This document shows positions 1 through 64,000 of a stretch of 64,000 nucleotides of DNA, one piece after another. Position 1 is the first letter of the stretch, and the number at the start of each line of letters is the position of its first letter. A program made the position numbers and the translations under genes. The notes under the pieces are model-generated. The model was not told the origin of the DNA. It saw only the letters and a program-made list of their open reading frames with translations, and ran no database searches. The DNA is from a virus, in the IMG/VR virus record IMGVR_UViG_3300044614_000912, positions 32,001-96,000 of that record. One strand, given 5' to 3'.

Positions 1-3
1 ACT

Positions 4-291
4 ATGACCGAATTATTGACCTATTTAATATGCTGTTTAGGTGTATCTTATGGATGGAGCGACACAGAAGCTAGTCGCCCTATAAGAAATCAAATAGCAA
101 AATTACCTTATATTAATAAACCCTTATTATGCCACGAATGTTCTAGCTTTTGGATCAGCTTATTACTTAGCGTATTTATCAATCCATTGGAATCATACTG
201 TTGTCCAGTAGTTAGCAATGTGTTGAGTGCTTTCTGTGGATTCTTCGTTAACTTATATTTCACAAGAAAACAGATAATACCATACCTATAA
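4..291 (+). CDS. small membrane protein, DUF1360-like
   Basis: Hydrophobic segments flank a CxxCxSFW motif (CHECSSFW) resembling DUF1360 phage membrane proteins. Confidence 0.45.
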   Translation: MTELLTYLICCLGVSYGWSDTEASRPIRNQIAKLPYINKPLLCHECSSFWISLLLSVFINPLESYCCPVVSNVLSAFCGFFVNLYFTRKQIIPYL

Positions 292-301
292 GGAGACTAA
301 C

Positions 302-526
302 ATGGCGATAACAACAGTAGATGTAGTAACAAATGTGGTGAGTGGCAATGAATCCCAAAAAACTGGCACAGTAGTGGTATGCTGCCAAAGAACGGGTACA
401 TTTGATACTATCAACCCAACATACGAAAAGAATATATCTTATAATACCCTAGAAGACAGATATACCGATAGATTTGATGATGTAACATACTACACCGTTG
501 GCACTAACACAATAGTAGGTGGTTAA
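302..526 (+). CDS. hypothetical protein
   Basis: AGGAG RBS upstream, abuts the next gene, no recognisable motif. Confidence 0.6.
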   Translation: MAITTVDVVTNVVSGNESQKTGTVVVCCQRTGTFDTINPTYEKNISYNTLEDRYTDRFDDVTYYTVGTNTIVGG

Positions 527-2233
527 ATGAGTATTAAACGAATAAAAGACTTTCCAGATGGAAGCGGTTCATTGTCCAATGACGATATTATGTTATTTAT
601 GGATAGCCCATCTGGTAGTGGAGTTACTAAAAAAATCAGTCTTAGTCAATTAGCTACTGTTATCGGCGGTGGAGGTGGAAGTTCATTTGATCAAGATTTG
701 AATACAACAGATACCCCTACATTTGTTGGTGTAAATCTATCAAACGGAACCACTCTAGCTCAAGGAACTTTTGACAACTCAACTGGTGGTCAAAGTGGTA
801 TCAGTTTGAATTGTTATGTTGGCTATGAGTTGAATTGGCAAGGCGGTCATTTAAAAAGTACCACTGATGGAGGCTCAACAGCAGCTAACATTTGGTGTGA
901 TTCTTCATTAGAATTTCCCGGCGTCGGGACTTCTAACATGGAAGTCGGTGCCAAAGGATTAACTTTTCCAGACGGAAGCATCCAAGTAACATCTAGCGAT
1001 CCTATGACAAAAGGACCACAACAAAACCCACTTGGCATGGCCCGAATTGTAACAATTAGCACTAGCGAATTTGTTGCATACGTAAAATCTACAACCGGAT
1101 ATATTGGTGTCCGCTCATGGGATGGAACTTTTACTCTATTTGGCGACGGTTCCGACATTACTCATTACATTACATTAAGTATTCCATTAGAAGGTAGCTG
1201 GAGTGGTCCTTCTCCTAAAGAAATTTTTATTTGGAGTACTGATAGTAGCGGTCTAAGCCAAGACGGCGACTTAACATGGATAAATGTTAGCAATTCAAAT
1301 AATAAGGTTACTGCTCTAGACATTAGTGGCTTGAATGCACTTACTAATTTATATTGCGCTAATAACCTTCTCACATCGCTCAATCTCAGCGGATTGACAG
1401 CGCTTACTCGTCTAGAATGCAATAATAATTTTCTTACCGCATTGGATATTAGCGGTCTGACAGCATTAGATACTGTATTTTGTTATAACAACTCAATTAT
1501 TACTAGATTGAATGCGAAGGGAGCCACATCGCTGACCCATTTGCGTTGTTATAATAATTCCATCACATCGTTAGAACTTAGCGGAACAGCTTTAGAAATT
1601 CTATTGACCGATAGTAATGCCCTTGTCGAGTTAGATGTTAGTGAATTAACAACATTAGAGCAATTGTCATGTAATAATAATTCTCTTACCTCATTAAATG
1701 TAAGCGGATTAACATCACTAGGTTATTTAGACTGTTCTAATAATTCTCTCGCCACACTGAATGTCGGTGGATTGACAGTATTAGGTATTTTAAATTGCTC
1801 TAACAATTCCATTACTACATTGAATGTTAGTGGATTAACGTCACTAAGTAACTTAAATTGTTCAGATAATTCAATAACATCTATAAATGCAAGCGGGGCA
1901 ACTTCATTGAGTAGTCTAAATTGTGCTAATAATTTTATCGTTTCTCTAGACGTTAGCGGATTTACAGCGTTAACGACTCTATATTGTTCGGATAATTCCC
2001 TTACTTCGTTACGTGCTACTGGTGTTGCACTTGGAGGGTCTTCGGGCTATACATATGGATTGATTTATGGAGGAGATATAAGCGATAATTCTTTATCTGC
2101 GGGAGCTTTGAATCAATTCTATTCCGACCTTGCTTCAAGTGCTGGCTTTTTGAATGTTGCTAACAATCCCGGTACAAGTAGTGATAACCCCACTATTGCA
2201 ACAGCCAAGGGTTATACTGTCTACGGAAGTTAA
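527..2233 (+). CDS. leucine-rich repeat protein with virion-attachment-like N-terminus
   Basis: About 12 21-residue repeats LxxLxCxNNxLxxLxVSG (IRREKO/InlJ-type LRR) at ~1270-2020; N-terminus IKDFP...DDIMLFMD...TKKISL resembles tail-fibre anchor motifs. Confidence 0.85.
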   Translation: MSIKRIKDFPDGSGSLSNDDIMLFMDSPSGSGVTKKISLSQLATVIGGGGGSSFDQDLNTTDTPTFVGVNLSNGTTLAQGTFDNSTGGQSGISLNCYVGYELNWQGGHLKSTTDGGSTAANIWCDSSLEFPGVGTSNMEVGAKGLTFPDGSIQVTSSDPMTKGPQQNPLGMARIVTISTSEFVAYVKSTTGYIGVRSWDGTFTLFGDGSDITHYITLSIPLEGSWSGPSPKEIFIWSTDSSGLSQDGDLTWINVSNSNNKVTALDISGLNALTNLYCANNLLTSLNLSGLTALTRLECNNNFLTALDISGLTALDTVFCYNNSIITRLNAKGATSLTHLRCYNNSITSLELSGTALEILLTDSNALVELDVSELTTLEQLSCNNNSLTSLNVSGLTSLGYLDCSNNSLATLNVGGLTVLGILNCSNNSITTLNVSGLTSLSNLNCSDNSITSINASGATSLSSLNCANNFIVSLDVSGFTALTTLYCSDNSLTSLRATGVALGGSSGYTYGLIYGGDISDNSLSAGALNQFYSDLASSAGFLNVANNPGTSSDNPTIATAKGYTVYGS

Positions 2234-2245
2234 TCATTACAACAA

Positions 2246-3121
2246 ATGGAGTCTATATTTATGTATTTTATTACACCACTTTATTCTGTTGCATTTAATG
2301 CAAAAGTAGCTTCTAGTACATTATCACGCGCTATTATCGCCACATTTTATCCAGAACAAGAATCGACAATTCAAAACGCTGCTTATCCTGCGGGAAAAGG
2401 ACCGGACAATACTCAGGCTCATTGGCTTTGCCCACGCGAAGAAAAACCTAGCAAGCCAATAGTTCTTATAATTCGAAATCCAATTTCACGTTTTTGCTCT
2501 GCAATGGCAGAGGCAGGCTTAACTGATGTTAATGCCGTTTTGAATGCACTTGAACAAGATAAAGAAATTAAATTTCGAAAAGTATCTCGCAAAATACGAA
2601 CAGACGTTCATTTTAAACATCAATTCACATTTGCTCAACCTTCCGCGAAGGTTTTTAAATTGGAAGACCTTAATTCAGCTGCGGCTTATATTGGTTTAAC
2701 ATTACCTCTTCCCGTTATTAATGAGGCGTCCGAAGAAAAACCCACACTAACTCCAGAACAAGAATCCAGAGTAATAGCTTATTATTCTGAAGATCAATCT
2801 CTTTATGAAGCTATTCCAAATAATGGCATGGACTACACTTATGTTCCTCCATCGCCAGAGCCAATTATTTTACCCGTACCTCAAAGCATCACAGCAACCC
2901 AAATTCGCCTTTGGTTGATACGTAATGGAATAACAATGGGACAAATTACCGATGCTATTTCTGCCATTGTTGATTCTCAAACAAGATCAGAAGCAGAAGT
3001 ATTGTGGGAATATGCGCCGTATGTTGAAAGAACAAATCCGCTCGTAGCACTTATCGCGTCTAACTTCAGCATGGATAATGATACAATTGATCAAGCGTTC
3101 CGAGAGGCTGCTAAATTATAA
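2246..3121 (+). CDS. sulfotransferase (Sulfotransfer_2-like) fused to a phage tail-associated C-terminal domain
   Basis: PAPS-binding-like motifs NAKVASSTL and IIRNPISRFCSA, plus HFKHQ, KLEDL, YSEDQSLY; C-terminal VPQSITATQIRLWL...WEYA...IDQAFREAAKL typical of small genes beside tail fibres. Confidence 0.65.
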   Translation: MESIFMYFITPLYSVAFNAKVASSTLSRAIIATFYPEQESTIQNAAYPAGKGPDNTQAHWLCPREEKPSKPIVLIIRNPISRFCSAMAEAGLTDVNAVLNALEQDKEIKFRKVSRKIRTDVHFKHQFTFAQPSAKVFKLEDLNSAAAYIGLTLPLPVINEASEEKPTLTPEQESRVIAYYSEDQSLYEAIPNNGMDYTYVPPSPEPIILPVPQSITATQIRLWLIRNGITMGQITDAISAIVDSQTRSEAEVLWEYAPYVERTNPLVALIASNFSMDNDTIDQAFREAAKL

Positions 3122-3142
3122 AATCTAATTAAAAGGTATTTT

Positions 3143-3814
3143 ATGGCTAATGTAATTAAAATAACCGAACTCCCATCAGCAACATCTATAACTAGCGATG
3201 ATCTATTAGTTATAGTTGATAGTGGTAATCCATATGTAACAAAAAAGATTAGTTGGAAAGACATTGATTCTCCACAAGATGGGATCATTTATGGAAGAAA
3301 AGATGGCAATTGGATTGATATGACTAGCCCCGCTAATTTACAAATCAGAAGAGGGACGGCGGCAGAAGTGGGAGCAATCACCCCGCTACAGGGTGAACCA
3401 GTATGGAAAACCGATGAAAAGTCATTAGTTGTTGGAGATGGTCAGACCGCTGGAGGAATTGTTGTCGGCCCAAAGGCAGCAAAAACAATTTTAAATTTGA
3501 GTGGATTTACAAATGCAACAATACCAATAACTACTACTATACCTCCCGATATAATAAGGCTATCAGCAACATTTCCATTCGATTTATGGGCAATAACTGC
3601 CCCAAATGCTTGTTATGAAATATTATTAATAAATGTTGGCTCTGTAACAGTAACAATAAAACATCATACGGCAACTTATGGGGGAAACCCAGCCTTTACA
3701 CCTATTGCTGTAGATCGAATTATTACACCAAATGGTTCCAATTACACGCTAGCCGCAGCGTATTCTGTTAGATTAATATACGATACTGTTACTCAGAGAT
3801 GGAGAATAACTTGA
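3143..3814 (+). CDS. tail fibre/decoration protein with major-tropism-determinant-like N-terminal module
   Basis: KITELPSATSITSDDLLVIVD anchor motif; LQIRRGTAAE...PLQGEP...TDEKSLVVGDGQTAGG is the MTD-N/hyaluronidase-N motif. Confidence 0.7.
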   Translation: MANVIKITELPSATSITSDDLLVIVDSGNPYVTKKISWKDIDSPQDGIIYGRKDGNWIDMTSPANLQIRRGTAAEVGAITPLQGEPVWKTDEKSLVVGDGQTAGGIVVGPKAAKTILNLSGFTNATIPITTTIPPDIIRLSATFPFDLWAITAPNACYEILLINVGSVTVTIKHHTATYGGNPAFTPIAVDRIITPNGSNYTLAAAYSVRLIYDTVTQRWRIT

Positions 3815-5049
3815 TGGCTGTGCTTGATGCTGTAAATCATCCAATAAATTGTGGTTTAGCAAACTCTACCTTTACTAGACAATTTGAGAAACAAACTATC
3901 TCAAATAGGTCTTTTGATATAGAGGCCATAGAAAAAAAACGAATTACCTCTGCTGGTTCATCTTCTACCATAACTGTAAATGATAAATCAGTTTTACGAA
4001 ATGTTAGCACAGCATATGTAACTGATTTCATTGTGAAACTCATAAATAGAATACCATCTAATAATACTATAACTTTCTCTTCGGATAATCCCACAGTCTT
4101 GTCGCACCCTGTAGAATCTAATATCGACACACAAATTGCTACCTATCAATCAAATGGAAATTGCACATTAAGAGTTACTTCTAATAATGGCGAGGTATCA
4201 TTAATTAATGTCACTACATCTAGCGCATCGTCTGCAACGGTTGATACCTTTTTAAATTGGGTAACAAATTCTTTAGCTTTGCATTGTGAGCAGCAAATAG
4301 ATTCTCGTTTATCTGGCGATATGACAGTTTATTCATCGCAGGATTCTATCAACGGTAACACTTTTATACGTAATCAAAATTGTTGGATTAGTGATATAGA
4401 TTTAACTTGTATTTCTCCTTGGAATAGTACAGGTCGAAACACTATGGGTGGCACTTTGATCAGTCGTAGACATGTTTTATTTTGCGAACATCTTAACTTT
4501 CGTCCAGAAATCGGAGCTACTATTAAATTTGTAACTTCTGACAATACTGTTATATCTCGCACAATTACAAACAGATTGACACACCCATCTTATGTTCCAT
4601 ACTATCCAGATATCTGCATAGGAGTATTAGATTCTGATGTTCCCTTATCAATTTCTTTTGCTAAAGTCCTTCCATCAAATTGGCGAACATATTTACCTTC
4701 CCTTTCAACATCTTCTAGTATACCCGTTTTAAGACTAAATCAAAACGAAAGGGCAAGTGTGGCAAATTGGCGAGGTTCATTCGGCAATTTGGGGTCATTT
4801 TTTTTACAATACCCATCTTCTACCTTGAGACAATCATACTATGAAAACATAATCACGGGGGATTCGGGTAATCCGGTCTTATTAATAATTGATGGAGATT
4901 TGGTAGTTCTTGGAACATTTACTTCTGGAGGTGCTGGCGGCGGAACTCTAGTAAGTGACCACATAACTGCTATTAATACTATGATGACTACTTTGGGTGG
5001 CGGTTATCAACTCACACAAATCGATCTTTCTAGTTTCAACTCATATTAA
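3814..5049 (+). CDS. trypsin-like serine protease (probably virion-associated)
   Basis: Catalytic triad contexts GGTLISRRHVLFCEH, PDICIGVL, GDSGNP; start placed at ATG 3814 (TGATG overlap, GGAG RBS). Confidence 0.8.
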   Translation: MAVLDAVNHPINCGLANSTFTRQFEKQTISNRSFDIEAIEKKRITSAGSSSTITVNDKSVLRNVSTAYVTDFIVKLINRIPSNNTITFSSDNPTVLSHPVESNIDTQIATYQSNGNCTLRVTSNNGEVSLINVTTSSASSATVDTFLNWVTNSLALHCEQQIDSRLSGDMTVYSSQDSINGNTFIRNQNCWISDIDLTCISPWNSTGRNTMGGTLISRRHVLFCEHLNFRPEIGATIKFVTSDNTVISRTITNRLTHPSYVPYYPDICIGVLDSDVPLSISFAKVLPSNWRTYLPSLSTSSSIPVLRLNQNERASVANWRGSFGNLGSFFLQYPSSTLRQSYYENIITGDSGNPVLLIIDGDLVVLGTFTSGGAGGGTLVSDHITAINTMMTTLGGGYQLTQIDLSSFNSY

Positions 5050-5061
5050 GGGTAAATTACA

Positions 5062-5388
5062 ATGAAAAAATATATGCTATTATTAGTACTGATATTAACT
5101 GGATGCTCAAATAATATGTTTTGTGTCAATCCAGAAGATATAACTAATATGTACTCTTCTTATGTAAACGAATGGCAAGAAAAGGCAAAAACATCATTTG
5201 ATAAAGCGGAAGCCGAGGTCTTCGTTATTAAACCCAAGCCAGACGATGTTGTTGGTCCAAATCCAGATGTATCAAAGTGCGTTTGTAAAGGCACTGGTAT
5301 AATAGTACAGGGAGATGGACACAAAACACCATGCCCGTTTCATCACAAAGGCGATATTCCATCGCAAAAACTTCCTGTTAGAAAATGA
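5062..5388 (+). CDS. lipoprotein with Cys-rich C-terminal motif
   Basis: Signal peptide with lipobox ILTGC; C-terminal CVCKGTG...GDG...CPFH. Confidence 0.65.
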   Translation: MKKYMLLLVLILTGCSNNMFCVNPEDITNMYSSYVNEWQEKAKTSFDKAEAEVFVIKPKPDDVVGPNPDVSKCVCKGTGIIVQGDGHKTPCPFHHKGDIPSQKLPVRK

Positions 5389-5397
5389 GAGGATAAA

Positions 5398-5688
5398 ATG
5401 TCAATTAATTATTTGATTTACGGATTATTAGCCATAGGATGTTTAACTATTTTATCAAACTTTCTTGATGCTAAATGGATTATAGCCAAGCTTTTTGCTA
5501 AAAAGATAAAACCACTCGCAGTATCAAAAGACTCAACGAGTAAAGAAGCAGATTTTTTACATATCATTTCTCTATGGTATCAATTAAAAGAACAATGCGA
5601 CCGATGCAAATTAAAAATAGCATCAGAGAAACTAGATGAGGTTTTTCCTCTACTAAATGGAGTGCTAGATGATGAACAAGATATTTAA
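5398..5688 (+). CDS. small membrane protein
   Basis: N-terminal TM helix, GAGGA RBS. Confidence 0.6.
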   Translation: MSINYLIYGLLAIGCLTILSNFLDAKWIIAKLFAKKIKPLAVSKDSTSKEADFLHIISLWYQLKEQCDRCKLKIASEKLDEVFPLLNGVLDDEQDI

Positions 5689-6136
5689 TATTAGAACAGC
5701 TATAGGTTTAGCTTGTATTATTGCTGCATTAGTATTAGCGTACAAGCCGTCAATAGGTCCACGCCCAATAGAAAATGATCTGTCGGTTTTAAACATAGAA
5801 AAACCGTCTGATGATATTCTACAAATTGTAACCCCTATGGCTCAAGCAATTACTGATCCAACAGACAAAGCCAAGTTGGCAATTTTTAATCAAGAATTCT
5901 CAACAAGACTTCTTAAATATGATACCGATATACAAAAACTTAATGATGTTTATGTTCTAGCGGCCTCAACTTTTTTTGAAGACTCATTAAAAAATAAGTA
6001 TGATAACTTAGACACAAATATTATCAAGCTTATTGAACTAGTTACTACAGACGAAAATCATACGATTACTCCAGAAGAGAAAGAAAAAATCTCAAAGAAT
6101 TTTCTAGGATTCTCTTGGGCTTTAATTTACAGGTAA
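5669..6136 (+). CDS. signal-anchored hypothetical protein
   Basis: N-terminal hydrophobic helix followed by a helical soluble domain. Confidence 0.6.
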   Translation: MMNKIFNIRTAIGLACIIAALVLAYKPSIGPRPIENDLSVLNIEKPSDDILQIVTPMAQAITDPTDKAKLAIFNQEFSTRLLKYDTDIQKLNDVYVLAASTFFEDSLKNKYDNLDTNIIKLIELVTTDENHTITPEEKEKISKNFLGFSWALIYR

Positions 6137-6140
6137 AACT

Positions 6141-6770
6141 ATGAAAATACAGATTCAACAAATCAGAGATATAATAGATTCCATATTTTCTAACTCTGGT
6201 TATAACATAAAGAATCTAAATCTACAATTCCCACACCCTCTGGATATGAAAATAACCAGAAACAATGAGGATATTACATTAACCTTTACGCAGTCTATGC
6301 CAAAGGTGACATGGAAGAAATTCATCTCTTTGTCTGCTAGAATTATTGGTATCACGCTTGGAGAAACCGGTGGAGTTCTAAAATTAAAATATTTACCAGA
6401 TATAACGTTTTCTTATGATGATTCATCAACAGAACAATTATTTGGTAAGTCATATAATTTTTACGACATAGAAGAAGATATCTATTCAGAATATGAGGAT
6501 GAAGAAAGTCGCATCGTGGCAAAAAAGTGCTTGCACTATGCGTCTGAATGGGCTACAATAGCAAGTCAAGGATGTGATTTTGCTTCCGCAACTCCTATCA
6601 CAAGAAGAAAGCTCAAAAAAGATTGCAAACAGTTTGTAATGGATAACATCAAAAATGATCCAGAAATTCAAGCTGGATCGGTTATCCTAACATTTTTGTT
6701 TTTCTATGTTGTTCTTCCTGTGATTTTGAAGTTTATACTTGAAAGGCTATTCAAAAAGCTTTTCAACTGA
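6141..6770 (+). CDS. hypothetical protein with C-terminal TM helix
   Basis: VILTFLFFYVVLPVILKFIL followed by a basic tail. Confidence 0.6.
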   Translation: MKIQIQQIRDIIDSIFSNSGYNIKNLNLQFPHPLDMKITRNNEDITLTFTQSMPKVTWKKFISLSARIIGITLGETGGVLKLKYLPDITFSYDDSSTEQLFGKSYNFYDIEEDIYSEYEDEESRIVAKKCLHYASEWATIASQGCDFASATPITRRKLKKDCKQFVMDNIKNDPEIQAGSVILTFLFFYVVLPVILKFILERLFKKLFN

Positions 6771-6811
6771 TATTGATTTCGACAAAACAATTTATTTAGA
6801 GGGGATACTAT

Positions 6812-9040
6812 ATGCAGGTTCAGAAGAGGAACGGCAGTCTTGAGGCATATACCGTAGAAAAGATTCATAAGGTAGTAGAGTGGGCGATTAGTGGTATAAA
6901 TAATGTTTCTTGGTCAGATATTGAAATGAATGCCAAGCTCTCTCTAAGAGATGGCATAACCACTCAAGAGATTCATCAGATTTTAATCAAGTCTGCTAAT
7001 GATCTTACTTCTCCTAGCAAGCCCAACTATCAGTATGTTGCGTCAAGACTCTTAAACATGTCTCTTCGCAAAGACCTATGGGAAAAGTACGATAACCCGC
7101 CATCACTTTACAGTCATATCTCTTCAAATATAGAGGATGGCATATACGACGAAACCCTATTAACAAAGTGGAGCAAATCTGATATAGAGAAAATCGAACA
7201 GGCCATTGATCACGACAGAGATTACCTATTTACCTACGCTGGATTGCAGCAACTAATAGATAAATATCTTGTAAAAAATAGGTCAACGGGCAAAATATAT
7301 GAAACCCCACAATTTGCATACATCTGTATTGCACTATCTTTATTTAACACAATTGAAGAAGTTGAAGAAGCATATGAATGTTTTTCTACATTCAAGATCA
7401 ATCTACCCACCCCAATCATGGCTGGCGTAAGAACTAAAATTAAACAATTTGCCAGTTGCGTTCTCGTAGATGTTGAGGATGATTTAGGCTCTATCTTTTC
7501 TAGCGTTCATGCCGTGGGAAAGTATACAGCAAGAAGGGCTGGAATTGGACTAAATATTGGGAGAATACGACCTATCAATTCAAGTATTCGCGGCGGTGAA
7601 GTAATACACACCGGTCTTATCCCATACTTAAAGATATTTGAGTCTACCGTAAAGGCCACAAGTCAAAATGGAATTCGTGGAGGATCAGCGACGGTTCACA
7701 TTCCCTTTTGGCACTATGAGATAGAAGATATTGTGGCATTAAAGAATAATGCAGGAACAGACGATAATAGAGTAAGAAAGCTCGACTATTCCGTTCAATT
7801 CAATAAGCTATTCTATGAACGTCTAATTAAGAATGAGGATATTACCCTATTCAGTCCAGAAGAAACTGGTGGGCTGTATAGTTCAATGAATGACAATGAA
7901 GACTTCAAAAAGCTTTATGAAAAGTATGAAAATAGCAGATACGTAAAGATGAAGAAAAAGATTAGTGCCAGAAAGTTAGCAGAAATCTTTGCCAAGGAAA
8001 GACTAGAAACTGGTCGCATTTATGTTATGAATATTGATAATGCCAATGAGCATGGCTCTTGGTCAGTTCCTGTCTATATGAGCAATCTATGTCAAGAAAT
8101 TATTCATCCGACAATACCCATTCATTCCATTGATGATCCAAACGGAGAAATTGGTATTTGTATTTTGTCTGCTTTAAATCTATTAGAGCTAGAATCCGAC
8201 GATGATATAGAGCAAGCTTGTTCAATTGCAGTAAGAACGTTGGAATCAATTATTGACTACCAAGATTATCCTGTTCTTGCTGGAGAAAACTTTACAAAAA
8301 ATAGAAGATCGTTAGGTATCGGCATTACTAATTTTGCTGGATACTTGGCGAAGAACAAATTAAAATATGATGATCCAGAGACTCTCAAATTAGTTCATGA
8401 GACTATGGAAAAAATACAATGGCATTTACTCAACGAATCTTGCAAATTAGCAGAAAAATTGGGTCCATGCAATAAGTTTGCGGAAACAAAATATGCCAAT
8501 GGCTTGCTACCAATAGATTGGTACAAAAAAACAGTTGACGAACTTGTGACCCCGCAGTATACTATGGATTGGGAGAGTCTAAGGCAGAGAATATCAAAGC
8601 ATGGGCTAAGACACTCTACCCTTACTGCCATCATGCCTTGTGAATCTTCTAGCGTCATTCAGAATAGCACTAATGGAATAGAACCAGTAAGAAGCCTTAT
8701 GTCATATAAGAAGGCAAAAAACGGAGTTCTAAAACAGCTAGTGCCAAATTATGCCTCTAGAAAAAACTATTATACCCTAGCGTGGGAAATGGAAGACAAC
8801 AAGGCGATTTTAAATATTTGTGCGGTCTTGCAGAAATTTGTCGATATGAGTATTAGCGTCAATCTATATTACAATTATTCCCATTATCCTGACGGCAATA
8901 TTCCGTTGAGTATTTTGATCAAAGATCAAATTTACGGGTATAAATATGGTGTGAAGAACTTTTATTACTGCAATACTCCTGACGGTGACGGTCAAACAGA
9001 AAAGTCTTCGGGTTGTGAATCCGGTTCTTGTGCAATATAA
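6812..9040 (+). CDS. nrdA: ribonucleotide reductase class Ia alpha subunit
   Basis: N-terminal ATP cone (VQKRNG), QFASC, NLCQEI, MPCESSS, FYY pair, C-terminal CESGSC. Confidence 0.98.
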   Translation: MQVQKRNGSLEAYTVEKIHKVVEWAISGINNVSWSDIEMNAKLSLRDGITTQEIHQILIKSANDLTSPSKPNYQYVASRLLNMSLRKDLWEKYDNPPSLYSHISSNIEDGIYDETLLTKWSKSDIEKIEQAIDHDRDYLFTYAGLQQLIDKYLVKNRSTGKIYETPQFAYICIALSLFNTIEEVEEAYECFSTFKINLPTPIMAGVRTKIKQFASCVLVDVEDDLGSIFSSVHAVGKYTARRAGIGLNIGRIRPINSSIRGGEVIHTGLIPYLKIFESTVKATSQNGIRGGSATVHIPFWHYEIEDIVALKNNAGTDDNRVRKLDYSVQFNKLFYERLIKNEDITLFSPEETGGLYSSMNDNEDFKKLYEKYENSRYVKMKKKISARKLAEIFAKERLETGRIYVMNIDNANEHGSWSVPVYMSNLCQEIIHPTIPIHSIDDPNGEIGICILSALNLLELESDDDIEQACSIAVRTLESIIDYQDYPVLAGENFTKNRRSLGIGITNFAGYLAKNKLKYDDPETLKLVHETMEKIQWHLLNESCKLAEKLGPCNKFAETKYANGLLPIDWYKKTVDELVTPQYTMDWESLRQRISKHGLRHSTLTAIMPCESSSVIQNSTNGIEPVRSLMSYKKAKNGVLKQLVPNYASRKNYYTLAWEMEDNKAILNICAVLQKFVDMSISVNLYYNYSHYPDGNIPLSILIKDQIYGYKYGVKNFYYCNTPDGDGQTEKSSGCESGSCAI

Positions 9041-9049
9041 GGAGTACAT

Positions 9050-10129
9050 ATGAAAACAATACTAAATAAGCATAACGTTGATTACTTGGCACAACCCCTT
9101 TTCTTGGGAGAAGACCTGTCCCTACAGAGATATGACAAGTTCAAATATCCTGTATTCTTTGATTTATACAAAAAACAGCTAGAATTCTTTTGGAGGCCAG
9201 AAGAAATAGAGCTGAAGAAAGATCGTAACGATTTCAAAAATGACGATGTAATGTCAGAAAATGAGCGTTTCATCTTTACATCCAATTTAAAATACCAAAC
9301 AATGATGGATAGCGTAATCTGTCGTGGAGTTCCTACGCTAACAGAATATGTTTCTAATCCAGAATTAGAAGCATGTATGAACGTATGGCAATTCTTTGAA
9401 CAAATTCATAGCTACAGTTACACATATATCATCAAGAACGTTTATAGCAATCCAAGCGAAATATTAGATAGCTGCTTAACAGATAAAGAAATTCTAAAAC
9501 GAGCCAATGTGGCTATCAAAGAATATAACGCCCTGAGAGAAATAGGACATTCCGGCAAGCTTAAAGACATTAAAAAGCAGATTTACCTAACTCTCGTAAG
9601 CGTTAATATACTTGAAGCTGTTCGTTTTTATGTCTCTTTTATTTGTGCATTTGCATTTGCTGAAAATAAGAAAATGATAGGCAATGCCGATATTATTAAA
9701 TTGATCAAACGTGATGAGGCTTTACATCTTTATAATACCCAAGAGATTCTTAAGATTTTACATACCAATCCAGACGAAGGATTTGTAAAGATCGCAGAAG
9801 AGTGCCAAGAAGATGCGGTGAAAATGTTTGAATCAGCCGCTACAGAGGAAAAGGCTTGGTCAGAATATCTCTTTAAAGATGGGTCAATTATTGGCTTAAA
9901 TGAAAAGGTCATGGCCGACTATATAGATTGGCTTTGTATGACCAGAAGAAAAAATATTGGCCTACCATATGATAAGGGTTGCAGAAATCCCATCGCTGGA
10001 TGGACCGATCCTTGGATGAATAGTGAGTCTGTACAGGTAGCACCGCAGGAACACGAAATTACTTCATACAAAATTGGTGCTAGCAAGAACGATCTTGAAG
10101 ATACTGACTTTGGAGGAATCGAACTATGA
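9050..10129 (+). CDS. nrdB: ribonucleotide reductase class Ia beta subunit
   Basis: FFWRPEE, EQIHSYSY (radical Tyr), EAVRFYVSF, RDEALH, VAPQE. Confidence 0.98.
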   Translation: MKTILNKHNVDYLAQPLFLGEDLSLQRYDKFKYPVFFDLYKKQLEFFWRPEEIELKKDRNDFKNDDVMSENERFIFTSNLKYQTMMDSVICRGVPTLTEYVSNPELEACMNVWQFFEQIHSYSYTYIIKNVYSNPSEILDSCLTDKEILKRANVAIKEYNALREIGHSGKLKDIKKQIYLTLVSVNILEAVRFYVSFICAFAFAENKKMIGNADIIKLIKRDEALHLYNTQEILKILHTNPDEGFVKIAEECQEDAVKMFESAATEEKAWSEYLFKDGSIIGLNEKVMADYIDWLCMTRRKNIGLPYDKGCRNPIAGWTDPWMNSESVQVAPQEHEITSYKIGASKNDLEDTDFGGIEL

Positions 10130-10557
10130 CAACAAGCACCGTGAAGGTTGTGTTACTCAACGAATTGGCAAAAATGCCAACAAAAACAAATCTTACTGAT
10201 GCCGGATTTGATTTATACTCAATTATTAACACCGTCATCCCATCAAAACAACGCAAGACTGTCAGCACCGGAATATCGCTAGAAATGCCAGAACATTTTG
10301 CTGGTTTAATTTGGCCTAGATCGGGCCTATCTGTTAAACAAGGTATAGATGTTCTAGCAGGAGTAGTGGATAGCGGATATAGAGGAGAAATAATGGTTTG
10401 TTTATACAACACTTCTGACGAAAATGTTACTATAAACACCGGGGATAGAATCGCTCAGATTATATTCCAAGAGGTTCCTCGCGTACTTATGGAGGTCCAT
10501 GACTCGTTAGGTTCCTCGCAACGAGGAGACAACGGCTTTGGCAGCAGCGGAAAATAA
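10126..10557 (+). CDS. dut: trimeric dUTPase
   Basis: AGFDL, PRSGL, GVVDSGYRGE, DRIAQ, RGDNGFGSSG. Confidence 0.97.
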   Translation: MTTSTVKVVLLNELAKMPTKTNLTDAGFDLYSIINTVIPSKQRKTVSTGISLEMPEHFAGLIWPRSGLSVKQGIDVLAGVVDSGYRGEIMVCLYNTSDENVTINTGDRIAQIIFQEVPRVLMEVHDSLGSSQRGDNGFGSSGK

Positions 10558-11224
10558 CAACTCGAAAAAAAATAAGAAAGCTAGAAATAGAAATCAACCA
10601 AAAGAAAATGTTCTCGTAGCAAAGACAGAAAACCAAAAAACATATATCAGATCAATAGTAGAAAATGATATCACATTTTGTACTGGACCGTCTGGAACCG
10701 GTAAATCTTTTATAGCTGCCGGTATTGCCGCTGAACATCTTGTAAAAGATAAGATTGAGACTATAATAGTAACAAGGCCATTAATTTGTACTGGTAAAGA
10801 TATCGGATCATTACCCGGAGAATTGAATGAAAAGATTAAACCATATTTACAACCAATGGAAGAGAATTTAAAATACTTTCTTGGAAGAGATAAGTTTGGA
10901 TTATATTTCAATACCAGACGCATCAAATTTGAACCCCTAGAAACAATGCGTGGTGCAACATTTCATAATGCTTACATGATTCTTGATGAAGCACAGAATT
11001 GTACATTAGAACAGATAAAAATGTTTATTACGCGAATGGGTGAAAATTCCAAAGTCATTATCAACGGAGATACCAAACAGACTGATCTTTACAATAATAC
11101 CGGTTTATCATATTGCTTGAATAAACTCAGTGATATAAATGGTATCGGTATTTGCGAGTTAGGATATAGTGATATTCAAAGAAATGGAATATTAGGAGCT
11201 GTATTACACGCTTTAGAATCTTGA
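10538..11224 (+). CDS. phoH: PhoH-family ATPase
   Basis: GPSGTGKS, IGSLPG, MRGATF, ILDEAQN, TRMG, GDTKQTD. Confidence 0.96.
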   Translation: MAAAENNNSKKNKKARNRNQPKENVLVAKTENQKTYIRSIVENDITFCTGPSGTGKSFIAAGIAAEHLVKDKIETIIVTRPLICTGKDIGSLPGELNEKIKPYLQPMEENLKYFLGRDKFGLYFNTRRIKFEPLETMRGATFHNAYMILDEAQNCTLEQIKMFITRMGENSKVIINGDTKQTDLYNNTGLSYCLNKLSDINGIGICELGYSDIQRNGILGAVLHALES

Positions 11225-11231
11225 GGACAAA

Positions 11232-11585
11232 ATGTTATATGATTATAGGTGCGACAATTGTTCGCACGAATTAAAGGATGTTTATCAGTCTATCAAAGAT
11301 AATGCTCTCACGGAGTGTCCTGCTTGTGGAAAGGACACTCTGTGTAGAGTAATATATGGTGGACTAGGATCGTTTATGAAGGAAGCCAAGACTATAGGCC
11401 AGTTAGCAGATAAAAATTGGTCAAAGATGGGTTCTTATCAAAAATCAGAAATAGAACACGAACGCAAGTCTCAACAAAAAGAAGAAGCTTCGCCCTTCTC
11501 TTCCTTTGGCAATGCTTCAAGAAAAGAAATTGGCAAAATGACACCGGCTCAAAAAAAGAAATATATTATCACAGGTGAAAAATGA
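11232..11585 (+). CDS. FmdB-family zinc-ribbon protein
   Basis: YDYRCDNC...CPACG pattern. Confidence 0.8.
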   Translation: MLYDYRCDNCSHELKDVYQSIKDNALTECPACGKDTLCRVIYGGLGSFMKEAKTIGQLADKNWSKMGSYQKSEIEHERKSQQKEEASPFSSFGNASRKEIGKMTPAQKKKYIITGEK

Positions 11586-11923
11586 AGTTTATTCAGTCTC
11601 ATTTGGATGTTGAAAACAATAAAACATCTACTCAGAATCTTTTTGACGATAAGGGAAATCCACTCAATGACGAGAAAGATAGGGTTTGGGCTAAGAATCT
11701 AGTAATAGATTTAGGGCACAATCAGCATCAGCATCAATATTTTATCCGCACGTATAACAATATCCCTCTTGACCCTATGGGTCCAGAAGCTGGTAGAGAT
11801 ATTTGGAGAAGAACAGAACTCAAGTCTGTATCTCAGAAAACCTTTGACTATTATATGTTATATCTAAGGTCAAAGAATGGACTTTATATGACAAGGGCAC
11901 AAAGGAGTTTTATCAATGGCTAG
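11582..11923 (+). CDS. hypothetical protein
   Basis: ATGA-coupled ORF in the operon. Confidence 0.65.
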   Translation: MKFIQSHLDVENNKTSTQNLFDDKGNPLNDEKDRVWAKNLVIDLGHNQHQHQYFIRTYNNIPLDPMGPEAGRDIWRRTELKSVSQKTFDYYMLYLRSKNGLYMTRAQRSFING

Positions 11924-12221
11924 TAAACGAGGACCGCTTAGTAAGGCAGAAACATTTTATATCGAAGAACATGTAAAGATGGGCCAAGATATTACAACTA
12001 TAGCCACAGATTTAGATAGGCCAGCAAAGTCAATAGAAAAATGTGTTGCTAAAGCTCAAAAAGAAAATGCACCAAAAGGATTAACGGCGTCTGATCAGTT
12101 TATTCGTAAGAATGGTGCTGTAATTATGACAGAGAATGCATCCACTATTAGTGACGCACGAAGAAAATCTACTGCAAATAAGCGCAGTACTAGCTGCGTA
12201 ATTAAAATAAAAGATGACTAA
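11916..12221 (+). CDS. hypothetical protein, possible HTH
   Basis: ITTIATDLDRPAKSIEKCV resembles an HTH; overlaps its neighbours. Confidence 0.55.
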   Translation: MASKRGPLSKAETFYIEEHVKMGQDITTIATDLDRPAKSIEKCVAKAQKENAPKGLTASDQFIRKNGAVIMTENASTISDARRKSTANKRSTSCVIKIKDD

Positions 12222-12843
12222 GCTAGAGCTAAGTAATATTACTCTTGTTTGTGCAACCTCGGACAAAATAAAAGAAACTTTAAAAGCTATTGAAATTTGT
12301 ACGAATTATGCAAACTTCGATAAAATCATACTTTTTTCAGATATTGATACAGAATACACTATAACAATTGACAAATTAAATTCCACGTTAGAATATAACA
12401 AATTTGTATATTATGAATTGCCCAAATACATCGATACTGAGTTTATTCTTAGCATTCAATGGGATGGATTTATAATTAATCCTCTGGCATGGACAGATGA
12501 ATTTTTGCAATATGATTACATTGGGGCACCTTGGCCTTGGAACCAACTTTGTGGGAATAGTGGTTTTTGTCTAAAAAGCCAAAAGTTCTTAGAGTCACAA
12601 AAAATATTATCGCAACAATATGATTTAGAGAATGATGATGTTCATGGACACCACGGATTGCACGATGATGTTATGCTATGTATAAAGTTACGTGATCAGT
12701 TTACCGAACTGGGATGCAAATATGCTACTCCAGAAGTAGGCTATAAATTTTCAACAGAATATGGTGTATATGATGAACATAAATCTTTTGGATTTCATGA
12801 CTTTAGACAACAACCACAATTTAGACACTTAATTTACGGATAA
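12214..12843 (+). CDS. DUF5672-like protein (GT-A-like)
   Basis: IQWDGFI, YDYIGAPW, GNSGFCLKS, FS.E, FGFH motifs. Confidence 0.75.
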   Translation: MTKLELSNITLVCATSDKIKETLKAIEICTNYANFDKIILFSDIDTEYTITIDKLNSTLEYNKFVYYELPKYIDTEFILSIQWDGFIINPLAWTDEFLQYDYIGAPWPWNQLCGNSGFCLKSQKFLESQKILSQQYDLENDDVHGHHGLHDDVMLCIKLRDQFTELGCKYATPEVGYKFSTEYGVYDEHKSFGFHDFRQQPQFRHLIYG

Positions 12844-12847
12844 AAAT

Positions 12848-13276
12848 ATGATTACTTCTTATGAGGCTTGGTTAGAAGAATATAGAAAAGATAAGTATAA
12901 GATATGGATTAGAGTAACCTTATCTAATGGGGCCGACGTTTATTTGCCAGAACATAAAGATTGGTTAAAACTTAAAATATATTGCGAAGAAAATAAACTT
13001 GGTATCACAAGTGTTGGATTACAGTATCGTTCTCATTCAGTGGGGGTTGATACATCCGATGCCGATGGTGTATACTTGGTTCGATCCCTTGTTGGAGTAA
13101 TGGGAGAAAATAGCAGAAATACTATAACGATTGGTAAACTGTACGGAACCGACGTTCATAAAACGCTATGGATTACTCCAGAATTGATTGAAGAAACTAA
13201 AGAAATTACGAACGTTGACGAATGCTTTAAGGAAGCGTTGATATTGAATTATGAAGAAAAAACCGGAACTATTTAA
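12848..13276 (+). CDS. hypothetical protein
   Basis: Compact ORF in the operon. Confidence 0.65.
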   Translation: MITSYEAWLEEYRKDKYKIWIRVTLSNGADVYLPEHKDWLKLKIYCEENKLGITSVGLQYRSHSVGVDTSDADGVYLVRSLVGVMGENSRNTITIGKLYGTDVHKTLWITPELIEETKEITNVDECFKEALILNYEEKTGTI

Positions 13277-13760
13277 TAAAAATTTTCAAAAGCAATGGTC
13301 TGAAACTCATAAATACAAGCATATTCATACTGGCGAATACTGTACTTTTGAGGCGTATGTTGCAGAGTATATTGTGTTGCGAAGATCAGAAAAGTTGAAT
13401 TTGGGGAAGCCATCTTATAAATTTTGGACCAAGGGTGATCCTCTACACTGGCTTTGGAAAAAGCAATATGGTGCCGCTATCCAACTTAAAAAGAAATATA
13501 GCGAAGAAGCTATATTGAGTGCTATCAAATCTAAGGATTTTGATGGCCTTTTGGTTCTAGGCGTTCAGAATGGCAGAGGATACAAAGTTAACCCTCTAGC
13601 AGAAAAAGTGATTCAAAAGCACCAGAAACTTCTAGAAGAGTCTCAGCAGAAAATTGAAGTCAATATGAATGTTGAAACGGAAGAAAAACAGATTGAGACA
13701 AGATCGACGCAGAGCTATAATACAAAAAGGACTACCATGAACCAGTTGAGGAACCTATGA
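13251..13760 (+). CDS. hypothetical protein
   Basis: Coupled to the recombinase gene. Confidence 0.65.
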   Translation: MKKKPELFNKNFQKQWSETHKYKHIHTGEYCTFEAYVAEYIVLRRSEKLNLGKPSYKFWTKGDPLHWLWKKQYGAAIQLKKKYSEEAILSAIKSKDFDGLLVLGVQNGRGYKVNPLAEKVIQKHQKLLEESQQKIEVNMNVETEEKQIETRSTQSYNTKRTTMNQLRNL

Positions 13761-14863
13761 GTAAGACAAAAAAGGCAAGTACGAAGTTTGCAGAAGACAG
13801 TGTAAGCAGTTCAATTGTTAGCAAGTATGGCGACGTTGTTCGCAGTGGTACGGAAGTACTAGACAATATCAATAGCTTATCTGTAGTTGGCGTATCGCCA
13901 GCACTAGATATCGCTTTAGGTGGAGGGTTACGCGAAGGTTCAGTCGTTGTAATGACGGGTGATCCAAAGAGCGGGAAAACAACAACTGCTTTACATTTTG
14001 CATCAAAATGTCAACAACTTGGTAAGCGTGTCATCTATGTAAACACTGAGGGTAGACTATCTAAACAAAACTTTGATGGTATCAAAGGATTACAGCCAGA
14101 TAATATTTTGATTATAGAGTCAACCGATGAAAGAGTATTATCTGCGGAAGACTTCTTGAATATCATAGAGTTTTATATCAATAATGATCCCGGCTCCTTG
14201 ATTATAGCGGACTCTCTTTCAAATATGGTTCCGGCGTGTGAATTAGAAGGAGAAGTTCGCACCGGTGTTAGAAATGCACTCCCAAGGCTCTTGTCCATGT
14301 TCTTCAAAAGAATCAGCGGAACCCTCATGAAGAACAAGACTATTTTAATATGCATCACACACAACATTGCCAACACTGGAGGTTCCCCATACGCACCACA
14401 AAAGATGGCAGATTGTGGAAATATGTTGCAATATCAAGCTGGAACAAATATGATTATAACCCATCGTGGTAAATGGCAAGTTCCAAAAGATACCGGTCCT
14501 CACGTTGGTCAGATTGCTAATTGGGTAATTAAAACTTCTAATGCTGGAGGCAGACCAAATAGCACAGCGGAAAGCTGGATTAAATATGGCATTGGAATAG
14601 ACGAAGCACAAGAAATCATACAGATTGCATGTGAGTTCAGATTGATTAAAGCTGCTGGAGCGTGGTATACGATACAATGTGCTGTAGATGAAGCAGATAA
14701 TCCTGTTGTTGCAAAGGTTCTAGAAAGCAATAGCATAAACAAAACTCCAGATGAAATAGAGAGATTTTTCAAGTTTCAAGGCATCAACAATGTGGCAGAG
14801 TTTATCAACAATAATCCATCTATTGCTAGCTTCCTGTATCAGAAAATAAAGGAGTTGCATTGA
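13757..14863 (+). CDS. recA: RecA/UvsX-like recombinase
   Basis: LDIALGGGL, Walker A GDPKSGKTT, YVNTEG, IIADSL, GAWY. Confidence 0.9.
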   Translation: MSKTKKASTKFAEDSVSSSIVSKYGDVVRSGTEVLDNINSLSVVGVSPALDIALGGGLREGSVVVMTGDPKSGKTTTALHFASKCQQLGKRVIYVNTEGRLSKQNFDGIKGLQPDNILIIESTDERVLSAEDFLNIIEFYINNDPGSLIIADSLSNMVPACELEGEVRTGVRNALPRLLSMFFKRISGTLMKNKTILICITHNIANTGGSPYAPQKMADCGNMLQYQAGTNMIITHRGKWQVPKDTGPHVGQIANWVIKTSNAGGRPNSTAESWIKYGIGIDEAQEIIQIACEFRLIKAAGAWYTIQCAVDEADNPVVAKVLESNSINKTPDEIERFFKFQGINNVAEFINNNPSIASFLYQKIKELH

Positions 14864-15282
14864 AAGTTACTGGCATCAATGGTAAAGAATATGTATGGAA
14901 TCTTACTGGATATGATGTTTTTAACGACGATAAGCGTAAAAGATCAAAGTTTCATGTTAGAGCAAGGGGACTATTAAAAGAACTATTTAATAGCTATAGA
15001 ATACTAGAAGAAGTAAAACTACCGGGAAGTACAGAGTTACACAGAAAATCTGTACTGTACCTTGACTTTTACATCCCTTCGATTAAACTAGCCATAGAAG
15101 TTCATGGGCAACAGCATTATGAATTTTGCCCATTTTTTCACAAGAGCAAAGCGGATTTTTTGAAGGGAAAAGCTAGGGATGAAGATAAAATAGCTTGGTG
15201 CGAATTGAACGATATACGACTTGTAACTCTAAAATATACAGAAAGTGATGATGAGTGGCGACAAAGAATTAAAAGCATCTGA
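14860..15282 (+). CDS. DUF559/Vsr-like endonuclease
   Basis: LDFYIP...AIEVHGQQHY...RDEDK...C...I.LV motif. Confidence 0.8.
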   Translation: MKVTGINGKEYVWNLTGYDVFNDDKRKRSKFHVRARGLLKELFNSYRILEEVKLPGSTELHRKSVLYLDFYIPSIKLAIEVHGQQHYEFCPFFHKSKADFLKGKARDEDKIAWCELNDIRLVTLKYTESDDEWRQRIKSI

Positions 15283-15727
15283 TAGACTAGCAGAACATCT
15301 TGAGTCTATCAACAACTATATAAATAGCACTAATACGAAGTTCTCTTCTTTTAGAGAAGAGTATCTATTAGTGTCAGACTTATCAATGGATCAACTCAGA
15401 AAGTTGACTCAGCAAGAATTATTCGATGCCGCATATTTAATGTATGGATATGCCACATATATTCAAGACGAAATTAATAAAAACAAGGTTGCTTTAAGTT
15501 GGTGCCATGATCAAATGGAAAAGCTCATTGTAAAACATAATCAAGATTTCAGTCAGTATACAAAACATGAATCCAAAAAACATATTTTGTCACAAAACAA
15601 TTCATATGCAGCGGCTTTGGAAAACATGAGGGAAGTTGCAGAGGCCAGACTTAATTTATTAGATGGTAAGGTTTATGAATTAAAAAGAAAGGCAGACATT
15701 CTGCTAGAGAAAGGAAAACGACAATGA
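15245..15727 (+). CDS. coiled-coil protein, possible UvsY-like recombination mediator
   Basis: All-helical, near the recombinase; function inferred from position only. Confidence 0.4.
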   Translation: MMMSGDKELKASDRLAEHLESINNYINSTNTKFSSFREEYLLVSDLSMDQLRKLTQQELFDAAYLMYGYATYIQDEINKNKVALSWCHDQMEKLIVKHNQDFSQYTKHESKKHILSQNNSYAAALENMREVAEARLNLLDGKVYELKRKADILLEKGKRQ

Positions 15728-16131
15728 CCGATTTTAATGATTTCATCGCATCGTTAACTGATGAACAAAAAGCTAAATTTATGGCTGCTTTGTCGCAAAA
15801 TACAACCAAGCCAGCCACTCCAGCACCAGAAACCAAAACTCAATCACGACAGAGTTCTGTCACTGTCGGTGATAACTTTATAGTTACAAAGACAGAAGAA
15901 ACTTCATCAAATAGTAGGAGAAGAGAACCCGTGAGAGCCAAGAAGAATCAGTGGACTGACGAAGGGGAATTTAGAGATATTGAAACTAATTATGGCGAAA
16001 AAACCCCAAGAAACAGACCACCACAAAAGAAGGTAGACGTTGAATGTAGCGTATGCGGGCGATCATTTAAAACAGACCCAAGATATGTTTATGGAGAATA
16101 TCATCGTTGCAGCAAGTGTGTTGGACGATAA
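15724..16131 (+). CDS. hypothetical protein with C-terminal zinc finger
   Basis: CSVCG...RCSKC. Confidence 0.6.
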   Translation: MTDFNDFIASLTDEQKAKFMAALSQNTTKPATPAPETKTQSRQSSVTVGDNFIVTKTEETSSNSRRREPVRAKKNQWTDEGEFRDIETNYGEKTPRNRPPQKKVDVECSVCGRSFKTDPRYVYGEYHRCSKCVGR

Positions 16132-16134
16132 ATT

Positions 16135-17595
16135 ATGGATAGTAAACTAACAGACATAGGAGCAGAACGTGCGGTTTTAGCTGGCGTTATGCAGCACGGA
16201 ATAGATGGATATGTTTCTATATCCGATCTTGTTACCGTTGATTCATTTGGACATGCTAATAATCAAGTTTTGTTCAAGTGCATAGACAAGGTTATCTCTA
16301 ATGAACAAAAGATAGATATACCAGCTTTATTGTCTGCGGCTTCACAGCTAAATCTATATGATTCTATCAACACCCCACAAGAGTTAAAGTATATCAAGTC
16401 TTTGTTTGATTTTCCAATTAGCAAAGAGAATATTTTTAGTTTTGCTATACAACTCAAGAAGTTTGAATTTGCTCGTAAGATTAAGAAGCTTACAGCCAAA
16501 ATCCACAAGGATATTGATGATGTAACAGGATCAGAGTCTATTAATGATATTATTCAGATACTAGAAAATCCCGTTACAGAATTCTTGAGAGAAGATGACG
16601 GTGCCGAAAATCCTGAGAAAATAGGCAAGGATATAAAACAATATGTTGAATTTCTAGAAAATAATAAGTGCGATATTATAGGTATTCCTACCGGCTTTAC
16701 TAGATTTGATGAAGCAATTGGTGGAGGATTAAGGCGAAAGTGCGTCGATTTGATCGCTGCTAGGCCAAAGGTTGGTAAAAGCGTTTTTGGTGATAATGTT
16801 GCTCTTAACGTAGCAAGCAAGGGATACCCAGTTCTTATGCTTGATACAGAAATGAGTAAAGAAGACCACCTAAACAGACTACTAGCAAATATTAGCGGTG
16901 TGCCAATTAATGAAATAGCAACTGGTAGATTTATTGACGATGAAGAAAAACATCAAAAGATTCTAGAAGCTATGAGCAAGCTAGAAAGCTTACCATATAG
17001 TTATATTAGCGTGGCTGGCAAACCATTCGAACAAATCTTGAATCTGATTAAACGATGGGTCATGCAAGAAGTCAAAACCGATGAAAATGGTAAAACTAAC
17101 GATTGTTTAATCATATATGACTATCTCAAGCTTATGTCATCAAGTTCGATCACAAATAATATTCAAGAATATCAAGCACTAGGATTTCAAATCACATCAT
17201 TGCATAACCTATGTGTTAAGCTAGATATCCCATGTTTGTCATTTGTACAGTTAAATCGTGATGGCATTACCAAAGAAAGTACAGACGCTGTTAGCGGTTC
17301 TGACAGACTAATTTGGTTATGTACATCATTCAGCATTTTCAAAATTAAATCGCCAGAAGAATTGGCAGAAGATGGTCCAAATGCTGGAAATAGAAAACTA
17401 GTACCTATTGTTGCTAGGCATGGTTCCGGCATGGATGATGGAGATTATATTAATATGTTGATGCAAGGTTCTCATTCTAAATTACGAGAACTCAAAACAA
17501 GAAATGAGTTTAAGAATCAACCAGTTGGTGATACTGGATTAGTTGACAATGAAACGCTAGACAAGTTGAAGAATGATGGACTTACAGAAGATTAA
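16135..17595 (+). CDS. dnaB: replicative DNA helicase
   Basis: AERAVLAG N-domain, GIPTGF, AARPKVGKS, DTEM, IIYDYL, QLNR. Confidence 0.95.
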   Translation: MDSKLTDIGAERAVLAGVMQHGIDGYVSISDLVTVDSFGHANNQVLFKCIDKVISNEQKIDIPALLSAASQLNLYDSINTPQELKYIKSLFDFPISKENIFSFAIQLKKFEFARKIKKLTAKIHKDIDDVTGSESINDIIQILENPVTEFLREDDGAENPEKIGKDIKQYVEFLENNKCDIIGIPTGFTRFDEAIGGGLRRKCVDLIAARPKVGKSVFGDNVALNVASKGYPVLMLDTEMSKEDHLNRLLANISGVPINEIATGRFIDDEEKHQKILEAMSKLESLPYSYISVAGKPFEQILNLIKRWVMQEVKTDENGKTNDCLIIYDYLKLMSSSSITNNIQEYQALGFQITSLHNLCVKLDIPCLSFVQLNRDGITKESTDAVSGSDRLIWLCTSFSIFKIKSPEELAEDGPNAGNRKLVPIVARHGSGMDDGDYINMLMQGSHSKLRELKTRNEFKNQPVGDTGLVDNETLDKLKNDGLTED

Positions 17596-18601
17596 AGAAA
17601 AGCTAAATAGTAAAGCAACTGACGTATTTGATAAACTGGGCATGAAATATGAAGTGTTCGGTGACAACATATATTCTACTTGCCCCGTACACGATTCTAG
17701 CGACAACCCTAGGGCTTTTTCGTTTTCTATCGATAAAGGTATATGGAAGTGCTGGACAAGAGATTGTCAACATCAATATCGGAATGATATTTTTGGTTTA
17801 ATACGTGGAGCATTGTCAAATAAAGAAGGCGAGGACGTTGGATTCTCTCAAGCATTGAAGTGGGCGTGTGGACTACTAGATGTTAGAAGAACAACGACTC
17901 CAGAACCATCACAGCAAGTTACTTATTGCGATGAGTTTAGTAAGCTTGTAGATATGATTAATGAGGAGGTTGTATCCAAAAAATCCATCAAGCCAATTGA
18001 ATTAGACAATATTTCTTGCCCCTCGCAATATTTTCTTGGCAGGAATTTTAAAGAAGAAACGCTCAAGCATTTTGGTGTAGGAGATTGTCATACCCCAACA
18101 TCGAAGATGAACGATAGGGCGGTGATACCTATTCACGATGAAGATGGTAAAAACATAGTCGCTATTATAGGTAGAACGATAAAAGAATATAAGATGCCGA
18201 AGTTCTTAATTTATCCAAAAGGATTCAACAAGGGTGATTTTCTATACAACTATCATAGGGCTATCGAACATGTTTGTAATACTAAAACTCTGTTCTTAGT
18301 AGAGGGGCAGGGCGATGTTTGGCGTTTATATGAAGCCGGTATTTATAATGCAATGAGCCTGTTTGGAAAAAGTTTAAGTAGAGAGCAAGAAAACAAATTA
18401 CACAAAATGCCTCTCACGCATATAATAGTATTAACCGATAATGACCAAGCTGGTAGGGAATCAAAGATACAATTGCAGAGACAATTGAGCAGAATGTACA
18501 CACTAACATTTCCCAAACTATCTACCAAAGACGTTGGGGAAATGACCATAACTCAAATTCAAGAAAAACTGTTGCCACAAATCAAAGGATTCAATACATG
18601 A
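17573..18601 (+). CDS. dnaG: DNA primase
   Basis: CPVH...WKCW..C zinc domain, RAVIPI, TOPRIM VEGQGD and DNDQAG. Confidence 0.93.
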   Translation: MMDLQKIKEKLNSKATDVFDKLGMKYEVFGDNIYSTCPVHDSSDNPRAFSFSIDKGIWKCWTRDCQHQYRNDIFGLIRGALSNKEGEDVGFSQALKWACGLLDVRRTTTPEPSQQVTYCDEFSKLVDMINEEVVSKKSIKPIELDNISCPSQYFLGRNFKEETLKHFGVGDCHTPTSKMNDRAVIPIHDEDGKNIVAIIGRTIKEYKMPKFLIYPKGFNKGDFLYNYHRAIEHVCNTKTLFLVEGQGDVWRLYEAGIYNAMSLFGKSLSREQENKLHKMPLTHIIVLTDNDQAGRESKIQLQRQLSRMYTLTFPKLSTKDVGEMTITQIQEKLLPQIKGFNT

Positions 18602-19335
18602 AAATCATAGGAATATCTGGTAAGAAGCAGTCTGGAAAAAACACTGTTGCCAATTATATCAATGGTGACGTTCTTCATCGTAAAGATATGGTCAAAGATT
18701 TTTATATTGATGAGAATGGAAAACTCGTTGTTAAAACCACAGACTCCAATGGAGAATTAGGATTTGGAGAGTTTGACGTTACCAGAAAAGACATTGATTT
18801 TATTGAATATGCACAGATAGAATTGTGGCCTTATATCAAAGTCTATCATTTTGCTGATCCACTCAAGGAAATGGCTATTAATCTTTTTGGGTTGAATCCT
18901 AACCATGTATATGGCAATGATGACGATAAGAATCAACTGACAAATATTGAATGGGATTCTTTGCCAAACAACGATAACAAAACTGGATTGATGACAGTAA
19001 GAGAGTTTTTAGAGTATTTTGGCACAAAGATTATTAGAAAGATTAAGAACAATGCTTGGAGTAAGTATTCTCTTAACAGAATTTTAGCTGAACAATCTCA
19101 GATAGCAATAGTTCCAGATGTTAGATTTCCCAACGAGGTCGAAGCAATCAAGGACGCTGGCGGCATTGTCATTAGATTAACAAGAAACGTATTTGATAGT
19201 AAAGCAGAGCCAGAGGTAGCATTAGATGAAAACAACTTTGATTGGAGTAACTTTGATCTTATATTAGATAATAGCAACACTACTCTGGATGGACTGTGCG
19301 AAGAACTTAAAAACAATACTTGGATATGGAGATAA
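18598..19335 (+). CDS. deoxynucleoside monophosphate kinase
   Basis: GISGKKQSGKNT, FADPLK, REFLEYFGT, DVRFPNE. Confidence 0.9.
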   Translation: MKIIGISGKKQSGKNTVANYINGDVLHRKDMVKDFYIDENGKLVVKTTDSNGELGFGEFDVTRKDIDFIEYAQIELWPYIKVYHFADPLKEMAINLFGLNPNHVYGNDDDKNQLTNIEWDSLPNNDNKTGLMTVREFLEYFGTKIIRKIKNNAWSKYSLNRILAEQSQIAIVPDVRFPNEVEAIKDAGGIVIRLTRNVFDSKAEPEVALDENNFDWSNFDLILDNSNTTLDGLCEELKNNTWIWR

Positions 19336-19336
19336 T

Positions 19337-20356
19337 ATGCTAGTTACTTATATTAGATCATCAAGTTACAACAATTATTCGTATTGCCAGATGCAATACT
19401 TTATTACTTATGTTTTGGGTCATCAGCCCGACAGTGGTAAAAAAGCAGAATTAGGCACTATAGTTCACAAGGTAATGGAGGTACTAGCTAAACTTAAGAA
19501 GTTTAATCAAGACAATCCGAGTAAAAATAAACTCGTTATAACCGATGATGCTATAGGTAAAGTAGAAGCTAAAAAATCTGAACTATTTACAGATGATTTT
19601 GTCAAAGAAATTATACAGCGAAGTTTTTCATTTTATACGTCGGACTCCAAGCATAATTTCACAAAGGGCGATCATAATGGATGTTCCGAATTAGTATGGA
19701 ATACATTAGCGTATAACGATGGTCAATTTGATCCACGGCATCGTAAGATTGTAGCGGCAGAGCCACATTTTGATATACCAATTGATGAGGATTGGGCATT
19801 TTATGAATACCAGATTAATGGTCAAACTGTCAAGGGTCAATTAGCTATAAAAGGTACTATAGACCTTGTGACAGAATCCTCAGAGGGTATTATAGAGGTT
19901 ATTGATTGGAAAACGGGCCGAAGGCTAGATTGGGCTACTGGCGAAGAAAAGACATATGATAAGTTATGTTCAGACCCTCAATTACTGCTTTATAATTATG
20001 CTATTTCTAAGCTTTTTCCAGACTATAAGCAGGCTATTATGAGCATCTTTTTTATCAAGGACGGTGGACCATTTTCTATGTGTTTTGACAAGCAAGATGA
20101 GCAAAAGTTTCTAAAAATGCTCAAAAACAAGTTTGAAGATATCAAAAATAATACTACTCCACAGCCCATTTCTCAAAATAGGGAGAATTGGAAATGCACC
20201 AAACTGTGCCACTATTGCAAGAACAACTGGCCGGGAACAGACCAAAATATGTGTATATACATAGAGAATAGCCTTAAAAACAACGGAATGGAGCAAACTA
20301 TTAAGGATTGCACCAGAAAAGGCTTTGACATCGGTTTCTATTCCGCTCCGGGTTAA
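19337..20356 (+). CDS. Cas4/AddB-like PD-(D/E)XK exonuclease
   Basis: SSY...C, GTIVH, GTIDL, IDWKTG, QLLLY and C-terminal CxxxCxxC...C; start at ATG 19337 after GGAG. Confidence 0.85.
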   Translation: MLVTYIRSSSYNNYSYCQMQYFITYVLGHQPDSGKKAELGTIVHKVMEVLAKLKKFNQDNPSKNKLVITDDAIGKVEAKKSELFTDDFVKEIIQRSFSFYTSDSKHNFTKGDHNGCSELVWNTLAYNDGQFDPRHRKIVAAEPHFDIPIDEDWAFYEYQINGQTVKGQLAIKGTIDLVTESSEGIIEVIDWKTGRRLDWATGEEKTYDKLCSDPQLLLYNYAISKLFPDYKQAIMSIFFIKDGGPFSMCFDKQDEQKFLKMLKNKFEDIKNNTTPQPISQNRENWKCTKLCHYCKNNWPGTDQNMCIYIENSLKNNGMEQTIKDCTRKGFDIGFYSAPG

Positions 20357-20358
20357 TC

Positions 20359-21210
20359 ATGGATAAATTACTAACTATTGCTATGGCGACCTATGATGAT
20401 TATGATGGGGTATTTTTCTCCGTACAATCATTAAGAATTTATCACGAAATCTGCAAAACTGATGCTGTTCAGTTTGTATTATTAGATGGTAATCCCAATA
20501 GTGAACATGGCAAAGCCTGTAAAAGCTTCATTGAAAATCACGCCCGTGGTAAGTATATACCATACGATGGCGTTCCAAGTTCTTTTAATAAATACAAAAC
20601 GGTAGATTACGCTGATGGTAAATACATACTAATAATGGATTGCCACGTATTATTAGAGCCACAGGCGATATCAGCACTAATAAATTATTTTGCTAATAAT
20701 CCTAATTGCAAAAATTTGGTACAAGGTCCGTTATGGTATGATGATTTATTCAACATATCCACCCACTTTGATCAAAAGTGGAGTGGAGATATGTATGGAA
20801 CGTGGCAGACGAATAGGGTCGCATACGACGCTGGAGAACCGTTTGAAATAGAAATGCAAGGCATGGGCTTGCTAGCCTTTGAGAAATCTGCTTGGCAAGG
20901 TATAAGCCCTAATTTTAAAGGGTTTGGTGCAGAAGAGGGATATATAGCAGCAAAATTTAGACAATGGGGTGGAAAGAATATATGCTTACCACAACTCAAA
21001 TGGAATCATCGTTTTGGCAGACCAAACGGCGTAAAATATCCTTTGATATTAGAAGATAGAATTTGGAACTATTTTGTGGGCTGGCTAGAAATCACCAAAG
21101 ACCCAAATCATCAAATGATATCAGACATAAAGAAATATTTCTCTGAAAGAATCCCCGCTAGCAGCGTGGATAATATTCTACAAGCTGCTATACAACAAAC
21201 ACTTAATTAG
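20359..21210 (+). CDS. glycosyltransferase, GT2/GT-A fold
   Basis: LTIAMATY, ILIMDCH, GFGAEE, WNHRF. Confidence 0.8.
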   Translation: MDKLLTIAMATYDDYDGVFFSVQSLRIYHEICKTDAVQFVLLDGNPNSEHGKACKSFIENHARGKYIPYDGVPSSFNKYKTVDYADGKYILIMDCHVLLEPQAISALINYFANNPNCKNLVQGPLWYDDLFNISTHFDQKWSGDMYGTWQTNRVAYDAGEPFEIEMQGMGLLAFEKSAWQGISPNFKGFGAEEGYIAAKFRQWGGKNICLPQLKWNHRFGRPNGVKYPLILEDRIWNYFVGWLEITKDPNHQMISDIKKYFSERIPASSVDNILQAAIQQTLN

Positions 21211-21221
21211 AGGAGATAACA

Positions 21222-22253
21222 ATGCCAATCCCATCACGAAAAAAGAATGAAGAAAAAGACTCTTTTGTATCTCGCTGTATGAGCAATGAAACGATGAAAA
21301 AAGAATATCCAGATGAGAAACAAAGAGTTGCTATCTGCATCGGTCAAGCCACAGCAGATTGTGATTGCATAGAAACTGCTGACTACGAATTACAGATGGA
21401 AGCTGGATATGCAGAGGAATTGACAGAAGAGAACTTTTATGTTCCATCAGCAGCAGAGTATGAAGATTTTGGCGAAGAAACAGAAGAATGGGACATTGCT
21501 GGCGAAAAACCCGGATTGTGGGAAAATATTAGAAAAAAGAAAGAAAGATTAGGTAAGAAATATAAGCCAGCTAAACCCGGTGATCCAGATAGGCCCGATC
21601 CCAAGTCTTGGAAAAAGGCTCAATCTGATGGCGGTGACGCTATGGCATTAGAACAAATTCAAAAAATGCACGATCAACTTATGGAAATCGTAATGAAACT
21701 TAAGGGAATGGAATTATCTGTTGAATTCCAAGATTGGACAAAGGACATGATTTCTAAAGCAGAAATTTATGTTCAAAATGTCTATGATTTTGTTAAGTAT
21801 TATGAACCCGGTAAGTACGAAGATGAATATACGGGCGAAGAGGAAGAAGAAGAAGAAGAAGAAGATACAGAGCAAGAGGATACAGAAGAACCAGAAATGG
21901 AATATGGCGAATATGAATACAAAGACCCACAAACCGGTGAAATCTATACATATAATCGTAGAGGATACTACGAAAAAGACGGGCGAGTTTTGATTTATAT
22001 GGGCAAAGCAGAAGAATATCAAGGCCGAAAGGTTACACTAAATAAACCATTTAGAACTCCTAGTGGGCCAAAGAAGTTCGCTGTATATGTAAAAAATGAA
22101 AGCGGCAATGTGGTCATTGTTCGTTTTGGCGATCCAAACATGAAGATCAAAAAGAATATTCCAGAACGAAGAAAGAGTTTCAGAGCAAGACATAATTGCG
22201 ATAATCCGGGTCCAAAATGGAAAGCTAGATATTGGGCCTGTAAGAGTTGGTGA
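21222..22253 (+). CDS. modular phage protein with acidic linker and basic C-terminal domain
   Basis: N-terminal FVSRCM...QRVAIC module, GLWENIRKK module, poly-Glu tract, C-terminal VRFGDP...RRKSFRARH.C...ARYWAC. Confidence 0.7.
   Translation: MPIPSRKKNEEKDSFVSRCMSNETMKKEYPDEKQRVAICIGQATADCDCIETADYELQMEAGYAEELTEENFYVPSAAEYEDFGEETEEWDIAGEKPGLWENIRKKKERLGKKYKPAKPGDPDRPDPKSWKKAQSDGGDAMALEQIQKMHDQLMEIVMKLKGMELSVEFQDWTKDMISKAEIYVQNVYDFVKYYEPGKYEDEYTGEEEEEEEEEDTEQEDTEEPEMEYGEYEYKDPQTGEIYTYNRRGYYEKDGRVLIYMGKAEEYQGRKVTLNKPFRTPSGPKKFAVYVKNESGNVVIVRFGDPNMKIKKNIPERRKSFRARHNCDNPGPKWKARYWACKSW
21837..21866 (+). repeat. (GAA)n microsatellite encoding poly-Glu
   Basis: gaa gag gaa gaa gaa gaa gaa gaa gaa gat. 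Confidence 0.85.
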
Positions 22254-22254
22254 T

Positions 22255-22485
22255 ATGCAATTAAGAGAAAAATGGAAAAACCATTTATCAAATAATGACA
22301 TGACTTACCGTGAGCATTGGGAGTTCGCGGTAGGTCATGGATTACTATGTTTAGAAGCAGGATTATTGTTAATTATTCATGGATTTTTACCATGCTTTTT
22401 TGAACGAACTGGTTCATTTTTAGTGCGGAAACTCAAAAAATCTTTCGATATTCATAGACAAGAGATAACTCAAAATAGGAGATAA
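22255..22485 (+). CDS. DUF6356-like small protein
   Basis: HL...MTY.EH..FA...IIHG.LP..F...GS pattern. Confidence 0.7.
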   Translation: MQLREKWKNHLSNNDMTYREHWEFAVGHGLLCLEAGLLLIIHGFLPCFFERTGSFLVRKLKKSFDIHRQEITQNRR

Positions 22486-22488
22486 TTG

Positions 22489-23010
22489 ATGGACAAGATT
22501 AAAAATTTACTTCAAGATAAAACTGAATCACAAGTTGTTGAAGGATATTCCAATCAGCAAGTCATTGACTTAATCAAACAATCACTAAATGTTCACTGGC
22601 AACAATGCACAGCACTAACAGCACAAGCCGTTCATTTAGAGCGATGGGGATATACGAAATTAGCTAATATCATTAAAGCAGATGCTGAACAAGAGCATGA
22701 ACATGCCGCTATTAATATCGCTAGGCTAGAATTTTTCGATGTAGATTATCAGCCTATTACAATTTCTCAACCCGCGTGGACTAGACACAACATGGTTGCT
22801 ATGCTACAATATAATTTAGACTCTGTAAGACAAGCGGCTACTGTAGAAAGAGCCACAATTGTAGCCGCAAGAGCGGTTGGCGATGAAATGACTGCTAATT
22901 CTATGATTCCTCTTCTTCAAGGTAGTGAAGATGGTATCAAACTTTACGAAGCCTATTTAAAGATGATTGAAGAAATGGGATTAGACAATTTTCTATCTAT
23001 TCAAGTTTAA
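22489..23010 (+). CDS. bfr: bacterioferritin-like protein (degenerate ferroxidase centre)
   Basis: Aligns by eye to Bfr: WGYTKL, ExxHA..I.RL.F, D...A, C-terminal I..MGL.N.L..Q; ATG 22489 after AGGAG. Confidence 0.8.
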   Translation: MDKIKNLLQDKTESQVVEGYSNQQVIDLIKQSLNVHWQQCTALTAQAVHLERWGYTKLANIIKADAEQEHEHAAINIARLEFFDVDYQPITISQPAWTRHNMVAMLQYNLDSVRQAATVERATIVAARAVGDEMTANSMIPLLQGSEDGIKLYEAYLKMIEEMGLDNFLSIQV

Positions 23011-23025
23011 TTGATTTTTAAGCAC

Positions 23026-23064
23026 AGAGAACATTGATGGGTTCAAGCCCATCAGTGTTTTCTT
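23026..23064 (+). terminator. intrinsic terminator
   Basis: AACATTGATGGG-ttcaag-CCCATCAGTGTT hairpin followed by T-rich tract, just after bfr. Confidence 0.75.
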
Positions 23065-23077
23065 GCGTGTTGAGCGT

Positions 23078-23085
23078 TATAATAC
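23078..23085 (+). promoter_or_regulatory. candidate -10 element upstream of dnaE-N
   Basis: TATAATAC 30 nt before the ATG; no good -35 at 17 bp. Confidence 0.4.
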
Positions 23086-23115
23086 TTTGATTGAGTCTCT
23101 AGTTGCGAGGATAAT

Positions 23116-24720
23116 ATGTCTTGGTTCCCTTTGAAAAATTACACACACTATAGTCTATTAAAGGGCTATTCTAAGCCCGACGAATTAGCTGCAAAATGCA
23201 AGGCTAACGGTTATAAGGCGTGTGGTATCTGTGATTATAAAACTATTTCTGGCTCTGTTGCTTTCTTTCAAGCTTGTAAAAAAGCTGGCATAAAGCCAAT
23301 CATAGGTTGCTCGTTCGATAACTTTGCTTTATTTGCTAAGAACAAATCTGGATGGCATGACTTAATAGAACTAGTATCATCACTAGATGATAATGATAAT
23401 GTGCCAGATGCTACACTCTCAAAAGTTCTTAAGAGAGATAATCTAATTAAGCTTTCTGACGCTCCTTCAAAGTCTATGCCTATTAGTTACTATACTAATA
23501 GAGAGGACGCAAAGCTACACAGAATATTGCTTTGTTCAGATATGAAAACAACCTTGCCGAAGGTTCTAAAAAGCATTAAGAGCGATAAAGCTGAACTATC
23601 CAAAGATCACGCCGATAAAGTAAAGTATTTTTTGAATGATGCTCTTTATGTCTTTAGTAATGATGAATCGAAAGATTTACCGCATGATGAATTAGATAAG
23701 ATTTATTCACAGTGTGAAGATTATGATATTCTTAATAAGCCAATGCTTCCTAAATTTGAGTGTCCCAACGGTCAAACAGAAGAAGATTATCTAAAAGAAC
23801 TTTGTAGGGATGGCTGGAAGAATCTATTGATGGCAAAGGGTAAGGTGTCAAAGGATGAAGATAAGCAGAAATATCTTGATAGATTCAAAGAAGAGTTTGA
23901 TGTTATTAAGGATGCTAATCTATTCGGATATTTCCTCATTGTGCGAGATATCATTAATTATGTGAACAATCAAGGCTGGCTTTCTGGTCCCGGTCGAGGA
24001 TCAGCGGCTGGGTGTTTAATCTCTTATCTTGTAGGTATTACCAAGATCGATCCGCTAGAATTTGACCTTCTGTTCGCAAGATTCTACAACGCTGGCAGAA
24101 ACAGTGCCGATCATATATCTCTACCAGATATTGATATGGACGTTCCCGGCAAACATAGGGATGCAATCATCGGATATATCAAAGATAAATACGGACATGA
24201 TCGCGTTAGCCAAATGTTAACGTTCGGAAGACTTCAAGGGAAGAGTGCCATTAAGGAAGTATTGCGAATTAATGAAGCCTGCTCTTTTGCAGAGATGAAT
24301 GCTATAAGTAACTGTATTCCAGATGAGGCTAAGATTTCTGATCAATTGGCAGAAATGGATGATGAAGACCGATCCATCATCAGATGGGCATTGATTAATA
24401 ATGCCGATGAACTACGAGACTTTTGCAGGATAAATGATAACGGAGAACTGGAAGGAGAATACGCAGACTATTTCGATCAAGCTATCAAGATAGAGGGTAC
24501 ATTTAAAACACAGGGTAAACATGCTGCTGGAGTAGTTATTTCAGCAGAACCATTGTGTAAAGTCTGCCCCATGGTAAAACAAAAGGGTTCTCACGAAAAG
24601 ATTGCCGGTTTAGAAATGACTGACCTAGAAGCACTAGGACATGTAAAATTCGATGTGCTAGGTATCAATTTGCTAGATAAGATTATGAAGATACAGGAGT
24701 TGCAGCATGATACAGTTTGA
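23116..24720 (+). CDS. dnaE: DNA polymerase III alpha, N-terminal half (PHP, palm, thumb)
   Basis: THYSLLKG, GIKPIIG, GYFLIVRD, GPGRGSAAG, LPDIDMD, HAAGVVIS, KFDVLG; ends just after the third catalytic Asp. Confidence 0.93.
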   Translation: MSWFPLKNYTHYSLLKGYSKPDELAAKCKANGYKACGICDYKTISGSVAFFQACKKAGIKPIIGCSFDNFALFAKNKSGWHDLIELVSSLDDNDNVPDATLSKVLKRDNLIKLSDAPSKSMPISYYTNREDAKLHRILLCSDMKTTLPKVLKSIKSDKAELSKDHADKVKYFLNDALYVFSNDESKDLPHDELDKIYSQCEDYDILNKPMLPKFECPNGQTEEDYLKELCRDGWKNLLMAKGKVSKDEDKQKYLDRFKEEFDVIKDANLFGYFLIVRDIINYVNNQGWLSGPGRGSAAGCLISYLVGITKIDPLEFDLLFARFYNAGRNSADHISLPDIDMDVPGKHRDAIIGYIKDKYGHDRVSQMLTFGRLQGKSAIKEVLRINEACSFAEMNAISNCIPDEAKISDQLAEMDDEDRSIIRWALINNADELRDFCRINDNGELEGEYADYFDQAIKIEGTFKTQGKHAAGVVISAEPLCKVCPMVKQKGSHEKIAGLEMTDLEALGHVKFDVLGINLLDKIMKIQELQHDTV

Positions 24721-25192
24721 AGTTACTCAAGACATAATGGATACGGCAATCTCTAAAGCCAAAGAAATGGGAGAGTTGAATAATTCTATCACTATGGGCG
24801 ATGGTAATCTGGCTGGATTTATTGGAGAAGAAATAGTGTGCAGATTTATCAAAGGAACCACAGAAAATACATATGATTATGACATAGTTCGTAACGGTCA
24901 AACATATGACGTTAAAACCAAAAGATGCACTAGTCCACCAAAGCCATTTTATGATTGTTCTGTAGCGGCTTTTAACGTAAAACAGAAGTGTGATAAATAC
25001 GTATTCGTGAGGGTACAGTATAAAAATAATACATACGGACCAGCATGGATTTTAGGATGCAAAGACAAGGCAGAGTATTTCAAGAAAGCGAAAAAGTTAA
25101 ACAAGGGAGAAGTTGATCCTAGCAATAATTTTATTGTAAAAGCTGATTGCTATAATATGAGTATTAACGAATTAGACGCACTGGAGGTTTGA
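24707..25192 (+). CDS. putative PD-(D/E)XK nuclease
   Basis: GFIGE...YDYDIV...YDVKTK; AGGAG RBS. Confidence 0.6.
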   Translation: MIQFEVTQDIMDTAISKAKEMGELNNSITMGDGNLAGFIGEEIVCRFIKGTTENTYDYDIVRNGQTYDVKTKRCTSPPKPFYDCSVAAFNVKQKCDKYVFVRVQYKNNTYGPAWILGCKDKAEYFKKAKKLNKGEVDPSNNFIVKADCYNMSINELDALEV

Positions 25193-25873
25193 ATGGCTAA
25201 TAGAGATTTTATTATATTCGATTTTGAAACAGGTTCAAGGAATCCGCATAGAACGCAACCAACACAAATTGCTGCATTAGCATTGGATGGTAGGAATCTA
25301 GCGGTAAAGGGGCAATTCAACAGTGAGATTCAGCCTATATTTGACGATGAAAAAGCTATTTCTCTTGGTCTTGACCCGATAGAAGATGAGGCATTAAAGA
25401 TCACCAACAAAACTAGGGATCAATTATCATCAGCACCATCGCTAAAGTCGGTTTGGTCTAAGTTCACAAAGTTTGTTTCACAATACAATTGGAAAGGCGA
25501 TGCGTTCTTTAATCCTATACCGGTTGGTTTCAACATCATAGGATTCGACTTAATTATCATTGATAGGCTGTGTAAAGAATATGGCCCATATGATGATGAA
25601 CGTAGACAGCAAAAATTATTTAGCAAGGTCTATAAGATTGATATTATGGACAATATATTTACGTGGACAGAAAGTGATCCATCTGTTAGGTCTATCAGCA
25701 TGGACTCATTAAGAGAACGAATGGGACTTAGTAGTGATGGGGCACACGACGCTCTACAAGACGTTAAAGATGAGGCAAATATATTCATCAAACTACTAAA
25801 GACGCACAGAGCGGTATATCAAAACGTTAATTTTGACAAAGCATTTGCAAGCGGGGAATTGTATGTTAAATGA
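25193..25873 (+). CDS. dnaQ: DEDDh 3'-5' exonuclease (Pol III epsilon-like)
   Basis: FDFETG, GFNIIGFD, HDALQD. Confidence 0.88.
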   Translation: MANRDFIIFDFETGSRNPHRTQPTQIAALALDGRNLAVKGQFNSEIQPIFDDEKAISLGLDPIEDEALKITNKTRDQLSSAPSLKSVWSKFTKFVSQYNWKGDAFFNPIPVGFNIIGFDLIIIDRLCKEYGPYDDERRQQKLFSKVYKIDIMDNIFTWTESDPSVRSISMDSLRERMGLSSDGAHDALQDVKDEANIFIKLLKTHRAVYQNVNFDKAFASGELYVK

Positions 25874-27434
25874 TTTGGATTATAACGATAAGGCCACTTG
25901 GCAACTATTCGCAGAGGGTAAAACTAAGGGTATTTTCCAACTAGAAAGTAATCTTGGTAAATCTTGGGCTAAGAAGTTAGCACCAACCAATATCGAAGAA
26001 TTGTCGGCGCTTATCGCTATTATCCGACCGGGAACGCTCAAGGCTTATGTCGATGGTAAAAGCATGACGCAACACTATGTTGATAGAAAGCACGGGCGAG
26101 AAGAAGTCACGTATCTTCATCCCGCCCTAGAAGACGTTCTCAAAACAACGTATGGCGTTCTTGTGTATCAAGAACAGTCCATGCGTATAGCAGAAAAGAT
26201 TGCCGGATTTAATCTTCAAGAGGCAGACGTTCTTCGTAAAGCTATTGGCAAGAAAAAGGCTGATCTTATGAATGAAGTTAAAAAGTCTTTTATTGCTGGG
26301 GCTGAACGTGTAGGCATAGTCACCAAGGAAGAGGCAGAGCAAATATTCGGATGGATTGAGAAATCGTCTAGATATGCTTTCAACAAGTCACATAGCGTTT
26401 CATATGCGGTTTGTTCATATTGGAGTGCATACTTTAAGGCGCATAATACTTTAGAATTCTTTTTGTCATATCTCTATTATGCTAATGAAAAGCAAGACCC
26501 TCATCAAGAAATATATGAGCTAATATCTGAGGCAAAACTATTTGACATTCAAGTTAAGACCCCAAGCTTGGCTAATTTTGATACCAAGTTCAATATTCAA
26601 AAGAACAAGATATTTTTTGGAATTAAGGATATCAAATCTCTTACCGGTAAAACGGGCGATAAATTGATAGAGGCTATAGGAACATCAGAAAAAGAACTTG
26701 GCAAGAATATTACTAAGTTTACATGGTTAGAAATTCTGCTATTTCTTAGTCCTTTAGTTAGTTCAACAGCGTTTAAGGCACTGGCTTCCATAGGATTCTT
26801 TAGGGGTTTTGCGGATAAAATTACTAGAAATAAAGCCCTATATGACTATGATATTTTTAAGACCTTAACCAAGGCAGAACAAACGTGGATTCAAACCCAT
26901 TACAAAGATAAGAACTGGGGTTCATTTATTGAATGCTTGAAAGACCTAGCACCAACTAAGAAAGAGGGCGGTGGTACAAGCAAAGTTGATAGAAAACAAG
27001 CTATAGAAAATGAAATTCAGCTTTTAATCAATCCGCCATATGACCTAGAAGACGATCCAGCATGGGTTATAGATCAAGAAGTCAAATTCTTAGGTTGTCC
27101 AGTTAGTATGACAAAAGTTGAAACATCAGATACATCCGCTGCTAATACCACATGTAAAGAAATTGTGAATGGTAAAAGGGGCAAAGACTTATGTATAGTA
27201 GCAAACGTACAGCGTGTTTCGGAATACAAAATAACCAAGGGTGAATCCAAGGGGCAAATGATGGCCTTTTTAACAATAGAGGACGATACTTGTATGCTAG
27301 ATAGCGTAATTGTTTTCCCTAAAGTAAAAGAAAAGTACAAGTATGTCTTATATGAAGGTAATAATTTGATATTTTGTGGCTCAGTTGGTGAAAATGATAA
27401 TTCGTTTATAGTAAACCAAATACATGAAGTTTGA
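25863..27434 (+). CDS. dnaE: DNA polymerase III alpha, C-terminal half (fingers, HhH, OB)
   Basis: GIFQLES, IRPG, TYGVLVYQEQ, ADVLRKAIGKKK, YAFNKSHS, IFFGIKDIK, MAFLTIED; ATG 25863 after GGGGA. Confidence 0.93.
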   Translation: MLNDLDYNDKATWQLFAEGKTKGIFQLESNLGKSWAKKLAPTNIEELSALIAIIRPGTLKAYVDGKSMTQHYVDRKHGREEVTYLHPALEDVLKTTYGVLVYQEQSMRIAEKIAGFNLQEADVLRKAIGKKKADLMNEVKKSFIAGAERVGIVTKEEAEQIFGWIEKSSRYAFNKSHSVSYAVCSYWSAYFKAHNTLEFFLSYLYYANEKQDPHQEIYELISEAKLFDIQVKTPSLANFDTKFNIQKNKIFFGIKDIKSLTGKTGDKLIEAIGTSEKELGKNITKFTWLEILLFLSPLVSSTAFKALASIGFFRGFADKITRNKALYDYDIFKTLTKAEQTWIQTHYKDKNWGSFIECLKDLAPTKKEGGGTSKVDRKQAIENEIQLLINPPYDLEDDPAWVIDQEVKFLGCPVSMTKVETSDTSAANTTCKEIVNGKRGKDLCIVANVQRVSEYKITKGESKGQMMAFLTIEDDTCMLDSVIVFPKVKEKYKYVLYEGNNLIFCGSVGENDNSFIVNQIHEV

Positions 27435-27489
27435 GTGTGTTTTTTTAACATGTTCTTGCTAACATATTAGGATCAAGGAGATTAGATAC

Positions 27490-27801
27490 ATGAATATGTG
27501 TTCTTTTACTGGATATTTGGTAGAAAATCCAAGAATATCCGTTATTGACGATGTTGTAAAAGCAGAATTTATGATGGTGGTTTATACTTATCGTAGAACT
27601 AAAAGTGGCGAGAAGAATAGAATACCAACATATCTATATTGTGAAGCGTGGCACACCGGTGCCGAGACTCTAGAAAAGTATGCTACTAAAGGTACTAAAT
27701 TAAACGTATTAGCGTCAGCTAAAAATGTTTCCAAGGATAATCGATCAGTGATTTTCAGAATCAATGAGTTCGATTTTTGTCATCAAGACTTTGAAGACTA
27801 A
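27490..27801 (+). CDS. ssb: single-stranded DNA-binding protein (minimal OB fold)
   Basis: MN...TGYLVENP, CEAW...AE.L.KY..KG pattern; short acidic end DFED. Confidence 0.75.
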   Translation: MNMCSFTGYLVENPRISVIDDVVKAEFMMVVYTYRRTKSGEKNRIPTYLYCEAWHTGAETLEKYATKGTKLNVLASAKNVSKDNRSVIFRINEFDFCHQDFED

Positions 27802-27803
27802 TA

Positions 27804-29465
27804 ATGAGAAAAAAACGAATATTATTCTGTAGCGAAGCTACATTTTTAAATACTGGTTATGCTACATACACCAGAGAAATTCTAAACTATTTGCACAGCA
27901 CTGGCAAATATGAATTGGCAGAATTAGCAGCATATGGCGAAAGGAATGACCCTAGAGCGTCCAACATACCTTGGAAGTTTTATGGCGTTGTACCTCCGAA
28001 GGATGCATCAGAAGAAGAAAAGGCACAGTATGCCAATAATCCATTAGCACAATTTGGCGAATGGATATTTGAGCCTGTCTGCCTAGATTTTCAGCCAGAT
28101 ATAGTCTGCGATATACGAGACTTCTGGATGTTAGATTTTGCTGAAAGATCACCATATAGGAAGTTCTTCAAGTGGTGTATTATGCCTACGGTTGACGCTA
28201 GACCACAGGCTAGACAGTGGATATCAACGTATGAATCAGCCGACGCCTGCCTTACATATTCAGAATGGGCTGGAGAAGTTCTAAAAGAACAATCTGGCGG
28301 TAAAATCAAATATCTTGGTATTGCACCGCCATCCGCTCATGCTGCTTATCAACCAATAGAAGATAAAGCTGGACTAAGAGCAGCACTTGGTATTGATCCA
28401 GATGCCAAAATTATTGGCACAGTAATGCGAAATCAAAGACGCAAACTGTACCCAGATTTATTCCAAGCTTTTAGAATTCTTTTAGATACAGTCGAAGATA
28501 GCTCCAATTACTATCTATATTGTCATACTAGTTATCCAGATTTAGGATGGGATATTCCAGAATTATTACAAGAATATCGACTATCTTCTAAGGTTCTATT
28601 TACTTACATGTGCGGTCAAACCAATAGACCGTTCGTGTCCTTATTTAAGGGTGCTATTACGCAATCTCCGTATACTGGACAATATGGGGCTTCTCTATCA
28701 AATGTTAAAAATGGCGTAGAGTATGAAGACCTATCAAAGATAATCAATCTATTCGATATATACGTTCAGTATGCAAACTGTGAGGGGTTCGGTCTACCTC
28801 AAGTAGAGGCAGCGGCTTGTGGAATACCCGTAATGTCTACTGACTATTCTGCTATGGAAAGTGTTGTAAGAAATCTTGGCGGTATACCCATCAAGCCAAA
28901 AGCTCTATACAAAGAATTAGAAACTGGCTGTTTAAGAGCGGTTCCAGACAATGAACTGGCGGCACAAAAGCTCATTGAATTTTTTAATAAGCCTAGCGGC
29001 ATTAGAAAAAGGATAGGTTTTGAGACTAGACAATCATTTCTAAAGCATTACCAGTGGGACAAGAGCGGAAAGGCTTGGGAGGATTATTTTGATAGCGTAG
29101 ATATTTTACCAGAAGATTTGACATGGAAATCTCCACCTAGAATATTTACTCCAGAACCAAAGCCAGAACAATTACCACCAAATGTTAGTCATAAAGATTT
29201 AGCAAGATGGCTTATTACAAAAGTTTTATGTGAGCCAGATAAAGTTAATAGCTTTATGGAGGCTAGGCTAATCAGAGACTTGATGTATAAAGCCACAACA
29301 TCTACAACCGGTGGAATGTATTTTAATGAAAGTTCGGCGGCGTTTGATGGCAAACAAGGTAGAATGCCATTTGATCTAAACACAGCGTATCAGCATATGT
29401 CTAATCTATGTCAAAGAAGAAATTTTTGGGAACACAAAAGAGCAGAGGCATTTAAACTCATATGA
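27804..29465 (+). CDS. glycosyltransferase GT4/GT-B with C-terminal extension
   Basis: TGYATYT, VMRNQRRK, EGFGLPQVEAAACG (EX7E). Confidence 0.92.
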   Translation: MRKKRILFCSEATFLNTGYATYTREILNYLHSTGKYELAELAAYGERNDPRASNIPWKFYGVVPPKDASEEEKAQYANNPLAQFGEWIFEPVCLDFQPDIVCDIRDFWMLDFAERSPYRKFFKWCIMPTVDARPQARQWISTYESADACLTYSEWAGEVLKEQSGGKIKYLGIAPPSAHAAYQPIEDKAGLRAALGIDPDAKIIGTVMRNQRRKLYPDLFQAFRILLDTVEDSSNYYLYCHTSYPDLGWDIPELLQEYRLSSKVLFTYMCGQTNRPFVSLFKGAITQSPYTGQYGASLSNVKNGVEYEDLSKIINLFDIYVQYANCEGFGLPQVEAAACGIPVMSTDYSAMESVVRNLGGIPIKPKALYKELETGCLRAVPDNELAAQKLIEFFNKPSGIRKRIGFETRQSFLKHYQWDKSGKAWEDYFDSVDILPEDLTWKSPPRIFTPEPKPEQLPPNVSHKDLARWLITKVLCEPDKVNSFMEARLIRDLMYKATTSTTGGMYFNESSAAFDGKQGRMPFDLNTAYQHMSNLCQRRNFWEHKRAEAFKLI

Positions 29466-30577
29466 AAACATTATTCATAGGACATTACAAAGAAGGTAGC
29501 GGTTGGTCGCATGGAGCGATTGATACGTTATTAGCAGCACAATCTGCTGGAATTGATATTGTAGCTAGAAATATTAAACTAACAAATTATCAACCAGAAA
29601 TCGATAAGAGAATTATTCAGTTAGAAAATAAGTCTCTACAGAACATAGAGTGCTGCATACAAAATGTTTTGCCTCATCATATCGTTGGTACTCAAAAGTT
29701 CAAAAAGAATATTGCTTATTTCGTGGGTGAATCAAATACTCTTAGATATAACAATTGGTTGAATCATCTGAAATTAGTAGATGAGGTTTGGGTGCCTAAT
29801 GTATCCTTACAGGAATCACTTCTATCTGATGGAATCAAAAGAGTTCGCGTCATACCATATGCTTGTGATATTACCAAGTATTCAAGGGTTAAGCACGGTA
29901 TAAACTTTGGACCGCATGAGCATAAATTCAAATTCTACTATATTGGCGATCTAAATGATCGTAAAAATATAGAGTCTATTATACGCGCTTTTCATAGTGA
30001 ATTTTATCATTTTGAACCAGTAAGTTTGATACTCAAAGTAAAGAAATTTGGTATCAATCCAAAGGACTTATTTCAGCATGTTACCAATATTTGTTCAAGC
30101 ATTAAGAAAGAACTAAGAATATATGGTGATATCAATCAATACCATAAAGAACTCATCATTTGTGACGATCTATCAGATGATCAAATTTTAGCCATGCATC
30201 ATTCGTGTAATTGTTTTGTGGCACCTTCCCACGGTGAAGGATGGTCTATACCAGCTTTTGATGCTATGAGCTTTGGCAAAACCCCCATTTGTAGTAATGA
30301 AGGTGGTCCTAGAGAATTCATCGATATTCAGAACAAGAATACCGGATGCCTTATTAATGGGATTTATTCTGTCTGCAATCACTCTGATCCTGCACTTCCC
30401 GGCTTATTTACTGGCAGAGAAGAATGGTTTGTACCAAGTGAAAGTGAAATCAAAAAAGCTATGAGATTTTATTACGAGAATAAAGATTCTATCAACAGAT
30501 CAGAAGGAATCAAAAGGGCGGAAGAATTCTCTCATAGCAATGTAGGACAAAAGATTAAGGAAGCAATCAATGATTAA
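29462..30577 (+). CDS. glycosyltransferase GT4/GT-B
   Basis: SGWS, IGDLNDRKNI, SHGEGWSIPAFDAMSFG. Confidence 0.9.
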   Translation: MKTLFIGHYKEGSGWSHGAIDTLLAAQSAGIDIVARNIKLTNYQPEIDKRIIQLENKSLQNIECCIQNVLPHHIVGTQKFKKNIAYFVGESNTLRYNNWLNHLKLVDEVWVPNVSLQESLLSDGIKRVRVIPYACDITKYSRVKHGINFGPHEHKFKFYYIGDLNDRKNIESIIRAFHSEFYHFEPVSLILKVKKFGINPKDLFQHVTNICSSIKKELRIYGDINQYHKELIICDDLSDDQILAMHHSCNCFVAPSHGEGWSIPAFDAMSFGKTPICSNEGGPREFIDIQNKNTGCLINGIYSVCNHSDPALPGLFTGREEWFVPSESEIKKAMRFYYENKDSINRSEGIKRAEEFSHSNVGQKIKEAIND

Positions 30578-31568
30578 TAATTCAGTAGAGCGATTAATTA
30601 ATATCGCAAATAAGCAAAAGCCAGAAAAGTACAACATCCTTACTTTTCCAACGCATGAAAGATATGAAACTCAGTTGTGCAAAACTGGGCATAATTTCTA
30701 TTCATTTCATTTGCCTAATTTAAAGAAGTGGGATTCTTCTCAAATTGCCACGCCTCCTAATTATCATATTTTACCAGAATCGCATATTTGTGATTTCATA
30801 GGATATGACTTCATACTTGTACAAAGCAAATACTGGCAGTACCAAGCTGCTCAACAAATTAATCAGCAATTAAATATACCAATTATCTGTTTGGAGCATA
30901 CATTACCAACTCCGCAAACCCTTAGTAAAGATCAAATACAATCAATGATAAACATGGTTGGTCATGTTAATGTGTTTATATCCAAGTTTTCAATGGACGC
31001 TTGGAAGATCAAATATAACACTGTTGTTATTCATCATGGCATTGATTCAGAAACATTTAAGCCAAATGGTGAGCAAAAGCAGGATTATGTCCTTACTGTA
31101 GCGAATGATTTTGTAAACAGAGACTATTGTTTAAATTATAATGGGTGGCAAAGAGTAACAAATAAACTCAAAACAAAACTAGTTGGAGACACAAAGGGAT
31201 TATCAAAATCAGCATCTTCGACAGAAGAACTTGTTAAGGAATATAATGTTTGCGGTGTGTATTTCAATAGTTCAACACTAAGCCCTATACCAACATCTTT
31301 ATTAGAGGCAATGAGTTGCGGATGTGCAGTTGTATCAACGGCAACATGTATGATACCAGAAATTATACAGAATGGCGTAAATGGTTTTATCTCTAATGAT
31401 GAACAAGAGTTGGAAGCATATCTCAATCAAATACTAAAAGATAAAGAACTTCAAAAAACCCTAGGAGAAAATGCCAGAAAGACCATCCTAGAAAGGTTTT
31501 CAGAGGATACATTTATTAATAAGTGGAATGAAATTTTCGACATAACATATGAGGTTTCAATACGATGA
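30570..31568 (+). CDS. glycosyltransferase GT4/GT-B
   Basis: IHHGIDSETF, SPIPTSLLEAMSCG, PEIIQNGVNG, LGENAR. Confidence 0.9.
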   Translation: MINNSVERLINIANKQKPEKYNILTFPTHERYETQLCKTGHNFYSFHLPNLKKWDSSQIATPPNYHILPESHICDFIGYDFILVQSKYWQYQAAQQINQQLNIPIICLEHTLPTPQTLSKDQIQSMINMVGHVNVFISKFSMDAWKIKYNTVVIHHGIDSETFKPNGEQKQDYVLTVANDFVNRDYCLNYNGWQRVTNKLKTKLVGDTKGLSKSASSTEELVKEYNVCGVYFNSSTLSPIPTSLLEAMSCGCAVVSTATCMIPEIIQNGVNGFISNDEQELEAYLNQILKDKELQKTLGENARKTILERFSEDTFINKWNEIFDITYEVSIR

Positions 31569-31993
31569 ACGTTTACATTACTGAAAATATTGATAAAGTT
31601 ATTGACGGGTATACGATGATCCCGATCATATATGGAAAAATAGATTTGGGGCAAGTTTCCAATAATGCTGCACAATCTATAGTAGCAATAGATGCTCTAG
31701 ATAGTATTCCAGTACAATTTTTGAATACTTTTCTTGATGATGTAAAAAGTAAGATGAGATTCAATAGTCAACTAGTTCTAGGCGGAACAGAACTTACCGT
31801 TATTTCTAGAGATGTGATGCTAGGCAATCTAAATACTCAGAAATACAATGAATTGATTTTTTCTAAGCGTGGTATTTACAATGTAAGCGATATTGTAAGC
31901 TTATTGCAAGATAAGGGTTTATTGGTTAACAAGTCTATCATAAAAGGATATAACTATGAAATCTCAGCCACAAGACCGCAGATTGCAAACTAG
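31565..31993 (+). CDS. truncated class I methyltransferase-like protein
   Basis: NAAQSIVAIDALDSI...KMRFNSQLVL resembles the post-motif-I half of SAM-dependent MTases; no GxG motif I. Confidence 0.4.
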   Translation: MNVYITENIDKVIDGYTMIPIIYGKIDLGQVSNNAAQSIVAIDALDSIPVQFLNTFLDDVKSKMRFNSQLVLGGTELTVISRDVMLGNLNTQKYNELIFSKRGIYNVSDIVSLLQDKGLLVNKSIIKGYNYEISATRPQIAN

Positions 31994-32687
31994 TTGTAAG
32001 AATTGCACATTTGCAGTTTATGAGGGCATAACACAAACGGGCTGTGTTGCCAATAGATTGCAAAAATTTGATAAAAATGATATCATAGAAGCTTACGATA
32101 ATGAAAAAGAGTTCTATGTTATCAAAAAGTTTTGTAACTTATATAGACCGTTATCATGGAACGATGGGGTTCAGAGTCTAGAGAGGGCCACATCAGAGTC
32201 AGCAATAGATTTTGATATTATGGTCGATTGTAATGATATCACAGAAGAATTTAAGAACTATTTGATTGATGCAACGTCAGAAATAGGATATTACAAAGAT
32301 AAAGCTCAGATCAACCTTTTTCATGATTACACATGCTCATCGGATATAAAGTCTAGAGTTCTAGATGTATATTCTAATGACAAAAACATTAAAATTTCTA
32401 TATGTTTAAAATCGGAAAGATTCTTACATGAATTAGCACTTAAATCCAAAAAGAACTGTCACCTTGTAATATCAGACAATTTTGACTTTACAAAGCTTGC
32501 AAACCTTAACGCACTGGTCAATCAAGACCTAAAAAGATTTATTGTGGCTAATTGCGATGGAACATTAGTTATTTCCAATATGGCATATAAGATGAACTAT
32601 GCCAATGATCCAATAGATAACTATCAAATTAATGTGCAAAATATAGTTGAAACGGCTAAAAACATAGGAATGTATATCGATATTTGA
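31956..32687 (+). CDS. hypothetical protein, Cys-rich N-terminus
   Basis: CKNC..A...QTGC...FCN.YR; located in the GT operon. Confidence 0.6.
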   Translation: MKSQPQDRRLQTSCKNCTFAVYEGITQTGCVANRLQKFDKNDIIEAYDNEKEFYVIKKFCNLYRPLSWNDGVQSLERATSESAIDFDIMVDCNDITEEFKNYLIDATSEIGYYKDKAQINLFHDYTCSSDIKSRVLDVYSNDKNIKISICLKSERFLHELALKSKKNCHLVISDNFDFTKLANLNALVNQDLKRFIVANCDGTLVISNMAYKMNYANDPIDNYQINVQNIVETAKNIGMYIDI

Positions 32688-32688
32688 T

Positions 32689-33432
32689 ATGAAGACGAAA
32701 TGCATAACATCGCCAAAGGCAACAGCCTCGCAAAATAAAGTAACATCAGATTTAGTTACCGTTATATTATTATGCGACTCTCCGGGTTATAGGATGAAAT
32801 CATATGGGCCGCTGCCATTAATAGGAATATCAGATAAGAAATTAATAGACTTACAGATTAATGCTATTCAGCAAACATTTCTAAATAATGAGATTATACT
32901 ATGCGTAGGTTTTGATGCCGAAAAAATCTGTAAATATATTAGAACCTACCATAGCAAATCAAATATAAGAATCGTTGAAAACCAACTTTTTAATAGTTGC
33001 AATTCATGTGAGAGTACTAGGATAGCCCTAAACAATACCCTAAATGATAAAATTTTAATATGTGACGGGAATCTGTTGCTAAACAGTAAATGTTTGTCTC
33101 TGATTAAAAATAATGAAACTTGTGTCTTAACTGAAATCAGTCCATCAGAAAATCTAGAAATTGGAATCAATATGAACGAGAAGCAGGACGCAGAGTATTT
33201 TTCTTTTGGGGCACGTACAATATGGTCAGAGATACTTTATTTACACAACTTCGAAACAATAGAATTGTTTAGACGAATCATAGTGTCTCAGGATAATAAG
33301 AGCAAGTTTCTATTTGAGGCACTAAATGAATTGCTCAAAACAAAACATAAAATACGATGCATACCAAACAAGCATCAACTTCAAAAAATAAGCAACATAA
33401 AGACTTATCATGCTATAAAGGAAAAACTATGA
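32689..33432 (+). CDS. sugar/choline nucleotidyltransferase-like protein (LicC/GlmU-N fold, degenerate signature)
   Basis: VILLCDSPGYRMKSYGPLPL vs consensus IILAAGxGxRM...PKxL; LCVGFDAE, ICDGNLL. Confidence 0.65.
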   Translation: MKTKCITSPKATASQNKVTSDLVTVILLCDSPGYRMKSYGPLPLIGISDKKLIDLQINAIQQTFLNNEIILCVGFDAEKICKYIRTYHSKSNIRIVENQLFNSCNSCESTRIALNNTLNDKILICDGNLLLNSKCLSLIKNNETCVLTEISPSENLEIGINMNEKQDAEYFSFGARTIWSEILYLHNFETIELFRRIIVSQDNKSKFLFEALNELLKTKHKIRCIPNKHQLQKISNIKTYHAIKEKL

Positions 33433-34298
33433 ATTTTGTAATCGGAAATTATGCCTCTGCAACTCAAACTGAGCCTATGTATATAGATGCTACCTTAAAA
33501 GCTATAGGGTGCAAGTCGGCAATATGGAATCCAACAAAAATTAGTGCCTACGATATATTTGATATGGTAAAGCCAGATTATCATCTAACGCATATAACCG
33601 CTATAATGACAGATGTTGTTTCATATATCAAAGAAAATGGTGGAGTAGAGCTTATTATCAATATATCTGGAGCAAATCAAGATGTAGTCACCAACACAGA
33701 AAGACTACTAAAAGAACGTAATGTTCCAATAGCATTTTTGTTTACCAACAGCGATGATTGTTCTATAGAATCAGAAGCACGGTTAATTAAAATAGGATTT
33801 GGTGCCGACTTATTTTTGAGTAAGGGGAATATTCCATACAACCTAGACTTGGGGCAAATTGTGTTCTCAAAAGAACACATCAAGAGCTTCGATTGCCCTT
33901 ACCATACAATAAGTTATGTTAAAAGCTTAGAAAATGATGTTGATATACTACTTCCTGTGAATCAGCTATCAAATATCTACCATAATTATGACAGATTAGT
34001 TTTCAGAAGCTTCGGAGCAATAATACCGCAATGCCTATATGATGCAATATATTATGGTAAACATGTTTCATATGATATAGATGACGAAGATACAAGAAAA
34101 GTAGTTTCAGAAAAAATCAAGAAAATATTCCGTACCGATATGGATATTTGTGACCCAAATAATGTAGATAGTGTAGAGCTTAGAAAACAATTGCTAGATA
34201 GACACACTTGCTTTCATAGAGTTAAATCTATCTTGTCGCAATTACCTTCTAGTGAATATTTAAGCAAGATAGATCAACTAATTGGAGAAGTAAAATGA
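33429..34298 (+). CDS. degenerate GT-B (CgeB-like) protein
   Basis: C-terminal HTCFHRVKSIL like CgeB/Glyco_trans_1_2; KPDY; lacks EX7E; ATGA-coupled start 33429. Confidence 0.45.
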   Translation: MNFVIGNYASATQTEPMYIDATLKAIGCKSAIWNPTKISAYDIFDMVKPDYHLTHITAIMTDVVSYIKENGGVELIINISGANQDVVTNTERLLKERNVPIAFLFTNSDDCSIESEARLIKIGFGADLFLSKGNIPYNLDLGQIVFSKEHIKSFDCPYHTISYVKSLENDVDILLPVNQLSNIYHNYDRLVFRSFGAIIPQCLYDAIYYGKHVSYDIDDEDTRKVVSEKIKKIFRTDMDICDPNNVDSVELRKQLLDRHTCFHRVKSILSQLPSSEYLSKIDQLIGEVK

Positions 34299-35086
34299 GT
34301 ATCACAGTAGTATTGAATGGCTTTAAAAGACCTCATACACTAAAGGAACAATATGCTGCATTAAAACAGCAAACAGTTCAAGATTTTGATATTATGTTAT
34401 GGATCAATCTTGTTGATTCAACAAGTCTAGAATTTGATCAAAGTATTATAAATGATTGTAATTCTATTATATCGAATACCAATTTTGGGGTTTGGGGTAG
34501 ATTCACAGCGGCTTTAAATGCTAGAACCAAATATGTTTGCGTCATTGATGACGATACAATACCGGGCAAAAAATGGTTAGAAAATTGTTTAAATACTATA
34601 CAAACCCATCGTGGCGTTTTAAGCACTAGAGGGGTGGTAGCTAATCTTGGTCATGATCTTTCATATCCGGCTCCAGCAAGCTATACCGCTGTCGGATGGT
34701 GCAATCCTAATGAAAAAGCCGTGCGTGTGGACATGGGGTGCCACTCTTGGTTTTTTGAAAAAACTTGGATCAGAGCATTTTTCGCAGAAATGCCAGATAT
34801 TTTCCCAATGAGATATGGTGAAGATATGCATCTATCATATGCCGTTAAAAAACATTTTGATCTTAATACATATGTGCCTCCTCATCCAGCAAATGATTTA
34901 GATATGTGGGGTTCAATGCCAAAAACAGCTATGTCATACGGAACAGATAGTGCCGCAGTATCTTGGAGTGCAGAAGCTAATCAAGGTATGAACAAATATT
35001 GGAACTTTATTAGGCAGATGGGTTATCCTATTATTGCAGAAGAACAAGAAGAGGAAAAGAATGAAATTCACAATTCGGCCAAATAA
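34295..35086 (+). CDS. glycosyltransferase GT-A fold
   Basis: ITVVLNGFKR, VIDDD (DxD), GEDMHLS. Confidence 0.85.
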   Translation: MSITVVLNGFKRPHTLKEQYAALKQQTVQDFDIMLWINLVDSTSLEFDQSIINDCNSIISNTNFGVWGRFTAALNARTKYVCVIDDDTIPGKKWLENCLNTIQTHRGVLSTRGVVANLGHDLSYPAPASYTAVGWCNPNEKAVRVDMGCHSWFFEKTWIRAFFAEMPDIFPMRYGEDMHLSYAVKKHFDLNTYVPPHPANDLDMWGSMPKTAMSYGTDSAAVSWSAEANQGMNKYWNFIRQMGYPIIAEEQEEEKNEIHNSAK

Positions 35087-35801
35087 AAGCTTCACGGAAG
35101 ATATTAAGGTTTTGGAACGGGCCATAAAGAATGGAGAAAATATTAGCTTTTCTAAGTTTTGCGATGGCGAATGGGCCGTGATAAACAATCAATCATTAAA
35201 TAATAAAGAGTTCTGGTTCGATCCAAGCGATGAGGAAGATCAATTTAAAAGACAAGAATTAATCAAGGCTTTTCAGTATAAAAATCCTAGATATTTTGTT
35301 GGTATAACTTGTGTAAATGTTTTTGGCCTACAAACCCATCAAGAAATGACAAAGTTAAGTGGTCAAGATGAAGATCATTTAACTTGGGCAGATATTTGGG
35401 TAAATTCAAATTATAGGTATTATCTAGATAATATAGTGCCATTATACGGCACGAAACCCGTCTTAATGGTTTGCAATGAAAAAGCCAAAGTGGAAAATTT
35501 GCCATTTAAACCCACAATCGTAGTTCCTGTAAAAAATAACGCATGGAAGGAAAATTGGGACTTGGTTCAAGAACTAACTTGGCTAGTAAAAGAAAAAGCA
35601 TGGGAAGACATGATCTTCTTGTTTTGTTGCGGTCCATTTGGTAATATATTATGCCACAAATTAACAGAGGTCAATAATAACAATACCTATCTTGATATTG
35701 GTTCTACTCTAAATCCATTTTTACAGTCATCGGAATTTGAGCGGGATTACTATATGGGTAATAACTATTTTTCTAACATGATAGGAGCTTGGGATCAATG
35801 A
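35061..35801 (+). CDS. GT-D fold (DUF1792-like) glycosyltransferase
   Basis: SFSKFCDGE, CCGPFGNIL, YLDIGS match GT-D R(F/Y)GDGE, xLGP and DIG motifs. Confidence 0.7.
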   Translation: MKFTIRPNKSFTEDIKVLERAIKNGENISFSKFCDGEWAVINNQSLNNKEFWFDPSDEEDQFKRQELIKAFQYKNPRYFVGITCVNVFGLQTHQEMTKLSGQDEDHLTWADIWVNSNYRYYLDNIVPLYGTKPVLMVCNEKAKVENLPFKPTIVVPVKNNAWKENWDLVQELTWLVKEKAWEDMIFLFCCGPFGNILCHKLTEVNNNNTYLDIGSTLNPFLQSSEFERDYYMGNNYFSNMIGAWDQ

Positions 35802-36250
35802 ACGTAGGCGTTTATGTTTCTGATTTCAGTGATACAAATCAAATCGCTGGTATCGCACAAGAATTAAATCAAGCCATCAGTGATAAGCGTATCATTGACG
35901 CTAGTTTATTCTATGATGGAGTTTGTCACAATCCCGTCAAGCTTAATTTTGGATCATTTAATAGTACAGATTTATGGAATTTTAATGGATCGCTTATTGT
36001 AACAAATCTGAATAGTTTAGTCAATGCATTGAATATTGTCAATAAAATCAATATATACTATTATTATGGGTGGGAAGATAAACCAAAGACACTAGATATT
36101 TTATTTGCTACATCGCGTGGCATAAAAATACTTTGTAGGAATGAAGAAGATTCTTCTTACATCAAACGCATAACAGGAAAGCATCCAGTAGGATTAAGTA
36201 AAAACTTCGAAAATATAGTAGATTTATTGAAAGGTCAACAAAATGGATGA
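35798..36250 (+). CDS. hypothetical protein, possibly an isolated GT-B Rossmann half
   Basis: Alternating beta/alpha pattern, YYYYGWE; ATGA-coupled. Confidence 0.5.
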   Translation: MNVGVYVSDFSDTNQIAGIAQELNQAISDKRIIDASLFYDGVCHNPVKLNFGSFNSTDLWNFNGSLIVTNLNSLVNALNIVNKINIYYYYGWEDKPKTLDILFATSRGIKILCRNEEDSSYIKRITGKHPVGLSKNFENIVDLLKGQQNG

Positions 36251-37010
36251 GTCAAAAATAGTACATATGTATACCAATCAAAATAAGAGTACATATGAGA
36301 TAGCAGAAGCAATGAAAACTTATCCTAATAAAATTAGGCGAGTGTTAATAAAGAGCGGTGTAGAACTAAAAACAAAGAGCGAAGCACAAAAAAACGCTAT
36401 CGAAAAAGGAACATCCATACATCCTACCAGTGGCAAGCAGCGAACTTATGAAGAAAAAATCAAGATTAGCTCTGGTCTAAAAAAGTATTGGGATGAAATG
36501 AGCGAAAGCGATTATAACGCAAAGATCAAACAGGCTAAGGAACGCTGGGAAAAGATTCCAGAAACTGAAAAGGAACGCATGTTAGAGTCTGCGATTAAAA
36601 GTATTCAATTGGCGGGCAAAGAAGGATCAAAATTAGAGAAATTTATTTATGAAGAAATTGTGAAGCATGGGTATAAAGTAGAATATCATAAAAAACAGCT
36701 TATCCAAAACGAAAATTTGGAAATCGACATGTACGTACCCTCCGTCAAGACTATAATAGAGGTAGACGGCCCTTCCCATTTTCTTCCAATATGGGGAGAA
36801 GAAAAACTACAAAAACAAATCAAAGCAGACTTCCACAAGACAGGCTTGATTCTAAGCAAAGGAATGGTTATTGTTAGGATTAAAAATCTGTCGGATTCTG
36901 TCTGTTTAGCAGACAAGGAAAAGTTGAGGCTTGACATTTTGAATTGCTTGGATACAATAAAGAAAAAGTTCCCCAAAGAATCAGAAAGGTACATTGAGAT
37001 AGAAATATGA
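36243..37010 (+). CDS. putative homing endonuclease (HTH/NUMOD3 + Vsr/DUF559-like domain)
   Basis: STYEIAE HTH, GKQRTYEEKIKIS NUMOD3-like, EIDMYVP...IEVDGPSH. Confidence 0.75.
   Translation: MDESKIVHMYTNQNKSTYEIAEAMKTYPNKIRRVLIKSGVELKTKSEAQKNAIEKGTSIHPTSGKQRTYEEKIKISSGLKKYWDEMSESDYNAKIKQAKERWEKIPETEKERMLESAIKSIQLAGKEGSKLEKFIYEEIVKHGYKVEYHKKQLIQNENLEIDMYVPSVKTIIEVDGPSHFLPIWGEEKLQKQIKADFHKTGLILSKGMVIVRIKNLSDSVCLADKEKLRLDILNCLDTIKKKFPKESERYIEIEI
36931..36958 (+). promoter_or_regulatory. candidate sigma70 promoter inside the endonuclease gene
   Basis: TTGACA-16 nt-TACAAT, ~50 nt upstream of ATG 37007. Confidence 0.5.
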
Positions 37011-37774
37011 GTACAGCAACAGAAATATCAGAAAATCTATTTGCAGAAGTTGAGTTGTCTACACCGGGAAATACGGACACATCGGTGAAGCACGTTATTG
37101 ATTCAAATATGCCATCTATGTTATCAGCAGAGTGGCATGAATATGCTATGAGCCTGTTCCATGAGTCAGAACTGGTGGATGGTCATCCTCTAGTCGCTGG
37201 ACTAAGACGGGTAGCAGAACTGGTGCTTGGAACCATTGTTTTTAGTGGTCCAACGCAAGTATTTCCGGTTCAAAGAGAAGATCATCATGGTAGAGCCACA
37301 GTAGTCTTTTCGGTCAAGTTTGCTAATGGAATCACCTATTCCGAAGTAGCAGACTCTTGGGAAGGCAATACCGATGATATGTTCTGTGCTTTTGCTGTTG
37401 CTATTGCTAGTACTAGAGCAGAAGCCAGAGCGTTAAGAAAGGCTCTAAAGATTAAGGGTGTCGCTGCGGAAGAACTTACAAAGAAAGATACCGCAAAGAT
37501 CGTTCGTGCTATTTCTTCTACAAAGGCTAGCAGCGAGGGCGAATATGACGATCAGAGCCGCATGAGCGATGCTCAGTACAATTTTATCGATGTTAAGTGT
37601 AAGCAACTTAATATTGATGGACAGAAGCTATTCAAACAGTTTAATGTGGATAGCGGAAAGAAGGTTTCTAAGAAAGTCGCTAGTGATATTATTGATGTTC
37701 TCAATGATTACCAGCGGGATAAGAACTTAATACCAAAAGATATAACAGGCTATCAACAGGAGTGGCGTAACTAA
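37007..37774 (+). CDS. Rad52/Sak-like ssDNA annealing protein
   Basis: AGLRRVA, ATVVFSV, AIASTRAEARALRKAL...AAEE; C-terminal SDAQ domain. Confidence 0.6.
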   Translation: MSTATEISENLFAEVELSTPGNTDTSVKHVIDSNMPSMLSAEWHEYAMSLFHESELVDGHPLVAGLRRVAELVLGTIVFSGPTQVFPVQREDHHGRATVVFSVKFANGITYSEVADSWEGNTDDMFCAFAVAIASTRAEARALRKALKIKGVAAEELTKKDTAKIVRAISSTKASSEGEYDDQSRMSDAQYNFIDVKCKQLNIDGQKLFKQFNVDSGKKVSKKVASDIIDVLNDYQRDKNLIPKDITGYQQEWRN

Positions 37775-38109
37775 TGAAACTAACATACACTACAAAAAAT
37801 GGCAGAATTACAGCAGAGTTAGAAGGGGAATCTCAGAAGGATTTATTTGGCGAACTAAATAAATTCCAAGAGGTTTTTGAAGAAACCGTCTGTGGCAAGT
37901 GCGGCAACGAAGATGTAAAGTTCGTTGTCCGAACTGTCGATGATAACCAGTACTATGAGTTACGTTGCTCAAAGTGTGGTGCTAGACTCGCCTTTGGAGT
38001 TCATAAGAAGGGTGGCGGTCTATTTCCAAAACGAAAGGATAATGATGGCAAGTGGTTGCCCGATAATGGTTGGGTGAAATGGAATCCCAAGACGGAGCAA
38101 TCGGAATAA
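37774..38109 (+). CDS. zinc-ribbon protein
   Basis: CGKCG...CSKCGA.L.FG...LFPKRK...GW. Confidence 0.7.
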   Translation: MKLTYTTKNGRITAELEGESQKDLFGELNKFQEVFEETVCGKCGNEDVKFVVRTVDDNQYYELRCSKCGARLAFGVHKKGGGLFPKRKDNDGKWLPDNGWVKWNPKTEQSE

Positions 38110-38121
38110 AAAGGAGAGCTT

Positions 38122-38424
38122 ATGAGATTAATTGCAAGTATCTTATGTTTGCTTGTTGCGTTTGCGTCCTTGGATGCAAAAGCTTGTGAGGTTACGTATG
38201 TTACGAATGTTGTAACTGCCCCTCCACAGCCAGTGCCGTATTTACAGGTTATGGTGTATCAAGCACCGGCCTATACGGTTATGGTTCCAGTTGTAATTCA
38301 ACCACAAACGGTTGTTGAGCAACGAGTGGTATGGGGATATCCCTACCAAGCTGTGACAGTGCCAGTGAATCAATACCATCACTGGGGATATAACAAGCGT
38401 TGCTTGCCTATCTATAAGTATTGA
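38122..38424 (+). CDS. secreted Pro/Val/Tyr-rich protein
   Basis: Signal peptide ending AKA; low-complexity mature part; AGGAG RBS. Confidence 0.7.
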   Translation: MRLIASILCLLVAFASLDAKACEVTYVTNVVTAPPQPVPYLQVMVYQAPAYTVMVPVVIQPQTVVEQRVVWGYPYQAVTVPVNQYHHWGYNKRCLPIYKY

Positions 38425-38432
38425 TGAGGGAA

Positions 38433-38469
38433 GAATTGGGGGGTAGCCTAAGAAACTACCCCCTTATTC
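38433..38469. terminator. bidirectional intrinsic terminator between convergent transcription units
   Basis: GGGGGGTAG-cctaagaaa-CTACCCCCT stem at the +/- strand junction. Confidence 0.8.
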
Positions 38470-38483
38470 ATTCTTACTTATTT

Positions 38484-39197
38484 TCAGAGATATTCAAGAG
38501 TAAAATATAAACCGTATTGAGTCTTACTACCTACGGTTACTGGTTCTGAACTTAGTGCTAAATACCAATCGTGTCTGACAGATTGATGGGTAACACCTTC
38601 TTGTGAAGTATAGCCAAGGCTTGTGCTAGCATCTTGGGTATTGGTATTCTTACCGCTTGCTCCGGGTGATGCTGTAAAAGGCATGTCTGTCATGGCGTCA
38701 ACTGGATCAAATTCGTACCAGCTAGTTTCGCTTCTTCCGCGATGACTTAAATTTACTACAGATTGTACAGTTGCGGGATGTCTAGCCTCATAGACGTAAG
38801 TTACAACGCCGCTAGCATGATTATTGATATTGTTGCGATCAAAAATGCGAAGACGGCAATTCTGAACACGCACAGGCTCTGTGTGAGTAAATCTGACGTT
38901 TAATGGGCAGAGATAGTTGGGTAGCTTGTCTAGATCAACAGCACTTAAACCATTAATACTCACTGTTCCTTTTGTGGTTAAATTACCACTAGTAACAAAT
39001 GCGGTATTATTTAACTGTGCGCCTTGATTAGTACCTATAGCATTGGTTACGAAAGTCGTGGTCTGTTTAGCACCAACGGGAACCGAGATACCAAAGCCAT
39101 TACCATAAAAGCCAATACCAGAACCGGCGGAATGATTGATTAATTCACCATCGCCGCTTTGGTCTTTGATATTCGCATAAAATTTGATTTCAGCCAT
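38484..39197 (-). CDS. putative virion structural protein
   Basis: Beta-rich; last gene of the tail module; GGGAG RBS and its own upstream TATAAT. Confidence 0.6.
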   Translation of the reverse strand: MAEIKFYANIKDQSGDGELINHSAGSGIGFYGNGFGISVPVGAKQTTTFVTNAIGTNQGAQLNNTAFVTSGNLTTKGTVSINGLSAVDLDKLPNYLCPLNVRFTHTEPVRVQNCRLRIFDRNNINNHASGVVTYVYEARHPATVQSVVNLSHRGRSETSWYEFDPVDAMTDMPFTASPGASGKNTNTQDASTSLGYTSQEGVTHQSVRHDWYLALSSEPVTVGSKTQYGLYFTLEYL

Positions 39198-39228
39198 AGA
39201 ATTCTCCCTATTTTAGACGGTTCTATAT

Positions 39229-39240
39229 GTATTATACACG
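39229..39240 (-). promoter_or_regulatory. candidate -10/late promoter (CGTGTATAATAC)
   Basis: Perfect TATAAT in the 47-nt intergenic gap, no -35. Confidence 0.45.
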
Positions 39241-39244
39241 AAAT

Positions 39245-42200
39245 TTAACTTGATCCGATTTCTAAATTGATGTACTGATGAAAGCCCGGAACAAATGCTT
39301 CTGGCTCTAAAAGCGTATGTAATATATCATTATGGAAGAAATAAAAGGCGTCGTATTTTCCATCTTTGTTTGGTGATAATCCAACGCTAGAAACATTGGT
39401 GCCTTCTGAAGCTTTTTCTCCACGGTAACTTGGTAAACTCAATCTAACAGGTCCACTTGTACTTTCCAAAGGACACGCATCATAGGCTAATTTGTCATAT
39501 ACAATTCCATCGTGAAATAAAATAGATGCTGATTTTGAGCCGCCATTTATATTGAGCCTCAGACCATAATATGTTGTACTTGAATCCTTGGGTTTATATG
39601 ATCCAGAAAAATCACTTGGGGTAAATCCTTCTCCGCGATTCTTTTTCTCAATAATAAAACGCGATATATTTCCCTTTTCTCCAATAGCGGTAACTTTTAG
39701 TTTTGCACCTTTAGTCAAAGAAATTTCTTGATCGACAGAAAAACCTTCGCCACCATCTATTATCATATAATTATCTGATAATCCAATAACCCTTTTGTAA
39801 TATCTAAAGCCACCACCAGTTAACAATTGGCCCCTACGAATAGGATTAATTCTCCATTCCGAACTGGGTCTTAAAGCTTTATTGTTGGCTCCGTTGCGAT
39901 TTATTTTTGAGTTTATAGGAACTGGGAAATTATCTATTTCATCATCTCCAATTGGGTCGGCATATGTTGGTATTCTAAAATCTACGGCGGTTTCTATTTG
40001 GTCTACATCTCTAGGATATTTTGGCAATGCTTTAGATGGATTCCAATCTGTCAAATCTGGTCTAGCATCGGCATCTACTCTTTTAGATTTTACATTCATT
40101 CCTAGTGGCAATGGATTAAAATGCAACACGGCAAAATATCTTGGATCATATATTGTTTGCTCGTCGGGCCACTGATCAAATATACGAACGTGTAAAGCTG
40201 TTGTTCCAAAACTATTTGGACTGTCTTCTGCTGATCCCCACTGAGGATATCCATACGTAAATGAAGGATTGGATGGACCAACCCAACCAATACCTCCTCC
40301 GATTGGCAATATTGTGATTCCTCCAGTTTGACCACCGGCAACTTTTTGAACTTTTGGTAATCCAAAGTATTGCGTTGTTGTAAAGTTAATAGCTCCTCCA
40401 CCTCCAAATTTATTTTTGGCTACAATAATACCAACAAAATTGGATTTTTCATCGCCGCTACTAGCATCAGAATCTGGTAATAAATCTGGACCACCGAGTG
40501 GGCCTTCTCCATTTGAAACAGTATCTGGTCCAATCAATGGAAATGGTGCTAATCCTCTAGTTGCTACGCTACCTTGATCTGTATTGCCGGGAATCAATCC
40601 ACCCCACATATGACTACCGGTATCTCCAGTGGTAAGTGTATTGAAAAAATTTGTACGTAATCTATTATATTTTGGTTGATCGCTTGGGGCAAATGCCTTA
40701 TAAGCATGAACAGCGTATTGCAATTGAAGTGGAGAAAATTGAATTTTGGATGCTTGCGCCGGGGCTAAACCATAAATATTCCCGCTATCTGCTACACTAG
40801 CAAGCCAAGTATATCGTTTTCTAGAATTAAAAAAGCCAAAATACGTATCCAATAAGTTGGTGGTTGGCGATTCTAATTTTACTAATTCATCTAATGATTC
40901 TATTGGTGTACTATAAGTACCAGACAATGATCCATTGACTCCAATTTCTGCTGGAAGTTGATATAATCCAGCATCCTTTGTATTAGAAAACATAAAATTA
41001 CTGGTATCAATTGTTTTATTTTTATCTGGGGTAGCAGATAATATTTCTGAGCCATCTGATGGAACCACAAAAAATGGATCACCGAATTGAATTCCCAATC
41101 TTGCTGAACCATTCATTGGCATCATATTTCTTTGTTTTTTCAATAATGATGCCTGCTGAACAGAATACCCCTCTGTAAAAATTGGTCCCCAAAAATTTGG
41201 AAAATTTGTTTGATACCAAGCGTCTGCATTAGTGCCTCCATCTGGAGAATAAATTACATTTGTTCTACCAATAATATTGTATTGGTTAGTGCCACCCATA
41301 TGAGAACCGACTTGATCAAACGCTGTAACTTGTACATATCTTCTTGTTGGCTGAAAATCATAATCGTTTTTAGAAGGCAAAGACAATAAAAGCGCAACGG
41401 TTTCATCTGTTTCATCAAAAACATAAGATGGTTGATCCGGTTTTGCGGACGGAACATACAAATTTAATTTAGTAATCAGATTCAAATCATTCATTTCAGA
41501 CAGGGCTGAAATAGATTTATTAGATATTGCTGGAGCGGCAGAGTCACCGCCACCTTGAAACATGGATGCGTAGTATCGTAATCTCATATAGGACTCATAT
41601 TGAATACCATTTATATTTTGAAAATATTGCTTACCATTGCTAGAACGATATCGTTCATCTTTGAAAAATGAATCGGCATCGGCTAAAAATTTAGCAAATG
41701 ACCATTTTCCAAGCTTTAGACTAACAGGGGCTATACTTGTAGTTCCAGCATCAAAGCCCTGTATAATCCATTCTCCATCGATATGGCTACACATCACTAC
41801 ATCGCCTTTTTTGAATCCTCTTGGTGATCTATTAACAATTTGTATTTTTTCTTTTTTATTTGCATCATTGGCAGCAGCGGTCATATTTGGACCACACATA
41901 TTGGGATTTCCACCCTCAACGCTAATTGGCAATGCTTTCCCTATCGTAAATTGACCCATATAGTAAGTCGAATTAGTATCATAAAATTCATCTGGAGCAA
42001 TATCATCAATGCTATCGAAAGGTATATCCTTAATTTTTGCTGGGTCAACATCTGTTAATAAACGAGCAAGCATTTGCTGTGTGCCAGATTCCCATTCGCC
42101 AATAGCTGAATTGTATGTTAATCTGAGATTAGCGGCCACAGAATTAGCCGGATTTACGTTTCCACCTTCTGATGGGTTTTGATATACTCCAACTGGTTGC

Positions 42201-42808
42201 TCCTGCGTACCTTGCCATCCGTATTTTGCGCCCGTTGGTCGTTTTGGTACTGACGAAATCAATGGCGCTCCATTTTGCGCTAATGATCTTGTTGTATCAC
42301 TCTGTGACTTTGGTTTAAGATATACTTTTACCAAGGGTGTTCTAGTTTGATTAGTAGAACCAAATTTTACTGAAAATGATGGATGAAAAGTAATACATCC
42401 AGAATAACTTCCTTGTATATTTTCAACTACTTGCTTAACATCTTCATCTATGGCTATACCCCACTCATTAGTATTATGTTTAGCTAATAATTCTGGTAAA
42501 TCGGAGGCGACCGATGTTCCAGATTTGGTTTTGAAAATATCTGCGCCAGTTTTTAATTCATATTCTTTGGTATCTTCATTCCATAAAATAATGGATAAAG
42601 AATCAATAGAAGATTTACCAACTAAAGTATCATAGGTTGTTTCAGTCTCACCGAATAAATCTTTTACATCATCATTGGGTTTATCAACTAAATATCTTTT
42701 TAAACTAGCTACCGAATACGACGCTATCCCCAATGATTCTAATGCAAAATCACTAGTTGTAAAAGAATGGTATTCGGTGGATGCTGAATGTAAATTAGAA
42801 TCAAACAT
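39245..42808 (-). CDS. putative tail/baseplate protein (1187 aa)
   Basis: Position in the tail module; IIDGGEGFS/RGEGFT motifs typical of phage tail proteins. Confidence 0.6.
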   Translation of the reverse strand: MFDSNLHSASTEYHSFTTSDFALESLGIASYSVASLKRYLVDKPNDDVKDLFGETETTYDTLVGKSSIDSLSIILWNEDTKEYELKTGADIFKTKSGTSVASDLPELLAKHNTNEWGIAIDEDVKQVVENIQGSYSGCITFHPSFSVKFGSTNQTRTPLVKVYLKPKSQSDTTRSLAQNGAPLISSVPKRPTGAKYGWQGTQEQPVGVYQNPSEGGNVNPANSVAANLRLTYNSAIGEWESGTQQMLARLLTDVDPAKIKDIPFDSIDDIAPDEFYDTNSTYYMGQFTIGKALPISVEGGNPNMCGPNMTAAANDANKKEKIQIVNRSPRGFKKGDVVMCSHIDGEWIIQGFDAGTTSIAPVSLKLGKWSFAKFLADADSFFKDERYRSSNGKQYFQNINGIQYESYMRLRYYASMFQGGGDSAAPAISNKSISALSEMNDLNLITKLNLYVPSAKPDQPSYVFDETDETVALLLSLPSKNDYDFQPTRRYVQVTAFDQVGSHMGGTNQYNIIGRTNVIYSPDGGTNADAWYQTNFPNFWGPIFTEGYSVQQASLLKKQRNMMPMNGSARLGIQFGDPFFVVPSDGSEILSATPDKNKTIDTSNFMFSNTKDAGLYQLPAEIGVNGSLSGTYSTPIESLDELVKLESPTTNLLDTYFGFFNSRKRYTWLASVADSGNIYGLAPAQASKIQFSPLQLQYAVHAYKAFAPSDQPKYNRLRTNFFNTLTTGDTGSHMWGGLIPGNTDQGSVATRGLAPFPLIGPDTVSNGEGPLGGPDLLPDSDASSGDEKSNFVGIIVAKNKFGGGGAINFTTTQYFGLPKVQKVAGGQTGGITILPIGGGIGWVGPSNPSFTYGYPQWGSAEDSPNSFGTTALHVRIFDQWPDEQTIYDPRYFAVLHFNPLPLGMNVKSKRVDADARPDLTDWNPSKALPKYPRDVDQIETAVDFRIPTYADPIGDDEIDNFPVPINSKINRNGANNKALRPSSEWRINPIRRGQLLTGGGFRYYKRVIGLSDNYMIIDGGEGFSVDQEISLTKGAKLKVTAIGEKGNISRFIIEKKNRGEGFTPSDFSGSYKPKDSSTTYYGLRLNINGGSKSASILFHDGIVYDKLAYDACPLESTSGPVRLSLPSYRGEKASEGTNVSSVGLSPNKDGKYDAFYFFHNDILHTLLEPEAFVPGFHQYINLEIGSS

Positions 42809-42809
42809 A

Positions 42810-45800
42810 TTAATCTCCGTATCTTGTTACATCAGAATCATCAAAAGTTTCTGCATTTTCTGGAGCAACGTAGTATTTTGATTTTGATTTTATAAAGGGT
42901 AGGGGTTTAGCGGCCATATTAGGGTGATATACATCATTTGAAGCTGGGATATATAAATCATTTTTATTGCCACCACAAATAGCAGAGGATGCTGTATTAT
43001 AGTATTCTCTAGCCAAACTGTCTTCTGTTAGGAAGTTTTGAGCTACTCTACCGATTTGAGCATTATCCTGCACCGATCCTTGAACCATGTAGTCTGTGGC
43101 GTCGTGTGGTGTCCAGCTGGGTTCTCCATCTCCAAACAATTTATCTGGAGAAGCACTGGCTCCACCCATTTGAGTGCTAATTCTCTTTTCGGTAAATTTC
43201 TTAACAGATGCTACAACATTACCCATCGGATTAGCAAACTGCTGTACATTTTCTGGATTTACGCTACGTAAAGTATCGTATATTTGACCATAATTCACGA
43301 ATGAAGTTGCTGCTTTGCCAAGACCTTTTCTTATTAAAGCATTTCGCTCATCTCGTAATCTTTGTCTTTCTCTGCTAATTTTAGAAATTTGATCTTGCTT
43401 TTGCTTTTGTAGTTTTCCAAAACTAGAAGTATATAAATCCATCTTTATGGTTGTTTGTACTCCACCCTCTGAAATACTAACATCAACATTTGTTACCAAT
43501 GGACCACCATTCAACAATGCCTTACCTAAAGAATTACCCGGAGGCAGTCCCGGCACAACAAATCCACCTCTTTCTGAAAATAAAAGCAGGCTATTAGAGA
43601 ATTGAGCTTGTAATCTTCCAGCTTCATTCATTAATTGATACCCAGCATAATTCCAAGGAGATAAATTCTCATCTTTGATGAATTCTACTCTGCCGCCAAT
43701 ATTTTTGTATACATTTGCTTGACCATCTAACTGTGAAGATACCCAAGGCCCATAACATCTATCCCTAGACATTAATGGTAAAACTACTAGATTTGGATAT
43801 ACCGGAGAAGGGCTAGTCACATTGATTCTATTTGGAAAAGCGAAATTTAAAGAATCTATAGCTTTTTTAGCTGCCATCCACGCTTGTAATTTTTGATCAT
43901 CAGATAATTTATCTCTATAGTCTCCATTGTTAGCTGGAAAAGGCTTCGGCGGGATGATTGGTGCGGCAAATTCTGGAACATCGACAGTATCCATAGTCAT
44001 GAAATGTTTAAATCTTTCAGCATTCATTTGTTGAAATGGACCATCTCTAAATCTAGCATCTTTTGTTGGTATAACTTTAGATGGTAGTGTGATCAGAACA
44101 TATACATTCTCTGTGTCTAATTGATCCAGTTCAGTATCAATAATATAACTATTTAATACTTCATTTTCTGTTCTTTTAAAATCCCAAAGCTCTACATCTT
44201 CTCCACCTTTAGCAAGAGGAACATAATGAGGTCTATAATATGTAAAACTGTCTACATATCTATCTTCATCTGGCAAGTAGATTTTTTGTGGTAATGTTTT
44301 TCTACCTATATCTTTGTATGCTCCACCGTGAACTGTTATTGGTCTTATTTCTACTTTGGGTGGCATGAATAATTGTTCTGATACTGTACACTTTATAAAA
44401 GCTATTTGCTCTGGTATATCTTCCTTATCTGGATCGTCTGCGTCTTCTTCAAGATTTGGAAAACTGTGCCACTCATCACCGTTAACATTATCCAAACCTT
44501 CACATAAATCTGGAATCATAGCATTACCAATTTTTACCTGTTGCGTTAAGTCATTGGCTGAAATTCCATCTAAAGACAAAAATTGACTATGATCAAAACG
44601 AACATATGGAGATATTCTTCCTTGCTCATTAATGAAATTGGTTAGGTCTTGCGGAATAAGGCACTGTCTGACACCAAGTGGCGCATTATTAAAATTTTTA
44701 TCGATGACGTTATTAAGATTTTGTTGAGGTAATACATTTTGAAACAAATCAAATTCAAAGAATCCACCTAAATCTAATGGCGTGTAATTAGATTCATATT
44801 GTTCCGATATTGGATTATAATTGATTTCTAAACTACCAGCATATTTCGATTGTGCATCCACTATTCCAGAATTAAGGAATGCTTTTATCATATTTGTATC
44901 AGAATCAGCATCAGCATCTTCTCGCACTTGCTGTCTAAATGCTTCTGAAAATTCATAACCGGGGATATTATTAATAGCCCTAGGTTGAAATCCGAAGGGT
45001 CCACTACTATACTCAACAGAGTTTTCTAATGTAATTTCCTTGTCATAATTTAGATTAACCTTTTTGGGTATCTTAACTAAGAATTTTTTACCAAGACATT
45101 CATCTGCAACATTTTTTAAGAAATTATATACCCTCATTGCATTTTCTGTACTTTTCTTTGCAATTTTTGGGAAAATAGCAAATACATCTTTGTTATTGGT
45201 CAAGCTTCTTTCAACCAATGCTACAGTATCAGTAATCTTTTGTGGAGTCGGATTACTCATTAAAGCCTGTAAAGCGTTAAAGTATTCTTCTTCAAAAGGA
45301 CTTAACCCTGTTGACTCTTTGATTTCTTTTAATCTCTTGAATTGTGTTTCTAGTACAGCCTTAAAGTTCTTTTGGTCTGTAGATTTTAATTCTGCAAAAT
45401 TAGTTAATACTGTAGTATATCTTGTCTGAATATCAGTTAAACCACCCTCTGGAATACCAAGTTTCGTCATTCTCTTATAATATAGCGGGTATCCATATGG
45501 AGGGTTACACGGACTAAATGGCAAATCATCATCACCATAATCTCTTAAAGCATATGTGTCGAATAGTGACCTTGGCACAGTTACGGCATATGAATTGGAT
45601 ATATCTGATACTGGGGGCGCACCGGCTGGAGCTTCAGCTTGAATAACACCAGCGGTTTGTTCTGAATCATCTATTTCAAGAGATTCAATATAAGTATCGT
45701 TATATATTTTAAGAAATTCTTTCCATCTATCGTAAGATACGGCAGCGCATCGCAATTCCATTTCTGTGGCTACGTAATATGCACCAACGCCGATTGCGTT

Positions 45801-47549
45801 TAAGCCCGTAGTATCCAGTAGAATTTGTTGATACGCACCAAAACCTTTAGGAATAGTGACGGCGTGTTTTCCAAGCATACCATAGTAAGGTAATACTTGT
45901 TGTTCTAATGAAGATTCCAATCTCCATTGACCACCGGCAGGAGTATTTTCGGGTTGACCGTTTTGTCTTCCTAAAGCATCAAGTTCATCTCTATCGGCAT
46001 TAGTAGAAAAATAATACATTTCTACTTCTTGGGCACCAACGACAAATTTATCTGTTGTGATATTTGATAATTCATATCCAACATCTTGATTCTCTACATA
46101 AATTCCACTTGTGGCAAGAGAATCGATATATAATTTGATAGCCCCATAAGAAGGCTGAATTGACCTATCTATGGTATCAATTCTGATAATTCCAGCAATA
46201 AGCTTTTTGGGATCGGTCCCATTGGCTCTATTCCAAGCCGTTAAAAAGCCGCAAGCTGGGTGATCTATAACAGGTAATAACGTAACGAATAGTTCTTTGC
46301 TAGTTACGTCACAGATTTCCATCGCTAACTCTAAAAGATTTATTTGATCAAAATCCAAATAATACATACTTGGCAACGATGGCAAAGTTCCAAAATCAAC
46401 TACATAATTGAATCCTCTGAAATTAATAACCCCACCAAAGGCTTTATCAATATATTCTTGTGGCATTGTACCTTGATATCCCATAATAGCATTTATGGCC
46501 TGCTTAACTCTATAAAATGGAATACCTTGCGGCCCTCTTCTAGAGAATCCTGTGCCAGTTATTGGAAAATTTGGACCGAAAGATGTTGCAGAAACTGTAG
46601 ATGTGGAGCTATCACTCTCTGTTCTCCATGTGTCATCTCCTTCAAATATAAAGGTGCCATTGTCTGCAACTACTTTACGCAAAATTGATTTCTTTGGAAA
46701 TTGTCCTTTAATTTCATCTTCTGTTTCTTGAGATGGATTGAACTCTAAAAATCCATATACATTGATAAGATTGTTTTGATTGTATATTGATCCAGAATAA
46801 TTATTCAAAATGACCGTAACATTAGATAAAATTTCTCTTGGATCAATAACTTGAACACTATAGAGTGGATTTCCTCCCGGTCCTCTATTCTGAGTATATG
46901 TTTGTAGTATGCCACCAAAGACCAAGTGATCTCTACCTCTATCTGGACCACTTAACTGTGCAGTATAGTCATATATAGTATTATTTTTTAGATCAACATA
47001 CTGATTATTGCTTAACGTTCTAAAATTATTTTTATCATATGCTCCACCGCCCATTGACGGTATTGTAGCACCTCTGGTGTTCAAACCATATAAATCATCA
47101 AATGTTTGCTTATATGCTTCCGATACAGTTGCAAAATTTTGACCAAATTTAAAAAAGACAGGTGAGCCTGCTATTGGTGGAGAAAATTTGTCATATTGAC
47201 CGTTGTGATAAACATCGTCACCTTGACCAATCGGTGTGCGATCAGAAACATTGAATTCATCATTTATTAATTCTACGCTCAAAGAAGAACTAGAGTCACC
47301 GAAACCTCCATTCATAGTAAAGTTTCGCACAGAAGCTCCAAGAAAAGTTTGTTGTGCAAAACCCCTAGCATCAACGGTCCAGCCTCCAGCGGAAAAAGAT
47401 TGCGGAATAGCTCCGCTGCTAGCAGGCCAATCATTGCCATAATAACCAGAAGCCGGTTGAATACCCATAGGGTATACTGGTAAAGAAGTAGTTGTAACAG
47501 TTGTTGAAACTGTAACACCGGGGTTTCTAATAATGTCTTCGTATGTCAT
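42810..47549 (-). CDS. putative tail-tip hub protein (1579 aa)
   Basis: Hub-like N-terminal beta motifs (SSLSVELI, FGGILQ, YSVQVIDPR) and C-terminal VTNVDVSISEGGVQTT. Confidence 0.55.
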   Translation of the reverse strand: MTYEDIIRNPGVTVSTTVTTTSLPVYPMGIQPASGYYGNDWPASSGAIPQSFSAGGWTVDARGFAQQTFLGASVRNFTMNGGFGDSSSSLSVELINDEFNVSDRTPIGQGDDVYHNGQYDKFSPPIAGSPVFFKFGQNFATVSEAYKQTFDDLYGLNTRGATIPSMGGGAYDKNNFRTLSNNQYVDLKNNTIYDYTAQLSGPDRGRDHLVFGGILQTYTQNRGPGGNPLYSVQVIDPREILSNVTVILNNYSGSIYNQNNLINVYGFLEFNPSQETEDEIKGQFPKKSILRKVVADNGTFIFEGDDTWRTESDSSTSTVSATSFGPNFPITGTGFSRRGPQGIPFYRVKQAINAIMGYQGTMPQEYIDKAFGGVINFRGFNYVVDFGTLPSLPSMYYLDFDQINLLELAMEICDVTSKELFVTLLPVIDHPACGFLTAWNRANGTDPKKLIAGIIRIDTIDRSIQPSYGAIKLYIDSLATSGIYVENQDVGYELSNITTDKFVVGAQEVEMYYFSTNADRDELDALGRQNGQPENTPAGGQWRLESSLEQQVLPYYGMLGKHAVTIPKGFGAYQQILLDTTGLNAIGVGAYYVATEMELRCAAVSYDRWKEFLKIYNDTYIESLEIDDSEQTAGVIQAEAPAGAPPVSDISNSYAVTVPRSLFDTYALRDYGDDDLPFSPCNPPYGYPLYYKRMTKLGIPEGGLTDIQTRYTTVLTNFAELKSTDQKNFKAVLETQFKRLKEIKESTGLSPFEEEYFNALQALMSNPTPQKITDTVALVERSLTNNKDVFAIFPKIAKKSTENAMRVYNFLKNVADECLGKKFLVKIPKKVNLNYDKEITLENSVEYSSGPFGFQPRAINNIPGYEFSEAFRQQVREDADADSDTNMIKAFLNSGIVDAQSKYAGSLEINYNPISEQYESNYTPLDLGGFFEFDLFQNVLPQQNLNNVIDKNFNNAPLGVRQCLIPQDLTNFINEQGRISPYVRFDHSQFLSLDGISANDLTQQVKIGNAMIPDLCEGLDNVNGDEWHSFPNLEEDADDPDKEDIPEQIAFIKCTVSEQLFMPPKVEIRPITVHGGAYKDIGRKTLPQKIYLPDEDRYVDSFTYYRPHYVPLAKGGEDVELWDFKRTENEVLNSYIIDTELDQLDTENVYVLITLPSKVIPTKDARFRDGPFQQMNAERFKHFMTMDTVDVPEFAAPIIPPKPFPANNGDYRDKLSDDQKLQAWMAAKKAIDSLNFAFPNRINVTSPSPVYPNLVVLPLMSRDRCYGPWVSSQLDGQANVYKNIGGRVEFIKDENLSPWNYAGYQLMNEAGRLQAQFSNSLLLFSERGGFVVPGLPPGNSLGKALLNGGPLVTNVDVSISEGGVQTTIKMDLYTSSFGKLQKQKQDQISKISRERQRLRDERNALIRKGLGKAATSFVNYGQIYDTLRSVNPENVQQFANPMGNVVASVKKFTEKRISTQMGGASASPDKLFGDGEPSWTPHDATDYMVQGSVQDNAQIGRVAQNFLTEDSLAREYYNTASSAICGGNKNDLYIPASNDVYHPNMAAKPLPFIKSKSKYYVAPENAETFDDSDVTRYGD

Positions 47550-47887
47550 GTTTGTGGGTTTCTATACTGCGAACTATAAATATTAAATCTTTGTGTTGCT
47601 AATTCAAGTAATGACATTGGATTAAATTGTATAACGCCTTGAGTATTATCATAATGAATATATGGGTTGACTATTGTAAAATCATTGATACCAGCAGCGC
47701 CCGTTACTGATCTTGAATACAAACCATTAGATAGTGCTTGGTTTTGGGGCCAAGCTAAACCAACTGGTTTAACAATAGGAATAGCATTGGAATTAACAGG
47801 AAATTCTGGGGCTTGGGTTGTGGTTATAGATTGACCCGGAGGTATAATTGTACCGGGAGGTATTTCTATCAAATTTCCGTATGACAT
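47546..47887 (-). CDS. hypothetical Pro-rich protein
   Basis: Fills the gap between tail genes; ATGA-coupled. Confidence 0.55.
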   Translation of the reverse strand: MSYGNLIEIPPGTIIPPGQSITTTQAPEFPVNSNAIPIVKPVGLAWPQNQALSNGLYSRSVTGAAGINDFTIVNPYIHYDNTQGVIQFNPMSLLELATQRFNIYSSQYRNPQT

Positions 47888-47888
47888 A

Positions 47889-49562
47889 TTAGGTATTTAA
47901 CTCGTATGTCCAGTTTAAACTCAGACTATAGCTGCCACTTTTTGCATCCCAAGTTTCGCTTGGTGGACTAAGAAAATATTTTCTCACCCCGATCTCTTGT
48001 GCTGGGCTGTAAGCAGAAATAATAGAATTGATTTGACTCCTAAATGGTTCTACTAAACTTGGCTTTGATAAAATACCAAAATTACGAATTTGATTGACAT
48101 TTGGGTTTGGTATATTAGTTATAGACTGATAATATTTTCTATCCATAACTAAATCTATATTAACACTTCTTTGATATTCTGTTCTACCGCCGATATATTG
48201 TAAAACTGGACCGGTGGCTCTTCCTATCACTGGAATAACAGCAAAAACATCTCCGGGGTAAGTATCATTTACTGAAACACTTTCCGATAAAACACCACTA
48301 ACCAAGTTGGATGGTCTATCATTATACTCTATATTATATGTTATCTCCCCGGTAAATTCATTAGTTCCTATGCTAACAGACAATGGTTGATGATTAAGTG
48401 ATAAATTTGTTAAATTACTGGCTCTTCTAAAAATATGACAATTAGGACCAAACGCTCCATTATTTGTTATTTGATAATACTTTAGTGAAGCGTTTTGATA
48501 TGGAGTATTTCTTGGTGTAGTATCATTACCTCCAAAAATAGAACCGCTAGCTGGTGCAGAAGTTAATCCTTTAATGGTCCCATTTACAGATACGGTTGAA
48601 ACAGTATCAGTAATAGAGCTAGACAATGATAGGCTATAGTTTTCATATGCTGTTCCACTAGAAAGTAACCAAGTGTCATTTAGCGTGTATGATCCAGCCG
48701 TTTTATCAATAGTTTCTGTACGAAGATGATTATACCCACCAAATATATTATTGGCTAAGTTGATAGTACCACTTGCTATATGTCCACCAACACTATTGCT
48801 AGGATAATTAGCATGACCTAAATTACCACTAGAGCTAGCAAGAAATTTCATTACGAATTGCTTGGCTTGCGAAACGGGATGATTAGATTCATCACACCCA
48901 TCGCCGCCGCGTTTTCCAGTAGCACTCAAAGTTCGTGTAACACGATAATTTCTCATTGTATAATGAGGGGAAGATGATGGATCATAAGTATTTCCATTTC
49001 CTTCTTCTGGTTCTATTGACCAGCTTTCTGAAAAGTCTTCAACAAATCCACCAAACTGAGTTTTATAATCGGATAATGACATGCCGGAAGGTCCACCGTA
49101 ACTACCGGCACCAATAATACTGTCATTATTATCTAATAAGAATCCAGCTTCAAGTTCTATAGTATAATTACAAGTGTTTACCCAAACACCTTGATCAAAA
49201 TTCATTGATACAAGCTTTGGATAAAATGTAAATACTGGCTCATTACCATCTATCGATAGTACTTCAATTTTATTACACTTATCAGCAAATAGATTTCTTA
49301 ACGCCGCCTGCTTTTTAAGAATACTCCCCAATTTTTCTTCTACGGGAACGACTTCGCTAGGTGGTCTAGGATCATAAGCTGTTGCAAAAGCACCGCTCTT
49401 AAAGGGGGAACCTTCATCATCTAAAATAGTGCCTGTCAGAGTAATAGAATAAGAGCCACCACCAGTGCCACCTTTATTTTGTGAAGAGGTCCATGCCAAT
49501 GAAATAAGAGGGCATGGACGTATGATTTGAGCGGCTGTACCGCCTTGATAAACAATAATCAT
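47889..49562 (-). CDS. putative distal-tail/baseplate protein
   Basis: Repeated beta modules (YSITLTGTI, ESWSIE, ENYSLS, GEITYNIEY, GSYSLSLNW); downstream of the tape measure. Confidence 0.55.
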   Translation of the reverse strand: MIIVYQGGTAAQIIRPCPLISLAWTSSQNKGGTGGGSYSITLTGTILDDEGSPFKSGAFATAYDPRPPSEVVPVEEKLGSILKKQAALRNLFADKCNKIEVLSIDGNEPVFTFYPKLVSMNFDQGVWVNTCNYTIELEAGFLLDNNDSIIGAGSYGGPSGMSLSDYKTQFGGFVEDFSESWSIEPEEGNGNTYDPSSSPHYTMRNYRVTRTLSATGKRGGDGCDESNHPVSQAKQFVMKFLASSSGNLGHANYPSNSVGGHIASGTINLANNIFGGYNHLRTETIDKTAGSYTLNDTWLLSSGTAYENYSLSLSSSITDTVSTVSVNGTIKGLTSAPASGSIFGGNDTTPRNTPYQNASLKYYQITNNGAFGPNCHIFRRASNLTNLSLNHQPLSVSIGTNEFTGEITYNIEYNDRPSNLVSGVLSESVSVNDTYPGDVFAVIPVIGRATGPVLQYIGGRTEYQRSVNIDLVMDRKYYQSITNIPNPNVNQIRNFGILSKPSLVEPFRSQINSIISAYSPAQEIGVRKYFLSPPSETWDAKSGSYSLSLNWTYELNT

Positions 49563-49563
49563 A

Positions 49564-52500
49564 TTATTTTCCTCTGATTCTTAGATTGAGATTATCAGAA
49601 TAACTTCCTACCCCACTAGCCATGAATAACATTAATCCAGACTCGGATACAATTATTGGGTCTGGAGTATGTACGTATAATAACATTCCAGATGGCTCGT
49701 TGGAAATTATTCCATCGACGGAGCTAGTGTACAGTCCTAAATCATTATACACATTAATTATGCTGTCTACACTAGTAAATAGATTGATATTCCCAGATGC
49801 ATTTTGTGCCCCATCGGTAAATAGGGGTAAATTACCGCTATTTGGAATTCCGAAGAAATAGGTGCCTTCTACAGATTTAATATATGGTCGATGTTCGATA
49901 AAGCCCTTTAATACTGGGTCTTGTCCAGATGCTTCTACGAATATTTCACCTTGATAATTACTATATATGATACCAGTTGCTTTATATTCCTTATTGGCGT
50001 CCAAATTATTCTTGAAAGACAAGAAGATTGCTGGATCGCCAGATGCATTTGTTTCTCCAAAGAATTTGGCGTCAATAAATGAATCTGGACTTTGTATGGC
50101 TGGAGCTTGACCTCTTAACATAATATCAGTGATAAATGCGGCACCAGCGCCGGTAACAAATTGATCGTAACTTAGAGGTAATCCAAGTTCATCATAAGCA
50201 TATTGTTCTCTATTTGATGTTTCGCTATGCGATCCACCAATAATTGTGTAATCAGCATCTGTTCGTTTTGATCTATCTAAAGCGACTGATTCTCCAAATC
50301 TGTCAGAAACGTCTGTGCCATATAATGTATACTCATGGTAAAATGGTGCGTTTTCTACTAGTTTTTCTACATAAACCCATTCTTGCTTCTTGGTGGGCCA
50401 ATCTACTATCTTGTTTTCAAATGTAAAAATAGCACCCATATTTATAATAGTATTAGCATTTACAATTGATGGATCGTAGGTATTTCTTATTCCAGAATTG
50501 CCAAGATCAATAACGGCCCTAGATGGAATACGGAACTCTGGATTGAAACATCTTCTAATAAAATCTCCAGAGCCATTAATGACATAGTTGCCATAATCAT
50601 GACCCGGAGCGCCGATAGCAATAATATCTCCGTCTATATCTATATCGCTACCAAATTTATCTCCCATAATTTCAATGCCAGAATTTGATCCAACATTGAT
50701 ACTATCTGGTCTTAACTTTTGAGTAAATGACCAAGGGGTAAATGTACCATGTAATCCACTGCCCTTATTGTTTCTTTCAAATAAATATGCCGCTCCAGCA
50801 CCACCATTATATGATAGTTCTATACCGGATGTTGATCCTCCATCTAATATATAATCCCAAGAAGATATTTCTTCTCTAGAATAAGCACTGAATGGTGAAC
50901 CGACAACAAGTTTATTTTTGTATAGTGCTACAGAATAACCGAATAGATCGCCGGGGAATCCAGATTGTGTGATGTCAAAGTCAAGGTAATCATAACCTTT
51001 TTCTTTCATTAAATCTGGCATACCGCCACCAATGCCAGCATCTCTATAAAGCTTACCGTCGATAACGCCACTGAACATAGCGGTTGCACCGTGAGATGTT
51101 TGTATGCCCTTAAAGCCGCTTATAATACCCTGTTTGATGTTTTCAATTTCTTCCGAAGTTGCACCATCGGGCCAAGGATTCTTCTTGGGGCGTTTAACAA
51201 ACTTGGGATCATATCTAGATTCTTTATTAGAAAATGATGATAATCCAACGGGCGATCCAGCAAAATCACCAAACAAGTGAGCCAAGCCGCTATTATTCAC
51301 AATACTTCTATACTTTTGTGGACTTCCTCTTTCTGGGGGCATAATCTTAGTCATAATAGTATACTGTCTTCCAGAATTTGTATCCGGCCAGTTAGTATAA
51401 GGATAGAGGCTTCTTAAGAATCTCACAGTTTCAGAACTCATGCGGAAGTTATCATCTCCCATGCATTGACCTTGAACAAGGCTAGAATCAGAAATTAAGG
51501 TAATTCTTGATCTTGCTACTCCTGTCATGAATTGTGAAAAATGTTCGATTTCTTGTGCTACTATTACAGGACCGTCTGCGATTTGCTTGTGACCGAGTGT
51601 ATCTTCACATCCATCAGCGCAGTAAACGGTATTGTCATTTAATATAGGCGATACAATAACCTCTGTTAAGGTTTGTGCTGGTTGAGGATCAGAAATACGA
51701 TAATATTCATTTCTATCAAACACTTGATAAAATTCTGGTATTCTTACTGTTTCTATTGGTACTAATACTCCAGAAATACCCAATAATCGCGTTGTCTTTG
51801 GTATATAGGAATTTGTTTTAACGGATAACCTTTCATTGTTATTCGCTATATAGAAATTGATTGTTGATGCTTCTCGTATAACCTGTGCATCAAATGAATA
51901 TGTTACTGGTTTATTTTCTATGCTATAGGTGGCTCTTCGTAAGTTTCCTAGTTTATCAACTGAATATCCAGCACCCAAATCATAACCAAATAATCCTTCT
52001 GTATCTGAATCTGATGGATTAGTAGTAATTCTCATGTTAACATTTTGAGTGGCGATAAATAGGTCTTCTGTTTCAGCCGGTGTTTCTGATATTGTGGTAA
52101 TGAAAATCTTATAACCAGAACCGGGAAGTGCAGGAAAAGAAACCTTAGTTACGCCAGATAATGACTTCCAATAACCATTTGTAATAAATTTCTTATCGTA
52201 GATTGGTCTATAGTCATAACATACTGGAACAGTATTTTCCACTAGTGCTATTGGCGTGAATCTACTTTGTGATACAACTTCAAAATATTCTATAGATGTA
52301 TTTACATTCCATCCTGTAGATACTGGGTGAATAGAATTAAACTCTAGAGATTCAGCGCCATCAACGACCGCATATTGATCAAGTACTGGTAGATATAATG
52401 GTTTAATTCTGCTACCAATCATATCAGATAACTGTTTAGCCAACAGAACCTGTGAGATATTATTGTCATATGTAATGATAAGCTTTTTATTTGGTCCGTT

Positions 52501-55500
52501 TAACCAAGATAGAAGATCGGTAAGTTCTTGTTGTGATGGTAAACCAGCGGGATTTGCTATCCAGCATACATCGTATTGATCTAACAGTGTGATTACATTC
52601 TCATCTACTGTGTTGCCAACGTTTTGAAATAAGTTAAACAAAAACGAATCTGGATATGCATCAATGAAACTAGTTCTCTTTGTCCAACCACCTAATTGTG
52701 CAATTAAAGATTCACCGTCTATCGTTCTACCAACTAGATTGGCGTAAAAATTAATATTTTGATCGCCAAAGCCAGAATATAGATTATTTTCTGATTCGGT
52801 GAAAACACCCGCTATGAATACCAACTTAGAAGATTTGTTAGCTAATGTTTCTTCAACGCAATAATATCCACGATTAGAAGCAATTTGTTTGTCTTCTAGA
52901 ATTTCGGATTGAGGAATCGCATTAGCCATTATCAATGATTGTCTATCATCAAAAATTTCTGGAGTGTAAAATAAACCATTAGAATTAATTTGACCTTCAT
53001 TAAGATTCAAATAGGATGATGTATTCTCGCCAGAATTCCAAATAAATGCTACGCTAGATGGTGATATAGGAGCATCAAAAATAGTTTGGAATCTAGACTC
53101 TTCTACAGTCCTATATACTGGATATACTCCAGACACGGCTGGGGATGCTGGTATATTTGTTATTTTTGTCACATAATCGCCAGCCACTATCAATGGAACT
53201 GGTTCTTGCTGTGGGAAATCAAACGGTCCAACTTGCGGAACACAGCACGGTGGAGAATATGTTCTAAACATGTAAGCCCAATTTACTGGATAATATACCC
53301 ATTGATCTTTACAGTTTTTGCATCTATCTGTCCACTCTGCTCTAAGATCGCCTAGATGCTTGAGTGGTAATTCGCATTTTTCATTAATAACTTCAAATGC
53401 TGACTCTCCAGAATCTATCAATTCTGATGGTAAAGCATCATTTTTAGATGTACATGGCATAAACTGGGCAAATTCTGGACTGTCTTTTAAGTACATGCGA
53501 ATATCAGCAACGCCATAAGCTTTTGTGGTGATCGGCTCAATATATGATGGGGTTGTGTTACGCGGTATATAAGATGGTAGAGCCATTGAGCATCCAGAAG
53601 ATAAAGCCTCATAAGAATTTCTGGCAGGATATAGTCTTAATCTAGACTTGACTCTATCCAAAATCTTATTTATAATGCTGTTGGATGTTTCATATATTCC
53701 ATTCTTTTCCCATATTGGATCGTTTCCAACCAGCACAAGATTTCTATCTCCTAATGCTAGCCAATTAAGAATGTTGTCTGTGACTTCATCGCTTAAAGCA
53801 TCTACTTCTGGAGTAATAATGAATGCTAAACCCGCCTCTTGTGGAATATTAACTTCTGTAAATTCTGTCTTTCTGAAGTTCATGTCGCTAAATGCTGAAG
53901 CAAGATAATTGAAATGACCAGAATCTTCTGGAAAATCCATACTTTCTTGTAGATTTCCAAATTTTCCGAATTCTACGACACTATTATGTGGGTAATATTT
54001 TCTAGCTTCAAACAATCTGACGGCACCGGCATTTGTACTATTTATCCAGCTTGGACTAATTAGATTAGTATTTAGATTTTCATCATTATTTGGATCATTA
54101 TATCCTTCATTTTTATACCAAACATTTCCATCTTCCCATTCATTAAAGCTATCAGTTGGGGCACCAAATGCAACAACTGTGCCATCTTCATTTACAGCAA
54201 CGCTATAACCCAATCTTGATGTAGGAGCAAAATGTTCTGGTATGAAACTCCAAGTACCAAAATTATAACTGATATTGCCATATCCATATGTGTAGATATT
54301 TTGATACTCTTGAATATTAAGATATTTTCTAGCTTCAAATTTTTCAGTTGAATCTAGTTTGGAATAAAGGATTTGATTTGCGTATTCTATTCCATAGGTA
54401 TTCGACCATATTGCATAATCGGTGATCATATTCCTATATCTAGCAAATAAACCTCCAGTAATGGCATTTTTGTATCCAAGCCAAGAAAATAGACCAGCAT
54501 AGAGTCTATCTTTTTCTTCTGGCTTGTACTCATAAACCTTACAAGCTTCTGAAATGTATGGCGATCCAATGGCGATGACTTCTGTATCATCACTAATTGC
54601 TACTGCATGTCCAAATCTGTCTGGAATACCATATGTTATATTTGGAGAACGTATTTCTTGAACAAGATTCCATGCGCCGCTTTCTTTTTCAAATACATAT
54701 ACTCTGCCGCCGCTTTCTGGAGGATAATTAAACTGTGATAGATTTTCATTAAAGAATTCCTGACCAACTCCAGATGTAAGATACTTGACTTGATTGTTGG
54801 ATACAAGTCTTCCTGTATCAAGAACTTCCCCAAGAATAGTTTGGGACATGAATACCCAATTTTCTGCCGCACCAAAATCAGATTGATATTCTACAAATGC
54901 TCCAGAGCTTTGAATTCCATAAAAATCTCTTAATCCACTAGCAAAGCTATAGTTTAGATAATAGTCTCTAAACATATTTTTAGCCTTACCCAACGCACCA
55001 CGCATAGAAGCACTATCATCAACATACAATCCTAATATTGGTGGAATATTATTATGAATTTTTGTCTCATCGTATGGGAAAGCCTCATTAAAGGCTTCTT
55101 TGATACCACTTAAAATTCTTTCATTTTGTTCTGGAGTTGGGATTCCTTTTACTCGTTCAATTTGTTTTTTGATGATAAAATTTGGTTTTGGTTCTGGAAA
55201 CTCTTTAACGGTGACATTAGTAGAATTCTTAGTTGGTTCACAAATAATTAGTTTAACGTCAAAACGAATTGGTGGTTCAGCAAAATATCTAAACAATAAG
55301 TCTTTGTTGTATATGGTGTCTAGTATGTCTTCGTAACTGTAATTTGGTCGTGGTTTTTTACCGGGGGCTGGTATAACTGGAGTAAATTCGTCAGTAAAGA
55401 TCATTACTCCGATTTGTACGCCGGATGTATATAAATCCTCAAAATCTCTTTGCCATTTGGCACTAGGACCACCAACTACAAGAACTTCTCGTTTATTTTC

Positions 55501-58500
55501 TCCAAATGATTTATGAGTATCTGAAGCAGCTATATCAAGACTATGGCCGAACTGTCTGCCTTCTTGACCAACATTCCATTTTCTTTGAATCACAGTGGCT
55601 GGAAGTTCGATATTATCAATCTTGTTGGTTTCAATTCTATCATAGTAATCTTTTCTTAAACCAGATGGTAGATATAATCTTTCTTCCAGATACCAAGGCG
55701 ATTTTTGCGTTCCATCGGGCCAACTATATCCACTTGGTCTATTATCTCTTCTAAAGATATAAACAGCACCGGCTTCATCTAATGTACTAGTTACAAGGTT
55801 GCCACTAGAATCATATTCTGTATATGTAATATCATGACCGGGAGCGCCTATACAAGCTAGATTATTTTTGACTGCAACAGATTTACCAAATTTTTCATTG
55901 ATTTGCCTTAAAGTAGAGCCTTGGTTACTATTTGGTGAATCAGCAGTAAGTTTTCTATTAGTATAATTTGTATAACCATTATTTACTACTAGATCGTTAA
56001 CAACTATTTCATCTGTTCCATATTCGCTTTCGATATATTCTGTTGGTAATTCTATAGTATTTTTACTTCCTGTCTTACCAATTACATTAACAAAGTATGG
56101 AGCCTGTGGTATAAGATTTGTGTACTTTCTAAGCCCGTAGAAGTGTCCACTATATCCAATTTCTGTCTTAAATCCACTTGTTTCCAAATTAGTGTATGTG
56201 TTCTTCGCTCTGAATATTCCTCCGTCAACGCAATCATTTGGTGTTGACCATATATCTTCGTGTAGAACAACTGATTCTTCTGTGCAGGAGCCAACATTTT
56301 GACAATTACCATAGCATAATAGTTCAACACCGCGTATTTCATCGTTTGCTTCTAGATAAGCATATCTATTGTCATCAACAGCAATATTCTTGCCGGGATA
56401 ATCACTATTCCAAGTAATTGTGTATTGTTGTGAGCCGGTGGCGCTGAATGCTGGATAATTAACCAAGAATAGATTTACAGATGAATCTATATTTGTTACA
56501 TCGAAATCTTTGCCACTAATCCATAGATTCATTCTTTCGCCGCCATCTACCAACGAAACTGGTACTGGTGGAGAATTTATGAACATTGGCATAGCTTCTC
56601 TATAAATTACAGATACCCTCAATGGAGAAGCTTGCATATGCATAGTCATAGAAGAACTATTGCTCTCTATGAGTCCTACGCTCTTAGTAAAGAGTTGAAT
56701 AGAACCGCTAGCAGATTGATCTTCTATTCTATTTGTAATTGTAATCGGGAGAATTTGTTCATCGAATTTGTTATATCTACCAGACACATATAAGTTAGGG
56801 CCAAGATAGTAATCCTCACCGGCGGTGGCACCAAATAATTGAGAAGTAGAACTATTAACAGAGCCTTTATTAAAAGTGAAGAGTCTAACATTTTGTGGGG
56901 TAGCATAATACGCTGAACCAATGAACATATTAACATTATCAGAGCTAACATCTGGCAGTGTGCCGCTGGTATAAAGCTGGAAGTCATCAGCAATAGTTCC
57001 GCGACCATAAACATATAAGTTAACGTCTTCTAGCCACTTCTTTTCTCCGTTTGAGAATAGATTTAGTGAAGTATTAACATTTTCTTCTGATATCAGCGCA
57101 TTCTCTAGTCTTACATTGGCTGAGTGTAATTTAATTCTTGATTCAAAAGGCGAACCAGATGGATACACTAAATCATATTGTAAGTACATCTGATTAATAT
57201 CAGTGGAATAGTACTTAGTATCAAATTCTGTAATGCTTCTTTCTACATCAAAATTTGCCCAAGGCTCAGATGTGTCTATCAAATCTTGGTAAGTAAATTT
57301 GCTAGAAATCTTCTGCCAGCATCCAGATGGTTCTAGATAATGAATTGCTCTATTAATCAAACCCCAATTTCTCTTACTTGGAGCATAAGATGGGTCTTGA
57401 CTTGGGGTATACAAACTTACTATAAGTTTAGGACCGATATCTCCATTAGGCCAAATGATGTTATTAAATGTTTCGTGTTCTAAAATTGTGTCAACTACCA
57501 ATGCATCTTCTACAAAATTATATCCCCTCGGCAATGTCTTAGAAATTCTTGGATGTGCAGAGTAAAAATTGCCACTCGATGAAACGTCTGATAAGTATAG
57601 TCTTAAAAAGTCATTCTCTATTTGCGTGTGATATGCTAATCCAGAAGCCAATACATTAGAAGGTAATGGTAGGTTTGTTATTTGTGAATATCCAGAACCA
57701 TGATGATTAATACTATGTAGTATATAATCTCTTCCAACTCTTTGAGTTAAGAAATCAAAGTCTGGTGAGAACTGACAAACTTTAAAATCACCTAAATGCC
57801 AACTATCTGTATCTTCTGATACCAATGTATTAAGAATATTTCTATCATCATGCCATGATTCATTAGATGACCAATACTTATTTCTTTGTGATGCAAAAAA
57901 TGATGGTACATCCGACGCCTTATAGAAACTATCTCTAAATCCTGTCTTGCTAGTAGATATAGCCCCACTAGACTCTGGATACGAAATGCTAGAGAATGGA
58001 GTAAATCTTAAATTAGTCCTGTTATAAAATAAATTGCTTTGCTGAACTATAGCTTTATTATGTGTTGATATTCCAATTTCACTAACAAACATATTTAATC
58101 CGACACCAGATGCTGGACAATGACCAATCAATAAATCATTATTACTTGGATTAAAAGATACTATTCTTAGATTACCAATACTTCCGAAAGGAGCAATAAA
58201 GCCTCTATTTAATGTCCAAGCACCTTGAGAAATTTCATTATCGGTATACAAAAACATGGAATTTGCCACGCCTAAAGAAGCATATGGTTCTTTGAATGTA
58301 ACCATAGCTGACATGGGGAATTTGTATGCTGAATAATGTGCGGAATCTCTAGCCTTTAACATTACTCCAGAAATATAAGCATAAGCACACAAATGACCAT
58401 TTTCATATCCAAGAACAAAACCTTGCTGTGAACCAGCATCCCACTGAGACATAACAACGCCAGAATTGATTAAATTAAAGTTTGATCCACTTACTGGTAA

Positions 58501-61239
58501 GTCCGGTGAGAATCTAATATAAAAAGCAAATCCTTTAGAAGTATCAACTTGACCAAAATTAATATAGCCATTTACTCCAGAAGTTCTTATGGCACTGTCA
58601 AAGTTATCGCCAATTTTTCCATATAATGGATCGTCTACAAAATCAACCGATCCATTGGATAAAGAAGTCCAATCTGTTGTCTTGTATGGTGAAGTAAAGC
58701 CCGGTAGTTGATTAGCAAATAAACTATTGCTATCGAATCTCCATCCGATATTCTTAACTAAACTCTTTACATAATCACCGGTAAATGTACCGCTTAAACC
58801 GCCTAAGTTAGCTCCTAGTGGTACTGATAAGATATTATTTCCACTATTGCGGGTGAAATTATAAAATCCTTCTAGGAATGGGTACTCTATAGTTGGATTA
58901 AAATAACCATAATCAAATTGTGCAGCATTGAAGGGGCCGTTTGTAATAGAGCCATTAACACCAACCCACCGCTTAGAGTAATTTGTTTTGATCGAACTTG
59001 GAGAAGTAAATGCGTGTGGTAAATTTTCTAGTCTGGATATTGGGCCATATTCGTCGCTTGTATTGAATATACCATCTACAGACTGTCTTGTAGTCGGATA
59101 TATTTTAACTTTTCTTCGCGTTAGCTCTTTTGAACCTTGAGCGAATGTATGCAACATTAAACCATCAGATGGCTTATACTTCACCACCAGTTGGACGGTC
59201 GAAATAGTTGCTCCACTAGGAATAGGATATAAATCAAGAAAGAGATTTTCAATATATGAACTGTTTCTGTAATCGGTTGATTTGCCTAATAAAACTGGGT
59301 CTTCATAAATTTTAAGTGGAATATTATACTCTTTGAAGCTAGTCGAATTGATCAATGGAGTTCTAGTTAATTCATAATGATCTTTAGCTGGATTTAATGT
59401 GATATCTCTAATATAGACTTGATCTTTTTCAGAGATAGATATGCTTGATATTCCCAAATCATTTATATGCTTAAAGCCAGAAATTTGTGGAGTAAAACCG
59501 TCTTGATTAGCAATATCTACTATTAGGTAGTTGGACTCTGATGCTATAAAATTTGCATCTTCATCTCCAAGATAAATTATTTCTGCATCGTTTTGTAAGA
59601 ACGCACCTATCTTGGGAGTTCTATTTAATAATTTATCGTCATTGTATCCAACAACGTCTAAAGCGTAATCTGCTGACCCTACTGCTTTTTTAGCAATAAC
59701 TTTGAGATAGACTTCATCAATAATAAAGAAATTGTCGTTTTCTTTAAGAGAAACTACTTCCGATGTATTATAATTTTTGCCTTGGAACGCACCCTTAAAT
59801 GGTCCGTTCGATTCTGCCCAAACAGATTTAGGTGGGAGGTTGGTAAATCTAAGTGTTAATCTACCACTATCTATGTGCGGCGTACTAGAGAGTAGTTTAA
59901 TATAGTGAAATGGATAATCATCTTGAAGCCTTGATGCTGTTAAAGCTGGTTCTGTGAGACTATTATCTGTATTACCATATGAATCTGGATTAGATTCCCA
60001 TAAACTATAAGCTTCTGGATAAATATCAACATCAACATCACTAGCAATCATATCTATTGGAACAATATACTTAGTTAATCTTTGTCCAATTGGGGCAACA
60101 TCAGTATAGAAGGGTATATAATTATCTCTTAAAATTCCAACGCCGCTAGAAAATACAACGTCGTATCCTCCACTATTACATATTTCGATAGCAGATATTC
60201 TAATACTATTTTCTGGAGTAAGAGCAAAGCTTAAATTCTTGCTAGCATTTGCTTGTTCGCAAGATTCTTCGTACCCGACGTTAAATCCATCAGAAAATGG
60301 ATCATAAAAGCACTGAGTATCAAAATCCAAATTTAATAAATAGCCACTAGGATATCCCATTAGTGGATAACCAGACTGCCAAGTGTGTAGCAATAAGTTG
60401 TTTGTCTCTGGTTCAGAGATATATGTAGTAAAATTTATATCATCTAATTGATAGTCTGCATCTCCTCGTACAAAAATATCCTTGTACTTGATAACGGTAT
60501 TACCGCTGGGGTCAAGCAGTTTTATATTATGAATTCTATACTGTGGCGGTATATCAGATGACTTTGTGTATGTTGGCGCGGCGGCGCGAAGAAAAACAAA
60601 ACTATTTTCAGCATTATCAATGGGCCTAGTAACTTCACATGTATATCTAAAATCACCATCACTCATCGTTGAAGATGGTTGAATATATGAAAATTTTTCG
60701 TCTGCTATGATCTTACTATTTTTGCCATTCTTAGTATAGTTACCAATAAATACGCCTTCATCAATATTAGAAAATAGATTGGTTGTGCTGTTTAACTTAT
60801 CAACAAAATAACTATTGTTTAGTGATGTAACAATGTCTTTGATTGGATATAATTTTTGGGTTGCTTGAAAATTATCAAAAGCATTTAATGTGCCAAAATT
60901 ACCAGCAAACTTATCAGTTTTGACATCATTTATAAGACTAGTGGCGGATACTCTAGAGCGTAAATTTCCATTTAATTGTAGAGTTGCTCTAATATCTCCT
61001 ATGCCAGAATCTTGTAAGGCTTGTAAACCTATACTTAACTGAGCCTTGCTTCTGATAGCGCCTTCGCCGGATAATATGGCCGGTGTGATAGCTCTTAATG
61101 AATTACTGGCAACAATTTTACCAACTCCACCAATTCTCATGGTTGGTGAATGATTAATAGTAGCTCTTGCGACAAAGTTACCGGCGGAACCGATTCTACT
61201 AGATTGATTTGATGTACAAGAAAAACAAACTTCACTCAT
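49564..61239 (-). CDS. giant virion adhesin-like protein (3891 aa): LamG-like domain, 7 FG-GAP repeats, MIDAS-motif insert
   Basis: Uninterrupted ORF; seven FG..V...GAP-type repeats at ~50130-55890; ConA/LamG-like segment ~58066-58590; DDSAS at 55006-55020. Confidence 0.8.
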   Translation of the reverse strand: MSEVCFSCTSNQSSRIGSAGNFVARATINHSPTMRIGGVGKIVASNSLRAITPAILSGEGAIRSKAQLSIGLQALQDSGIGDIRATLQLNGNLRSRVSATSLINDVKTDKFAGNFGTLNAFDNFQATQKLYPIKDIVTSLNNSYFVDKLNSTTNLFSNIDEGVFIGNYTKNGKNSKIIADEKFSYIQPSSTMSDGDFRYTCEVTRPIDNAENSFVFLRAAAPTYTKSSDIPPQYRIHNIKLLDPSGNTVIKYKDIFVRGDADYQLDDINFTTYISEPETNNLLLHTWQSGYPLMGYPSGYLLNLDFDTQCFYDPFSDGFNVGYEESCEQANASKNLSFALTPENSIRISAIEICNSGGYDVVFSSGVGILRDNYIPFYTDVAPIGQRLTKYIVPIDMIASDVDVDIYPEAYSLWESNPDSYGNTDNSLTEPALTASRLQDDYPFHYIKLLSSTPHIDSGRLTLRFTNLPPKSVWAESNGPFKGAFQGKNYNTSEVVSLKENDNFFIIDEVYLKVIAKKAVGSADYALDVVGYNDDKLLNRTPKIGAFLQNDAEIIYLGDEDANFIASESNYLIVDIANQDGFTPQISGFKHINDLGISSISISEKDQVYIRDITLNPAKDHYELTRTPLINSTSFKEYNIPLKIYEDPVLLGKSTDYRNSSYIENLFLDLYPIPSGATISTVQLVVKYKPSDGLMLHTFAQGSKELTRRKVKIYPTTRQSVDGIFNTSDEYGPISRLENLPHAFTSPSSIKTNYSKRWVGVNGSITNGPFNAAQFDYGYFNPTIEYPFLEGFYNFTRNSGNNILSVPLGANLGGLSGTFTGDYVKSLVKNIGWRFDSNSLFANQLPGFTSPYKTTDWTSLSNGSVDFVDDPLYGKIGDNFDSAIRTSGVNGYINFGQVDTSKGFAFYIRFSPDLPVSGSNFNLINSGVVMSQWDAGSQQGFVLGYENGHLCAYAYISGVMLKARDSAHYSAYKFPMSAMVTFKEPYASLGVANSMFLYTDNEISQGAWTLNRGFIAPFGSIGNLRIVSFNPSNNDLLIGHCPASGVGLNMFVSEIGISTHNKAIVQQSNLFYNRTNLRFTPFSSISYPESSGAISTSKTGFRDSFYKASDVPSFFASQRNKYWSSNESWHDDRNILNTLVSEDTDSWHLGDFKVCQFSPDFDFLTQRVGRDYILHSINHHGSGYSQITNLPLPSNVLASGLAYHTQIENDFLRLYLSDVSSSGNFYSAHPRISKTLPRGYNFVEDALVVDTILEHETFNNIIWPNGDIGPKLIVSLYTPSQDPSYAPSKRNWGLINRAIHYLEPSGCWQKISSKFTYQDLIDTSEPWANFDVERSITEFDTKYYSTDINQMYLQYDLVYPSGSPFESRIKLHSANVRLENALISEENVNTSLNLFSNGEKKWLEDVNLYVYGRGTIADDFQLYTSGTLPDVSSDNVNMFIGSAYYATPQNVRLFTFNKGSVNSSTSQLFGATAGEDYYLGPNLYVSGRYNKFDEQILPITITNRIEDQSASGSIQLFTKSVGLIESNSSSMTMHMQASPLRVSVIYREAMPMFINSPPVPVSLVDGGERMNLWISGKDFDVTNIDSSVNLFLVNYPAFSATGSQQYTITWNSDYPGKNIAVDDNRYAYLEANDEIRGVELLCYGNCQNVGSCTEESVVLHEDIWSTPNDCVDGGIFRAKNTYTNLETSGFKTEIGYSGHFYGLRKYTNLIPQAPYFVNVIGKTGSKNTIELPTEYIESEYGTDEIVVNDLVVNNGYTNYTNRKLTADSPNSNQGSTLRQINEKFGKSVAVKNNLACIGAPGHDITYTEYDSSGNLVTSTLDEAGAVYIFRRDNRPSGYSWPDGTQKSPWYLEERLYLPSGLRKDYYDRIETNKIDNIELPATVIQRKWNVGQEGRQFGHSLDIAASDTHKSFGENKREVLVVGGPSAKWQRDFEDLYTSGVQIGVMIFTDEFTPVIPAPGKKPRPNYSYEDILDTIYNKDLLFRYFAEPPIRFDVKLIICEPTKNSTNVTVKEFPEPKPNFIIKKQIERVKGIPTPEQNERILSGIKEAFNEAFPYDETKIHNNIPPILGLYVDDSASMRGALGKAKNMFRDYYLNYSFASGLRDFYGIQSSGAFVEYQSDFGAAENWVFMSQTILGEVLDTGRLVSNNQVKYLTSGVGQEFFNENLSQFNYPPESGGRVYVFEKESGAWNLVQEIRSPNITYGIPDRFGHAVAISDDTEVIAIGSPYISEACKVYEYKPEEKDRLYAGLFSWLGYKNAITGGLFARYRNMITDYAIWSNTYGIEYANQILYSKLDSTEKFEARKYLNIQEYQNIYTYGYGNISYNFGTWSFIPEHFAPTSRLGYSVAVNEDGTVVAFGAPTDSFNEWEDGNVWYKNEGYNDPNNDENLNTNLISPSWINSTNAGAVRLFEARKYYPHNSVVEFGKFGNLQESMDFPEDSGHFNYLASAFSDMNFRKTEFTEVNIPQEAGLAFIITPEVDALSDEVTDNILNWLALGDRNLVLVGNDPIWEKNGIYETSNSIINKILDRVKSRLRLYPARNSYEALSSGCSMALPSYIPRNTTPSYIEPITTKAYGVADIRMYLKDSPEFAQFMPCTSKNDALPSELIDSGESAFEVINEKCELPLKHLGDLRAEWTDRCKNCKDQWVYYPVNWAYMFRTYSPPCCVPQVGPFDFPQQEPVPLIVAGDYVTKITNIPASPAVSGVYPVYRTVEESRFQTIFDAPISPSSVAFIWNSGENTSSYLNLNEGQINSNGLFYTPEIFDDRQSLIMANAIPQSEILEDKQIASNRGYYCVEETLANKSSKLVFIAGVFTESENNLYSGFGDQNINFYANLVGRTIDGESLIAQLGGWTKRTSFIDAYPDSFLFNLFQNVGNTVDENVITLLDQYDVCWIANPAGLPSQQELTDLLSWLNGPNKKLIITYDNNISQVLLAKQLSDMIGSRIKPLYLPVLDQYAVVDGAESLEFNSIHPVSTGWNVNTSIEYFEVVSQSRFTPIALVENTVPVCYDYRPIYDKKFITNGYWKSLSGVTKVSFPALPGSGYKIFITTISETPAETEDLFIATQNVNMRITTNPSDSDTEGLFGYDLGAGYSVDKLGNLRRATYSIENKPVTYSFDAQVIREASTINFYIANNNERLSVKTNSYIPKTTRLLGISGVLVPIETVRIPEFYQVFDRNEYYRISDPQPAQTLTEVIVSPILNDNTVYCADGCEDTLGHKQIADGPVIVAQEIEHFSQFMTGVARSRITLISDSSLVQGQCMGDDNFRMSSETVRFLRSLYPYTNWPDTNSGRQYTIMTKIMPPERGSPQKYRSIVNNSGLAHLFGDFAGSPVGLSSFSNKESRYDPKFVKRPKKNPWPDGATSEEIENIKQGIISGFKGIQTSHGATAMFSGVIDGKLYRDAGIGGGMPDLMKEKGYDYLDFDITQSGFPGDLFGYSVALYKNKLVVGSPFSAYSREEISSWDYILDGGSTSGIELSYNGGAGAAYLFERNNKGSGLHGTFTPWSFTQKLRPDSINVGSNSGIEIMGDKFGSDIDIDGDIIAIGAPGHDYGNYVINGSGDFIRRCFNPEFRIPSRAVIDLGNSGIRNTYDPSIVNANTIINMGAIFTFENKIVDWPTKKQEWVYVEKLVENAPFYHEYTLYGTDVSDRFGESVALDRSKRTDADYTIIGGSHSETSNREQYAYDELGLPLSYDQFVTGAGAAFITDIMLRGQAPAIQSPDSFIDAKFFGETNASGDPAIFLSFKNNLDANKEYKATGIIYSNYQGEIFVEASGQDPVLKGFIEHRPYIKSVEGTYFFGIPNSGNLPLFTDGAQNASGNINLFTSVDSIINVYNDLGLYTSSVDGIISNEPSGMLLYVHTPDPIIVSESGLMLFMASGVGSYSDNLNLRIRGK

Positions 61240-61241
61240 TA

Positions 61242-64000
61242 TTAGACCTTTGGCATAGTTGATGAATTTTCTATGAGTTTTCCACCAGAGCCGACGCTGG
61301 TATTTTTGATCTTATCCGAGACAATTTTTGCAATTTCATTTCTTGCTTCCTGCGTTAAACCGGCAAGCATACCGCTATTTCCAGAAAAATTTACATTTAC
61401 ATTTGTACTATCTAATGTAATCTTAAATTTTGTATCTTGAAGAGATTTAATAGTATCCGACATTTGAGAAGTAAATGTCGTTAATGCCTTGGTAAGCATA
61501 GAGATAACGTCTGTACCAAGAATATTCTGGACTATTCCGTTTAATAATCCTCCTCCAGCTAAATATTGTACTTTTCCGCCCCTAGCAAAGTTTTGAACAC
61601 CGGCTGATGCTCCCGCTGAACCGCTTAGACCATTATTCATAGCTTGTAATAGTTGTAGATTGTTACCTCTATTTACAGCTTCTCGTCTTACAACGAACTC
61701 TCCGGGTGTTAACATTGCGGGAACGGTATCTGTTCCACGGGGAACGAAGATACCCCTACTTGCATACACGGTTCCGCCTTTTCTGAACATTGTAGGCTCA
61801 CGGCCTCTACCGGCAGCTTCGGCATCTCTAGATGCTCTTTCATCTTCTGCCGACTGTTTAACCTCTGGAGCCATTCCCCTATCCCTAGTATTACTAACGG
61901 CTTCTTCGGCCTTCTTTTGAGCGGCCTGTAACTGTATATTTGCGGCATCTAGTTGTGACTGAGCAGCTTGAACTTGTAAATCGGCGGTTGGACCCATAGT
62001 GCCAGCTAATGCACGTATATCGCTCTTTACTGCTTCTTCTTCTGGAGTGGTTCCTGCTAGCATTTGTGCTGCGGCTGGATTCTGAACACCTCTGGCCGAT
62101 AATGCGGCTGTTGCAGCTTTCTCACCCAAACCACCCGGACCAGCAATACGTTGACCGTATATTTCTTGAACGCCAGCTTCTTTTTGTCTTTCAATATCAG
62201 AATAAGCACCAGCCAATGCTGTGGCACCAAATGCATTCATAAGGTCTTGATTACCAGTTGCTATTGCGGCTGTAGCTCCAACGGCGGCTTGTTGATCAAA
62301 GAACTTCTCTATATCGCCATTTATTAGCGATTCCATAGACTGTTTCTCAAGCTTATTTTTCTCTTCTATAGTCTTGAGTTCTTCTTCTTTGGCTTTAATC
62401 AAATCTCTAGTGGTTTGTATTTGACTCTTAGCTGCTTCGTTGAGTCTTCTTTCCTCTTCTTCCAATTGTAATCCAGCTTCACCAGCCAATTTAGCTTGAG
62501 CTTCTTTATCTCCACTTGCTGCCGCAGCCCTAATGCCCGCTATTTCTTGCTGCCTTGCTCCAATTTGCTGTGTTCTTTGTGTGATTTCAGCAGCACTTCC
62601 TGTCTTGAGATTATCAACACCTTGTATTCCGGTTGCTTGAACATTAGCTTGTGCTACAATATTAGCTCGTCTTTCTGCTGGCGTGACAGCTTTGCCGCCG
62701 TATTTTGCTTCAATATCTCTTGCTTCCATCTGCACATTTAAAGCCTCTTGCTGTGCAGACATTAAATTGCGTTCTGCTTCTATTCTATTTTTAGTAAGCT
62801 GATTAAGTTGTTCTTGGATTTTTATTGCATCATTAAGTGGGCCGTTAACTTGCTCAAGAACTTTCTTGCCAAAATCACCCATAACCTCAGAGAAAACTCC
62901 AAAGTTACCTTCTCCAAGAGCGTTGAGTTGATCTTCTGATAATGTATCGGCCTGTGCCTGTAAACGCTTGATAGTATCGTCATCATATTTTCTATTACCA
63001 GCAGCATCTGTTTGAGCAGCAAGATTTTTACCAAGAATATCCTTAAAAGCTTTTCTTCTATCTTCTGCGCTACCGGAACTCAATCTTCCCTTAAGATCGC
63101 TCTTTGTTTGTTCAAAAATAGTAGCGGAATTCTTTTGAACTTCGTTAATAGATTTGAGATTACCCTTAAACTTATCAATTTGTTTATCATTTGCTCCAAA
63201 TCTTCTAAGGGTTGCTTCAGCATCGCCAAGGGCAGCGTCAAAATCAGCATCGCTAATGCCTTGAGCAGCAGATGTTACGCTGGCTTCAAGTGTAGCTAAA
63301 GATTGTTGTAATGGTATATTGCCAGCCTGTTGAGCAGCAATATAGTTAGTTATACCAAGTGCTGCTGCGGCAGAAGCACCTTGAACGTCTTGCATACCAA
63401 GGTCCATAGCTTCAAAAGCTTTTCTAGTTCTTTCTGCCTCCTTTTGTAAATTCTCAAAAGATTTATCAAGCTCTCTGGCTTGTTCTTCTAATACGGCGGC
63501 TTGTTCTCTAAATGCATTAGCTTCGTCTTTATTACCAGCAGTATCAGCTTCTGATGCTTTTATTCTCAATTGACTCATTCGACTTCTCATAGCACCCGGA
63601 GAATTAGCACCTAATTGAGCATCAATTTGCTCACGGGTCATGCCTTGAGCGATACCACGCTTCATGCTTTCATTGACAACCGGCCTAGAAATATCAAAAG
63701 CCTTTCTTTCAGCTTCCGCGTTTTGTTTTATTAATCCGGCATTCTCTTTATCGATTCTTTCATTTCTTTGTTTGCCAGATTCTAAGCCAAAATATCCAGC
63801 TAAACCTAGTGTTGCAACTCTAGCTGTACCACGCAAGAAGCCTCCAACAGCCCCGCTCTTATTGCCCTTGTTAGATTCAACAGCTTTTTCATTGGCAGTT
63901 TGCATCGCCTGTCTTGAAGCTTGTACATTAGAAATTTTAGCAAGAGCTTCACCAGCACTAATCGTTCCATTTTGTAAATCTTCTAAAGCAGAAGAAGCGT
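61242..64000 (-). CDS. tail tape measure protein (5' end outside the window)
   Basis: Ala/Gln/Glu-rich helical sequence, C-terminal GTDTVPAMLTPGEFVVRREAV; frame stays open to the window edge. Confidence 0.85.
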   Translation of the reverse strand, partial: ASSALEDLQNGTISAGEALAKISNVQASRQAMQTANEKAVESNKGNKSGAVGGFLRGTARVATLGLAGYFGLESGKQRNERIDKENAGLIKQNAEAERKAFDISRPVVNESMKRGIAQGMTREQIDAQLGANSPGAMRSRMSQLRIKASEADTAGNKDEANAFREQAAVLEEQARELDKSFENLQKEAERTRKAFEAMDLGMQDVQGASAAAALGITNYIAAQQAGNIPLQQSLATLEASVTSAAQGISDADFDAALGDAEATLRRFGANDKQIDKFKGNLKSINEVQKNSATIFEQTKSDLKGRLSSGSAEDRRKAFKDILGKNLAAQTDAAGNRKYDDDTIKRLQAQADTLSEDQLNALGEGNFGVFSEVMGDFGKKVLEQVNGPLNDAIKIQEQLNQLTKNRIEAERNLMSAQQEALNVQMEARDIEAKYGGKAVTPAERRANIVAQANVQATGIQGVDNLKTGSAAEITQRTQQIGARQQEIAGIRAAAASGDKEAQAKLAGEAGLQLEEEERRLNEAAKSQIQTTRDLIKAKEEELKTIEEKNKLEKQSMESLINGDIEKFFDQQAAVGATAAIATGNQDLMNAFGATALAGAYSDIERQKEAGVQEIYGQRIAGPGGLGEKAATAALSARGVQNPAAAQMLAGTTPEEEAVKSDIRALAGTMGPTADLQVQAAQSQLDAANIQLQAAQKKAEEAVSNTRDRGMAPEVKQSAEDERASRDAEAAGRGREPTMFRKGGTVYASRGIFVPRGTDTVPAMLTPGEFVVRREAVNRGNNLQLLQAMNNGLSGSAGASAGVQNFARGGKVQYLAGGGLLNGIVQNILGTDVISMLTKALTTFTSQMSDTIKSLQDTKFKITLDSTNVNVNFSGNSGMLAGLTQEARNEIAKIVSDKIKNTSVGSGGKLIENSSTMPKV

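Follow-up and report, generated by a model that had tools for sequence, protein, structure and literature searches.

The window, a stretch of 64,000 nucleotides from the virus record IMGVR_UViG_3300044614_000912, carries on its minus strand a single ORF (49564..61239) that codes for a giant tail protein of 3,891 aa (P0001). All features described below are encoded on the same strand. Seven FG-GAP motifs as well as the motifs IFTDE and LYVDDSAS are contained in this ORF, and the whole finding lies inside it. The original prediction was silent on these features belonging to one gene. Directly upstream is the tape measure gene, the 3' part of which is observed at 61242..64000 (phrog_28, E=5.6e-23; phrog_4211, E=7.2e-23). 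This gene extends past the end of the window, codes for 2,397 aa in full, and is separated from the giant gene by 2 bases. The order large upstream ORF, giant gene, next gene is also found in related contigs (L003, L004, L011 and L012). The identities of the upstream and the next gene were compared in one of these four contigs (L003), where the ORF that precedes the giant gene codes for a product 36% identical to the tape measure protein. Further large tail genes are encoded downstream, including those for products of 1,579 aa and 1,187 aa. It had been stated that the giant gene is located "unusually right after the tape measure gene". The position is confirmed by the PHROG matches and the 2-base gap, but it is the usual place for a tail-tip gene, as siphovirus tail-tip genes normally follow directly after the tape measure gene.

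Relatives of P0001 (421 sequences of 2,140-6,810 aa; E<=1e-3) were retrieved among 6,708 candidates; a search of 50,697 phage records yielded none. FG-GAP is the sole annotation obtained for P0001 from PHROG and Pfam. When all of P0001 was scanned with Pfam at E<=1, the only matches were FG-GAP_2 and RHS (0.62), and Pfam and PHROG searches gave no match to the Dit and Tal families. The N-terminal module (residues ~1-1640; 56320..61239) has no family match; viral proteins of the ConA-like/Laminin_G_3 type provided weak leads (scores 0.87-0.90). In L012, this module is an ORF of its own (1,519 aa). A module boundary is assigned in P0001 because the propeller half stands as a separate ORF (2,284 aa) in the same contig. 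The C-terminal tail (residues 3713-3891; 49567..50103) ends in the conserved LNLRIRGK.

The seven FG-GAP motifs are observed directly in the translation of P0001 at residues 1784, 1897, 2209, 2343, 3433, 3529 and 3648, corresponding to window positions 55890, 55551, 54615, 54213, 50943, 50655 and 50298, respectively. This agrees within a few bases with the original prediction, which had also claimed that there are exactly seven repeats. The pattern [FLYW]G.[SAD][VLI][ADS][VILM] has 7 matches in 3,891 aa, which are exactly these motifs. When the cores of the seven blades were made into an HMM and P0001 was searched with it (--max, domain E up to 1000), no eighth blade was detected; the seven source blades match by construction, so that the absence of an eighth is the informative part. 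Seven is thus the number returned by both approaches. Pfam FG-GAP_2 (PF14312) matches four stretches of P0001 with E=1.8e-17 (63.7 bits vs. a cut-off of 23), and therefore the repeats are not due to chance. All homologues that were scanned (10/10) are also matched by this family.

Except for the second half of blade 2, all blades were delimited by their motif and the blade HMM. Blade 1 (residues 1781-1858; 55666..55899) contains FGKSVAV, CIGAPG and GAVYIF. Blade 2 is split into strands 1-2 (residues 1894-1926; 55462..55560; FGHSLDI, VLVVGGPS) and strands 3-4 (residues 2176-2199; 54643..54714; GGRVYVFEKE, WNLVQEI). The latter were assigned by a sequence pattern that the other blades also show, and they are modelled with low pLDDT if the propeller is left out. 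Blade 3 (residues 2206-2339; 54223..54624) has a loop of ~95 aa after its third strand and is followed by blade 4 (residues 2340-2435; 53935..54222). Blade 5 (residues 3430-3525; 50665..50952) is also backed by the two-chain model described below. The best FG-GAP_2 stretch (residues 3526-3549) is part of blade 6 (residues 3526-3644; 50308..50664), which has the motif FGSDIDIDGD. Blade 7 comprises residues 3645-3712 (50104..50307).

The original prediction would not hold if the repeats did not close into one propeller, and closure was computed. Residues 1760-2436 (blades 1-4) and 3415-3735 (blades 5-7) were folded as two chains with a 20-row alignment. The resulting ipSAE values (0.79, 0.78 and 0.78, compared to 0.00 for the best of 3 controls) are consistent with closure, a pass that may reflect likeness to solved FG-GAP propellers and not the behaviour of P0001 itself. 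This ipSAE mark is reached by 116/157 solved complexes and by 2/215 mismatched pairs. The runs share at least 68% of their contacts, with a partner pLDDT of only 61-67. Blade 4 (residues 2342-2363 and 2398-2411) is in contact with blade 5 (residues 3428-3448), with an expected error of 0.8-1.0 Å. Blade 1 and residues 1760-1766 are in contact with blade 7 (residues 3650-3673 and 3695-3704). The strand formed by residues 1760-1766 (55942..55962), which is part of this modelled interface, is a candidate for the propeller-closing strand. The seven blades are thus predicted to form one propeller from two chain stretches that are ~1,000 residues apart.

Strand 2 of blade 2 is separated from strand 3 by a small insert of ~240 aa (residues 1937-2175; 54715..55431; model m228c518a28cd). 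An alpha/beta insert of ~250 aa had been proposed for repeat 2, and it was recovered as a confidently predicted folded domain (AlphaFold2 pLDDT 88.6, pTM 0.85) with the order b-a-b-b-a-b-a-b-a-a. According to the model, it is probably a family-specific, Rossmann-like, three-layer alpha/beta domain. The insert has no relatives outside the protein family of P0001, and none was found to stand alone. The best match in the fold search is 3rag_A (Z 9.0, rmsd 3.8, 162/232 residues aligned), which is ~2.7 Z above the next entry; for Rossmann-like folds, as for the jelly rolls described below, such Z values are in a range common in these searches. This structure represents the uncharacterised protein Aaci_0196 from Alicyclobacillus acidocaldarius, which is the best structural match and yet has 11% identity. 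Among the papers listed by a literature search on 3rag, none was relevant by title. Two motifs of the insert, IFTDE at 55387-55401 and D-D-S-A-S at 55006-55020, are located as originally described. T-D-E-F (residues 1949-1952; 55384..55395) directly follows the first strand of the insert, with D1950 and F1952 being conserved. While D1950 is mostly conserved (N or S in some members), T1949 and E1951 are variable across the family. D2074-D-S2076-A-S2078 (55006..55020) directly follows the fourth strand, as seen from motif conservation and the model. D2074, S2076 and S2078 are observed to be invariant in 20/20 sequences, and D-x-S/T-x-S/T/G is present in 40 of 41 representatives (<45% identity), the remaining one having E for D.

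A large insert of 980 aa with nested domains (residues 2436-3415; 50995..53934) is located between blades 4 and 5 (model m920f78626ddc; pLDDT 75.7, pTM 0.42). The original prediction was silent on the ~1,090 residues that separate repeats 4 and 5 and thus missed this insert. Near its start is the first piece (residues 2465-2585; 53485..53847) of a GIFT / class-I-glutamine-amidotransferase-like (DUF4350-like) domain, and the last piece (residues 3219-3282; 51394..51585; RITLISDSS) was delimited by the range of the fold match. The match is to 5fms_A, the N-terminal domain of IFT52 (Z 12.1, rmsd 3.3, 186 aligned, model range 4..847), and there are matches to the GATase1-like structure 3rht_A (Z 11.7, rmsd 4.8, 205 aligned) and to 2gk3_A (Z 11.5, rmsd 3.1, 184 aligned). 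Because the range of the GIFT/GATase1 match spans both ends of the insert, the two end pieces would form one GIFT-like domain. DUF4350 (PF14258) attains 23-26 bits in 4/10 homologues, under the cut-off of 30.4 bits, and has no match in P0001 itself at E<=1. In its predicted fold, this outer domain would resemble GIFT of IFT52/GldG as well as ThuA-like and class I GATase-like proteins, but in P0001 it is interrupted by ~630 residues of other domains.

These other domains include a CBM-like jelly-roll region (residues 2725-3161; 51757..53067), which is itself interrupted by a second alpha/beta domain (residues 2805-2945; 52405..52827; pLDDT above 90). The latter is paralogous to the first of the GIFT-like pieces (hhalign probability 99.7%, 69 columns). 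The jelly-roll region matches 5w6h_A (CBA120 tailspike 4; Z 9.5, rmsd 2.9, 134 aligned), CBM4-2 (4bj0_A; Z 9.1, rmsd 3.0, 141 aligned) and 7xyc_A (Klebsiella phage Kp7 gp52; Z 8.1, rmsd 3.5, 142 aligned). There are more CBM and phage tail-fibre chains with Z 8-9.5, and matches to the Eph ligand-binding domain and to CBMs have a probability of up to 0.99. P0001 resembles phage receptor-binding proteins (e.g. CBA120 tailspike 4, Kp7 gp52) in the predicted jelly-roll fold and in the location in the tail module. It differs from these in having no sequence similarity to them and in nesting its binding-type domains in a propeller and not along a fibre.

The protein had been described as integrin-alpha-like, and with respect to its layout this stands. 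Integrin alpha chains with an alpha-I domain (e.g. alpha-M, alpha-L) also have seven FG-GAP repeats in one propeller, and a 200-250-aa alpha/beta domain that is looped out from the second repeat. Likewise, the strand just ahead of blade 1 touches blade 7, which for P0001, as for the propeller, is a prediction. The alpha-I domain of integrins is inserted between blades 2 and 3, whereas the insert of P0001 exits between strands 2 and 3 of blade 2. P0001 also differs from integrins by the second insert, whose 980 aa separate blades 4 and 5, by its propeller belonging to a phage tail protein of 3,891 aa, and by the small insert not being detectably a vWA domain. Integrin alpha chains have calcium-binding hairpins (Dx[DN]xDGxxD) in their later blades. 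This motif has 0 matches in the 3,891 aa of P0001, and DIDIDGD in blade 6 is shorter than the integrin calcium motif. Pfam at E<=1 detected no thigh/calf leg domains, membrane anchor, or Integrin_alpha2 and relatives. Membership in the integrins was rejected, given that calcium loops and leg domains are absent, and the resemblance to I-domain integrins is one of layout only. FG-GAP_2 repeat proteins, bacterial and other, represent the only family that P0001 matches above threshold, and hundreds of them, with 6-31 repeats, are among its weaker matches. P0001 differs from these proteins in that its seven repeats are split 4+3 by the 980-aa insert and are part of a phage tail protein.

The reading that we favour, and consider somewhat better than even, is that residues ~1760-3712 form a single seven-bladed FG-GAP propeller, a tail-tip scaffold whose looped-out domains are displayed for binding to molecules on the host surface. 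The propeller would be a rigid scaffold which the chain leaves and re-enters twice. The first excursion, after strand 2 of blade 2, would present the 240-aa Rossmann-like domain with a conserved Asp/Ser site, consisting of D-x-S/T-x-S/T after the fourth strand and the mostly conserved Asp after the first. The second, between blades 4 and 5, would present the 980-aa nested module with its GIFT/GATase1-like domain, CBM-like jelly rolls and second alpha/beta domain. The giant protein would be located at the tail tip of the virion, with the looped-out domains binding molecules of the host surface, which are probably glycans. An adhesin role is suggested by where the gene lies and by the likeness of the folds. 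It had been proposed that this is an adhesin head. Such a role is plausible because the large insert carries CBM-like and GIFT-like folds; the proposed basis, an inserted and permuted vWA/MIDAS domain, is not backed by VWA HMM or profile comparisons.

The small insert may be catalytic or purely structural instead of binding. It is unlikely that the inserts are structural and fasten copies of the giant protein to each other or to adjacent proteins of the tail, with host recognition left to others such as the 1,579-aa and 1,187-aa products. This would fit the further large tail genes downstream, and if the small insert co-evolves with partners, its lack of relatives outside the family would be expected. 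In addition, GIFT/GATase1-like domains serve interaction or oligomerisation in IFT52 and GH42 enzymes. However, CBM-like jelly rolls that match phage tailspike and tail-fibre domains are typical binding modules, and the invariant polar residues at strand ends would suggest a small-ligand site over a protein interface. It is very unlikely that the small insert is an enzyme, such as a deacetylase or esterase that modifies polysaccharide on the host surface, in which Asp2074 and one of two serines (Ser2076 or Ser2078) are catalytic. Polysaccharide-acting enzymes are frequent in phage tail proteins, the Asp/Ser motif is invariant (20/20 sequences), and the top Foldseek matches comprise deacetylases that depend on metal (HDAC8/10) as well as carbohydrate esterases of the SGNH type (2wab, 4dev), at a query-normalised TM of 0.31-0.36. 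All of these matches, however, have E of at least 0.014 and an rmsd of 10-18 Å, no Pfam hydrolase family matches P0001 at E<=1, and no triad-type conserved His or second acidic residue is evident among the invariant columns.

In the original prediction, the small insert was a vWA domain with a MIDAS. It resembles vWA domains (PF00092) in being three-layer alpha/beta, with a conserved D-x-S-x-S after one strand and T-D after another, but DxSxS follows its fourth strand and T-D its first, which is the reverse of the vWA order. Pfam VWA (PF00092) does not match P0001 at E<=1, and the six-frame translation of the 132.6-kb genome has no VWA HMM match at E<=10, while 14/14 control genomes were positive. 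When the insert was compared by hhalign with six genuine vWA domains, the probability was 1.05%, similar to that of unrelated domains (0.1-1.0%) and not to the leave-one-out vWA controls (95.9, 94.6 and 32.4%). Fold searches with the insert listed generic Rossmann-like chains, and a family missing from such lists may still be related; the sole vWA entry among all fold searches belongs to a VWFA protein of Yasminevirus (E 0.049, probability 0.20). The identification as vWA is thus without support from HMM or profile-profile comparison. A true MIDAS-type metal-dependent ligand-binding domain (vWA-derived or convergent), with the two hallmark motifs swapped between central strands, is quite improbable. 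In its favour, the strand-end motifs of the insert (h-h-h-h-D-x-S-x-S-M/L and h-h-h-F-T-D-E) match hhhhDxSxSM and hhhhTDG of the six vWA domains, hhalign places LGLYVDDSASM on the vWA DxSxSM strand, and D-x-S/T-x-S/T is kept across the family. The order b-a-b-b-a-b-a-b-a would fit a doubly wound sheet with strands 1 and 4 as neighbours, but coupling analysis gave no support for this pairing (rank 226). Also, DxSxS occurs in P0001 at chance level (3 seen vs. 2.3 expected), with only the copy at 2074 being conserved, and the residues that would complete the MIDAS are not conserved: family members differ at the candidate Asp and Thr (D2141 and T2142) and also at T1949 and E1951, and D1950 is replaced in some members. 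If such a site is nevertheless present, the propeller and the insert together would function analogously to the alpha-I head of integrins. There is a slim chance that a widespread uncultured aquatic phage lineage independently reached the I-domain integrin layout, with D-x-S-x-S and the Asp forming a metal-ion-dependent adhesion site on strands swapped relative to vWA. If so, host attachment of these phages would be cation-dependent via that site.

The whole finding is contained in one ORF (window 49564-61239, minus strand), which codes for a giant protein of 3,891 residues. The window covers bases 32001-96000 of a single virus record, which has 132,557 bp and 37% G+C. The tape measure gene lies directly upstream on the same strand (window 61242-64000 and beyond; 93242-100435 of the full record) and ends 2 bases before the giant gene starts. 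Its product (2,397 aa) matches several PHROG tape measure families (phrog_28, E=5.6e-23; phrog_4211, E=7.2e-23). Head genes (major head protein, protease, large terminase) are found farther upstream. ORFs of 557, 113, 1,579, 1,187 and 237 aa follow downstream and have no PHROG or Pfam match. Judged by this gene neighbourhood, the giant protein belongs to the tail module of a large phage with a long tail. Tail length follows a rule of about 1.5 A per tape measure residue, which would mean a tail of about 350 nm.

Replication genes fill the other half of the window. A 568-aa protein (window 527-2233, plus strand) has leucine-rich repeats (LRR_4, E=1.6e-22), which is unusual for the replication-side module of a phage. 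The homolog of DNA polymerase III alpha is split over two ORFs (window 23116-27434, plus strand). The PHP and NTPase domains are encoded at 23116-24720 and the finger domain at 25833-27434, with two small ORFs between them (24707-25192 and 25193-25873).

The original prediction was that of an integrin-like head, with seven FG-GAP repeats forming one propeller and a vWA domain inserted into it. All seven FG-GAP motifs were found at the predicted positions (blades 1-4, residues ~1781-2435; blades 5-7, residues 3430-3712). A loose regular expression run over the full protein returned exactly these seven sites, and an HMM trained on the cores of these seven blades found no eighth one, even at a domain E-value of up to 1000. 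Each blade follows the same pattern: the FG motif, a GAP-like strand, a G.VY.F-like strand and a W-containing strand. Pfam FG-GAP_2 matches the protein with 63.7 bits (E=1.8e-17). The prediction did not mention the 1,090 residues that separate repeat 4 from repeat 5.

No contiguous piece of up to 1,200 residues contains all seven blades, so ring closure was modelled with two chains, residues 1760-2436 (blades 1-4, including the small insert of blade 2) and 3415-3735 (blades 5-7), using a 20-row family alignment per chain. The three ipSAE values were 0.79, 0.78 and 0.78, against 0.00 for the highest-scoring of 3 controls. Of 157 solved complexes, 116 attain the mark applied to these values; of 215 mismatched pairs, 2 do. 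Contact agreement between runs was at least 68%, and partner pLDDT was at least 61. Confident contacts connect the first two strands of blade 4 with those of blade 5 and the first two strands of blade 1 with blade 7; residues 1760-1766, which precede blade 1, also contact blade 7. Thus, the repeats are predicted to close into one propeller, the modelled contacts being those that a closed ring requires. As the chains are halves of one protein, this result may come partly from likeness to solved FG-GAP propellers.

The small insert (residues 1937-2175) interrupts blade 2. The first two elements of this blade (1897-1926) precede it, and the last two (GGRVYVFEKE and WNLVQEI, 2176-2199) follow it, so that it exits between strands 2 and 3. 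Both motifs noted previously are in place, IFTDE at residue 1947 and LYVDDSAS at residue 2071. A model of the segment 1930-2190 by itself, based on a 37-row alignment, has pLDDT 88.6 and pTM 0.85, and the alpha/beta domain that had been anticipated appears in it as a three-layer one. A strand at 1939-1948 is followed by T-D-E-F and a helix; strands at 1991-2001 and 2022-2026 follow, the latter leading into a helix. The strand at 2068-2073 ends in D-D-S-A-S and is followed by a helix, and the strand at 2114-2119 by two helices. In a mean-field coupling analysis (176 sequences, effective number 143), only two pairings stood out: the second strand with one near 2154, towards the C-terminus (rank 1), and the first strand with the second (rank 3). 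The pairing of the first and fourth strands was at rank 226, in a coupling signal that is too weak for sheet order. The D-x-S/T-x-S/T/G motif at 2074-2078 is present in 40 of 41 representatives (<45% identity), with E replacing D in the remaining one. D1950 is mostly conserved in this set; T1949, E1951, D2141 and T2142 are variable. DxSxS occurs three times in the giant protein, where 2.3 occurrences are expected; because the bare motif is at chance level, it is notable solely for being conserved and for lying where a strand ends.

It is possible that the small insert carries a MIDAS-like site, as expected for a vWA domain, and the pair of motifs is what remains in favour of this. The vWA identity itself was not borne out. 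The giant protein has no Pfam VWA match at E≤1, and the same model found nothing at E≤10 in six frames of the genome, with a positive result in 14 of 14 control genomes. When a profile of 189 small-insert sequences was compared by hhalign with an alignment of six bona fide vWA domains, taken from the MAG genomes of two bacteria, the probability was 1.05% (E 0.051) and only the DxSxSM strand was aligned. Leave-one-out vWA controls gave 95.9, 94.6 and 32.4%, while unrelated domains of the giant protein gave 0.1-1.0%. The hhalign result for the small insert is thus similar to those of unrelated domains. Foldseek against the PDB returned 0 matches at E≤1e-3. No integrin I-domain or vWA chain is among the matches listed for the small insert by Foldseek (PDB) or by the wide and second-look VIA searches, an absence that is compatible with membership in that family.

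Both VIA searches rank 3rag (the uncharacterized protein Aaci_0196 of Alicyclobacillus acidocaldarius) first, with Z 8.8-9.0, rmsd 3.8-3.9 and 161-162 aligned residues; generic Rossmann-like chains follow at Z≤6.5. Among the papers listed by a literature search for 3RAG or Aaci_0196, none had a relevant title. In the viral fold library BFVD, the best rows include an uncharacterized Myoviridae protein at E 3.7e-3, together with a virion structural protein of a cyanophage (probability 0.97, TM 0.33); one VWFA protein is among the matches listed (E 0.049, probability 0.20). Sequence searches against the PDB gave a best E of 0.52 for the small insert (phmmer) and nothing below 0.067 for the whole-protein profile. 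A transaldolase match of the small-insert profile (E 0.043) was judged to be due to chance. The ESM Atlas provided no usable match for the small insert. A profile search for stand-alone relatives (113-436 aa) among 5.8 billion proteins yielded 2 matches from 2,613 candidates, both fragments of the giant-protein family. By its predicted structure, the small insert is a Rossmann-like domain that is specific to this family and has a conserved Asp/Ser site.

The large insert between blades 4 and 5 (residues 2436-3415) was modelled with a pLDDT of 75.7 and a pTM of 0.42, as expected for several domains. VIA matches it to the N-terminal (GIFT) domain of IFT52 (Z 12.1, rmsd 3.3, 186 aligned), a GATase1-like protein (Z 11.7, rmsd 4.8, 205 aligned), STM3548 (Z 11.5, rmsd 3.1, 184 aligned) and a ThuA-like protein (Z 10.5, rmsd 3.3, 181 aligned). 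Many of the Z values for this insert are within the common range for VIA, the GIFT/GATase1 match being the clearest. Because all matches of this type run from about residue 4 to 847 of the model, we infer that the first and last pieces form one GIFT-like domain, which is itself interrupted. Sub-threshold DUF4350 matches, which 4 of 10 homologs show at this position, agree with such a domain. The inner region (model residues ~290-726) matches carbohydrate-binding modules and Eph ligand-binding domains. Among phage proteins, it matches tailspike 4 of CBA120 with Z 9.5 over 134 aligned residues (rmsd 2.9) and the tail fibre of a Klebsiella phage with Z 8.1 over 142 (rmsd 3.5). A second alpha/beta domain (residues 2805-2945, pLDDT >90) is a paralog of the first GIFT-like piece (hhalign 99.7%). 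The small insert was also considered as a paralog of these two alpha/beta domains, which was rejected (hhalign probability 0.0-0.2%).

For residues 1-1750, the ESM Atlas gave only leads scoring ≤0.90. Short motifs of the type N-L-x-x-S-G / L-x-L-x-x-x-G are found repeatedly in two regions, residues ~1390-1600 and the C-terminal 150 residues (window 56400-57100 and 49567-50103, minus strand). The C-terminal end has a conserved LNLRIRGK.

The propeller region has 421 relatives of 2,140-6,810 aa at E≤1e-3 among 6,708 candidates, and an exhaustive search gave 81 clusters (50% identity) at E≤1e-30. All of these sequences come from metagenomes, and their contigs reach 167 kb. GenBank phage records contain neither a DNA match to the phage nor a protein match to the propeller region, and the terminase shares no more than 26.6% identity with those of Bacillus siphoviruses. 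Among the FG-GAP papers listed by a literature search, none deals with a phage tail propeller in its title or the opening lines of its abstract. Four related contigs (L003, L004, L011 and L012) keep the order of a large upstream ORF, the giant gene and a gene for 519-583 aa. In L003, the large upstream ORF shares 36% identity with the tape measure protein, and the next gene shares 42% with the 557-aa ORF of the window. The giant gene is fused in the window and in L011 (3,875 aa). In L012 (5543-16956), it consists of two abutting ORFs (1,519 and 2,284 aa), and the break falls ~140 residues ahead of blade 1. The 1,519-aa ORF shares 39% identity with the stretch from residue 13 to ~1,490 of the giant protein. 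Thus, the propeller half is a module in its own right. Just past this split point and before blade 1 is a Cys-rich stretch (residues ~1630-1680; window 56200-56350, minus strand), in which C1646 and C1670 are invariant and C1642 and C1652 nearly invariant in the family alignment. This stretch could form a small knot, either disulfide-bonded or metal-binding.

Additional modules occur in some homologs, such as an RCC1-like propeller close to the N-terminus of P0077 (E=1.4e-47) and a Laminin_G_3 domain close to the C-terminus of P0095 (E=1.6e-24), which fits a modular host-binding protein. The only matches in genome collections are two MAG contigs, L003 and L004 (152.7 and 56.7 kb), labelled SAR202 and Verrucomicrobiales. 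Both have the same run of tail genes as the phage (tape measure confirmed for L003 only) and look like phage contigs that were binned with MAGs; the labels are thus without value for host assignment.

The best-supported explanation is a tail-tip scaffold, in which several binding-type domains, looped out of a single propeller, would be presented to the host. The protein resembles I-domain integrins in layout only. This analysis maps the domains of a giant tail protein that lacks annotation and is common to many, diverse uncultured phages. A propeller acting as a hub, with binding-type domains looped out several levels deep, would be an unusual design for host recognition by a phage, and the conserved Asp/Ser site of the small insert is a concrete target for mutation. 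If this site binds metal, it would represent a clean convergence on the integrin head; if it does not, the giant protein remains useful as a case in which domains are nested to an extreme degree.
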